43,738 bases of DNA from Atractiella rhizophila (taxonomy: Eukaryota). The translations under genes were made by a program, and so were the position numbers. The stretch lies in contig MU271566.1 of assembly GCA_021432655.1 (NCBI GenBank), forward strand, positions 1 to 43,738, written 5' to 3'. Below the pieces are notes generated by a model. It did no database searches and had not been told where the DNA came from. It saw only the letters and a list, made by a program, of their open reading frames with translations. Within the stretch, counting starts at the first letter, position 1; every line of letters starts with the position of its first letter. Of this stretch, positions 1 through 43,738 are shown in pieces.

Positions 1-272
1 TGGTCTATCTCATGAGACCTCAATTCCTTATATTCATAATCAGATGGGATTTATTGAAAGATGGTGGTATACTTTGTTTGATGTTGCACGAACAAATAAA
101 GGAATAAGAGACGCGTGAAGTGAGTGGTGGTTGCTGGTGTTGACAAGGCGTGTTGCGCGTCATAGAACTAGCAAGTTGCCATGATCGAGGAACACTTAGT
201 GAAATCGGATGAGAGAGAAGATGAGATGATACGTTCCGAAAGCTCACACAATGGAAGGAGCATACATGGCAA
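1..272. repeat. Inverted copy of 19859-20130 (95 bp of Copia integrase + 177 bp non-Copia DNA)
   Basis: Base-by-base reverse complement: position n pairs with 20131-n up to 272. The ORF track shows the same 75-aa peptide at 20..247(-) and 19884..20111(+). Confidence 0.95.
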
Positions 273-494
273 ATGCTTAGTTACAAGTTCTACAAGAAAA
301 AAAGCCTTATGAGATAGTGGCACAGACCGTGCTTCCCGTATTCGCAATATCGGCAGGATGGCAGCTCGTCTGTCGAAATCAGTCAAACGTGTCCCTAACC
401 TACCTCGCTTTCGTGAGTTTTTCTATCTCGCATCCTGTGGTATCTTTAAAAGGTCGAGTTAGTGAAGAATCACACTGGCACTTCGCCAGCTCAA

Positions 495-3400
495 ATGCCT
501 CCCTCACAGGACACAACAATGCACAGCGCTATTGCTCTCGAAACTCCATCAGGCTATTCACAAATGTCATTCGACTCTGTTCACGCCTTGATACCTAGTG
601 ATCAGCAATGTGTGGTTGCTGAAGAGGTGATCAGCGCCACAGCCATGCAGTCCGATACTTTCCAACCACTTTTGCAATTGCCTATCGATGAGTCAATCTT
701 CCTTGGATCCTTCCCAGCTATTTTACAACAAGGTCCAACCGCACAGCAAGAGTTACAAGATCCACTTTTCACACCTACAATTTCAGATGCCAGTCTTTCA
801 ACGCAGTCACTCCCGAGCTTCCTCCAATTGCCAAATCAAAGCACACCTGCAAGCGTATGCAACTCAACATTCTCTCGATCTGAACACGATGATCCTCATC
901 CTGATCAGCATTGCCCTTCTCCTCCCAACGGTACTCCAGTAACAGGATCTTGCCATCCGCTTGGGTGGATGTACCTTGAGGAATGCCGTGATATCTCAGG
1001 TGGTGGTTCACCTCTGACCAGTCGAGAGATCACGCTATTCGGCATGCTGACATGGTGCAAGCTTAATCATATGTCAGAGCAAGGTTACCAACAGCTACGA
1101 GAGCTCCTCCTCCATGCTGATTTCGATGCAAAACTGCTTCCCCACTCTATCAAAACAATCAAGAAGCTAGAAACTTGTCTTCCACTGATTCCAATCCATC
1201 TCACAAATGTGGAGGCACAGTGCAAAAGCAGACAAACAGGCAGAGTATCGAAGTCACAGGTCAAGGCACCTTTCTACCATTTGCCGTCTCTAGTTCAGCA
1301 GCGAGTTGTCGAGGACCATGAGATTTTCTCGTCTCTGTGGACCGGATTAGGGACACGACCTCACCAGCGCTCCGAGATGTGGCACGGAGACTTTTGGCAT
1401 GAGTCAATTGCAATTGCACGACAGGATCTACCTTTCCTTGCGCAAAACCAATCGGCTGTGTGGCCAGGATCCTATATATGGTACTCTCGACCACAAATCA
1501 AAAATCCTGACAGCAGTACTGTCATTTTCAATCCAAAATCAAAAGCCATTGGTCGTGTAGCAGGGATTTTTCATGGAACTGGCCCTGATGGGAATGTGAG
1601 CGATGACATTCTGGCCAGAATCCAGCCTGTTATATCCGTCGAAGACACTTTTAAGGCTCTAACTGTTCTCATACCATCCATTAATGTCGCTAAGGCGAAG
1701 AAACTGTGGAAGATCTACCTAAACGAATCCATGGTTATCGAATCTAGCCGGCGTCAGCTTCTGATCTTGGACTTTGATCATATCGTCAACCTCACCTCCA
1801 TTGCCAGCAGACTCGAGGAACTTTTAATTTGGAAAGAGGAACGTAAACTTACTCGAGATGACCTCTTGACTGGTGATAACCTCATCTTAGATACCGTCGT
1901 GCTGTTCGGAAAGCACCAGACACCAACTCCTGAAACCCTTGGGTTCTCTTCACTATTTCGGCTCCCTCCGCCGCTGGCAGAACTTGAGATCGAGCGAGGA
2001 GTAATTTCTGAAGAACAGCTAACAAAAGGGTTTCCTAGCCCACAGAAGACCTTTGTCATACCTATCTCTTTCTACTTTGATAAATTTGGTGTTTTCAGGA
2101 CCAGCCATCGAACCTGTGGAGGCCTTTATGCCATGATTGCAGCTTCCCCAGCTTTTCAGTGAGAGCAGCTACGAAATCGAATTGTTTGTGGCTTCGTACC
2201 GTTTGGGACTCACCTTCGTGAGGCTGGAGCTGAATTTCTGCGCGAGGTTGTCCAGTACTCACGTATGCCATTTCAGCTGCAGCATTTTGATCGACAGACC
2301 AACAAGCGCATTACCAGCAACTTCTTTGTCATGTTTTTCAGCCTGCGGGGCGACCTACCTCAGATGAACGAGGATGCAGGTACCAAGCTTCCTGGTGCGA
2401 TCAATCCATGTCGCAAAGATCTCTCTCTGCGTGAAGACGCCACCAACTTTGCACGCAAACCAACAGCACTCTTTAACCTTCAAAGGTCGATCAAGGAGTC
2501 AAGAAAGGCTCGAGAGAATGCTGAAACGGCAATGAATGCCACAACTCGAAGTCGCATCATCCGAGACTTTGGATTGTCCGATCTGGAATCAGCATGGACA
2601 AGTGCTGGGCTTGTCTGGGATCTGTTTCGCCAGACCCCTTTCGATATTTCTCACTCCGAAGGTGCAGGTATCTCCAAGGATCGACTGATCGATCTGAGTT
2701 TGCGTCTCGTACTCAGTCCTGCTGGTCTTGAATGTTTGTCTGAGGTTTTGACAAAAGAACAATTTCCATCGCCGCCAGGTTACTCTTCTACCCCCAATCC
2801 TGTCGGGAACTCCAAGCGATTTCAACAGCGAGACGCGTTCAACATCGTGAGTTACGGTGCACTAGCCTTGGATTGCGCTTTGCGCTTTAGATTGTCTGAC
2901 CCTCGCCATACGTTTGGTATCAAGAAGGATACATTCGAGAAGCTGAAGCTTGCTTACCCAGAGGAAATCAAGAACCATGAGCACTGTTTGAACCTCTTGA
3001 TTGAAACTTGGACTGCCGTCGCAGAGAGCAACTTCTGCGTGCTTGCGCGCTCGATGGATGAGGAAGCTTACTCTGAGCTTCATGAAAATGTCCTAGCAGG
3101 TCGACAGGCAATGCTGAAGGTGCGTAGGTATCAGACACTGATCTACCAGGGTCTGAGAGCGTATGCAGATGTTCGGCCCACTTACGGATGAGTTAGACAA
3201 ACTCCCGAACATGCACCTCGCTCTGCACCTAGCTGACGATGCTCGTCTCTTTTCTAATTGCCTTAACTCTTCTGTCGCCTTAGACTAGATTCTGCACAAG
3301 GCACCGAAGACACTTGTGCCACACACGAATTTCAAGGACATCGATGTCGCCTTCCTCAAGGACGATAATCTTCTCCAAACAATGCGGAGTGTGCTAGCTA

Positions 3401-4197
3401 GAGGGACAACGGAAGATTGTCCTCGCATATCTCGTATCTATACTGATTTGCAGCATGGGACCCCAAAGTTGTTCGATGGGTACTATTTTGGCCATCACAT
3501 TGTGAATGTCGGTGCTTTGAATGATCATTCTGGGAAGGTTGGAAATCTTTCACTCGAGCAAGTTGATAACAGGTGAAGAGGTCACTGCTGAGCATCCAGC
3601 AACTGATATTATTTAGACTTCTTGATATTCAGCTCTACTTAGAGCTCTCTGGAAAGGAAAGACGTTCAAGACAACTTATCCATTCGTTGGTGAACTGCGA
3701 ACAGCCATCAGTCAAAGAACGCATTCGACTCCTCCATTGCGCCTACCAAGAATGGTACACCATCCCTATTCCGCTAATTGCAGCTGATCACATTTCTAAC
3801 GAGCTGAGACACTTCGAAAAACTGATATATTTCGATATAATCCTCCAGCATAAACGTACGATCCGAGTAGAGGATCTTGTTTGGATGCAATGCACAAGGG
3901 CATGAGGGCCAGCTTGTCATTCGAACAGCACGAGTGGATGAGATATTTATCCATGCACAAAGCAGCCAACATCGCATCTTTCTTAAACTTACGTGGTTCA
4001 AGGACATCGGAAGCTTCTCTCCTCTCATGCCATTAGTCCGTAAGTATGAGTTAGACATGATGTCTTCCATCGCAGGCATCGGCATTCTTTCAAGTTCTCG
4101 GGCAGCTCATTTTTTACCAAATTATAGGAAGCACAAATTCACCGACTCTGTGATTTCAAGTTATCTGTACAATCCATTAACAGTGGCAGTGGCATAG
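495..4197 (+). pseudogene. CMC/EnSpm(Plavaka-related)-like DDE transposase with probable C-terminal BAH-like domain, inactivated
   Basis: Motifs EMWHGDFWHES, FYFDKFGVFRTSHRTCGGLY, GFVPFG, GDLPQMNEDAG..PCR, QTPFDISH and LPNMHLALHL resemble fungal CMC-like transposases. ORFs 462 and 2265 share a frame across TGA 2160-2162. Intron ~3120-3178, TAG ~3286 and a frameshift near 3890. Confidence 0.7.
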
Positions 4198-4322
4198 TTG
4201 CAATTGATATTGTTAGTTAAGTGGTCCATTTGTGAACCAACATTCTGAATATCTTTCATAATACAAGTACAATTCATTGAGAGAAGCGGCGCAATTTGCA
4301 GTTCGTTTGTGACGTTTATGCG

Positions 4323-4851
4323 CTATCGGCTTTTCCTGCCACCTTCCGCTTGGAACATACTTAGTTGTTTGTTTACTCCCACCGGCAAAGGAGAAGGCAA
4401 AGGAAGACTCACGGGGTTCTTCTTCTTCCTTTTCGCAGGAGGATTCTCATCGTTAGTTGATGTTTCCGCTTCTTCAGACCTTGAGGCTTTTGCTTTAGGA
4501 GGGGCAAACTTCTTCAGATCCTCCATACTGGTACATACAGCCAGAAGGAATGAACTATAGTGATCCCCCATTCGATCTCGCCAAAAGCCCTATTGCTACC
4601 CTTAAACCTATCTCCCCATTCCAGCTATGAGCAAGAACACTCACCGGCATCAACGTCTCCAAATGCTCCACCGTGCTCATCGGTGACATTGCTCCCCTCC
4701 CCCCCTCCTCCCAGCTCCTCCTGAACATCTTCAATTCCTTCACTAGCATAGGAGGGTTTTGCAATAACTCCATCCCACCTTTACATATTTCCAGCGGAAT
4801 CGCGCGCTCACAGGTTGGCTCCGTCTTCCCCCTTTTCCTTTTCGATGACAT
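4323..4851 (-). pseudogene. Possible second (accessory) gene of the CMC-like element, basic/NLS-rich, frameshifted
   Basis: Overlapping ORFs MSSKRKRGK... and ...PPAKRKKKNP..., convergent on the transposase and inside the putative element end. No recognisable domain. Confidence 0.3.
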
Positions 4852-5639
4852 TGGGATGGCTTTGGATGCGGAGGTGTGGAGCACAATAGAGAGTCGTCGT
4901 TGATGTTTGACGTTGTGAGAACCGCGAGTCACGCTGACATTACCAAAGTGAGCGACTGCCAGCCTGAGCCTAGAGTTGCAAACATACCAAACTCAAGCGC
5001 CTGCTCCAGTGGAAGCAGTGTTGCTTTACTTTCTCGTTGGTATCATCCTGCTTCAAAGACCTGATCAGCCAGATAACGGGATCGCTGCGAATGAGGTGGC
5101 TGGACTGCATAATCACGCAAGAAATGACGGTACCCACTCCCCACTCCGATAAATCTAAGAGATAACATACCTTGGTTCCAGCACAAAGAAGAAGGTCGCT
5201 AACACGTGTCACGACCTCTGTGGCCATTCTCCATCTACTCCGACATCTTTGCTAACCCTTAGACTATCCTCAAACTACTCACGCATCACAACTGCCCAAT
5301 GGTTGACCAAGCGTTGTCGACAGCCGAACCAGATATCCCAGCATTTTCAAAGTTGCCAACGATGGCTCCTGCTTCTCATCAGAGTCAATATATAATCGGC
5401 AATGAAATGAAAAGCACTACACATTATTGCTATTGTGGTCCACAGCTTCGTGAGGAGTGATGGAACATGGCTAAGTGCCAGTGCGATGTGACGCTCATGG
5501 ATCGTTAATGGCCAATCTAAGCCGAATTGGCATTAATCTCGTTTCGGTTGGAGGACAATACGAAGGTTCTTCTCACGTCCTTGCCACATAAACTAGCAAG
5601 CATGGAGCAATCGTCAACAAGCGAAGATAACTGTTGTTG

Positions 5640-5880
5640 CAGTCGACAATGATGGGACAATGATGCGACAACAATTTGACAATGTCGGGACAGTCGTGGT
5701 TGGTTGCTGGCCAAGTTTTGTTTGTCCCCGACGATTGAGCAATGCTCAAGACATAGGGGTGTAACCATACGATTACGGTTTGGACACAGTGTTATGCCAT
5801 TTCAATCAACGTCCAGTACCTACAAGCATTTTACTGACATTGGACAAGAATCCTGAAAAGGGACCCTGTTCCGGCTAGGG
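5640..5880. mobile_element. Right terminus of CMC/EnSpm-like element (ends ...CCCTGTTCCGGCTAGGG; CCCTA on the minus strand) with GACAA-rich subterminal repeats
   Basis: The terminal ~40 bp (5840-5880) recur at 27232-27270. Clustered GACAA(T) motifs at 5641-5700. The left TIR is not in the window. Confidence 0.55.
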
Positions 5881-6322
5881 AGTCGATTTGGTTTGAGCTT
5901 GAATTGCAAAGCGTCGGTCGCACTTCCTTTCAGAAACCAGAAAAGAAACGATTACATTGATTTGAGTTCGACTAAGTACGAAACAAGAAACCAAAGCCAA
6001 TAGAGCAGAAGATTAGACGAATATCAGACAGTGAATCGAAAAGGAATGGAAAGAGGATCGACATCCTTCCAAACGGAAGGCATTCCATGTCTCAGCCGCT
6101 GCTCATCGAACCACCTCGCATCAATAACCTTGCTCTGTCATCTCACTTTCGAAGTCCTGAGCTGTATATTAGATCTCCTTCCATCCTCCTTTTCATTAGT
6201 CCGCCTCCTTCTCTCAACCAGCAGCGCTCTTCTCCTTCTCCAACCCGTCGCCTCTTTCTTCGAGACTGAGCAATCTATTCCTCTTTATAAGTCAAAAACC
6301 CCTTATAGTTCCGCTCCGTAAC

Positions 6323-7780
6323 CTAAGCCTCCAGAATCCATGAGCGCTTATCCTCCTCACACACCCTACATTCCCTCATAGTCGCCCTAGCGATCCCGAT
6401 CTCCCATTCAAGCCACGCTCCAAAGAATAACCGCACACTTAACATCTTCACTTGCACCTCTTCAGATTCATGCTCCACATTCCCCTCCAATATCTTCTTC
6501 TGCCGCTTTGCAAAGAACCAACGGACAAAGTCTGGGAAATCGTCCCAGTCCACGACACAGTACTGGACTCTTATGCCTTGGATCGCTGATGCATTTTTCA
6601 GACTGCTGAAGAAGTGGAAGGGTACCAGGTTTGAATTTTCTTCGCCACCGTCGAGGTAGAGCTCAGTGAGTTGCGTGAGGTATGATAAGTCGAATGGAGC
6701 GGGCAGAATAGATATGCTTCCATCAGTCGAGAAGGGGGCGAGGGTGAGAGTGAGAGATTCTAGAACAGGAGGCAGAACATTGCCACAGAAAGACGGGGGG
6801 AGAGGACAGACATAGGAGAGAATCAGTTCGTGCAAGGTGTGCGGGAGGGAGAGTGATGGCAAAGGCGGGTACCGTCCAAGGCCTAGCTTTAAGAGACCAG
6901 GAGGTAACAAAAGGCTAGTAGATCCTGAAGACGCTGTCGAGAAGGCAGACGAAGTGTCCTCCACGTCGTAAACACTGAGCCTTTTGAGGCTCCCGTTCAC
7001 CCTCGACACAAAATCCTCGACCTCGTCTTTCCTCCACTTTCTCGTACCTTTAAAAAGTTTTACATCATCCAACCACTTCAAGCTTGCAATCGCATTCAAC
7101 ACTATTCCTGCCTCCTGTTCATTCCAAAGTGCCCTCACCGTCACTTGTGTAACGTTTGGAAAGGCTGCGATGACCTCTTCCACCAGTGCAACGCTCATAT
7201 ACTGATGAAACCGCAGATCTCTCCAGAGACATCCAGCAGCAGGGTACAGTCCTGACGGAGCATGATGCTCGTTCATAGAGGTAGCTTGGTTTGGACAAGC
7301 AGCTGAGATGGCTTTCCACGCCGGCAGCAGTTCGCCATGGAATGTGGCAGCAGAGTTCCATTCGCCCGCAACGTCATCCACTTCCCCAGCTACAACAAAA
7401 TCAAAGATGTAATACATAAGCTCAATGGGAAGGCGAGAGATTGGGGCAAACGCTGGGCTTGAGAGTGACAGTTGAATAAGGTTCGCATGGCCGCTATCCC
7501 TCTTCCATAATTCGTTATCAGCGACTGGGACATAACTTCGAAAAGCGATGTAAGTGGCGATGGGAGCGAAGATCGCTACAGAGCGATTTTCTGGAAGGAG
7601 AGGAAAAGTGAGAGTAAATGGTAGCATCTGACCCTCTCGATTGACGCAAGCATCTGTCCCATCTCCAAAAACTACTATAATATTTTCCCGATCGAGGGTC
7701 ATACAAAACTTTGCTATCCCGTCGTCCCTAATAGAAGTTTCGAGGCATGGAAGTGAGAAACAGGTCAATTTTGACGACAT
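6323..7780 (-). CDS. F-box-like / leucine-rich-repeat protein (start uncertain; ORF is open up to 8119, inside an LTR)
   Basis: F-box-like ISRLPIELMYYIFDFV, followed by LPxxLxxLxL repeats (LPPGLLKLGL, LPHTLHELIL, LPPVLESLTL). Long uninterrupted ORF. Confidence 0.7.
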   Translation of the reverse strand: MSSKLTCFSLPCLETSIRDDGIAKFCMTLDRENIIVVFGDGTDACVNREGQMLPFTLTFPLLPENRSVAIFAPIATYIAFRSYVPVADNELWKRDSGHANLIQLSLSSPAFAPISRLPIELMYYIFDFVVAGEVDDVAGEWNSAATFHGELLPAWKAISAACPNQATSMNEHHAPSGLYPAAGCLWRDLRFHQYMSVALVEEVIAAFPNVTQVTVRALWNEQEAGIVLNAIASLKWLDDVKLFKGTRKWRKDEVEDFVSRVNGSLKRLSVYDVEDTSSAFSTASSGSTSLLLPPGLLKLGLGRYPPLPSLSLPHTLHELILSYVCPLPPSFCGNVLPPVLESLTLTLAPFSTDGSISILPAPFDLSYLTQLTELYLDGGEENSNLVPFHFFSSLKNASAIQGIRVQYCVVDWDDFPDFVRWFFAKRQKKILEGNVEHESEEVQVKMLSVRLFFGAWLEWEIGIARATMRECRVCEEDKRSWILEA

Positions 7781-7966
7781 CTCCACTAGATCGTCCGGAG
7801 TGAATTCAACAGGAAAAGCCACTGTGATCTGCAGCGTCGCAGGTGATGGATGAAGGCTGGATATGAAAGAGGGGAGAATGGAGAGCCCCAGCGAGTGGCA
7901 CCGTCCTGGGGTGATAACATTGACAAGTCCGCTGGAGTTTTGTGGCTCAGAATCCTGCTTAATTGT

Positions 7967-8256
7967 TGTCAGATGCATAAGGATGAGAAGAAGACAGCAA
8001 CAGACAAATGTTGGGTTCAATCTGTCTTGCCTCTGGGTTGTCCCTGTTTCACCCATCTCGACTTGGACTGTTCTCAGCTTAATTTTGAGAGGGAGAATTG
8101 TGCGCTGAACCTGGTCCACAGCAGATGGTGGTCAAATCGCTGTCTACAATGCAATGAACTCCCTACCTTGGTCCACAGCGGCAAATCGCTTGTGGAACCA
8201 GAACACGACCCTAACCCTAAGCGTAGAATGGAAGGGTTAGAGCTCAGGCTCTCACA
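7967..8256 (-). repeat. 3' LTR of Ty1/Copia element (~290 bp)
   Basis: Minus-strand PPT GAGTGAGTGGGGGG (8270-8257) is followed directly by TGTGAGA. Candidate end TCTGACA at 7967 forms a 6/7 terminal inverted repeat. Lies downstream of the Copia RNase H. No second LTR is present to confirm the end. Confidence 0.65.
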
Positions 8257-8459
8257 CCCCCCACTCACTCGGTGCCCAAAGAAAGAAACCAGTACCAGAA
8301 AACTCCAGAAGTAAAATAGAACGATAGTGAAGTATCAATGAGTAGCAGATACCATGTAATGAAGGTAAACAAAAGACTAATTCAACTGGATAGCAAAGAA
8401 GTATCAACACAGAAAGTCAATGAACTAGAATGGTAATAAAAGTCAACAAATCCAACAGC

Positions 8460-9604
8460 ACAAAAAAACGTGAATATCTATGTATGATGTATATGAATCC
8501 GTTCAGCAAGTGCGATATCCCCTTCGTCATCACATCCGCTACCATCTCCTGTGTCGGTATCCACATCAGTATCACCTCACCCTTATTTATCATTTCACAG
8601 ATAAAATGATGATGAACATCGACATGTTTCGTCCTGCTGTGGTTAGAGGATGTTTGGCCAGTGTGAGCATCCCTTGATTGTCGCCTTTGATCGTCGTCAG
8701 CGCATTCTGAGGGAATCCTAACTCAGTCAGCAACGCTCGTAACCAAACCGCCTCCCTCGCCGCCGATGAGAGCACTATGTATTCCGCTTCCGTAGATGAG
8801 ATCGCCACAGTCAGTTGCATCTTAGGTATCCATGAAATCGCAAACCTCCCTAGTCTGAAAACAACCCCTGAATCGATCTTCTGGTGTCAATATCAGATGC
8901 ATGGTCAGAGTCAGAAAAACCTTCTATAAAAGTGGATCCTGTGTTGTCCCAAATCAGTCTAAAGTGTAAGGTTGCAGCAAGTTATCTGAAAATCCTCTGC
9001 ACCCAAGCCCGATGTCGACAACCAGGATTGGAGTTGACTCGAGCCGCCCAGTTTACTGCAAATAGTATGTCTGGCCTGGTATTAACTGCTGCATATATCA
9101 GTGCTCCAACTGCCTCCCTGTATGGCTTCTCCTACATGTACTTACGCTCCTCATCAGAGTTGGGCGCCCATTCTCTCGATATTTTCTCGTCGATATCGCA
9201 GGGAGTCTTGACGTGATTGCATTGAGTCATTCAAAACCGTTCAAGACATTTCCTGATATAGCTTTCCTGATCCAAAGTCACTATGCTGTTAGTCTCGTCC
9301 CAAGCTATCCTCATCCCCAAAAGGTACCAACAGAGGATGTGGTGATTGTGAATTGTGATCGAAGCAAATCAAATAACCTGTCAATCAATGTCCGGAACAA
9401 TGCTACTATCGATCCGTCATCCACATGAAGGCATGATCGTTACCTCCTCCCCCTCCTTCTGGATGTACGCCCTGTGATCCGCATTGGTCCTGATGTAGCC
9501 TTGTGGCATAAGGAAGGTGTGAAGCGTATCATTCCAACCGTTTCCTGCCTGTCACAGTCCGTAAAGCGTCTTCCGTAATCGGAATACCTTCGATGGCGCA
9601 TTGG
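8460..9604 (-). pseudogene. Copia pol 3' part (RT C-terminus + RNase H)
   Basis: [45 protein letters not shown]; frameshifted. Confidence 0.9.
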
Positions 9605-10045
9605 TGTTAGGGCTGACACTATGTGCGGTCGCCGACGGGCGATGCGTCTGTAGTGGAGGTAAACCTAAGAGAATACTCTGAGGTCACCACCACTACATCT
9701 CAATGTATATATACATATGTAAAGGCACTGCCATAAACTGTAACATACGTTTCTTGAAACATGTAAGACAACTAGATCAGGAAAGTAATAAAGGGAATAC
9801 TCGGAAGTAAAACATACTAAGCAGTACAAGTGAGAAAGTATAATAAGGCAATAACGGAGACGGTGCAGACCGGCGAAACGTATAAGGTTTGCTGAGCGGT
9901 GATTCGTGTGAGATAAGGGAAAACAGCGGTCAGTGCAAACATGAGCAAAGCGGCGTTGGGTAGGTACGTGATTCTACGGCATGGTAAAGTAGGTCATGTG
10001 ACTGTAGGTGGTGCATTTCGGTAATGCATAGGGGCAAGCCTGATA
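9605..10045 (-). repeat. Gypsy 3' LTR (type A)
   Basis: TGTTAGGG...CCTGATA, adjacent to the PPT at 10046-10055. Ten differences from 17877-18317. Confidence 0.95.
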
Positions 10046-10170
10046 ACAACCCCCAAATTTCTGACTAGTGTACGTGAGTCACGGAATTTTAAGGTTAAGG
10101 TTTGCGGCTAGCTTGGGCGAAAAATTCTTCCAGTTCTACCACCATCACCTTCCCCTTTATTCTTGCAAAA

Positions 10171-11882
10171 ATGTCGACCGACGCACAACTCTTCGACTTC
10201 ATTCTGGCGAACAAAGATAGGAAGGATAGTACTGTTTACTGGGATGTGGAGAAGGCGAAGGAGGTGAACTTTGGGCGATTCGCCGATATGCTGGAGTGGG
10301 GAAAAAGATGTTATCCTCTGTATGTCAAATTTTGTGATGAGGTGCAGGCAGAGGTGAGCTTTTTTGTCTTGCATATTGTGGTTGGGCGTGTGTGTAACCC
10401 GTCGCCGATGGAAAGGTGCGAATGGCTTATGAGGCTGCCAAAGGGTTTGGAGATGGGCGGGTTTTGTCGTTCCCACTGTGGATGCCTGTGGAAGCCCTGC
10501 AGGCATTGCGGAATGAACTTCGGCTCTGGGTCGAACAAGTGGTGCTCGTCAAGGAGGATGCAGTGAAACTCGGCTTTCAGCCTTCTGAGTCGGCGAATGG
10601 TGACCCTGTTTTGCGAAGGAAAGAATGAGAGCTTTTCTTGTCAGACACGAAAAAACGCTTGGCGAAGGAAGAAGAGGAACGAAAATGGGCAGCGCTTGAA
10701 AATAAACGTCGAGCGGCAGAGGAAAACTTGCGCGTTCAAAGGTAGATTTCGGCAGCAAAAGGACCCGAGGTTGGGGTTGTGAGGACCCTGTCTGACCATC
10801 TGGTTACTGCGACTACCTTTGTTTTGCCTGCAGCTTTGGGGGATCGAAACCCGTTCGCCAGTGCGCCGGTCGCCGAATTCGTAGTGCACGACGGGAAAGT
10901 GCGAGTCAGTGACAAGGAGTTGGATGTGGCGAAATACCGTTACTTCTGGCCAGGTACTCGTGAGGCTTATTCTCACGCTGCGGAGAACATCAATCTGGGT
11001 GAGTTGGAACTCGAATTGGTTATCACGACCCCTCGGGCGAATCTGCGTATCCTTCCCACGTTAGCGAGCATCGGAACGCAGCGATGTAGTAATTGTACCG
11101 GAAAAATTCGAGCGGCACCCGTCAAAGCGGCGAAAAAGAAGGCTAAAGCCGACAATGAGTCTCAGGTCTGCGACTTCTTCGCTGCGCATGTCGCAACCGC
11201 GTTCGGTCGGATTTGTTCGCGTTGTCATAGTTCGCGAAAGAGGTGTGAGGTTTTGCCTTTGGGGTCTTTGCGAGAGCTTTCTATGCTAGTCGTAATGTCG
11301 ACTACTTTCCATCCTAAATGCATCGGCGATGGGAGAAAACGTCCATCAGCTTTCGCCGAGAGTAATTACAAGAACGTGTCGGACGCCAATAAGGACTCTC
11401 CTTCGCATTCTATGTTGAGCGCTGCCCGGTTGTACTCCGAAGCATTCAGCATGGATTTTGCACAAACGATGCTCGAGGCTGCCAGGTTGAATGCGCAAGC
11501 GGCGGCGGACGCTCTTAAGGCTGCTGAATTGCAAACGGAATTGTTTAAAAGGAGGCAGGATGAACGTGCAGCGGAGGATGGGGCTAGTGAGGGTTCTGAG
11601 CTGGAAGATGTGATAGCCGATGTGACTGGTAGGTGAGTTTATCTGTTTTTTTGGCGATCCGTCTGACTCTCTAGATGTTGTTTAGGCATCGTAGGGCATT
11701 TGACCCGTCGCCAGCTGCAAAAAAGTCGTCGCATCGGCGAAATGGAGTTTCGACTCGGCGACTTAAAACCTTCATTGGCCCAAGAGGCTTATGACAATTC
11801 CAACTATGATGCGTATTCTGTTTCCTTCTCGAGTAGCAGTGATAGTGAGGAGTCTGTCCAGAGTGGTGATTTTGAACTGTGA
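10171..11882 (+). pseudogene. Spliced antisense accessory gene within the Gypsy 3' region; coiled-coil-like and Cys-cluster (CxxC..CxxC-x6-C) protein
   Basis: Exons 10171-10353, 10416-11632 and 11675-11882 join in frame via GTGAGC..AAG and GTGAGT..CTGAC..TAG introns. Two internal stops (TGA 10626, TAG 10743). CSNC and CSRCHSSRKRC motifs. Confidence 0.7.
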
Positions 11883-12371
11883 AATGTATGTTTTGCGTCT
11901 CCGTATCGGCGGCAAATTCCCGGTCGGCGACATGTGTAGATTGCGTCATAGTGGCATAAGCGTTGTGGTGAGTGGGGAGAACATTGGCACAGTAGGTGAT
12001 GCAGGACTCACACTCCCCTGTCTAGGGGAGGACCCTCAGGCGTTCCTCCCACTAGCTACCCAAGCTTATTATGGAGCTCGCAACCACATAGGCCTGGGCC
12101 ACGCGCTGGTGGACACAACGTGCAGTATAACGTGTCGGCGGTTTACATGCTCGTCGCCAGTCTGTCTTCTTTGTGGGGTAGTGTGTTGTCGAGCAAACAA
12201 AGATGGGAAACCAAAGGATAAAAAGTAAAAAATAGAACACCATAAATATCAAACCAAGACAAGGTGTGAGATGAAAGGGAGCATTGTGTACCTCGCAATT
12301 GAGGAATTTTCGGGTTTTGACCGGTGTTGTTTTGGTGCAATAAGCAACCATTTTGCGAAAATGGGGTGAGT

Positions 12372-12730
12372 GACTCACCAACAAACTGGTCGCCGATCTG
12401 TCCGTTGAGGAACAGACCGGCACCTCACTTAGACCTATGTTCAACAGTGTGACTAGGGATTCACCCAGTGAGGCATATAGAGGAGTAGGACCTCTTAAAG
12501 TGAGGGGGAGGGGACCTCACGATTGAGGGCAATTTTCATAAATGCGACATTGGTGATGGTGCGAGAACGCAATGAGCATTCGTCTACAACGGGCGACGAA
12601 TGGACTCACCAACGACCAAGTCGCCAACTTGCCCGTTGAGGAGCAAGTCGGCACCTTGCCTTGACCTAAGTATCAAAGACTAGGATTTCACCCGGCAAGG
12701 CATATAGGGGTGTTGGACCCCTTAAAGTGA
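12372..12730. repeat. Degenerate ~130-bp direct repeat in Gypsy 3' UTR (12372-12503 and 12603-12730)
   Basis: Both copies read GACTCACCAAC...CCGTTGAGGA...GACTAGG..TTCACCC..GGCATATAG...CTTAAAGTGA. Confidence 0.8.
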
Positions 12731-15700
12731 TGAAGACCCTTCAGCGCGTTTTCGTCGGAGGTTACGAAAGCGTGCATTTGGGTGATGTTTTGCGGAGTTC
12801 GGTGTGGACTCGGGACGAACGGCAAGAGGGTGTGCAGTGTGATAGTCTTTTATGGCATCCTGCGAATTTTCTAGATCTGCGATGTTGATCCATTCGTCTT
12901 CAGATGGGGAATACCCTTTGTATTGAACGCGATATTTGAAAACTCTATTTCGGGTACCGAACCATTTTCCATCGACAATTTTTTCCACTTCCCATTCTTC
13001 AATTCCATTCACCAATTCCGGAGGTGGGTTTGGGCAACTGGACTCTGCCTGGGATGTCGTCTTCGTTGACTTTTCGTATTAGGCTCGCATGGAACACTGG
13101 ATGTATCTTCCATGAGGATGGCAACTCGAGTTTCAGGATGAGGGGAACCAAAACTTGCAAAATGCGAAAAGGGCCATGCCATTTGTCGTCCAACTTTTTG
13201 ACAGGTCTCGTCGATTTGATGTTTTTCGCGCTCAACCAGACGAAATCGCCCACGTGATATTCGGGCGCTGGTGCACGTTTTCTGTCATAATGTTTTGCCA
13301 TGAGATCTGCTGCTTGCTCAAGTAACGCCTGTGCTTCCCGGTCGGCGATTTGCATCTTTTTGACGAATTGCGCCGCTGTGGGAACGTCCTCATCGGAGAT
13401 GGGTTCAAAGGCCATGCGGGGATGTTGACCGCAATCGAGCGAAAATGGAGTTACGCCTGTCGCCGAACTGACGCGATTGTTGAGTGCAAATTCTGCGTTG
13501 GGAAGTCCTTCCACCAAATTATCTTGAAGAAAAGGCGCAAATATTGTTCAACCTCTTGGTTCATACGTTCAGTCTGACCATCACTTTGCGGGTGATAGGC
13601 TGTCGATGGTGAACCTTTGATACCTAATAGGCGAAAAAGTGCGGATGTGAATTTGGACACAAACTCTTTGTCTTGATCGAAAATTGCGACATCGAAAAGT
13701 CCATTTAACTTCCATAGGTGATCGCGAAAAAGTCTTGCAAGGCCTTCTGCATCCATCGTCGAATGGGTGGGGATGAGATGGGTGCGTTTTGAGAGTCTGT
13801 CTACTATGACGAAAATCGTGTCAAACCCCCCAGATTCTGGGAGTGGTCCAACCAAGTCCATGCTGACAATTTGCCACCGACGAGTGGGAATGTCATTTGG
13901 TTGCAAAAACCCTACGGGAGGGGAAGGAAAGTTTTTTGTTCTGTGGCAAGTGTGACAGGCGCCGACATAGCGGCGAACGTAATGCGCCAAACCTGGCCAC
14001 CAGTAGTACCTTTTTACGAGAGCTGTCGTCGATTTTACGCCTGGATGACCGGCGATTTGTGAATCGTGCAGGTCTTGCAAAATGATCGGCGAATTTCGTC
14101 ATCTCGGGGAATGTACAGTTTTCCGCGAAAATAGACAGTACCCTCGACTTCTTGCCATTCTCGTCGGCGAATAGAGTCGACTGGTTCATCTAGGATCTCT
14201 CTCAAAGCTTTGACTACTTGTTCTTCCCGTCCAGGCACCTTTTTCACACGTTCCAGTATACTTAACTCCGACTTTTGTCTTGTGAGCGCAACTGTGCTAC
14301 CGTTAGCGTTGATGGTGATACGGTCCGTATTGAAAAATCTTTCCGGGAGTAACACTACGTCAAAGTTGTCACAAATCGCCAGTTTGTGATCTGGTCGCTG
14401 ACTGAGCGCTCTGGTTTTGTGGAGTTTCGTCCAGGACGGTGTAAAAGAGTGAAGTTAAAAGAAGCAAGTTCGGTGATCCAGTGCGCTTGTCGCCGATTCA
14501 ACTTTTGTGGCATTCTGAAATACTCGAGATTTTTGTGATCAGTCAAGATCAGAAATGGCTCTTCAGTGCCTTGAAGAAGGTGCCTCCATTCTTCTAGTCC
14601 CCGTATAATCGCGAGCATTTCTTTGTCATAGGTGTCATAGTTCCTCTGGGCGGCATCGAGCGATTTTGATACGAAACCGAGAGGATGAAACTTCCCATCT
14701 GGCTTCTTCAAAATTTTTATATTTAATTATTATATAATTTGTGACAAAACGGCGCCTGTCACGAAATTCGACGCATCGACTTCGAGTAGAAATCGCCCCA
14801 TTTGTTCGGGATGTGCCAAAACGGGCGCCGAAGTCATCAGATGTTTCGGAGCGGCGAACGAACGTTGTTGATCCACCCCCCCAGACCCAGGGAATCTCCA
14901 ATTTCGTCAGGTCGTATAAAGGTAGTGCAATGTGACTGAATCTGTCGCAAAAGCGGCGATAGAAATTAGCGAAACTGAGAAACATTTAGACATCCTTTTT
15001 GTTTTTTGGTTCTGGCCAATCCAGCACACCTGCAACTTTTACTGGATCTGGTTCGAACCCTCTGCTGGTAATTATCAATCCTAAATACTCCACTTCGCTC
15101 TGACACCAAACACATTTTTGCAAGCTAACATAAAGCCCATTTTCGCGCAAAATTTGACAAACTCGTCGAACACGTTCCCAGTGTTCTTCTTCTGTCTCCG
15201 TCGCAATCAGGATATCATTGATGTACATGAAGATGAACGCAGTGGCGATCATCGTGCGAAAAATAGAGTTCAGGAAAGCCTGAAAAGTCGCTGGTGAGTT
15301 GCAGAGTCCGAAATACATCACCAACGTTCGAAAAGGCCACGATTTGACGAAAAACCGCTTTGTGTTCGTCTCCTTCTTTGATACGAACATTGTTGAACCC
15401 TTTCCTCAGATCAATTTTGCTGAAAAACTTCTTAACAGAAACCATGGAAAAGAGGTCCGCCTGAATGGGGAGTGGGGTCTTATCTTTGACTGTGGCTTCG
15501 TTCAGCTTCCGATAATCAAAAACGGGACGAAGTTCGGATGAGTCTTTTTTGTGCGTGAAGAAAACGGAAGCGCCATGTTCCCTGTGCTAGGACGTATACG
15601 ACCGGCACTCAGTTCGGCGTCAATGAATTGATTGAGCGCCGCTTGTTCGTCTCTTTTCAAGGGGTAGACGGGACCAGCATATGGTTGAGCTTCTGGCTTG

Positions 15701-16371
15701 AGGTCGATGGCATGGTCCCAAGGTCGTCGAGGAGGAAGCGATGTTTTGAATTTTTCATCGTTGAAAATGTCTGCAAAATCGGTGATTTGCATCGGTATTT
15801 CGACAATGTTCTTTGGTCTCATTGCCGCTGCGTCTTTCGCCAGTTTCTGCGATTTCGTCATGGCGGCTCGTATCGAGGTGGACGATGACTGGAAGCATTC
15901 GCGAGTGGTAGACACGTCATCTGCATTGTAACTGGTAGGGCAACGAGAGAACTCAACTTTCCCTGAGTCCCAGTTTATCTCTGGGTTGTGGTGTCTGAGC
16001 CAGTCATGACCCAGAATCATGTCGACAGTCCCCAACTCCGCCACAGCGAATTGCCAAACTTCGTGGTGAGTGGCGATCGAAATGGGCAAGTAAGCAACAG
16101 AATGAACAGACCCCCTCTTGATTGAGAGATCCGTCAATGTTGTAAACGGATACTGGGGAAGGAAGTTGAGTGACAGGCAGGTTGTATGCGGAAACAAGTT
16201 TTGGGGAGATAAAGGAAGTGGTGGCCCCACTGTTAAAGAGCGCCGATGTGGCGTGTCGGCGATGGGAATGTGGATGATGGAATGTGGTTCTGAGCTTCGG
16301 CTTCGAACTGACAAGGGATGCTGTTGTCGAGCGTAAATGGACTTTGTCATACATTTTTGCAACTTCTGCAC
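12722..16371 (-). pseudogene. Gypsy pol (protease, RT, RNase H, integrase, chromodomain), frameshifted
   Basis: ALFNSGAT (PR, D>N); FSKIDLRKGF and YINDILI (RT, D>N); RNYDTYDKEMLAI and TDHKNL (RH); HDSQIAGHPG and AYHPQSDGQTER (INT); EEWEVEKIVD..YKGYSPSEDEW (chromodomain). Confidence 0.95.
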
Positions 16372-16559
16372 ATCTCTGTCTCCAGGAGGGAAAATGCAAT
16401 TTCGGGAATGGAGAGTCTTGCTCAGATGAGGGGAATACTGTGCTGAGCGGCGTTTTGTTGGAAGTGATTTTGGATGACGTAAATGAATTGCAAGTCGGCG
16501 ATGGGGACACTTCTTTCACCCACTGCCGTCCTAAAAATCCTCTTCTAGATCACCTGATT

Positions 16560-17837
16560 GGCTAATACTCATTTTCAGCGATTGGTCGGCGCTTTGCGCA
16601 AATTGTCGATCTTGGTGTTTCATTTTTGAATCGAAATATTCTCCTTGGGCTCAGAGATATTGCTCCTTGTTCATGGATGTCCTACACTCCCTTTCTCGGT
16701 GGCCCATCTTCTGGCATCGCCTGCAACGGGGAGGTCTCGATTTTGTCGCATCGACCTCCATGTCATCGGGGTCTTTGATTCTGTGAGCGTGCGTAGCGGC
16801 GTTTGGTGATGAATCGGTGATCGTTGACAAAGCGGCGCTCGGTCGATACGCTATGGGTGTTCTGCTCTGCCTGTGTTTTGTTGATTTTGAGCTGTCTTTT
16901 CTGGTAGAAAACGTATTCTGGGGGCCGTCCTTCGTCGATGGGATGTTTTGAAAGAAAGTTGAATGGGCAGTTTCTTCTGCATCAATTCGTCGAGCCTTTT
17001 CTTTCCATTCTTCCAGCGATTTTGGGAACTCCCCTTGGGTTACTTTGAGATGTAGTGTAGGATTGAGTCCTCGTTTGAAGAAGAAAGTGAGAGCTTCATC
17101 ATCAAAGTCAGCCTGATTTGCTAGTTCTTCAAATTTGATGATGTAGGTTTCTAGGTTCCCCTTTGTTGGAGAGAAGATATTTTTGTTTGTGCAATGAGTT
17201 TGTGGTCTGTCTTACAGAAACGCGATTTGAACTCCGACAAAATTGTTCCCACGAAATTTGTTCCTCGTTTTCGACAAGTCGGCGCAAAATCCCAGCGGCG
17301 AATTTTCCGCATATCCTTCTTTCATGTAAGAAAGGGTAAATAGGATTTTCGATTTTTTGGTCGGAAATTGGCCTGGAACAGTAGAAGTGTAGACGTAAAT
17401 TTCGCGTAAAAATGTCGGAGCTGTGTTGGGTACTCCTTTGAAGATTACAGGTGTGGCAAGTTTGATACCTGCATATGGTGCAACTTGGGGAGTTTGGGAT
17501 ATAGAGGGGGGAGAGAAAGCTTGAGGTGTTGGGTCCGTTCGCGATAAAAAGGGGAAGTGGTTCCACTATCTCTAGGAGGGGGTAGTCTGGAATCTAGCAA
17601 TTGTAAAATTCGGTCATTTGTGTTTTGGACGTCGGACCTCAGTTGCGCAATTTCGTGCGCATTTTGGGAGGTTTGCGCATTTTGTTGGTTGAAACTTGTT
17701 ATGAGGTCTTGTTCGATTTTTTTGGATTGCTTTTCAGTCATGAGATATAGAGTTTGGAACATCCTTTCTAAGTGTTGGATGCATTCCTCGCTCGTCGGCA
17801 GTTCGCGCGTTTCCATGTCTCCCCAAACCTCCGACAT
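16560..17837 (-). pseudogene. Gypsy gag, degenerate
   Basis: Minus-strand ORF fragments between the 5' LTR and the protease, with a coiled-coil-like N-terminus (MSEVWGDMETRELP...) and an FFKRGLNP motif. Confidence 0.75.
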
Positions 17838-17864
17838 TTTTAAGTTTCGTTTTTGAAAGGGAAG

Positions 17865-17874
17865 AGAGTATCCT
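17865..17874 (-). promoter_or_regulatory. Non-tRNA primer-binding site, probable self-priming (Tf1-type)
   Basis: No TGG after the 5' LTR. Minus-strand AGGATACTCT is complementary (one G:U pair) to AGAGTATTCT at 17951-17942 in the LTR, 34 nt after the start of TATATATA. Confidence 0.55.
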
Positions 17875-17876
17875 TC

Positions 17877-18317
17877 TGTTAGGGCTGACACTATGTGCGG
17901 TCGCCGACGGGCGATGCGTCTGTAGTGGAGGTAAACCTAAGAGAATACTCTGAGGTCACCACCACTACATCTCAATGTATATATACATATGTAAAGGCAC
18001 TGCCATAAACTGTAACATACGTTTCTTGAAACATGTAAGACAACTAGATCAGGAAAGTAATAAAGGGAATACTCGGAAGTAAAACATACTAAGCAGTACA
18101 AGTGAGAAAGTATAATAAGGCAATAACGGAGACGGTGCAGACCGGCGAAACGTATAAGGTTTGCTGAGCGGCGATTCGTGTGAGATAAGGGAAAACGGCG
18201 GTCAGTGCAAACGTGAGCAAAGCGGCGTTGGGTAGGTACGTGATTCTACGGCGTGGTAAAGTAGGTCACGTGACTTCAGGTGGTGCATTTCGGTAATGCG
18301 TAGGGGCAAGTCTGACA
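17877..18317 (-). repeat. Gypsy 5' LTR (type A)
   Basis: TGTTAGGG...TCTGACA, 441 bp, followed by the TSD. Confidence 0.97.
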
Positions 18318-18322
18318 ATTGG

Positions 18323-20801
18323 GGTCCACAAATCCTTGCGGCTGCTGTATACTTCCTCTTTCAGATCCCCATGAAGAAACGCATTGCTGATATCAAATTG
18401 TGCCAACGCCCATCGTCGTGATGCAGCAAGGGAAAGGACGGTGCGAACAGAGGACATACGAATGGTAGGAGCATACGTCTCCTTGAAATCCTGCCCTGGC
18501 ACCTGTCTTTCACCTCTAGCAACAAGCTTTGCTTTATACTTGACGATATTGCTATCTAAGTCCCTCTTTATCAGCAAAACCCACTTACATCCAATTGCAC
18601 GCTTTCCATGTGGTAAGTCAACCAATTCATCTTCCCAAGTCCCCATGGCACAAAGAGCCGCCATTTCCGCTTGGATTACAGTCCACCATTCATCCGCGTT
18701 TGGCCCTCCTCACTTGTTTAAATGTAGGTTCATCTAGATTCCCATTCCATCCTACTCCTGTTGCAAATACTTCCCATCCAGTTACAACAATCCTATTATC
18801 CATGAGAGCTAACTGGTTTGAAGCCCTTAGAGCTACATTCATTTCCTTCACAGAAACTGATGCATTGAAGTCTCGTAATCCTGGCTGGAAATGTGTGTTG
18901 AGGTGGAAAGCCAAAATGTGTCAGAATGAGAGAGGGGTTTCACTGTATGTGCTTGAGGGTGTTTCAGATCGGACCTATCCCTGTGAGCACTGTCAGATTG
19001 TGGGAGCCCACTGTTCAAAGCGTGATAATTGACCCTAGGAATATTCCGTCTGTCGACAAAGGCAGTGGGTAAGGATTAGGAGAATGATTGGGAACCCTCT
19101 TTTGGGGAGTACGAGTCCATGGGAGGGCGTCCTGACCTTCATTACTGGCGGAAAGCTTCTCCTGCTCGCTGTTATCGTCGCACCCATCCAGCTGCCCTGC
19201 AGGTAAGATGTGCATCCTTGTGAGAGAAGGCGATCTAGTGGGTGGTTCAGGGTTAAGTTGCACATTTGTCATCGTCATGGGAGGAGGTATTATCGCATCA
19301 GTGTCTGGTACCCGAACAGGCATATTGTCAGCAAGATAGTCAAAATCTGAAGGCATGAACTCGTTCAGTGACCAACTGGTCAACTGGTCAATTTTACTGT
19401 CTCCTGCTCCCCCCTGTCTCTGTAGAACTGATCTTCAAACCACTGCACCTCCTTAGATTCCACAACATGTGTCTGTCCCGGAATCCAGAATAACCATCCC
19501 TTCTTTTCTTCCAGGCATCCAACAAAGTAACCCAGGATTCCTCTTGCATGCAATTTCGAGACCTTTTTCTTCTTAGGGATATATATAACTGCAAGACATC
19601 CAAAAGTGTAGAGGTGTGACACATCTGGTACTTTTCCAGCCCAGGATGATTCTGGGCATTTCCATGATCCATGCAAGAACGTCAGAAGATGATTAAGAGT
19701 ATAGACCGTGAACTGCACTGCTTTCTCCCAAAAAGATAAAGGTAAACCTGATTAAAACAAAATTGTTCGTGCAACATCAAACAAAGTATACCACCATCTT
19801 TCAATAAATCCCATCTGATTATGAATATAAGGAATTGAGGTCTCATGAGATAGACCAATTGCCATGTATGCTCCTTCCATTGTGTGAGCTTTCGGAACGT
19901 ATCATCTCATCTTCTCTCTCATCCGATTTCACTAAGTGTTCCTCGATCATGGCAACTTGCTAGTTCTATGACGCGCAACACGCCTTGTCAACACCAGCAA
20001 CCACCACTCACTTCACGCGTCTCTTATTCCTTTATTTGTTCGTGCAACATCAAACAAAGTATACCACCATCTTTCAATAAATCCCATCTGATTATGAATA
20101 TAAGGAATTGAGGTCTCATGAGATAGACCATTTGACAAATGAAAGATTTGAATTGTACAGATTGAAATTCTCTGCCATTGTCGCTTTGGACAATCTTCAC
20201 CTTGACATCATAGCGTCGCTCAGTCTCCAAAATCCAGTTCTTCAGAACCATCGCAGCCTCAAATTTGGCTCGAAAGGGAATCCACCATAGTCTGGCTGTG
20301 GACTCCTTGATGATCCCGAGACCATACCACACACCAGAATGCATTGACGCAACTGGGGCAGGTCCCCACAAATCACAGTCTATCCGTTCACCTTTCGTGT
20401 ACGAAGGCGACTTAGTGACTATCCGACTTGGACATGCTTTCGATTTTCCAGCCACACATGATGTGCATGGATTCAACTTTGTCGAATTGTAATCAAAGCC
20501 CGTCACCCACTTTCCAGGACACAATTCCCTCCACCGTTGGCCCCATGTGGCCAAAACATGTGTGCCAGGTTTGAGCAGTTGTAGCTGCATAAGCAGAGAT
20601 GGGAATATGAGTTGTGTACTCCTTCACAGTAAGAAAGGGGGACTTTTGCCCATCCCAAAGTGCAGGCCATTCTCGCGTCGGAAGAGGAGACGATTTCGCG
20701 AGTGTTTGTCACTCGTTTCATCAAGTCGAGTTGTGAGATTAAAGTCACACCGAGACCCGGGACTTAAAGGCCAGTCCCAAAGTCCGCCTACCTGATGTTG
20801 C
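18323..20801 (-). pseudogene. Copia pol 5' part (protease end, GAG-pre-integrase, integrase, RT N-terminus)
   Basis: VPGLGVTLIS, CTSCVAGK, QSDNGREF and CKWVLLIK motifs; disrupted by an insertion at 19858-20035. Confidence 0.9.
19763..20130. repeat. 95-bp exact direct duplication of Copia integrase (19763-19857 = 20036-20130) bracketing a 178-bp foreign insert
   Basis: Direct sequence comparison. Confidence 0.95.
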
Positions 20802-21638
20802 TGTTAGGGCTGACACTATGTGCGGTCGCCGACAGGCGATGCGTCTGTAGTGGAGATAAACCTAAGAGCATGATATGACATGAAGACTAACCTGTAGTGG
20901 AGATAAACCTAAGAGAATACTCTAAGGTCACCTCCACTACTCTCCGATCTATATATACAAGCGGAATAGCACTGCCACAGAGTGTAGAGGAGAGGAGATG
21001 AAACATGTGAGAGAACTAAAAGGGGGAAGTGACAGTGGGATTATGCGGAGTTAATAAGAGGAGAATAGATACAAATGAGCTAAGTGATGACGCAGGCGCA
21101 AATGGGCGAACGGGCGCTGATTTGCACTGCGTGCAAATAGGCGATGCGAGATGCAGAGTGGCGACCGGGTGCCGATTCGCAGGGAACGCAAATGGGCGAT
21201 AGGAGACACAATCTGGCGAACAGGCGCCGATTTGCGTAAGATGCAAACCTGACAACACCCCCCAATTTCCGTGGTGCATGCTGCAGACAGAAACTTCTGT
21301 TTCGTGAGGTTTGCCGATTTTGCGAAAGTGTCTAAAGTACCAGCTCACAATTTGAGGAATTTTCAAAGTTGACCAGGTGTTGTTTTGGTGTAATAAGTGT
21401 CCATCCTGCGAAAATGGGCTGGACAACTCACCAACAAACCGGTTGCCGATCTGTCCGTTCAGGAACAGACCAGCGCCTCTCCTAGATCTATGTTCAACAA
21501 TGCGACTAGGGATTCGCCCGGCAAGGCGTGCAGAGGAGTAGGCTCTTTTAAAGTGAGGAGGAGGGGACCTCGTGATTGAGGGCAATTTTCATAAATGCGA
21601 AATTAGTGATGGTGCAAGAACGCAATGAGCATTCGTCT
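20802..21638 (-). mobile_element. Truncated sister Gypsy: type-B 3' LTR (20802-21254), PPT and 3' UTR block
   Basis: Same TGTTAGGGCTGACACTATG end as type A but a different U3. PPT at 21255-21263. 21337-21638 is homologous to 12287-12585. Confidence 0.88.
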
Positions 21639-21639
21639 G

Positions 21640-23396
21640 ATATTGAAGACCTCTATCATGATCTTGGAGATGAATATGAGGACAAGATTGGAGAGTTTGT
21701 TATGCAAGTACAGACTATAACAGTGAGCTTGTTTTACTGTTGAAACACAGGGTTTTGAAAGATGCTTTCACTCCCAGGCTCAGAGTATTGTTAGTACATT
21801 TAGAACGCATGAAATTTCTGCTATCAAAGCAGAGAACGAGTTGAATCATCTGTTTGCTGTCTACAACCAGTCAATCAAAAGTCACTACACCAAAGAAATC
21901 ACGGAGTACCAGACGGATCAGCTACGCATACGCTCTCTATCTTTCGAAGAGGACGACAGCAACTCGCAATCTCTCCTAGCAAAAGAAGTTCCCCAGATGC
22001 ACATGGAGCCCGAAAGACTCCAGAGGTGGCCACCGAAGGCTGCTCTCAATCTTGGTGGTGCCAAAAGACCATCGGTTCATGCCAGCACTACAGGAGCTAG
22101 AGGAGGCGAAGGGAATGAAGCGCCGCCCTTGTCTACAAAGAAACATGGAGGAATGCAATGGGATCGTGATGAGGAGGGGAATTCAGAACTAGAGGAGGAG
22201 GAGGAGGAGGAGGAGGAGATGTCGTTGAGAAAGCAGAAGAAGATTAACTCAACCAAAAAATAGCCAAACATGCGAACTCAGCGAGAAGAGTCTAATGAGG
22301 ATGCGCCTGCTCAGGTGCTGAAGAAGGGGGTGAAGAAGAAGGGTTTAGATTTTGATGGATTCTGGGCAGACGAAAGTGGGAGCGCTACGATGGAGTTTAT
22401 GGAAGGAAAGGTTTATCTGCCTGTAAGTTTTCTTTATTAATATTGGTCCTGCTAACGGCTTGAACAGGAACAGTACTACAATGAACAGATTCTAACATTC
22501 AATAAGGCAATGTTTCTAAAGACATTCATTTATGAAGTTGGAGGGGTTGATCAAACTCTCGGAATCTTGCAGCAGATCGGGAAGGGGCAAGGTCATGTTG
22601 CTCTGGGATTCCCAGAGAGGGGGTCTTTCTACGTATGTCCTACATTATTCAGCTTAAAGATTGCTCAGCTTTATATAGGACAATGTTCGCTCCCAGATTA
22701 GTTGTCGCAGAAATGAATAATGCCTGCCGACTCTACCTACTTTCTACAGGCTGGATTGTTAGTTCAACTGGTCAAGGTCACATCTGGACCGAAAAGAGAC
22801 GGTGATGCTGACGGTTCTAAGATAGGACTAACCTCATTGACAAGGCGAAGAAGAAAGATGGGCAGACTACCACTCTCAAATCCAAGAAGAGTTTGTTCAA
22901 ACTGATTCTGTCTAGCTGAAAATCACTTAAGACGGGTGACGATCGTCTTCCTCTATCTGGAAAGGAGCTCATCATGAAAACGTTTGGCCAAATTGCTGGA
23001 GAAGGAACTCAACTCGATCAACTGCGCTGGACGGATGGAAATGCAAAGAGTGGGAGTGTGGAATGGAATGGAAATTTATTAGCAGACAGGGCATTGATGG
23101 GTGTCAGGATTGAAGCCTGTATGGTTGCGATGGGAAGTATGGTATGTCTCTGTTACCTGGTTGAACCCTTATCTCATCCTGTCATAGGACATTGGCTACA
23201 TCTGACCATCAACCTTGTCCAAGCCTTTCTAATCGACAGCGATGTTGAGATCGAAAGAGCGGGTTTCCAGCTGCTGCCACCAGCTTTCCACAAGCAAAAG
23301 ACACCACGTTTCCGACAAGTCGAACATGACGATAAAGACTTTGATGACTTCCTCATTGGAATGATGGAAGAAGGAGAGGACGATAACGATGTATAG
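21640..23396 (+). pseudogene. Degenerate multi-exon gene of unknown function, 5'-truncated at the Gypsy fragment
   Basis: Coding-like exons separated by GT-AG introns (e.g. ~22423-22467). Acidic/basic tracts, in-frame stops, acidic C-terminus. Confidence 0.45.
22192..22218 (+). repeat. (GAG)9 microsatellite, poly-Glu
   Basis: Direct reading. Confidence 0.9.
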
Positions 23397-25839
23397 CTTA
23401 AGTCGCATCATAGTCCCCATCGCGAGGTTACTGTCACTCTAGGCTGATTGTTGTTTGATATCGTTTGTAGTTTCATTAGCATTAAATGCTCTTAGTCGTT
23501 CTAAACTCATTACAATGTGTCAGCGTTTAACTTCATTTCTACATTGTTGCTTCAAGCCAAATTTCTTCTCAGCCATCATGCCGGGACGCATATGTCGGAA
23601 CGTCTCGTAGACAAACCGGACCTTTTGCACCAAAAAGCATCAACACAAGGTCCAAATTCAAGATGTCAAGGAACCGTCTTCAAATTCTCCTATTCTTTCC
23701 CAGCTTTAGTTTCCGAGCTCAAATGAACAGAGGGCCTCATTTCAACTGTCAAAGTAACATTCAAGTGTTTAACCAATCCATAGCATTTAACTGTAACCAA
23801 GATCACAAAGACAACTTGAAGGAAAGTATGGGAGAGAATTCAAACCAATCCCTCATCATGGCTGCACTGCTGAGCGACCATAATCGAAAGTAAATGATGT
23901 GTATGGACGTTGCGACATTGCACATGAGAGAGACGGTGCACACTGATAACGGCGTAGGGATATGGATATCTGTGATTGCAATGGCTGCATTCAAAATATG
24001 GATGGCAGCGAAGATAAGATGTAGCTGGTAAATGGCGGCTAGACAGACCGGACTGGAAAATATTAGGCAAGAAAGGCATGACTAAATTGGGAGGCTGTTA
24101 GTACTGTTACAACCGAAAAACGCATAACAAACAACAGTTTACACAATGCAGTCTGAGAGGCCGCTGCTCCCAACATTGCGCTTGAGCTAGCACTAGGGTG
24201 ATTGCGTCCTGAACCACTGGTCTATTGGTCCATTGCAACCCATTGGCCATGGAAGGCACCAGACATTGTCACCGCAACGAATTGCACCATGATACGCACA
24301 TACTTTGCTCCAGCTCCACCAGTATAGAACACACCCTTTTAATTTCACCACCATCAAATGTTTAAATATATTCTTCCTGTGAATCAAATTTGAAGGCAAT
24401 AGAACTCGAACTGGCAGCTCCAAGTCTCACAAGATTGCTTGAAGGAATCAAACATCGAAGCATGACAGCAGTTATGATATGGTGCATGGGGAAATAATTG
24501 AGAGACAAACACTGAATAAAAAGTACCCAAGTCTTGTAACGATTGCCGCAATAGTGCTTAGACTCTTGTCATTATCGTTTCACAATTTTTATGTTTTTAA
24601 TTCGCACAGGTGTTTGACGTCAACAAAACGACGACCCCTCCCCATTACGATCCTCTCCCATTCCTTCCTCTCTTGATTTTCCCTCTAATGCCAGTGTGAC
24701 TCCGCGATGAAGCTGGTAGGAAGCGAACTTTATCTCAAAATCCTGGTTGGATAGGATGAAGTTGTCTCTGTAGGTGAGCAGCTGTGTGAAGATTGTCTGG
24801 CTAGTAGGAGGCGGAGTATGCAATGGAGAAGACGTGGTACTATGGGCTGTGGTGCAGGAATGAAGCAAAAAGGTGAGGTCTGAGTTTTGGGAATGGGTGG
24901 CAAACAAAGCCATATTACCAACGCGTGAAACTCGCTGAAGTTTGCCACATCTTAGGCATGTATGTATTTCCGACTTCTAATTTCTCTGCTAACAAAAGAT
25001 ATATATTGTGGCAAGAGAAATGAAATGGATGTTCAATGTCTTTGAGTGCGATTCCACATATCCGCAAGTTCTCTACCAAATTCACAGAGCTTGACCGTGA
25101 GCGAATCTCCCTATTGTCACGAAGGTACCAGCTGTAATGGCTCCTTTCTAGATGCCTTGGAGCGTTCCTAAATGAATAGCCTAGCAGTTCGTGCCTTACC
25201 TCTTATCTTTCACATTATAATCCAACGTCCTCACTGGGGATTTCTTCTTAATTATATCGAAGAACTGTATCCTGTATCATTTCTTCAGCGGTTCGAGTTC
25301 TTTCTACAATATCAGGTCATCAGTGTAGGCACTTATGTTGGTTCACGTTGGTTGCAGAATTCGTTCCTGTCAATAGTTCTCCAATAATCTCTTTGTATGA
25401 CCAAAAGGATCTTGCTCACTCGAGTTATCTAGTATAGCTTCACAGAACGACTGTTGCTACTTGCCTCGTCAGTCTCATTTACAACCTTTCAGGCTGAGCT
25501 GAATTTGACTAGGACTTCGGAGACGAAGCTTACGATTTCATGTGTAAGTAACATCTTTGTTGGTTTCACATAGTTCTAGTAACGCCTCCTCGTAGAAATG
25601 GATCATGTTCCACACCGTTAATATGGAACGTGAGCCTCCCGGTCCACTCGTCAGCCTTTTTAACCAAAGGCATTAGGCGTGTCATCGTAATGGGATAGGT
25701 CAGAGCCATGAGATGAGAGGACATGTTGAAGGAATGGGGAAGGCAAGTGGGTCTGAAAATGTTGGGCTTCGACGAAGTGTGTTGTGCTCCGTTTTTTCTT
25801 CTGAGGTGAAAATCTGACTCGAAGGTGTCACCAGTCGAA

Positions 25840-26630
25840 GCTTTAGGCGCCGCCAATCCCTTTCCTCACATCCCTCCGAAGCCAGAAGATATGGTCTCCA
25901 TCTGCTACACATCCGGAACGACCGGTACCCCAAAAGGCGCAATCCTCACGCATGCCAGCATCACCTCTGTGGTTCTTGGAAACCTGCAGTTCGTCGTGCT
26001 TTTGTACTAGATGGATCATGACTTCACAATCGTGTTCGTTACAGCGGCGGCATAATCACTGCTGAGGACGTTGCGCTCAGTTTCCTCCCTCTCTCCCGCA
26101 TCTATGAACAGTTCATCGAGGAGTTCACAATGTGTGAGTCCCTCATCTTTCATCCCTGCCCTGAATCTTCAGCTGAGGCGACACGCAGGTATTGGGCAAA
26201 GCCATTGCTTTTGTTTCCTGCCCAATCCTCCCTAGATGTCCGCTCGTACACTCCGGCTCGTCAAGGACATGCAGATCCTGGGTCCTACCGTTTTGGTCGG
26301 CATGCCTCGTATCTTGAACCAGTTGTATCAGGCTGTCAGGTACGTCGCCTTCCATCAGAGGTTGGTTGCAGTTGCTGATTTGGACACAGTTTCAAACCCT
26401 GGAAGCACCAGGCGTCAAAGGTAAGCATCCCAAAATAGAGATATCATGAATCTAAAGAACGTACCAGGCAAACTCCTGAACCACATTATCGATACGAAAA
26501 TTCACAACCTGCGAACCTACAACCTTCCATTTCCCTTGCCCACAGGTCCCCTCCGACATAATACTGATCCTCACAGCAGACGAACAGGTGCGCTGTCGCT
26601 TCCCTACCTTGCACTTCTAACACTTGATTA
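25840..26630 (+). pseudogene. Internal fragment of long-chain fatty acyl-CoA synthetase (AMP-binding family), introns retained
   Basis: ICYTSGTTGTPKGAILTH, SFLPLSRIYE and LVKDMQILGPTVLVGMPRILNQLY. N- and C-terminal parts absent; frameshifted. Confidence 0.85.
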
Positions 26631-27231
26631 GCCGTCTATTGTCATTAATTCCCCGCTATTGTCGACCTAACTCGAATGACAACTCGAACGACCACTCGCA
26701 TCCCCTCCGCTCGGCTCCTGACATCTCCACGACAGTTGGTAACAATGGGACGTTGTGCAGACCACTGGTGGCTGGAGGAAAGCAGTAGATGGGAAATTGT
26801 GAAGGGGATGCGATGCGAGGCAGAAGGAGGACGTAAGGAACAGGAGGAGCAACAGGGAGAGAAACAGGCTGTAGTAAACGTGGTATACAAAAATTCAAGC
26901 GATTTAAACCAAATCTGAATCTGCTGGTGCCAACTTGGAGTCGAATGTTGAAGAAATTATCAGACCTTGAAAATTGTTATTTCGGATCTCATGCTGTCGC
27001 TTCACGGTTATTATATAATCTTACAACTGTTTCCTAGTAGCAACAATCTTTGTTCAAGCATTGTCGAGCCATAAAAGCATTGCCAAGACGTGCTTACTTG
27101 GCCATCACTCGCTGATGATTAATACATTATCTCTCAGAATGGTTGAAGTATGGTTTTTTCATTGCCCAAATACTGTCAATCCCAGACAATGGTGCTTGGT
27201 CGACGTCGATGATTTTCACGGTTGGCAGCGG

Positions 27232-27270
27232 TTGGACCAGGATCTCAAAAAGAGCCCTGTTCCGGCTAGG
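27232..27270. mobile_element. Second copy of the CMC-like right terminus
   Basis: TTGGACCAGGATCTCAAAAAGAGCCCTGTTCCGGCTAGG versus TTGGACAAGAATCCTGAAAAGGGACCCTGTTCCGGCTAGG at 5840-5879; last 16 bp identical. Confidence 0.6.
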
Positions 27271-27635
27271 TCATGATTCGTGACATTCCCCTTCAGGACA
27301 AAGTCATGTCCAGCAACATTCACCTCTTTTCGGTTGATTTCACAAAGTGACTGCCAAACATGTCAGATCAGACAAATGACACAGGAAAGGGCACACCTGC
27401 AAATCTTTCCTCCTCAACGAGCGCAAGGTCGCACCAACATCCACTTGACCTTTGAAGAATATGAAATTACGTGAGGAAACTATGAAACTAACGCACTAAG
27501 GTCCAGGTGGTTTGGCATGGATTCTAATAGCATATCAGTAAACTTCTGCTTGTGACCACTGTGGATCCCTTGGCCCTACAAGTACAGCGTAGGCACCATT
27601 TAGCACGACAAAAGAATGTCAGGGTTAGAGGAAAC

Positions 27636-28265
27636 ATGCCTGTGCTGGAGTTAATTCAAACTATCTGTCATTGGTTGATCGAGCCGCCTCAGCCAGGTAT
27701 GTTTCCATCACTGGATTAAGAGGTTCCAGCTTTTGTTCCATTCCAGCTCTTCTAGCAAACCCTGCAAGGAGAGAAAGAAGGTGGCACAGTTTCCAATAAC
27801 CTTCCAACTGTTCATAACCAGTTTCCACTGAATCCTTCGCAGGAGGTCCCGGAACCAGGTTGTTGCGCGAGTGTAAACAGTCGGTAGCTCAACGACAGTG
27901 TGGAGCAGCTTTGTGGTGTCGGAGGCTCGCGAACTAGGTAAATGATTCGGGAAAACAAGCAATCAATTTGAAATGGATTGGAATAGAGAGTTTTGGAGGG
28001 ATGGATAGAATGCTGCATGAGAACAATGTCATTGTTGTTTGGGTTAATGACAAAGTGGCATACGGGTGAGACTCTCGACTGTTGATATTGTAGCGTCAGT
28101 AGGGAGATACATCGCACAACTAGATATACTGCACACCAGTGGCTGAAACGTAAACAGATTCTTCGGTAGGCAGCTGACTGTCCTCTTGTTCAGATGGAGC
28201 TGACGTTCAGATTGTTCCAAGATTCGACAAATTGGAATTGTCATATCTTTCACGTAAGGAGGTAA
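27636..28265 (+). pseudogene. Possible small spliced gene of unknown function
   Basis: Coding-like segments MPVLELIQTICHWL, MDRMLHENNVIVVWVNDK and YTAHQWLKRKQILR*AADCPLVQMELTFRLF, with GTATGT/GTGAG donors. Confidence 0.25.
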
Positions 28266-28287
28266 TCTGAGAGCTATTTTGTTGGAT

Positions 28288-30415
28288 TCAATTAGTGATC
28301 TGCTTCAGCCGATCATGGACTTGAAGGAGGTTGCAGTACTGATTGCTGGAACAATCATGGCGGGTCAAGAATTCGTCGGCGGTTTGGGGTAAATTCCCAA
28401 GTCCAAACCTCATCCAGGAACGGCGATTAGTAATGGTTGCAGTTGAGATGCCCATGACAGCATGAACCTCGCTCCCAATTCCATACTGACCATGATTTGA
28501 GGATCTGTGAGCGAGAAGCCTGAGGCTGCCTTCTGTAGTTATAACGATTCATCCTCAGGACAGCGCACACACACGTTGGAAGTCAATGGTGTAAAGGCCA
28601 TTTGTCATCAAATACCGGACATGTTGGAGCGACTCAAGATAAATGGTGGCATCAGATGGAGGGGGGGATTATGCCTTTCGAATTATGGAGCATTTTGCTT
28701 CTGTTGCTATTGAGAAGCGGTTCTACGAATAGGTAATGCTCATAACGACTTAAGTGGACTGTCATGATGGCACCTTTCACGAAAGAGAAGGAGGTGAGGT
28801 TGTGAAACTTTGCTGGTAGTAAACATTTGTCGGCAGCATGGCACGCACATTTTCTGACAGAAGTGAATCCGCCCATATGAGATTGAGCGCATCGCAAACA
28901 ATCTGTTGATACTCTTCTCCAGGCGAAAGAGCACGAAGGCCATCAAACGTGTTTTTGCTGTCGGACAGCTTTCTTCACTGCTACATCCAATTTCCAGCGC
29001 TTTCCGTTCCTCTCAAATAGAAATAACCCTTTATGAGCCACACGAAAGCTGCCACGCTCTAGCTCCTGATCAAAGTTGATTATTAAGCGAACCTGAGATT
29101 CAACGGATGGGAGATTGGTAAGTGAAGGTGTTCCTGGGCTAAGGGCATGTGGAACCAATTCTTCAATTGGAAGCGGAAGAAGGGAGGTGACATTGACGGC
29201 GTAGATGGCCTGGTTTTCATAGGTAACTGCTGACATGGAGAGAGAAGGTATTTGCAGCTGTTCTGCATTGATGGCCAAACGAATATCATTTTGAAGGTTG
29301 AACACAGGGAGGAGACACTTGTTAGCAGTGACTGTAGTGGTGAGATCAAGCAGGGTGTGTGTTCAAGTTTTAGGAAGGTGCTTGACAGAGGGGTCGGCCA
29401 ACACTTGATTCGCATTGGCAAGAGGGATTATGAAAGATGGCAGCAGAGAAGAAGTCGGCCATTCTTGTGCAAGTTGTCCATCTGCCTCATTTTGGTGTGT
29501 TAAAGAAAGTGAAGGAGGTAATAGTGGGTTTGAGGATCTGCATTTGAATTTCCAACGAAAGAGAGCCCATGACGTGATGGCTCATCTTGGACATCAATCC
29601 GCATACTGTGACAAACGAGAAAGCGTCTGAGGTGGGGGTAGGAAGTCTGACAGGCAATTCAGAACAATCTTGAGCATTATCATGACCGGCTTCCTGTTCG
29701 TCTGCAGAGCTTGTAGCTGTAGTGTTCCACTCACTGAGAAAAGTGTCCATTAGCCTTCCATTACGAACATTCTCCCAGGACTCCAACTTGATCAACACAA
29801 TAAGGCTGATTGACGCACCGTCTTTTGGTCCACCAGGATTTCAGATAGCAGCCAAAACTTACCTTCACTTCTCCTCACATTATTCTCTTGGGCTACGCAT
29901 CGCAACATATCTGAGACATGTGGAAGTGGAGAGGGTACAGTTCCTGCAGGATGAAGACCCGCTGAGATTGTGATGAGGTCATCCTTGTCACGGAGGTGGA
30001 GCGAGATTGTGGTTGCAGGCCTGTGTCGTAGAATGGTGCTGTTGAGCAATCAAAATATTCAAAGCTGACTAGCGCTGGCATTCTACTTACCAAGTGTGTG
30101 AGCCCCAATAATTGGACCAGTTACAGCGTGTGGATGACAACTTTGACAAAGAGCTCGGCTTCCTATTGAAAAGTTAACATTAAATCATGATGGGTTCAAC
30201 AATATGATGAGATAAATTGTACCACTTTCTTGATAGCGAGCTGATTTGTGGTCGTAATAATAAAAACAGTCCAAGCAGTAACGAGTCTCCATTGACTTAT
30301 TGGTCTGTTTGTCGACGACTGTGACAACTTTCGTGGGGGTCAAAGGAATCTTGTTAAGCGTTGAAGGGCACAGTGTTCCGTCTTTCGTCCTCTGTTTACT
30401 AGTGCAGTAGACCAT
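28288..30415 (-). pseudogene. Alpha-kinase (eEF2K/MHCK-like) family protein with Cys-rich N-terminus, frameshifted
   Basis: GSFRVAHKG..VAVK, LFVEPLL..KMLHNS, LQHVRYLMTNG..IDFQ, LTDPQIM, FGLGN and H-DCSSNQYC, in alpha-kinase subdomain order across frameshifts and introns. Confidence 0.82.
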
Positions 30416-30698
30416 GCAACTTCATCCTCAGTGGCGATTATCTGAAGTAGGGGAGGTATAGCTTAAGTTGGGGATTCGTAAGGCTCTCCTCAACGAGCTC
30501 CATCTAATATTTAAGGACCAGTACAGTGGAGGGTTAACATTACCTGCCAAGTATGATCTGACCACCTGTTATAAAGACATGCACCTTTCTAGCAATATCC
30601 GATTTTTCCAGTATCCACCAGAATATGAACCTAATGAGGTTATATCTGTCTGTATTCATTGTCAGTGTCTTGATCCACTGATGATATGGGCTACCAAT

Positions 30699-32310
30699 AT
30701 GGGAATTTACGTCAGGTTATTTATCATTCTGCTTCTGTGTAATCTGAATGCTTCAGATAGCCCCTGTCATTCAGGGATCTATTGCTCGAAGCTTGCAGAA
30801 CGGAATGAACGCAACAAGCTATGCTGGACAAAGTCAACTGGGGGGTTGAAGCAAAAGAGGTGAGCAAACCATTAGGTATACCTTCAGTACCATCTTAACT
30901 CAAAGTTATGATGGTAGGCTGATGTTGTTGCAACTAGTCTTGCCAGTGTGAAGAAATGGCAAAAGATCTGGGATTGTCAGAGCTCCAGAGCATCGAAATA
31001 TAAGACAGTGGAAGCATCAAAGATGCCACAGACCTGATCAAGAAATCTTATCCAACTCCTGGCCAAAGCCACTTACAAGCCCTGCTCAAGCGTGAGGGTA
31101 TTGAAACCTCACAGTAAGTATCTTCCCCAATTACATTGTTTATCTAACAACTGGTTCGCTGCCAGCAGAGTGGTCACTAACGTTTACAATAGGGTTTATG
31201 ATTCTGGCTTCAGTAGCTGCCAGCCCAGGAAGAATGTATTCAAACGCAAAACTTACAGGGTAACCGGGCTCAATGACCACTGGGCTTTCAACCAACACGA
31301 TAAAGTGAGGGTGGCGCTTTCAACTCCTGTTTTGTATGCTGAAGTGGTTGCATTTTAGTGGGGACCACAGTTTGGGATATGGTTGCATGTTTGCCTTGAT
31401 GGATGGTTGGGAAGAGTACTCTGGGCACAAGTATGGTGGACAAACTCAATATTACTTGGATGCTGTTCGTGAAAATAGGCATCGTAAGTCGATTCTCAGT
31501 TTATTAAATATTTGTTTACTAAATTTCAAACATCAGGACCACCTTGTGTTACCCAATCTGACTTTGGGAATGAGAATCACGGGCCAGCGAATGCTCATAC
31601 CCTGTTACAACAGTTAATAGAACCGCAACTCCCTGAAATTATTGTGCATCGATGGTGTCCTGATAAGAAAAACATCAAGTCCGAACAATGGTGGTCTGGG
31701 ATGTGTTGATCGTGGGGTCCTAAGTATGAGAATTTGATGCAGGATGGAGTGAACTGTGGGTGGTATGACAAATGCTCTCAGCTTGATGTGTTCGTACTAT
31801 TCTATTCACCTCCCCAACCCTTCTTAGATATTATCTGACTTAACGCATTGCTACCATTGATGCAGTTTAGCTTCCTGCTATGTCTTTATCCCATTCCTTC
31901 AAATAAAATTATACGACTATGCTTTCATCTTTCTCAACAACTACTCCAAATGATATGATTGATATCGCAAGCTTCCTCAAGGAGGTACCCCAAATACCAT
32001 GAACAGAGAGCCTCAAAAGTTCAATGGTGAGGACTATGCGGTATGTCCCCTCTTCTTCAGCCAATGCATTGCATGTAACCCCTCAGTCACAGATCCAAGT
32101 CACCAAAGAGCAAGTCAATGATGTTGAAACTGTCATTTCCCCCAGTGATCATCTAATATTTGATCTCGCCCCATACGAATACAGAAACATGTTTGCTGCA
32201 GTGGTAGAGGAACAGAAGATTGTTCCAACTCAGTTGACTGTAGATAATGTATGAGCAGCATACTTACGTATGCAAGTGGGGGGATGTGCGTTGTTAGAAT
32301 GATGACTGAA
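30699..32310 (+). pseudogene. IS3EU-like / integrase-core DDE transposase with N-terminal HTH-like region, multi-intron, inactivated
   Basis: FKRKTYRVTGLNDHWAFNQHDK / WGPQFGIWLHVCLDGWLGRVLW, PCVTQSDFGNEN, KNIKSEQWW and VFIPFLQ. First catalytic D appears as N; several TGA stops. Confidence 0.8.
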
Positions 32311-35300
32311 ATGTAGACCCTTGGTGATGGAGACTTCCACACGTAGGAGATTGAGATTGCTACTGAGGTTTGTGTCTCTTGAATCACATCATGTATCCTA
32401 TATTCAACTACAGTCCTAGAAACTCACAATTCCTGCTCTAACCAGCTTCCACAAGATGCATCTTTCTGACGATGCTCTCCTCAGCCCTGACTTGCCACTG
32501 CCTAATTTCAACATTGTGGATGAACATGGCAATCAGATATTCAATTTCCGTGATATAAGGGCCATTTAGGGAGACCAGCATGAGACAATCGATATTCCTG
32601 CATGTCAGAAGGCAAAGCACTCTTCAGGGATGATGGAATAGATGCCATTTGGGATGCGAGTTTTTTTAGAGGATGGGAAGGAAGGGATGGTACATTGTGA
32701 AGATGATACAGATACCTAAGTTCGTGAAGGATGTATCAAAGATGAGAACTTCAGCAGTATAGCTAATTGATTGGAATAATGATATGATGATCAAGCGAAT
32801 ATAATCTTCATTTCAATGAACAGTAATATGTCTTATGCTAAGTATGATCAATCAAGCTGTGGGAATGTCCCTACTACAATTTCGTCGGCTGCATGCAGCA
32901 ACGATAAATTGTTTCAATCCAAGCTTTGGCAGTCCAACAAATGTCTGACATTGTAAGCATTATCAAATCACTCAGGCTATTGTACAACGGAGCCTCAGAT
33001 AGTTATCTCCTCGTTATGGCGGGAAATCCACAGCAGGATCACAATCATTCTTCCTCAAACTCTTGCTAATTTCGCACTATAACCTGTACATTAGATTCGA
33101 ATAGATGTATTTAGCACATGGACAGCTTTGCAAGCTATCTGGAGAAAGTGCGAGTGATGTAGTGTGAACTTGCCATCCAGCTGGCTGATAATGGTGAAGA
33201 GTACATCAGCTCACCAGTCAGGGCTCCGGAACATATTAATCAGAACTTGAGCTCGATCTTCCTCTCCCTCTCCCTCCTTTCTGAGCCCAAACCTGGCTGT
33301 TTGTATCATTTGAGTGGAAAAGCAGGAAGAGACACGCGGCACGGCCAATTTGTGCTGTCGATACAACAGACTGATCTATAACTAATATGTGTTTGTTACT
33401 TAAGAGGTAATTTGTGCATGCTCTGGTTTGTTCATCGTCTCCTGGTACTGTTTTTACCCTGGTTAAACAACTGTTTCGTTCTCCTACGACGTTTCTTCTT
33501 AACACTTTGCTTCTTGCTGGCTAAGCTGGTGAATGCTTGGAGCAATCATGCGAGGTGCAAGAAGGCCTAAGGCGAATCATACAATCAGAATTTGGGTATT
33601 TTTTTGATAAATTTTCCGCTCATATTGTAATACATTGTAAGGTAAGCTCCATATTTTGGTCAGTGTTGCAAGCTTTCAATTTGACATTTTAGGACTCAGC
33701 TCTATGGAAAATCCCGGTTATTTATTCCATCGTACACACAGACATGGAGGGCAACTTTAGGACGGTCAATTCAACCTTGTATCTTATGTTGGATGGATTC
33801 ATGGCTCAAGGATGTTCCCCCTCTTCAGCCAGAGCATCTCGATCTTGGCTCGCAGTCTCTGATCCCCTGAATGTATGAAAATCCAACAATAATGTGTCAA
33901 GTTTGATAATCACTCATAACAAGAAACGTTAATGAATGCTGCTTTCTTATTCCTTAGTTCGTACTCAGCTACCTTACAGCTAGAATGTTCTTCGGTCATG
34001 ATGTAACTCCATATCAGACAATGTCCAAGTTGTTAACTGTGATTTCACATCTCATGGCAATAAACTTATTTGCATTCCACTTTCCACCAATGCATCCTCA
34101 TTTTTACCAAGCCAGAGCTACAAACATATATTAACACTTGGCTCCTGGCCGCCTATCTTATTGGATCCAGTGTGATCCAGAGGAGGCCTGTTGCTGATTC
34201 AACATCAAGGTCGGCATGCACGCTGTATCTTCTGATGTCCATCCAATTTCTTCAAATACCCCCATTCTCCCACTTGGTCAGCAACAACCCCTTGATGCGT
34301 GGACGATTACCTCAGTCAAATGTGAGTACCCTATCCCACGAATGGTCTAGCTTGACTGGAATGGATGGTGAGGAGTAAGCGAAGTTGGGGTGGGGAAGAA
34401 CGAGTGATACGATGGGAGGACGACGAGATGGGAGGAGGAGTGGTGATTGGAGGTGTAGGTGGATCAACAAGCGGTGTGGACCACATTTGGTATGATTCAT
34501 GAGGAATGTACGCAGTGGAGAACGGGTCCACACCGCCAGGACTATAGCAACAAGGTCAGGACATTGCACTACAACCTCCAAACCTACTTGGGTATCAAAA
34601 TTTGCTCCATCCTATTTCTCCAAGACGGAATTTAAGAGACTGTCATGGAACTCAACCATCCTCGATGGACAGAAATAAAGCACAGCCATGTTCCAGCTGG
34701 TCCGGTGGATGGATGGAAGAGTGGAGAGGAGGTGAAGCAGGATGAACTAGAAGGGGTTCAAGTTGATGTTCTGGTGCCTCAGCAACATAAATCAACTCAA
34801 TTATCCAGGTCCTTTCACAGGTATTGTACAAATTGGAGCCAGACCGCGGTCATCGCACGACGACAAAAATGTGCAGAAAATTCCCATAGCCCAGCAAACC
34901 TCCATAGCAGCCAAACAACAAGTGTGTGAGCGGCTTATGCTGAATCCCAATGTGTGCAAGTGGCGACTTCGGCTGACAATCGAAATGTAGGAAAAGGAGG
35001 CTCGAGCGACTCAAAGTTTATGCAGTCTCTTCGCTCTTACATTTGGCTCTCTCAAAAGCAAGCTAAATTGATTCTTTTGGAAATGGGCGAGCAGAGCAGA
35101 CTGCTAGCTGCTTACGTGGGCTGAGCTCTTGCAAATGCATGAGCACCAGCAATGGAATTCTATGTGCTTATATAGTTTTCAGGTAGTGGCAGCTAGAAAG
35201 TGACAGAACGTTCAAGAAGAATAAAGGCACATAGCGAGACTGAAATCTAACAGATTCTCATCTCCTTGACGTTCACCAGCTGAGCCGATCTTGAGTTCAT

Positions 35301-35661
35301 CAAGAGAGCCTTGAATAATCGTGCATTGGAGAAGTGGGAACCAAGTTTGGGGTTGACAGGAAGCGAAAACATCAAACTGTTAAGATACTGATACTGGCAT
35401 AATGCATAATCAATATTCAATTTTCAACCGATGGAAAAAGGTAAAAGCAGATGAAACTGTACATCATTCGTATTCAATCTCTCAATCCTTAAAGGCTTGT
35501 CACTCCTTTTGAGAGAAGTGTGCCAAGTGATCCGTCTTTGACATCAGCTACAGTCTGAAAATGATCAAGAATGAGACATTTCATATCCTAAAGATACTGC
35601 GCTACAACTTCTGGCTCTACGGCATTAGAAGGGAGAAGCTCAAAGATATCCTAGTAAAGCT

Positions 35662-35698
35662 TAGATTAAAGCATAGATTAAAGCATAGATTAAAGCAT
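35662..35698 (+). repeat. 12-bp tandem repeat (TAGATTAAAGCA)x3
   Basis: Direct reading. Confidence 0.9.
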
Positions 35699-35699
35699 T

Positions 35700-37891
35700 G
35701 GACACTTTTTAAAGTAATATCACAAGTGAGCAGAAATTGACAGTACTTTTTAGCGTCTCTGAGCACTGCTGCTGAATTTAAGGATCATGAGGGAGCCTTT
35801 TTGGCATTGTTTCCAAAGGCTCCAACAGTCGTTACTGGGATTCCCTTGAGAACGACATCCCTGATCCCATTGAACTCTTCTTTATGGCCACAAAGAGAGG
35901 CACAAGGGTTAGGCCATGTTTGAGTGTAGCACTTGGCCTTATCGCTCATGCTTGGTACAGAATGATGAGCGAACTCGCAGCTGAGAAATGATTAGACACG
36001 TACTCCTTATCGGGATTTTGCAATAGAAGAGGATTCATGGCGTTGGGTCTCCTAGTAAGCTTTTGGCAGTCGGTCGAACAACACCATCTTTCTTCTCCCA
36101 CTTCCGCACTAAGTTAGCACTGAACCGCCAAAACGCAGTGGCACTCCCTTATTGATAGAATGGTCCTTTATTTCATAAGGGACTGTCGTTCAGTCTTCAA
36201 GACCCCGATATGACGTCAAAGCTGTTGCTGTGAGCTACTGCCTTTGGCAAGGGCTTGATTGCTTGTCCATAGAGACACCAGGCAAGAAATAAACGAGTCT
36301 TTCCCCCTTAATCCGGAGTGGTTTTGGTTGTGCCATTAATACCAAATCCTCTGGCAAATGAACTTGGCAGCATTAATCTTGACAGCAGGAACCATGTCGT
36401 CAAAATCCTTGTCAACATTCGTGCTCGTAATGTGGAACTTCCACTGCGGGTTGATGAAAGGAGTCATATATGTTGCCTAAGCAGCATTTGATCACATTGA
36501 TATTCCTTAAGAGACCAATGCACACACAAAGGTGTCGTAATGCTCTTGGCCTTGACATAACTGGTGGGTCCAATTGTTGCTGTCGCAATGTTTTCAGCGC
36601 TTGTGGGAACCTGCCAACGAATTCCTGCATGGCTGGCATTGCATACTTCTCTGCCATATCACCATAAGCCATTGGAGACACGTCCTTGTTGCCCGTTTGG
36701 GGAGTGGCCTGATGCTGGGGTGTGGTGTACCAGTGCGGAAAGGGAGACACTAGGGTCAGGGTGGATAGTAGCTGGCGGAGTAGCTGGGACGTTGTCAGAC
36801 ATCCTTGTTGTTTCTCTGCTTGTACTAGTTGTTTGTGGACCTAACCCTAAATGGTCTTCTAGCAGTATTCTCAAGCCAGGCATCAGGTCAGAAGATGTTG
36901 GCTGGAATTATGTCGGCTGCCAATAGCCTTTGTCATCAGTTGACATTTTTGAGTCACTTTTCTTGTGGCGGTTGGTGCCTCCTGCTAGGGATGCACAACA
37001 GGGCATGACGGGTCCTGAACCCGTACTTCGTTCCCGTCTTTTTTGGCGTGCGTGGAGCTCAGTAAACATGTCTCGAACCGCACACATTTTTGGCGGGATG
37101 GGAAGACGTGGGGCAGACATCAAGGAGTGTTCCCATCTTCGTAGGCCAACACGTCTCCTAACATGGCTCCAGATTTCTATAGCTGTGCAATTTATGTAGG
37201 ATCTTTTAGTCAACCAGGTGTCAGGCTTGCCTCTACGCACTACCGAAACGCACCATCTGAAGTCACGTGACCTACTTTACCATGCCATAGGATCACGTGC
37301 ATGTCCATCGCCGCTTTGCTCACGTTCGCGCTGATCGCTGCCATCCCCTGTCTCACACGAACCGCCGCTCAGCAAACCTTAAACATTTCGCCGGTCTGCA
37401 CCGTCTCCATTATTGCTTTATTGTCCTTTCTCACTTGTACTGCTCAGTATGTCTTATTTCCGAGTTTTTCCTTTATTGCTTTCCTGATCTAGCTATCTTA
37501 CATGTTTCAAGAAACTTATGATACAGTTTATGGCAGTGCTTTTACATATGTATATATACATCGAGATGTAGTGGTGGTGACCTAAGAGTATTCTCTTAGG
37601 TTTACCTCCACTACAGGTTAGTCTCCTCATGCCATACTATTCTCTTAGGTTTACCTCCACTACAGACGCATCGCCCATCGGCGACCGCACATAGTGTCAG
37701 CCCTAATACCAGGCCAGGTCGGCTGGCTCATCAAGAACAAGAAGTCGGAGGTTCCTTTGTGCACCTGGTGCCTGTCCAATGTAAGGCCAGAATCTTGTTC
37801 TGACTAGTCTCGCCTCAGTCGCTCCAGTGCTCCATTCAAGTGTTGATCCCAAAGTGTCGATAGAAGGCAGCAAACCATCTTCCTCCGACAA
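35700..37891 (-). pseudogene. Degenerate gene of unknown function, interrupted by a solo LTR
   Basis: Removing the LTR and one TSD joins ...LDEPADLAW to LTKRSYINCTAIEIW... in frame. Further coding-like fragments continue to ~35700. Confidence 0.4.
37219..37708 (+). repeat. Solo Gypsy LTR (type-A U3), TSD CCAGG
   Basis: Reverse-complement homolog of 17877-18317. CCAGG at 37214-37218 and 37709-37713. Confidence 0.95.
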
Positions 37892-38053
37892 CTCTTGTTC
37901 TTCGGCACCATCGCAGCTTCAAAGTACAAAACGGCAGCAACACTTTCGTATTCAGCAAAACTTACGCAGAAGGCTAATCAGCGTATGAAGGCATTTCAAG
38001 AAGATGAGGACTTGCAACCAAATATCTGGGATAGTCTCCCTCCGCAGGTCTAG

Positions 38054-38319
38054 ATGGATGATCCTCTGGAAATCTATTGTGCGAGGTCGAAAACGGATTT
38101 GAAGGAGTGGTCTCAAATGGCAAGGGATATTCTGTCCGTTCCTAGTTTGGGTTTCCTTCATTCGTCTTCTTATTCAATTCTGAGGCTGATTATTCATTTT
38201 TAGGCTGTTCGGTAGCTGTGGAATGCATCTTCAGTGGAGCACGAGATACAATAGGGATCTGTTGTACATGCCTCAAGCCCAACACTATTCAGTCTCTGGT
38301 TCTTAAGGCTCAGCTATGA
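38054..38319 (+). pseudogene. hAT transposase C-terminal dimerisation domain fragment
   Basis: DPLEIY...SQMARDILSVP / SVAVECIFSGARDTIG..LKPNTIQSL, with intron 38145-38203. Confidence 0.85.
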
Positions 38320-39075
38320 TTGGAGAGAGATTGAAAGGCAAAGAAACTAAAGGTAGGCCTGGCTGCCATTGCGAAAGGAACTTCAAGTTGAGCAGGTTGA
38401 AAACATACATTCGCATCTTGACTTCTCAGCTTCACTCAACGTGCTTTATTTTACATTATTTAGCCTAGTAATGTCAACATTGCATGTTATTACAAGATGT
38501 GAGGCGTTTGTCGGCTACAAACCCGTTACTGCCACCTTTGACGTGCTACTCAGCGAATAGAACACGTCTCCCCGTACCCGCCCGCATTCACCTGACGTGA
38601 CGAAGCTCACGTCGCCCCCTACACACGCCATGCCACGCCACGTTGTGCATCCCTACCTCCTGCAGAAAAATAACAGAATGTTGATAGATGTCTTATAATG
38701 CATCAAGTAGATTATAAATAATTAAGCCGGTCAAACTTTCCCATTATGGCTTTGTTTGGCAAAGCGAATATTCCTCTCTTTAAACCTACCTTCACCACCC
38801 GAATGCTGAGAGGTACCATGTGTGACTGATGACTTGCATTTACATGTACATTGTCCTGTTTACAGCTGGCTCAAGCTTCAATGGACGGGACGATGATCTG
38901 GTCGTCTCCATCCCATCCTGCCCTACCGCCCTCTAAAAGAGGATTGGGCGACCTGAAGGACAGGATGGTCAAGGATAGAGCAACGGCACAAGGACGAGTG
39001 TACAGGCTTAAATTAACAGAGAGCTAAAAGTATGTAAATAACAAGATCAGAAGTTGTGACATGTAAAACTTCCTG

Positions 39076-39573
39076 CTAATTCTCCAATACCTCCTCTCTC
39101 TCCTGCCTCAGTTCTACGATCCTTTTCTCATGGTCCATCCTGAGTGAAACCTTAAGAAACATCAGTGCTGGAATAGACTCTGAATCTAAGTGAGCTCTTC
39201 GTATCCCAATGGTATCACGAGTACCAGAAAAGAGGCACTCTACCACAACAGCACTCCCTACAGTCAATGTCAGCAATCCATCAAAACATGATGTGAAGTT
39301 ACATGCCTGGCATAGAAAGGATATCCCGAGCTATGAGAGAAAGGGTTAGGACGATTTTTGTGATTCTTCTTTCCAGAACAGAAGAGACCGACAGCCCATC
39401 AAGCTGTTCATGTTGAAAAGATAATCCAGTTCTTTTTGGGCTAAGTCTTGAGGTTGAACCATACTTTCTTGGGACTTCATTAAGTTGGAGGTTGATACAC
39501 TTTGTTTTTTTTTGTTTGCACAAGCCTAGTTCTTCATCTTGAGGCTCTGATGCTGCAATCAAAAGAGCAGGGT
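39076..39573 (-). pseudogene. Second hAT transposase C-terminal fragment
   Basis: LSLIARDILSMPG / SAVVVECLFSGTRDTIGIRRAHLDSESI; cut off by the LTR at 39574. Confidence 0.85.
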
Positions 39574-40104
39574 TGTTAGGGCTGACACTATGTGTGGTCG
39601 CCGACGGGCGATGCGTCTGTAGTGGAGATAAACCTACGTGCATGATATGACATGAAGACTAACCTGTAGTGGAGATAAACCTAAGAGAATACTCTAAGGT
39701 CACCTCCACTACTCTCTGATCTATATATACAAGCGGAACAACACTGTAGAGGAGAGCAGATGAAACATGTAAGAGAACCATAAGGGGAAGTGACAGTGGG
39801 ATTACGCGGAGTTAATAAGAGGAGGATAGGTACAGTTGGGCTAAGTGGTGATGTAGGTGCAAATGGGCGAACGGGAGACGCAGTGGTGACGGGCGTCGAT
39901 TCGCAGGGAACGCAAATGGGCGATAGGAGACGCGACGGGGCGCAGAGTGGCGACGGGGTAGGTAGAATGGGGACGGGTGAACAGGCGCCAGTTCTGTAGA
40001 ATGCAAACAGGTGAATGGGAGCCGATTCACAGGGAATGCAAATGGGTCATAGGAGACACAATCTGGCGAACGGGTGCCAATTTGTGTAAGATGCAAACCT
40101 GACA
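39574..40104 (-). repeat. Solo Gypsy LTR (type B) with internal U3 duplication and non-matching flanks
   Basis: Homologous to 20802-21254; TG...CA ends; flanks AGGGT / TTGTG. Confidence 0.92.
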
Positions 40105-40504
40105 TTGTGTTTTGATTGACATCCTATTTTACTAACTCCTTTTGATTGTGTTGTCTTGCTGCAGTCTTTTTTTCAAGACAGCGTATTTCGTCGCCCTGTT
40201 GGTCTTCTCGCCATTCACGTTAGCTTTTTCTGCGCAGCTGTCCAGCAAACTAGGCCCTGCTGAGCTAGCGATAGACAACAGGAAGCGATCCAGCTGCTCT
40301 TTCTTGTTGAACATGCGACGAGAAGGCGTCGCCTACCCTTTTTACCCTCTCTCCTCCTGTTTCATAGAGTCCCTTCCCAAATGATGGCGGATGGTGCGAT
40401 GGCACACGGCGACTTGGTAGTAGATGCGGAAGAGATATGAGAAATGATGGTCTGTATTGTGCCATCAGATCATCAGCTCAGTCAGAATGTTTATGTCAAC
40501 AACA

Positions 40505-41600
40505 TTAATCAGTCTCCATTCTAGCTCTTCCTTCCATCCCCTCTTCCGCTTGCTTTTTCACTGCCTCAACAAAAGTCTGAGCACTGAGGGCAGATTCACC
40601 ACCTAACCCCAAACCCTCGCACATCGGCGCAAGCGCACCTGGCGCGTTGATAAAGGCCATATCAAGACCACGGATTGCTCTCTTCAGCTCGGAGCTTTCC
40701 AGAATGCGACGCACATTTTCTGAAGTGCTGGGAAGGGAGGGAGGTAGAAATGAATATAGAGATTCGACTATAGATTCGTTGAGCGAAAGGGGCGGAGCAA
40801 GGACATCACTAAGGAGTAAGGAAGGAGCAGCACTAGCTGCTGAGGTCCCACGTGCGGAAGCGAGAATGTGTTGCAAGCGCGATAGCTGGTCGGAGGTGAA
40901 TGGGACGTCTCCTCTTGTTTCATCCGAAGATTGTTGTTGAGAGGAAGAGCCGGCAGCATAAGCAGGCGGTTGACTGATAAAGGATTCCGAGGTCATAAAT
41001 TTCGTTCGTCTAACGAAGTACAGAACAAGACGAAAGCTCACTCAGCCATCTCAACATCGACAAACTCCTGCTCAGGATCCTCGATCAACGCGTTTACCCT
41101 CCTCACATTCTGTTCATCCTTCTCCGAGCTCACATCTTGCATCCAGAAAAAGTGTCGCGCGTCCGAAGAAGAGAATTGGAGGACGTAGACACGTGCGCGT
41201 GAGGTGGGAGTGAAAGACGCATCTCCAGGGAAGACTGAATAGGTCAAGCTCCAGTGGCGCTGAGCTTTGAAGAAGATGACTGACCAATGAGATCGTCAAC
41301 AATAGAGGTGGTGAGATCTTTGTAACAAACTGCAGAAGAGTCAGCTGAGTTCTGCGGTGTGCAAATAAATACCTACAATGGAGCAGCCCATCTTGCTGCA
41401 AAGGTGTCAGCGGAAGCCTTTTCTACGACTTTGAAAGAGGGCAAACCTGTTCCAGGAAAATGAGCCTAGCGAGTCACTCAGATCAGTAAATCTGTTTAAA
41501 GGAGAACCAGGGCATACCCCCTTCCCGGCAGGGGATCAACAAAAGCAGTTTCTCCCCTTCTCTCGCATTTCCCAGCCTTGAATTCGAGCAATCTTGACAT
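40505..41600 (-). CDS. RPN13: Proteasomal ubiquitin receptor Rpn13/ADRM1, multi-exon
   Basis: PRU-domain motifs LLEFKAGK, VFPGDASF and RVYVLQFSSSDARHFFWMQD; C-terminal UCH37-binding-like helical domain. Confidence 0.92.
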
Positions 41601-41710
41601 CGTGAACTGACGCGTCCTTGATGAAGAGAGGAAATTTAACCACCTTCCTTTTTCGGATCACAGTGAACGGAGAACGAGGAAGTCCGTCAGCGTCAGATAG
41701 GACAACCAAA

Positions 41711-43441
41711 ATGGCTCAGGAGTTGACGTTGCAAGAGGTGATAGACGCTCAGGACGCGCTAGAAACAGTTCGTATTTGTCGACGAAACATATGAGTGTTA
41801 TTTTGCTTAACTATTGTCCCAGGAAGCGCGCGAAATCTTTGGCTTCGACACAACGGTTTGTTCATACGTCGAAGGGTCCGTTAAGCAATCACTATGGTCA
41901 TGCAAAACATGTTCTCGGGAAGAGCCATACTCAAGCGCATCTTCATTAGAATGTGACGGTGTGGGAGTGTGTGGAGCTTGTGCTGTTAGTTGTCATGCCT
42001 GTACGTCTCCAGATGTTCCTGCTCTCGGCCCACTCGTGGTTTTGTTTCATTCTTCCAGGGTGTGAGAAAACTGATGCTGTTCCCAGCGCATGAACTCGTT
42101 GAACTCTTCTTCCGGAGAAACTTTTCATGTGACTGTGGAACGACGAGGATGGATCAAGCCTGTCAACTATCAAAAAGGAAGAACGAGCGGGCAGCAGAAG
42201 ATAATAAATACGACCACTGTTTCAGAGGGGAATTCTGTCGATGTGGAAAGCCTTACAATCCAGAAACCGAGTCTGCAGTTTGCTCTCTCCTCGCCTGTTC
42301 ATTGTGCTGATGGGGGTGCGCAGGGAAGACGAAATGATTCAGTGCGTGCGGAGGTCATTCAATACATATGCAGGCTAAATCGGGGTGTAGGTGTTACATC
42401 TGTGAAGACTGGTTCCACTCGTCCTGCTTGCCTCCACTCGATCCCGAAGCGTATGACGCCCTTATTTGCGGCGCTTGTGTTGAGCGCACTCCGTTGCTAC
42501 TTCGTTGGGCTGGTGCTCCGCGCAGTGGAGTGTTACTAGTGAATGAAGGGACTGAAGAGCTCTATGGCGAGGTGGAAGGGGAGCCGTCTACCAAAGCTAC
42601 ATCCCTGAAGCGACCAGCCGACGATGAAGAGGTACCAGAAGAAGAGGTAGTCAAAAAACGTCGGCTCTCTCCGACTCTGAGTAGCACAATAAGCAGTATA
42701 ACCGAAACCGATTCTTCTAAGTCTCTCCACTTTCCATCTACTGCTGCATCTGATATCGACGCGAGATCTCTCGCTCCAACCTCTCCGGGCACGTCAGTCA
42801 CTTTCGCAAGTTCTTCTGTGGCAGTTGGAAGTATCATGTCGGCAGAGACGGACGCGGAAGAAAGATGTATTGCTCCTCCTATGACCGATGGAGGAAGTGC
42901 GATGTATAAGTTAGTGAAGGAAAAGGGAGGGAATGTGGATGCATTTTTGCAAGAAGATTGGAGGACTAGATGGTGTCGATGTTCCAATGTTCGTACTTTT
43001 TCTCTTTCTCCAGAGCTCATTGTCAACATCACATTTTCGGGGAAAACAGTGCCTGAAGCAGTTTGTCGGATTGGAGTTTCTTCTCAAAGAAGAGGAGGTG
43101 TGGGAACCGGCGGAGGATAAGGATGCTCGTTTGTCTTATTTTCTTATTGGTGGGTTACGCTGAAAAAATGAAGCGTAGACAAATCACTCCTCGAACTCGG
43201 AAGCGAAGCCCTAAGTAGACTGCCTAGAGATAAGACCCTTGATGGTTTGCGTGCCTTTAACGGGATGCGGTACGTCCCAATGACTCTCTTTGAAGGCACT
43301 TGCTTGAACTACGATTGGTTTAACAGCGATCGGCTCATGGTTTATTTGAGACCTCTAGCTGAAAAGGGGGAAACAGTGACGGACGATCATGTAGAAAGGT
43401 TTTTTGCCATGGAGAAGGAGAGGTCAAAAAAGCGTCTGTAA
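41711..43441 (+). CDS. UBR7: UBR-box + PHD E3 ligase, UBR7/Mlo2 family, multi-exon
   Basis: CSY..QSLWSCKTC..GVCGACAVSCH, HELVELFFRRNFSCDCG, FCRCGKPYNPE, MIQCYICEDWFH, WCRC..C and LRPLAEKGETVT..VERFF. Confidence 0.92.
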
Positions 43442-43593
43442 CAATGGGGTAACATGTTGGATTCATTGTCATTTCCTGCTTGCATGTAATGATTACTTGA
43501 ACGAATTGAGTTTGTGTTGATCAATGGTAAGCCTTACACTCACTCCTCGCCAGCCTCTTTCTCCTCCCGAGCTCCTCCGGCCAAATCAGCCTT

Positions 43594-43737
43594 TTACCTT
43601 GCTCTCTCTTCCTTCCTCTCCACTTCCTCAACCGCCTCTGTTTTCCTTTGCTTCGCTGTTTCATCAACGCTACCCAGTCTTCCTCTTTCTTCTGACTATC
43701 AAATTTCCTTTTCTTCGTCTTGATGGCTAATGGCTTT
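43594..43737 (-). CDS. Probable 3' end of a convergent gene (basic/charged C-terminus), runs off the window
   Basis: Open frame KPLAIKTKKRKFDSQRKRGR...ERAR* from the window edge. Confidence 0.4.
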
Positions 43738-43738
43738 T

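What the first reader, a model, noticed from the sequence alone, without database searches (positions are those of the whole stretch)
10171..11882. Chromovirus carries an intron-containing antisense accessory gene
Seen: between pol and the 3' LTR, on the opposite strand, lies a three-exon ~535-codon gene starting 125 bp from the LTR. It has a charged helical region, a Cys cluster (CSNC..CSRCHSSRKRC, partly reminiscent of Zn2Cys6) and an acidic tail. Established: introns can survive retrotransposition when antisense to the genomic RNA. Inference: a dedicated regulatory or anti-silencing gene driven by reverse promoter activity of U3. I cannot assign a family.
Basis: partly seen in the sequence, partly recalled or inferred. 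Interest (0 to 1): 0.75.

Follow-up and report, generated by a model that had tools for sequence, protein, structure and literature searches.

The report
Antisense accessory gene in fungal retrotransposon
A decayed gypsy-type retrotransposon of a root fungus carries, on the opposite strand behind its polymerase gene, a lineage-specific intron-containing gene that its sister copies share, but here it is broken by two stop codons and resembles accessory genes already known from other retrotransposons.

Summary
A chromodomain Ty3/gypsy element lies on the minus strand (9605-18317; 444/441-nt LTRs, TSD ATTGG). Between its chromodomain and 3' LTR a plus-strand ORF starts at ATG 10171, 122 nt from the LTR. 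Exon 1 (10171-10353) joins exon 2 (10416-) across a 62-nt GT..AG intron.

Seven annotated Atractiella rhizophila proteins share the ORF, and two of their models make the same junction. One model starts inside an LTR of this family, so the gene belongs to the element family and is not a private insertion.

Three corrections:
- This copy is a pseudogene. In-frame TGA (10626) and TAG (10743) stand where paralogs have Arg and Ser, and gag-pol is frameshifted too.
- The third exon with the acidic tail has no support. A two-exon, 467-codon gene ending at TGA 11634 is the simpler model.
- The Cys cluster fails the Zn2Cys6 spacing and gets no Pfam hit.

No homolog exists outside this species in 1.84 billion representatives, and AlphaFold models are unreliable. 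I found no RNA data and could not measure dN/dS, so expression, promoter and function stay inferred.

In kind it matches known antisense aORFs (Boty brtn, Grande, Retand, HBZ-like layout). Moderate interest.

The parts
9600..9604 (.). Target-site duplication ATTGG, left copy.
   Evidence: the same pentamer flanks the element at 18318-18322.
9605..10048 (-). 3' LTR of the minus-strand element (444 nt). It reads TGTTAG...TAACA on the plus strand.
   Evidence: 97.95% identical over 439 nt to 17877-18315. There are 9 substitutions (8 transitions), all within 9900-10039, plus a 3-nt indel at the inner end.
9989..10133 (+). Candidate 145-nt leader intron (GTAGGT...TTCTTCCAG) spanning the LTR end and the PPT. 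This is a lead only.
   Evidence: paralog model P0002 joins ...HGK|FYHHH.... In the window this corresponds to a donor at 9989 and an acceptor at 10131-10133. It rests on one gene model, with no RNA evidence.
10049..10060 (-). Polypurine tract of the element. It appears as ACCCCCAAATTT on the plus strand.
   Evidence: it lies directly inside the 3' LTR and is conserved in the related fragment at about 21290.
10171..10353 (+). Exon 1 of the antisense gene, from the ATG through 61 codons (MSTDAQLFDF...CDEVQAE).
   Evidence: Six paralog models start with the same MSTD.... Codon-usage score is best in this frame.
10354..10415 (+). Intron 1, 62 nt, GTGAGC...AAAG. It moves the reading frame from phase 1 to phase 0.
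   Evidence: P0003 and P0004 read EVQ.E|VRT.YE across the equivalent junction. tblastn places the paralog halves at 10171-10356 and 10413 onward. The laid DNA contigs show no joint here, so the DNA copies keep the intron.
10416..11636 (+). Exon 2: 406 codons plus the TGA at 11634-11636. It holds two premature in-frame stops.
   Evidence: It is 70-87% identical to the A. rhizophila models.
10626..10628 (+). Premature stop TGA. Paralogs have Arg here (RKERELF).
   Evidence: the 5 of 5 paralog models that cover the site (P0003-P0007) have R.
10743..10745 (+). Premature stop TAG. Paralogs have Ser (TCG).
   Evidence: at 10744 all 5 (X1) and 4 (X2) contigs counted read C instead of A.
10644..10742 (+). 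Highly charged Lys/Glu/Arg helix (DTKKRLAKEEEERKWAALENKRRAAEENLRVQR).
   Evidence: In the AF2 model, helix 78-113 of P0001 has block pLDDT of 53-80.
11085..11246 (+). Six-Cys cluster (C-x2-C-x24-C-x14-C-x2-C-x6-C) enclosing a basic KKKAK stretch at 11109-11156.
   Evidence: Only the window and P0002 keep it whole. No Pfam family at E<=10. AF2 pLDDT is below 35 here.
11629..11685 (+). Candidate intron 2, either 11633-11674 (42 nt, GTGAGT..CTCTAG) or 11629-11685 (57 nt, GTAGGT..GTTTAG). Unverified.
   Evidence: One search shows the motifs only; an extra G behind 11631 in 4 contigs of each run would change the phase.
11675..11882 (+). Candidate exon 3 with the Ser/Asp/Glu-rich tail, ending at TGA 11880-11882. 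Unverified.
   Evidence: One search shows the open frame; no protein with this tail; the codon score of its frame (0.081) is not the best of the six.
12372..12730 (.). Non-coding spacer holding two diverged ~130-nt direct repeats (12372-12503 and 12603-12730), between the antisense gene and the chromodomain.
12722..13078 (-). Chromodomain at the C-terminal end of pol.
   Evidence: PF00385, E 2.4e-09.
13079..17876 (-). Remainder of gag-pol (SH3_Tf2-1, integrase, RNase H, RT, protease, CCHC gag). It is broken over many frames.
   Evidence: RVT_1 is split between two overlapping ORFs in different frames.
17877..18317 (-). 5' LTR (441 nt).
20802..21638 (-). Fragment of a related element. It holds an LTR, a PPT and about 85 bp, then the homolog of 12292-12585, so it lacks the ~2.2-kb module that holds the antisense gene.

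Best explanation
This is the accessory gene of one subfamily of an Atractiella chromovirus. It is an 'aORF-3R'-type gene sitting antisense between pol and the 3' LTR.

Its ancestral form was an intact two-exon ORF of about 467 codons: 61 codons, a 62-nt intron, then 406 codons. A short alternatively spliced 3' extension is possible.

Because the gene is antisense to the genomic RNA, its intron is never a splice substrate in that RNA and is copied into every new insertion (established logic).

The gene is most likely transcribed from a promoter in or just inside the 3' LTR. It may have a leader exon in the LTR spliced across the LTR/PPT border (inferred).

Its product has four recognisable parts: a small N-terminal domain, a charged helix, a conserved but unmodelled middle region, and a basic stretch with a six-Cys cluster followed by a long C-terminal helix. 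It most likely acts in the nucleus in trans on the element family, as a regulator of transcription, silencing or integration (inferred, weakly).

The copy in this window is dead. It has two nonsense codons in the accessory gene and multiple frameshifts in gag-pol, so it is a fossil of that arrangement.
For: SHOWN
- The element's anatomy and the gene's position and orientation are as stated.
- The frame is far more open than the other frames: 2 stops against 4-27. Only 22 of 5000 shuffles reach 2 or fewer stops in any frame.
- It has the best codon-usage score of the six frames in exon 1 (0.261 bits/codon) and exon 2 (0.171, next best 0.076).
- Seven paralogous gene models exist in A. rhizophila. 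Their pairwise identity is 59-95%.
- Six of the seven start at the same Met. Two reproduce the intron-1 junction.
- Laid DNA contigs give further diverged copies of 10049-11739, with 5-18% other letters in the listed pieces. None has a joint at intron 1.
- P0002's model starts in an LTR of this family and joins at positions that carry GTAGGT and CAG in the window.
- A related element fragment in the same window has LTR + PPT followed after about 85 bp by the 12292-like spacer. The ~2.2-kb gene module is therefore a discrete addition or loss.

KNOWN ELSEWHERE
- Analogous antisense genes are documented in Boty, Grande, RIRE2, Retand and PvRetro13. The Grande product is nuclear (PMC7264820 and PMC11963269, passages read).
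Against: - No RNA evidence: no RNA holder was listed.
- No measure of purifying selection was possible. The aa divergence among copies (5-25% for most pairs) and the 2 stops here are about what neutral decay from an intact master would give. The block-wise heterogeneity test was marginal (p 0.035) and is inflated by one alternative gene model.
- None of the seven paralog models is demonstrably full length and intact. P0003 is out of frame across the Cys cluster. P0002, P0005 and P0008 skip segments. P0004 and P0006 stop early. P0007 is chimeric with a DUF4218 tail.
- The paralog models are predictions on copies with the same structure. Their agreement on intron 1 shows conserved signals, not splicing.
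- There is no homolog outside the species, no Pfam family and no reliable fold, so the proposed activity has no direct support.
- The minus-strand frame opposite has only 4 stops.
Confidence: 0.55

Rival explanations
1. Passenger sequence. A piece of host or de novo sequence with an ORF was picked up once by an ancestor of this subfamily, by transduction, template switch or nested insertion. It has since hitch-hiked without serving the element, and the ORF is simply decaying.
For: - A related element lacks the module.
- Every copy examined has lesions.
- Divergence is compatible with neutrality.
- The protein is an orphan without recognisable domains.
Against: - No host homolog exists outside the family in 1.84 billion representatives.
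- An intact ORF of about 467 codons with a start codon and a phase-correct intron must have persisted through the amplification that gave at least 8 copies. Error-prone reverse transcription would not preserve that for free.
- The review of such aORFs notes that transduced passengers are usually found in one or a few copies (PMC7264820 abstract).
Confidence: 0.2
2. The functional product is the antisense RNA and not a protein. A transcript from the 3' LTR side pairs with the genomic RNA and feeds dsRNA/siRNA control of the element. The ORF is incidental.
For: - Antisense non-coding transcripts regulate other retroelements (micropia, TART and IAP in PMC7264820 section 8; Ty1 antisense RNA as cited in PMC4007536).
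- No protein family or fold could be assigned here.
Against: - The long open frame, the best-of-six codon usage and the conserved Met start are not expected of a merely non-coding transcript.
- No RNA data bear on this either way.
Confidence: 0.1
3. Not a gene. This is a chance or shadow ORF that gene predictors have modelled repeatedly because the same repeat occurs many times.
For: - The opposite-strand frame is also fairly open, with 4 stops.
- All supporting 'proteins' are predictions from copies of the same repeat.
- The Atlas recognition value of 1672 is below the level most known families reach.
Against: - Only 22 of 5000 shuffles give 2 or fewer stops in any frame, and the paralogs show that those two stops are secondary.
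- Codon usage favours the plus frame over the opposite one, 0.171 against 0.061.
- The frame change at 10354-10415 coincides with canonical GT..AG.
Confidence: 0.07
4. Remnant of an unrelated mobile element or gene that was inserted in reverse orientation into an ancestral copy, and was then propagated as part of it.
For: - The module has discrete borders relative to the aORF-less relative.
- A 14-nt imperfect direct repeat, GGAATTTT..GGTT, lies at 10083 and 12303.
Against: - There are no terminal inverted repeats or LTRs of its own, and no transposase-like or other TE domain.
- Sixteen similar short repeat families occur in the same 2.7 kb, so the flanking repeat may be chance.
- No free-standing relatives were found in any database searched.
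Confidence: 0.08

Closest known systems
brtn, the antisense additional gene of Boty / BcGypsy1 retrotransposons of Botrytis cinerea and Sclerotinia (Zhao et al. 2011, Virology 417:248). That paper is not held. I know it only through citing passages in PMC7264820, PMC8365987, PMC4227169 and PMC5987419.
   Same: Both are fungal Ty3/gypsy elements with a chromodomain pol. [quoted passage not shown]
   Different: - The hosts are Ascomycota there and a Pucciniomycotina basidiomycete here.
- My profile search found nothing outside A. rhizophila, so there is no detectable sequence relationship. I could not confirm that BRTN is in that library.
- I do not know whether brtn has introns.
Plant aORF-3R genes: maize Grande gene23, rice RIRE2, Silene Retand (TRP28 domain, PF04195) and Phaseolus PvRetro13 ORF2 (PMC7264820, PMC11963269).
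   Same: - Antisense ORF between pol and the 3' LTR.
- No clear database similarity.
- Suspected nuclear or regulatory role.
- Own promoter upstream of the ORF (Grande).
- Repeats in the pol-to-3'-LTR spacer (Retand). Two ~130-nt repeats lie there in this element.
   Different: - The plant elements named there include non-chromovirus lineages (Retand), with pol-3'LTR regions of 2.9-6.6 kb. Here a chromovirus has a 2.7-kb region.
- There was no Pfam match at all here, so no TRP28 or SMC match.
- The word 'intron' does not occur in the main text of either paper.
HBZ of HTLV-1 (as cited in PMC7264820 and PMC11963269). The splicing details are recalled.
   Same: - The protein is encoded antisense to the genomic RNA next to the 3' LTR.
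- The antisense promoter lies in the 3' LTR.
- A spliced form has its first exon in the LTR (recalled). One paralog model here suggests the same layout.
   Different: - HBZ belongs to a retrovirus of people and is a bZIP protein.
- Here there is no bZIP or other Pfam hit, and no transcript evidence.
Fungal Zn2Cys6 binuclear cluster (PF00172).
   Same: There are six cysteines, and the second half, C-x2-C-x6-C, fits the family. A basic stretch lies nearby.
   Different: - The first half is C-x2-C-x24-C instead of C-x2-C-x6-C.
- The linker is 14 residues.
- No Pfam hit even at E<=10.
- AF2 gives no fold.

Membership tests
Chromovirus (Ty3/gypsy LTR retrotransposon with chromodomain) | Two LTRs with a target-site duplication. 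| tested here: met
   LTRs are 9605-10048 and 17877-18317. TSD ATTGG.
Chromovirus (Ty3/gypsy LTR retrotransposon with chromodomain) | Domain order PR-RT-RNaseH-IN, with a chromodomain at the integrase C-terminus. | tested here: met
   RVP_2, RVT_1, RT_RNaseH, Integrase_H2C2 + rve, SH3_Tf2-1 and Chromo (E 2.4e-09) appear in this order on the minus strand. The reading frame is broken.
aORF-3R (antisense additional ORF between pol and 3' LTR; Vicient & Casacuberta 2020) | Located between the end of pol and the 3' LTR. | tested here: met
   The gene is at 10171-11636(/11882). The chromodomain ends at 12722 and the LTR ends at 10048.
aORF-3R (antisense additional ORF between pol and 3' LTR; Vicient & Casacuberta 2020) | Coding strand opposite to gag-pol. 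| tested here: met
   The plus-strand frame is best by stop count and by codon usage, and gag-pol is on the minus strand.
aORF-3R (antisense additional ORF between pol and 3' LTR; Vicient & Casacuberta 2020) | Present in many copies of the family, unlike a one-off transduction. | tested here: met
   There are seven paralog models plus further diverged contigs, and one model is LTR-adjacent. A related subfamily fragment lacks it. The context of the other copies could not be seen because no genome is held.
aORF-3R (antisense additional ORF between pol and 3' LTR; Vicient & Casacuberta 2020) | Transcribed in antisense from its own promoter. | not testable with these tools
   No RNA holder was listed.
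Zn2Cys6 fungal binuclear cluster (PF00172) | Spacing C-x2-C-x6-C-x5-12-C-x2-C-x6-8-C (recalled consensus), and a match to the Pfam model. | tested here: not met
   Observed spacing is C-x2-C-x24-C-x14-C-x2-C-x6-C. P0001 and P0002 have 0 Pfam families at E<=10.
HBZ-like antisense bZIP factor | bZIP basic region plus leucine zipper. | tested here: not met
   No bZIP or other Pfam hit. The charged helix is present but does not fit the N-x2-AA-x3-R spacing (recalled motif, by eye).
HBZ-like antisense bZIP factor | Antisense transcript initiating in the 3' LTR, with a spliced leader. | not testable with these tools
   There is only a gene-model hint, with GTAGGT at 9989 and CAG at 10131-10133.
Boty brtn family | Sequence homology to BRTN. 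| tested here: inconclusive
   The profile search of 1.84 billion representatives returned only the A. rhizophila family. I had no BRTN sequence to compare directly.

The most novel reading that the evidence does not exclude
An HBZ-like circuit in a fungal retrotransposon. A spliced antisense mRNA starts inside the 3' LTR, with a leader intron at 9989-10133. It encodes a lineage-specific nuclear coiled-coil / Cys-cluster protein. That protein recognises the palindrome TCG[C/G]CGA, which peppers its own element 19 times in 8.7 kb against 1.5 expected. The element family would then mark or protect its own copies, by self-directed transcriptional control or anti-silencing.
Probability: 0.05. Interest if true: 0.75.

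Novelty: new member of a known kind. Interest (0 to 1): 0.4.

Why it matters
Antisense accessory genes of LTR retrotransposons are repeatedly seen but functionally unexplained. The review I read asks explicitly for attention to antisense and spliced transcripts (PMC7264820, conclusion).

This case adds a basidiomycete (Pucciniomycotina) example with a clear phase-changing intron. A discrete ~2.2-kb gene module is present in one subfamily and absent from a close relative in the same 44 kb, which is a natural with/without comparison.

If an intact, expressed copy exists in the genome, two questions could be tested in a culturable fungus: whether such genes serve the element, and how an intron-bearing gene enters a retroelement.

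As it stands, the copy here is a pseudogene and the function is unknown, so the finding is a useful annotation and no surprise.

Tried and rejected
- Whole genome: none is held for this window. Copies, their context and dN/dS could not be collected.
- RNA: no RNA holder was listed. The two runs laid are DNA contigs of one sample and may be the source of the assembly. They are therefore not independent, and they cannot show expression.
- Summed contig depth is lower over 10104-12381 (about 2,500-7,900 in X1, apart from one bin at 15,320) than over 12382-13300 (about 21,000-34,000). The tool states that depth cannot rank parts or give copy number, so I do not use this as evidence.
- Metagenome scan with the family alignment: 594 pattern matches, none a relative.
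- Third-exon tail against proteins longer than 126 aa: nothing. This is weak evidence.
- Integrase of the element against longer proteins, to compare constraint with pol paralogs: the best hits are only 52-61% identical and none is named as A. rhizophila. No comparison was possible.
- AlphaFold2 gave a mean pLDDT of 44.2 for the 411-aa read-through and 33.0 for the middle domain plus Cys cluster. Both are too poor for a fold search, so none was run.
- The PDB profile search gave only phycobilisome linker hits at E 0.068-0.1, taken as chance.
- ESM Atlas: the best score was 0.87 to unnamed clusters. DUF3716 appeared at 0.77 as a lead not borne out by Pfam. P0004 gave nothing.
- Rfam over 9000-19000 and a tRNA scan found nothing.
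- Earlier findings of this scan: nothing by sequence, place or words.
- Block-wise heterogeneity of amino-acid variation among copies gave chi-square p 0.035. It is driven partly by P0006's alternative model, so it is inconclusive.
- I tried explaining the two in-frame stops by small introns, working by eye. Removing either candidate (about 37-46 nt around 10626; 92 nt at 10742-10833) changes the phase, and after the second the frame runs into a stop. Rejected.
- The 14-nt direct repeat at the module borders may be chance.
- One literature search failed on a term's syntax and was not repeated. The later search gave nothing closer than the papers already cited.
Full report
WHAT IS THERE

The window holds a complete but decayed LTR retroelement on the minus strand, 9605-18317.
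- Its LTRs (9605-10048 and 17877-18317) are 97.95% identical over 439 nt.
- Both ends are flanked by the pentamer ATTGG.
- A polypurine tract lies just inside the 3' LTR.
- Pfam finds, in this order on the minus strand, a CCHC knuckle, aspartyl protease, reverse transcriptase, RNase H, integrase (H2C2 + core), the Tf2-type SH3 domain and a chromodomain at 12722-13078. 'Chromovirus' is therefore correct.
- Gag-pol is split over many overlapping stop-to-stop ORFs in different frames, and the RT domain itself is divided between two frames. This copy is not autonomous.

THE ANTISENSE GENE

On the plus strand an ATG at 10171 lies 122 nt from the LTR end.
- It opens 61 codons that end at a GTGAGC donor (10354).
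- After an AG at 10414-10415 the reading continues in another phase from 10416 to 11633.
- That phase has 2 stops in 406 codons, while the other five frames have 4, 9, 11, 17 and 27. Only 22 of 5000 Markov-1 shuffles had 2 or fewer stops in any frame.
- A codon-usage score was trained on the 11 other long ORFs of the window. It is highest in exactly these frames: 0.261 bits/codon for exon 1, and 0.171 for exon 2 against 0.076 for the next frame and 0.061 for the frame directly opposite.
- The ORF is therefore real, and it is on the plus strand.

First, the frame contains two stops, TGA 10626-10628 and TAG 10743-10745.
- The 535-codon figure is reached only by reading through them.
- I found no intron that removes them in phase.
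- At the first stop, the 5 of 5 paralog models covering the site have Arg.
- At the second, the paralogs have Ser, and all contigs counted at 10744 (5 in X1, 4 in X2) read C, giving TCG.
- Both stops are therefore nonsense mutations of this copy.

Second, the third exon is unsupported.
- Two in-phase intron candidates exist (11633-11674 and 11629-11685).
- No protein longer than 126 aa carries the tail.
- The tail's frame is not favoured by codon usage.
- An extra G behind 11631 in 4 contigs of each run would put it out of phase.
- Without splicing the ORF ends at TGA 11634-11636, which gives 467 codons.

Third, the Cys cluster does not fit Zn2Cys6.
- Its spacing is C-x2-C-x24-C-x14-C-x2-C-x6-C.
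- It has no Pfam match even at E<=10.

IS IT A PROPERTY OF THE ELEMENT FAMILY?

- A word-indexed search of 5.8 billion proteins found six relatives, all 'hypothetical protein' of Atractiella rhizophila. Going by the differing longest-contig lengths, they lie on six contigs.
- A full HMMER profile search of 1.84 billion representatives found only three proteins, two of them among those six, and added a seventh relative, P0008.
- Pairwise identities are 59-95%.
- Six of the seven models start with the same MSTD... Met.
- P0003 and P0004 make exactly the exon 1 / exon 2 junction. P0006 uses another donor.
- The first 38 residues of P0002 map by tblastn onto the LTR (9857-9997, 18129-18269 and the related LTR at 37267-37410). 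They map in the same orientation as the gene.
- At least one other copy therefore sits next to an LTR of this family.
- DNA contigs of two runs from one sample, possibly the assembly's own source, contain further pieces of 10049-11739. These differ by 5-18%, and none has a joint at intron 1.
- The gene is therefore dispersed with its intron, as expected for a gene antisense to the genomic RNA.
- These models are predictions. They show that the signals are conserved, not that splicing occurs.

A NATURAL COMPARISON INSIDE THE WINDOW

At 20802-21638 lies a fragment of a related element.
- It has an LTR ending in the same ...CCTGA.AACA, followed by the PPT and about 85 bp.
- The homolog of 12292-12585 then follows at 85% identity.
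- In the element under study, 2,243 bp separate the LTR end from position 12292.
- The antisense gene therefore lies in a discrete ~2.2-kb module that one lineage has and the other lacks. Which state is ancestral cannot be told.
- A 14-nt imperfect direct repeat at 10083 and 12303 borders the module. Fifteen other short repeat families occur in the same 2.7 kb, so this may be chance.

WHAT THE PROTEIN IS

- No Pfam family was found, and no PDB relative beyond chance.
- There is no homolog outside the species, and no Atlas lead that survives.
- AlphaFold2 on the shallow alignment gives a mean pLDDT of 44. Only two regions reach 70-80: a charged helical region (residues 30-113 of P0001) and part of a long C-terminal helix (334-408).
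- The conserved middle region and the Cys cluster stay below 35, also when folded alone. I therefore ran no fold search.
- The sequence shows these parts:
  - a 61-residue N-terminal part;
  - a Lys/Glu/Arg-rich helix;
  - the best-conserved stretch (...GVVRTLSDHLVTATTFVLPAALGDRNPF...KYRYFWPGTREAYSHAA...);
  - a basic KKKAK stretch inside the six-Cys cluster;
  - a long Ala-rich helix.
- That is compatible with a nuclear, oligomerising, nucleic-acid- or chromatin-associated factor, but this is inference.

HOW IT MOST LIKELY WORKS

Shown:
- The position, strand and phase-changing intron of the gene.
- Its family-wide presence.
- The death of this copy.

Established logic:
- An intron of an antisense gene is not a splice substrate in the genomic RNA. 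It therefore passes through reverse transcription.

Inferred:
- Transcription starts in or next to the 3' LTR.
- The only hint is that P0002's model has a first exon in the LTR joined as ...HGK|FYHHH....
- In the window those points carry GTAGGT (9989) and TTCTTCCAG (to 10133). That would be a 145-nt leader intron across the LTR/PPT border, recalling the spliced HBZ transcript of HTLV-1 (recalled).

Weakly inferred:
- The product regulates the element in trans.

The rivals cannot be excluded. They are a functionless passenger, a regulatory antisense RNA, a chance ORF and a nested foreign element. No RNA run was listed, and without the other copies' DNA I could not estimate dN/dS. The amino-acid divergence among copies and the two stops here are about what neutral decay from an intact master would give. 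The block-wise test of uneven conservation was marginal (p 0.035). None of the seven paralog models is clearly intact over the full length.

COMPARISON WITH WHAT IS KNOWN

- Antisense additional ORFs between pol and the 3' LTR ('aORF-3R') are described for maize Grande, rice RIRE2, Silene Retand and Phaseolus PvRetro13.
- They are also described outside plants, for Boty of Botrytis and Sclerotinia (gene brtn) (PMC7264820, passages and section 5).
- Retand elements almost always carry an antisense TRP28-domain ORF, and often tandem repeats in the same region (PMC11963269, passages).
- Boty-like elements have a CHROMO domain and brtn (PMC4227169 passage; PMC8365987 passage).
- The original brtn paper is not held.
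- The present gene meets the positional and orientation criteria of that class and the 'many copies' criterion. Transcription is untestable here.
- It is not detectably related in sequence to anything outside A. rhizophila.
- The main text of the two aORF papers does not contain the word 'intron'. My two literature searches on antisense or additional ORFs in fungal LTR elements turned up no intron-bearing example. I cannot claim it is unreported.

VERDICT

This is a real, family-borne antisense accessory gene with at least one intron, in a new fungal lineage. This copy is a pseudogene, the gene model was over-extended, and function and expression are unproven. I rate it a new member of a known kind, of moderate interest.

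Noticed in passing
window 9605-18317 (and 20826, 37678, 39598): The palindromic 7-mer TCG[C/G]CGA occurs 19 times inside the element. A Markov-2 model expects 1.5, and the maximum in 300 simulations was 6. It occurs only 3 times elsewhere in the window, each time in a related LTR piece. CGGCGA occurs 28 times inside against 9 outside, and AGCGGCG 14 times against 0.73 expected. Ten of the 19 lie in 10280-12390. The sites fall in coding and non-coding parts and on both coding strands. No explanation.
   Followed up: partly
window 9001-18000 versus flanks: CpG observed/expected is 0.86-1.31 in the 1-kb bins covering the element, against 0.37-0.91 in the other bins. The element is unusually CpG-rich for its surroundings.
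   Followed up: no
window 9900-10048 versus 18172-18317: All 9 substitutions between the two LTRs, plus a 3-nt indel, lie in the 150 nt at the U3 end. The other 295 nt are identical. In 7 of the 8 transitions the 3' LTR has A/T where the 5' LTR has G/C. This suggests partial gene conversion, or locally raised C-to-T decay next to the antisense gene's upstream region.
   Followed up: no
window 20802-21638: Fragment of a related element with LTR, PPT, about 85 bp and then the homolog of 12292-12585. It lacks the antisense-gene module and is cut off at 21639.
   Followed up: yes
window 37221-37706 (minus strand) and 39574-39731: Further LTR copies or pieces of the same family, 89-98% identical over parts. 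They are probably solo LTRs or truncated elements. The copy at 37267-37410 keeps an ATG where P0002's model starts.
   Followed up: no
window 18266-20623 (minus strand) and 8417-8886 (minus strand): Their ORF translations look by eye like Copia-type RT and integrase pieces. The element is embedded in a repeat-rich stretch. I did not scan them against Pfam.
   Followed up: no
window 6323-8131 (minus strand): A 602-codon open frame with no Pfam family at E<=0.1. It may be a host gene of unknown function.
   Followed up: no
window 10085-10091: TGAGTCA lies about 80 nt upstream of the ATG, between the PPT and the gene. It matches the AP-1/Gcn4-type site as I recall it. It could be a promoter element or chance.
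   Followed up: no
protein P0007 (paralog model), residues 284-358: The C-terminal part of this A. rhizophila model matches DUF4218 (E 3.3e-4, below Pfam's cutoff). The model is therefore probably a chimera of the antisense gene and another transposon-related ORF.
   Followed up: no

Follow-up and report, generated by a model that had tools for sequence, protein, structure and literature searches.

The closest described systems are the IS3EU transposons, and the available text of one recent account states that the families it characterized carry transposase and alpha-kinase genes in opposite orientations (Kojima, 2025; PMC12730594). According to the same text, the IS3EU transposons of rust fungi (Pucciniales) and Tuber contain transposase, TET/JBP and alpha-kinase genes, and the published hallmarks are 6-bp TSDs, TIRs and TAYGG..CCRTA ends (PMC12730594). 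GingerRoot, IS481EU and Ginger elements share with them an integrase-like DDE transposase; 6-bp TSDs and TA..TA termini are given for GingerRoot, and the accessible part of that source reports no companion kinase for any of the three, the terms "kinase" and "exonuclease" having 0 occurrences there (PMC10045372). Related transposase sequences are also found among Agaricomycete PF24764 (rva_4) "Integrase core domain" proteins, which are annotated as single hypothetical host proteins without transposon context, whereas their metagenome relatives lie inside TIR-bounded elements together with a kinase.

The locus considered here lies within a stretch of 43,738 nucleotides of contig MU271566.1, hereafter the window, from Atractiella rhizophila, a member of Pucciniomycotina, the subphylum of the rusts. 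We read it as what is left of a cut-and-paste DNA transposon of the IS3EU superfamily, old, no longer active and present in a single copy, and assign a probability of roughly 85% to this explanation as a whole, that is, to a dead IS3EU relic with a DDE transposase and a companion alpha-kinase whose termini have been lost. Its basis is the family homology of both relics, along with the recurrent linkage of the two genes, the TIRs, the TSDs and the co-divergence seen in relatives. The first-pass annotation of this DNA had proposed the remains of an IS3EU-type transposon with a transposase head-to-head to an alpha-kinase, which is supported, and had further proposed a new lineage, which fails: the pairing is real and widespread but already in print, being stated for IS3EU families in the available text of PMC12730594 (2025), and the relic is therefore a new, dead example of a published element type. 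The annotation's premise that described IS3EU elements pair their transposase with a YqaJ-like exonuclease did not turn up in the literature searched, where "YqaJ" did not occur together with "IS3EU", and the term is absent from the available text of PMC10045372 and PMC12730594.

The opposite orientation stated for TET-bearing IS3EU elements in the accessible text of PMC12730594, and seen in rust and Tuber IS3EU, is found in the window as well, with the kinase relic at 28318-29098 (-) and the transposase relic at 30686-32266 (+). Unlike in the rust and Tuber elements, no TET/JBP gene is seen between the two genes of the window copy, and no Pfam TET family was detected at E<=0.001 in 63 ORFs chosen from 99 (at least 110 aa) in eight complete relatives. 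The window copy further differs from published IS3EU in being dead and having lost its ends, and the likeness is one of description. The IS3EU label itself was set from termini and TSD length, both taken from relatives, and from gene content.

Of the two genes, the transposase is the better preserved. When 121 integrase-type proteins were compared with the window by tblastn, all 128 HSPs fell between 30500 and 32000, and a profile of 28 such proteins gave nine collinear segments at 30933-32206 (+), the best scoring 61.4, 28.9, 24.8, 18.7 and 16.3 bits, which bears out the DDE integrase gene claimed earlier. The relic matches the predicted proteins P0002 (E 3.5e-36, with homology extending to 32266) and P0003 (E 7.3e-17), and P0003 in turn scores 29 bits against PF24764 (cut-off 26). 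It aligns with Agaricomycete PF24764 proteins at 38-46% identity and retains two motifs, HDK and SDxGxEN, which do not vary across the 28 aligned PF24764-type proteins. Through this homology the relic qualifies as an IS3EU-type DDE transposase, provided that the PF24764 protein family corresponds to Repbase IS3EU, as the termini and TSDs of relatives suggest. The relic (30686-32266, +) likely contains introns and shows at least one frameshift in the core as well as in-frame stops; in the transposase tree it sits on a very long branch (2.09) and is placed in no clade. The family is large, with 331 proteins at E<=1e-5 among 8000 candidates scored, and the 120 best of those 331 are nearly all named Agaricomycete, most with PF24764.

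The kinase relic is more eroded. Pfam Alpha_kinase (PF02816) matched none of 18 window fragments, none of five read-throughs in which X replaced the stops, and not the annotated model P0001 either; none of these reaches the curated cut-off, and the alpha-kinase part of the HMM check proposed by the first-pass annotation came back negative. Searching the PDB by phmmer with the window kinase fragments gave no match, and phmmer against 1.84 billion representatives returned only P0001 and an unrelated repeat protein, and no kinase. With profiles built from transposase-linked kinases on other contigs, the C-terminal exon profile matched 28291-28548 (-) at E 4.3e-6, first among 1144 window pieces, and five collinear segments in shifting frames formed a chain at 28318-29098 (-), the catalytic domain relic, summing to 50.2 bits against 13.8 bits for the next best chain in the window. 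The window relic is in this way homologous to proteins that pass PF02816, and the alpha-kinase claimed earlier is borne out via the relatives' profiles only. By blastp it is also similar to the exon downstream of the kinase ORF in eight relatives (L034, L001, L011, L025, L046, L035, L066, and L038). The assignment is drawn from profiles of relatives and from short segments of 7-22 bits each; single kinase segments score 1.7-21.7 bits. Such low individual scores, together with the failure of all standard searches made with the kinase fragments of the window itself, could be taken to mean that the kinase-like motifs are a product of chance and that the transposase relic alone is real. We consider this extremely improbable given the rank of the C-terminal exon match and the gap between the first and second chains; in addition, three of the four best main-exon matches in the window are collinear, on the same strand and within 0.8 kb, and the position and strand of the kinase are those that relatives predict.

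The catalytic-motif pieces IDFQ, LTDPQI (28440-28517) and H-D-C..YC are all present in the kinase relic but in three different frames, and the frame shifts at least four times inside what relatives keep as one open exon. The gene cannot encode an active enzyme, and since the kinase is more broken than the transposase, the earlier statement of similar decay in both genes holds only approximately. Upstream of the catalytic domain, the remainder of the kinase gene (29099-30415, -) has a Cys-rich start (MVYCTSKQ...) at 30415, where the annotated model P0001 also begins; this part has no match at E<0.3 among pieces of the 80 relative loci. In L066, an intact relative, the first exon at the corresponding position is likewise Cys-rich, a likeness noted by eye only. 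The annotated 453-aa P0001 is an artefact of gene prediction, its model having been spliced over the remains of the kinase. Between the two genes the first-pass annotation had placed a spacer of 283 bp, and its kinase start at 30415 agrees with P0001; the transposase start resembling the P0002 N-terminus is, on reading the sequence and frames, 30686 and not 30699, and the spacer (30416-30685) is therefore about 270 bp.

Support for the pairing comes from relatives. When metagenomes were scanned with the transposase, 562 stretches matched; 339 of them code for relatives, and 80 loci were kept. The main kinase exon adjoins the transposase in 29 of these and the C-terminal kinase exon alone in three more, giving an alpha-kinase next to the transposase in 32 of 80 fungal contigs, or 25 groups once near-identical copies are merged; several of these metagenome contigs share sampling campaigns and hence are not independent. 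The recurrent linkage that the first-pass annotation had put forward as a check is thus present. The alpha-kinase catalytic motifs are a lysine, D-x-Q-G, T-D-P and zinc-binding His/Cys residues, and in the linked kinases the K, D-x-Q-G and H-x-C..C columns are invariant. Eight relative kinase ORFs (L030, L034, L038, L045, L055, L004, L016, and L031) pass Pfam Alpha_kinase with 23.8-39.9 bits against a cut-off of 21.3, and those of L011 and L066 do not at E<=0.001. An AF2 model of the L038 kinase (pLDDT 68.2) was compared by Foldseek, and the listed ranks 1-41 are all alpha-kinase domains (MHCK A, ChaK/TRPM7, eEF2K, ALPK1, Entamoeba), with E 2.1e-3 to 5e-2 and TM 0.31-0.37; an alpha-kinase fold is thus predicted for the relative L038. 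In the ESM Atlas, a single family set, PF02816 Alpha_kinase (rank 1, score 0.98), is common to 28 of 30 feature matches, and PF02816 is present in two further listed matches as well. The linked kinases therefore pass PF02816 and are predicted to match the fold of cellular alpha-kinases such as MHCK A, TRPM7/ChaK, eEF2K and ALPK1, while differing from them in being transposon-borne and in their N-terminal region; at the sequence level, a profile of 17 linked kinases found no match among solved alpha-kinases at E<=1.

It might still be argued that the two relics are neighbors by chance, a host alpha-kinase pseudogene beside which a transposase fragment happened to land. The scaffold is certainly rich in TE debris, which includes a Gypsy element (9605-18318), pieces of Copia (18269-20623) and repeats resembling solo LTRs, and the window holds no TIRs or TSD that would tie the kinase to the transposase. 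We nevertheless find a chance meeting very improbable: the kinases that went into the profile detecting the window relic all lie beside this PF24764-type transposase family, the linkage itself recurs in the contigs described above, and clade D and most of clade A of the transposase tree have the same head-to-head order, fixed there, as the window. Both relics also lie within one single-copy stretch (27331-34899), a single contig of 7569 bp with even depth of 143.3 and 87.6 in two read runs, which may be the source of the assembly; the sequence on either side is multi-copy, with a summed read depth of 600-3800.

Complete relatives show what the relic has presumably lost, with TIRs of 114-400 bp, TATGG..CCATA ends and 6-bp TSDs. 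Homology between L066 and L076 stops at TIRs of about 400 bp with TATGG..CCATA ends, flanked by the TSDs GGAAAG and CACATG, and TIRs of 114-321 bp enclose both genes in L004, L011, L016, L025, L030, L031, and L038. Exact 6-bp TSDs are present in four of seven complete elements examined (L066, L076, L004 with TAAAAT, and L031 with GGCGCT), and a matching TSD is absent in the other three (L038, L030, and L016). The ends are TATGG or TACGG in L066, L076, L004, L030, and L031, and TATTG/TAGTG in L038. Hence the 6-bp TSDs, TIRs longer than 30 bp and TAYGG..CCRTA ends published for IS3EU recur in these relatives, and the copy alignment suggested earlier has yielded elements with definite boundaries. 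The transposase tree contains four starred clades with clade-specific gene order: tandem in B (8/8), convergent in C (8/8) and divergent in D (11/11). In the co-phylogeny that the first-pass annotation had proposed as a check, kinase and transposase co-diverge in relatives; the kinase tree recovers the four transposase clades with the minimum of three changes, and 0 of 200 shuffles were as low.

The ends proposed for the window itself, 27497 and 33093, are a different matter. The first-pass annotation had taken three collinear inverted blocks as decayed TIRs of an element spanning exactly 27497-33093, and the strings are indeed present (27497-27508/33082-33093, 27550-27569/33021-33044, and 27591-27600/32986-32995) and collinear, starting 0, 53 and 94 nt from the left end and ending 0, 49 and 98 nt from the right. 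An anchored 114-nt global alignment of the left (27497-27610) and right (32980-33093) sets is identical in 78 of 132 columns and scores 13.5, equalled by only one of 2000 random pairs; the left end, TAAGG, has one mismatch to TAYGG, and the proposed ends lie about 0.8 kb from each gene end, within the range of complete relatives. The choice of blocks was post hoc, however, and of 260,400 pairs compared on a grid across the actual flanks, 43 reach at least 13.5, with the maximum of 18.5 located elsewhere. Controls equal or beat this alignment, six shuffled sets giving 10-65 such pairs with maxima of 15.5-19.0 and a direct-orientation set giving 115 with a maximum of 18.5. The two 210-220-nt stretches align locally with a score of 20, which is not significant, being equalled in 59 of 500 shuffles; the right end, CATTA, has two mismatches to CCRTA, and the flanking hexamers ACGCAC and GATTCG differ. 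The inverted similarity of the proposed TAAGG..CATTA ends is therefore at chance level and neither set is supported as a TIR, making the exact element very improbable in our judgment. A search of the window for TAYGG/CCRTA pairs with a TSD gave three candidates against 2-23 in 30 shuffles, again not above chance. The lack of a 6-bp TSD says little because it is expected in a relic this old; the ends of the relic are not recoverable, and its former mobility is read from gene content only because no TIR, TAYGG..CCRTA pair or 6-bp TSD stands above chance.

An intact member of the family carries an integrase-core type DDE transposase (PF24764) and a companion alpha-kinase between TIRs beginning TAYGG, and its insertion creates 6-bp target duplications. 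In the window copy, both genes are broken by frameshifts and stops and the termini have decayed past recognition, and probably no part of it is functional any longer. The kinase presumably serves the element and not the host; as a guess held with low confidence, its substrate could be the transposase or a chromatin or translation factor of the host, the phosphorylation serving to permit or time transposition.

More tentatively, and at slightly less than even odds, the alpha-kinase may be no occasional passenger but an ancient part of the core gene set in a large lineage of fungal IS3EU elements, co-diverging with the transposase in at least four deep clades, each with a fixed order (head-to-head, tandem or tail-to-tail). 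The alpha-kinase family has 79 and 39 copies in two compared genomes and is highly expanded in rusts (PMC4469406), PF02816 is among enriched families elsewhere (PMC5295586), and it is plausible that IS3EU elements explain such expansions in some fungi. Bar a passing remark in the available text of PMC12730594, this core-gene and expansion reading was not found stated in the literature searched. If it is true, transposon copies would account for much of the rust alpha-kinase "gene family expansion" and for the many alpha-kinase genes that mushroom-forming fungi carry, and the kinase would act in the transposon's own life cycle and not in host signaling. A whole class of gene models named "alpha-kinase" and "integrase core domain" in fungi are two halves of one transposon, with consequences for counts of gene families and for kinome comparisons among basidiomycetes. 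A DNA transposon that keeps a protein kinase over long evolutionary time would also pose a testable question, namely which substrate is phosphorylated. For the window itself the importance is small, as it is a dead relic, and P0001, annotated as a "hypothetical protein", is to be regarded as an artefact of a pseudogene. The same organism has a second decayed copy, P0002 being similar to the window even in the wrong reading frame.

The relic at 27-33 kb is dead and belongs to an already known kind of transposon. The first-pass annotation had read it as an IS3EU-like integrase head-to-head with an alpha-kinase; what it observed is confirmed in part, and its reading was right in kind, not new, and wrong on the ends of the element. 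The transposase relic lies at ~30686-32266 (+), and translation of 31038-31709 (+) through its stops, written as X, matched two proteins. P0002 (E 3.5e-36, 46% identity), a 510-aa model that the same organism encodes on a different contig, matched no Pfam family, and P0003 (E 7.3e-17), a Lentinus brumalis protein of 469 aa, matches PF24764 (rva_4, integrase core domain; 29 bits vs. a cut-off of 26). Direct family and structure searches with window fragments (Pfam, PDB) returned no integrase family. With P0003 as the query, 331 proteins were retrieved at E<=1e-5 among 8000 candidates scored, the best 120 of which were nearly all named as proteins of mushroom-forming fungi, most carrying PF24764. 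When 121 such proteins were compared with the window by tblastn, all of the HSPs (128/128) fell at 30.5-32.0 kb, and a 28-protein profile aligned collinearly in nine segments between 30933 and 32206, separated by gaps that are compatible with GT..AG introns. The catalytic core carries at least one frameshift; HDK and SDxGxEN, both invariant across the 28-protein alignment, are still legible. At 31370-31480 the alignment with P0002 persists in the wrong reading frame, which indicates DNA-level homology of two decayed copies; the P0002 model, which itself looks decayed, is therefore also read from a copy with frameshifts. No homology was detected at 32.3-34.9 kb.

The kinase, with its start at 30415 (-), was recognized through the kinases linked to the transposase in metagenome relatives. 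Pfam found no kinase in 18 window fragments, five read-throughs or the annotated window model P0001, and phmmer against the PDB with window fragments found none either. A 237-aa kinase read-through, about half of it out of frame, returned only P0001 and the unrelated repeat protein P0004, both in a word-indexed search and in an exhaustive phmmer search against 1.84 billion representatives, and single linked kinases matched the window only weakly by tblastn (best E 0.079). A profile of the C-terminal kinase exon, seeded with the metagenome locus L034 and built with the window left out, matched 28291-28548 (-) at E 4.3e-6, the first rank among 1144 pieces. Additionally, five collinear kinase segments spanning 28318-29098 (-) total 50.2 bits, against 13.8 bits for the runner-up chain anywhere in the window. 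The Alpha_kinase identity read at first pass is therefore upheld by way of the relatives, although the direct Pfam search was negative. The frame shifts at least four times where relatives have one open exon, and the kinase gene is dead. No homology was detected in the 1.3 kb upstream, to the start at 30415 (29.1-30.4 kb), or at 27.3-28.3 kb. P0001 (453 aa; 27300-30415, -), named at source as a hypothetical protein of Atractiella rhizophila, is spliced through the dead kinase and then into unrelated sequence, matches nothing in Pfam, and appears to be an artefact of gene modelling.

The relatives were obtained by scanning fungal metagenome contigs with the transposase alignment, and 80 loci were kept. 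Five of seven motif-picked open reading frames beside the transposase scored above the Pfam cut-off for Alpha_kinase, and three more brought the number of PF02816 frames to eight; the kinases of L011 and L066 had no PF02816 match at E<=0.001. Among solved structures, sequence searches of the PDB with one linked kinase or a 17-sequence profile returned no alpha-kinase. For the L038 kinase, an AlphaFold model (pLDDT 68.2) was compared with known structures in Foldseek, where listed ranks 1-41 were all alpha-kinase domains, with modest E-values (2e-3 to 5e-2) and TM scores of 0.31-0.37. In the ESM Atlas, PF02816 Alpha_kinase was the single family set of 28 of 30 feature matches, two further listed matches carry PF02816, and the best match was a Basidiomycota cluster (0.98). 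We conclude that the linked kinases are alpha-kinases of a divergent branch.

The pairing of the two genes is recurrent. The main kinase exon was found in 29 of the 80 loci with a profile from the five frames that passed Alpha_kinase, and the C-terminal exon profile adds three loci, giving a kinase in 32/80, or 25 groups after near-identical copies were merged. The flanks of the other 48 loci are mostly too short to tell. The clearest case lacking a kinase is the related L049/L058 transposase family, where the 10 kb downstream of L049 and the 4.3 kb upstream of L058 contain none; within clade C this family may represent a lineage that has no kinase. Four clades are well supported in the transposase tree, and the arrangement of the two genes tracks clade: four head-to-head and one tail-to-tail in clade A, tandem in 8/8 known cases of clade B, tail-to-tail in 8/8 of clade C, and head-to-head in 11/11 of clade D. 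The kinase tree (25 rows) recovers the same four clades with three label changes, the lowest number possible, which none of 200 shuffles reached, and the two genes co-diverge; near-copies inflate this clustering, but the agreement persists at the deep-clade level. The window transposase, on a branch of 2.09, is placed in no clade.

The complete relatives allow the kind of element to be named. L066 and L076 are copies of one element, in which homology stops at inverted repeats of ~400 bp that terminate in TATGG..CCATA, flanked by exact 6-bp duplications (GGAAAG and CACATG). Six-bp duplications also flank L004 (TAAAAT) and L031 (GGCGCT), and both genes are enclosed by TIRs of 114-321 bp in L004, L011, L016, L025, L030, L031 and L038; no matching TSD was seen in L038, L030 or L016. 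Six-bp TSDs, TIRs >30 bp and TAYGG..CCRTA ends are given as IS3EU hallmarks in PMC12730594, and TA..TA termini with TSDs usually of 6 bp in PMC10045372. The relatives show these hallmarks of an IS3EU-kind transposon, a label taken from termini, TSD length and gene content. Among 63 open reading frames (from 99 of >=110 aa) in eight complete relatives, no TET/JBP was found at E<=0.001. Ubiquitin repeats inside one complete element (L030:614-1442, -) and an HSP70 piece inside another (L031:6830-7360) suggest that such elements capture fragments of host genes.

The claim of a new lineage is superseded by PMC12730594, which describes IS3EU families with transposase and alpha-kinase in opposite orientations; kinase-carrying IS3EU are therefore known. 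This was the only literature found with both IS3EU and kinase, and related searches added nothing. The YqaJ-like exonuclease said to accompany the transposase in described IS3EU elements was not found in the literature searched. Two genome papers report an alpha-kinase expansion in rusts, in the portions available without a transposon explanation (PMC4469406; PMC5295586). The breadth of the pairing, the clade-fixed gene order and the co-divergence may not be in print.

Three inverted blocks had been proposed to bound the element at 27497 and 33093, and are present as sequence. Their local alignment score was reached by 59/500 shuffles and is not significant. An anchored 114-nt alignment scored 13.5, a value reached by one of 2000 random pairs, the anchored pair being picked post hoc, after inspection. 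Across a grid of the same flanks 43 of 260,400 pairs scored at least as high, the top pairs lying elsewhere, and shuffled and direct-orientation controls performed alike. No TSD was found at the proposed ends, and the blocks are not supported as TIRs. In the reads, 27331-34899 is one single-copy stretch with multi-copy sequence on either side (summed depth 600-3800 at 25500-27330 and 34852-35185 vs. 143), and there are no close copies from which ends could be read. With blocks at chance level, no TSD and no close copies, the relic's ends are not recoverable. Comparison of the two flanks, both direct and inverted, revealed no long repeat in common, and hence no long TIRs or LTRs surround the relic. 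The reads come from two runs of one sample containing the stretch, which may be the assembly's source; among the runs listed, no RNA data contained it. A contig of the run X2 joining 27317 to 34807 (7489 nt skipped) was set aside as unreliable, its shorter side being 26 letters with likeness set at 80%, and may have arisen from repeats as an artefact.

Transposon debris is abundant in the window, a complete scaffold of 43,738 bp, and at 27.3-33.3 kb every reading frame is short and interrupted. A Gypsy-type LTR retrotransposon occupies 9605-18318 (-); its 442-bp LTRs share 97.7% identity, and it has chromo, integrase, RNase H, RT and protease domains; Copia-type pieces lie at 18269-20623, and solo LTR-like repeats related to the Gypsy element near 20800-21200, 37219-37616 and 39574-39931. 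Very long open frames at 450-3188 (+; 570+342 aa, split by one stop) and 6326-8131 (-; 602 aa) are without a Pfam family at E<=0.001. Frames at 25810-26378, in the left flank of the single-copy stretch, resemble a fragment of an AMP-binding enzyme when read by eye. Only one host gene was clearly recognized in the scaffold, encoding the Rpn13 proteasome subunit (40508-41295, -), with Pru and UCH-binding domains.
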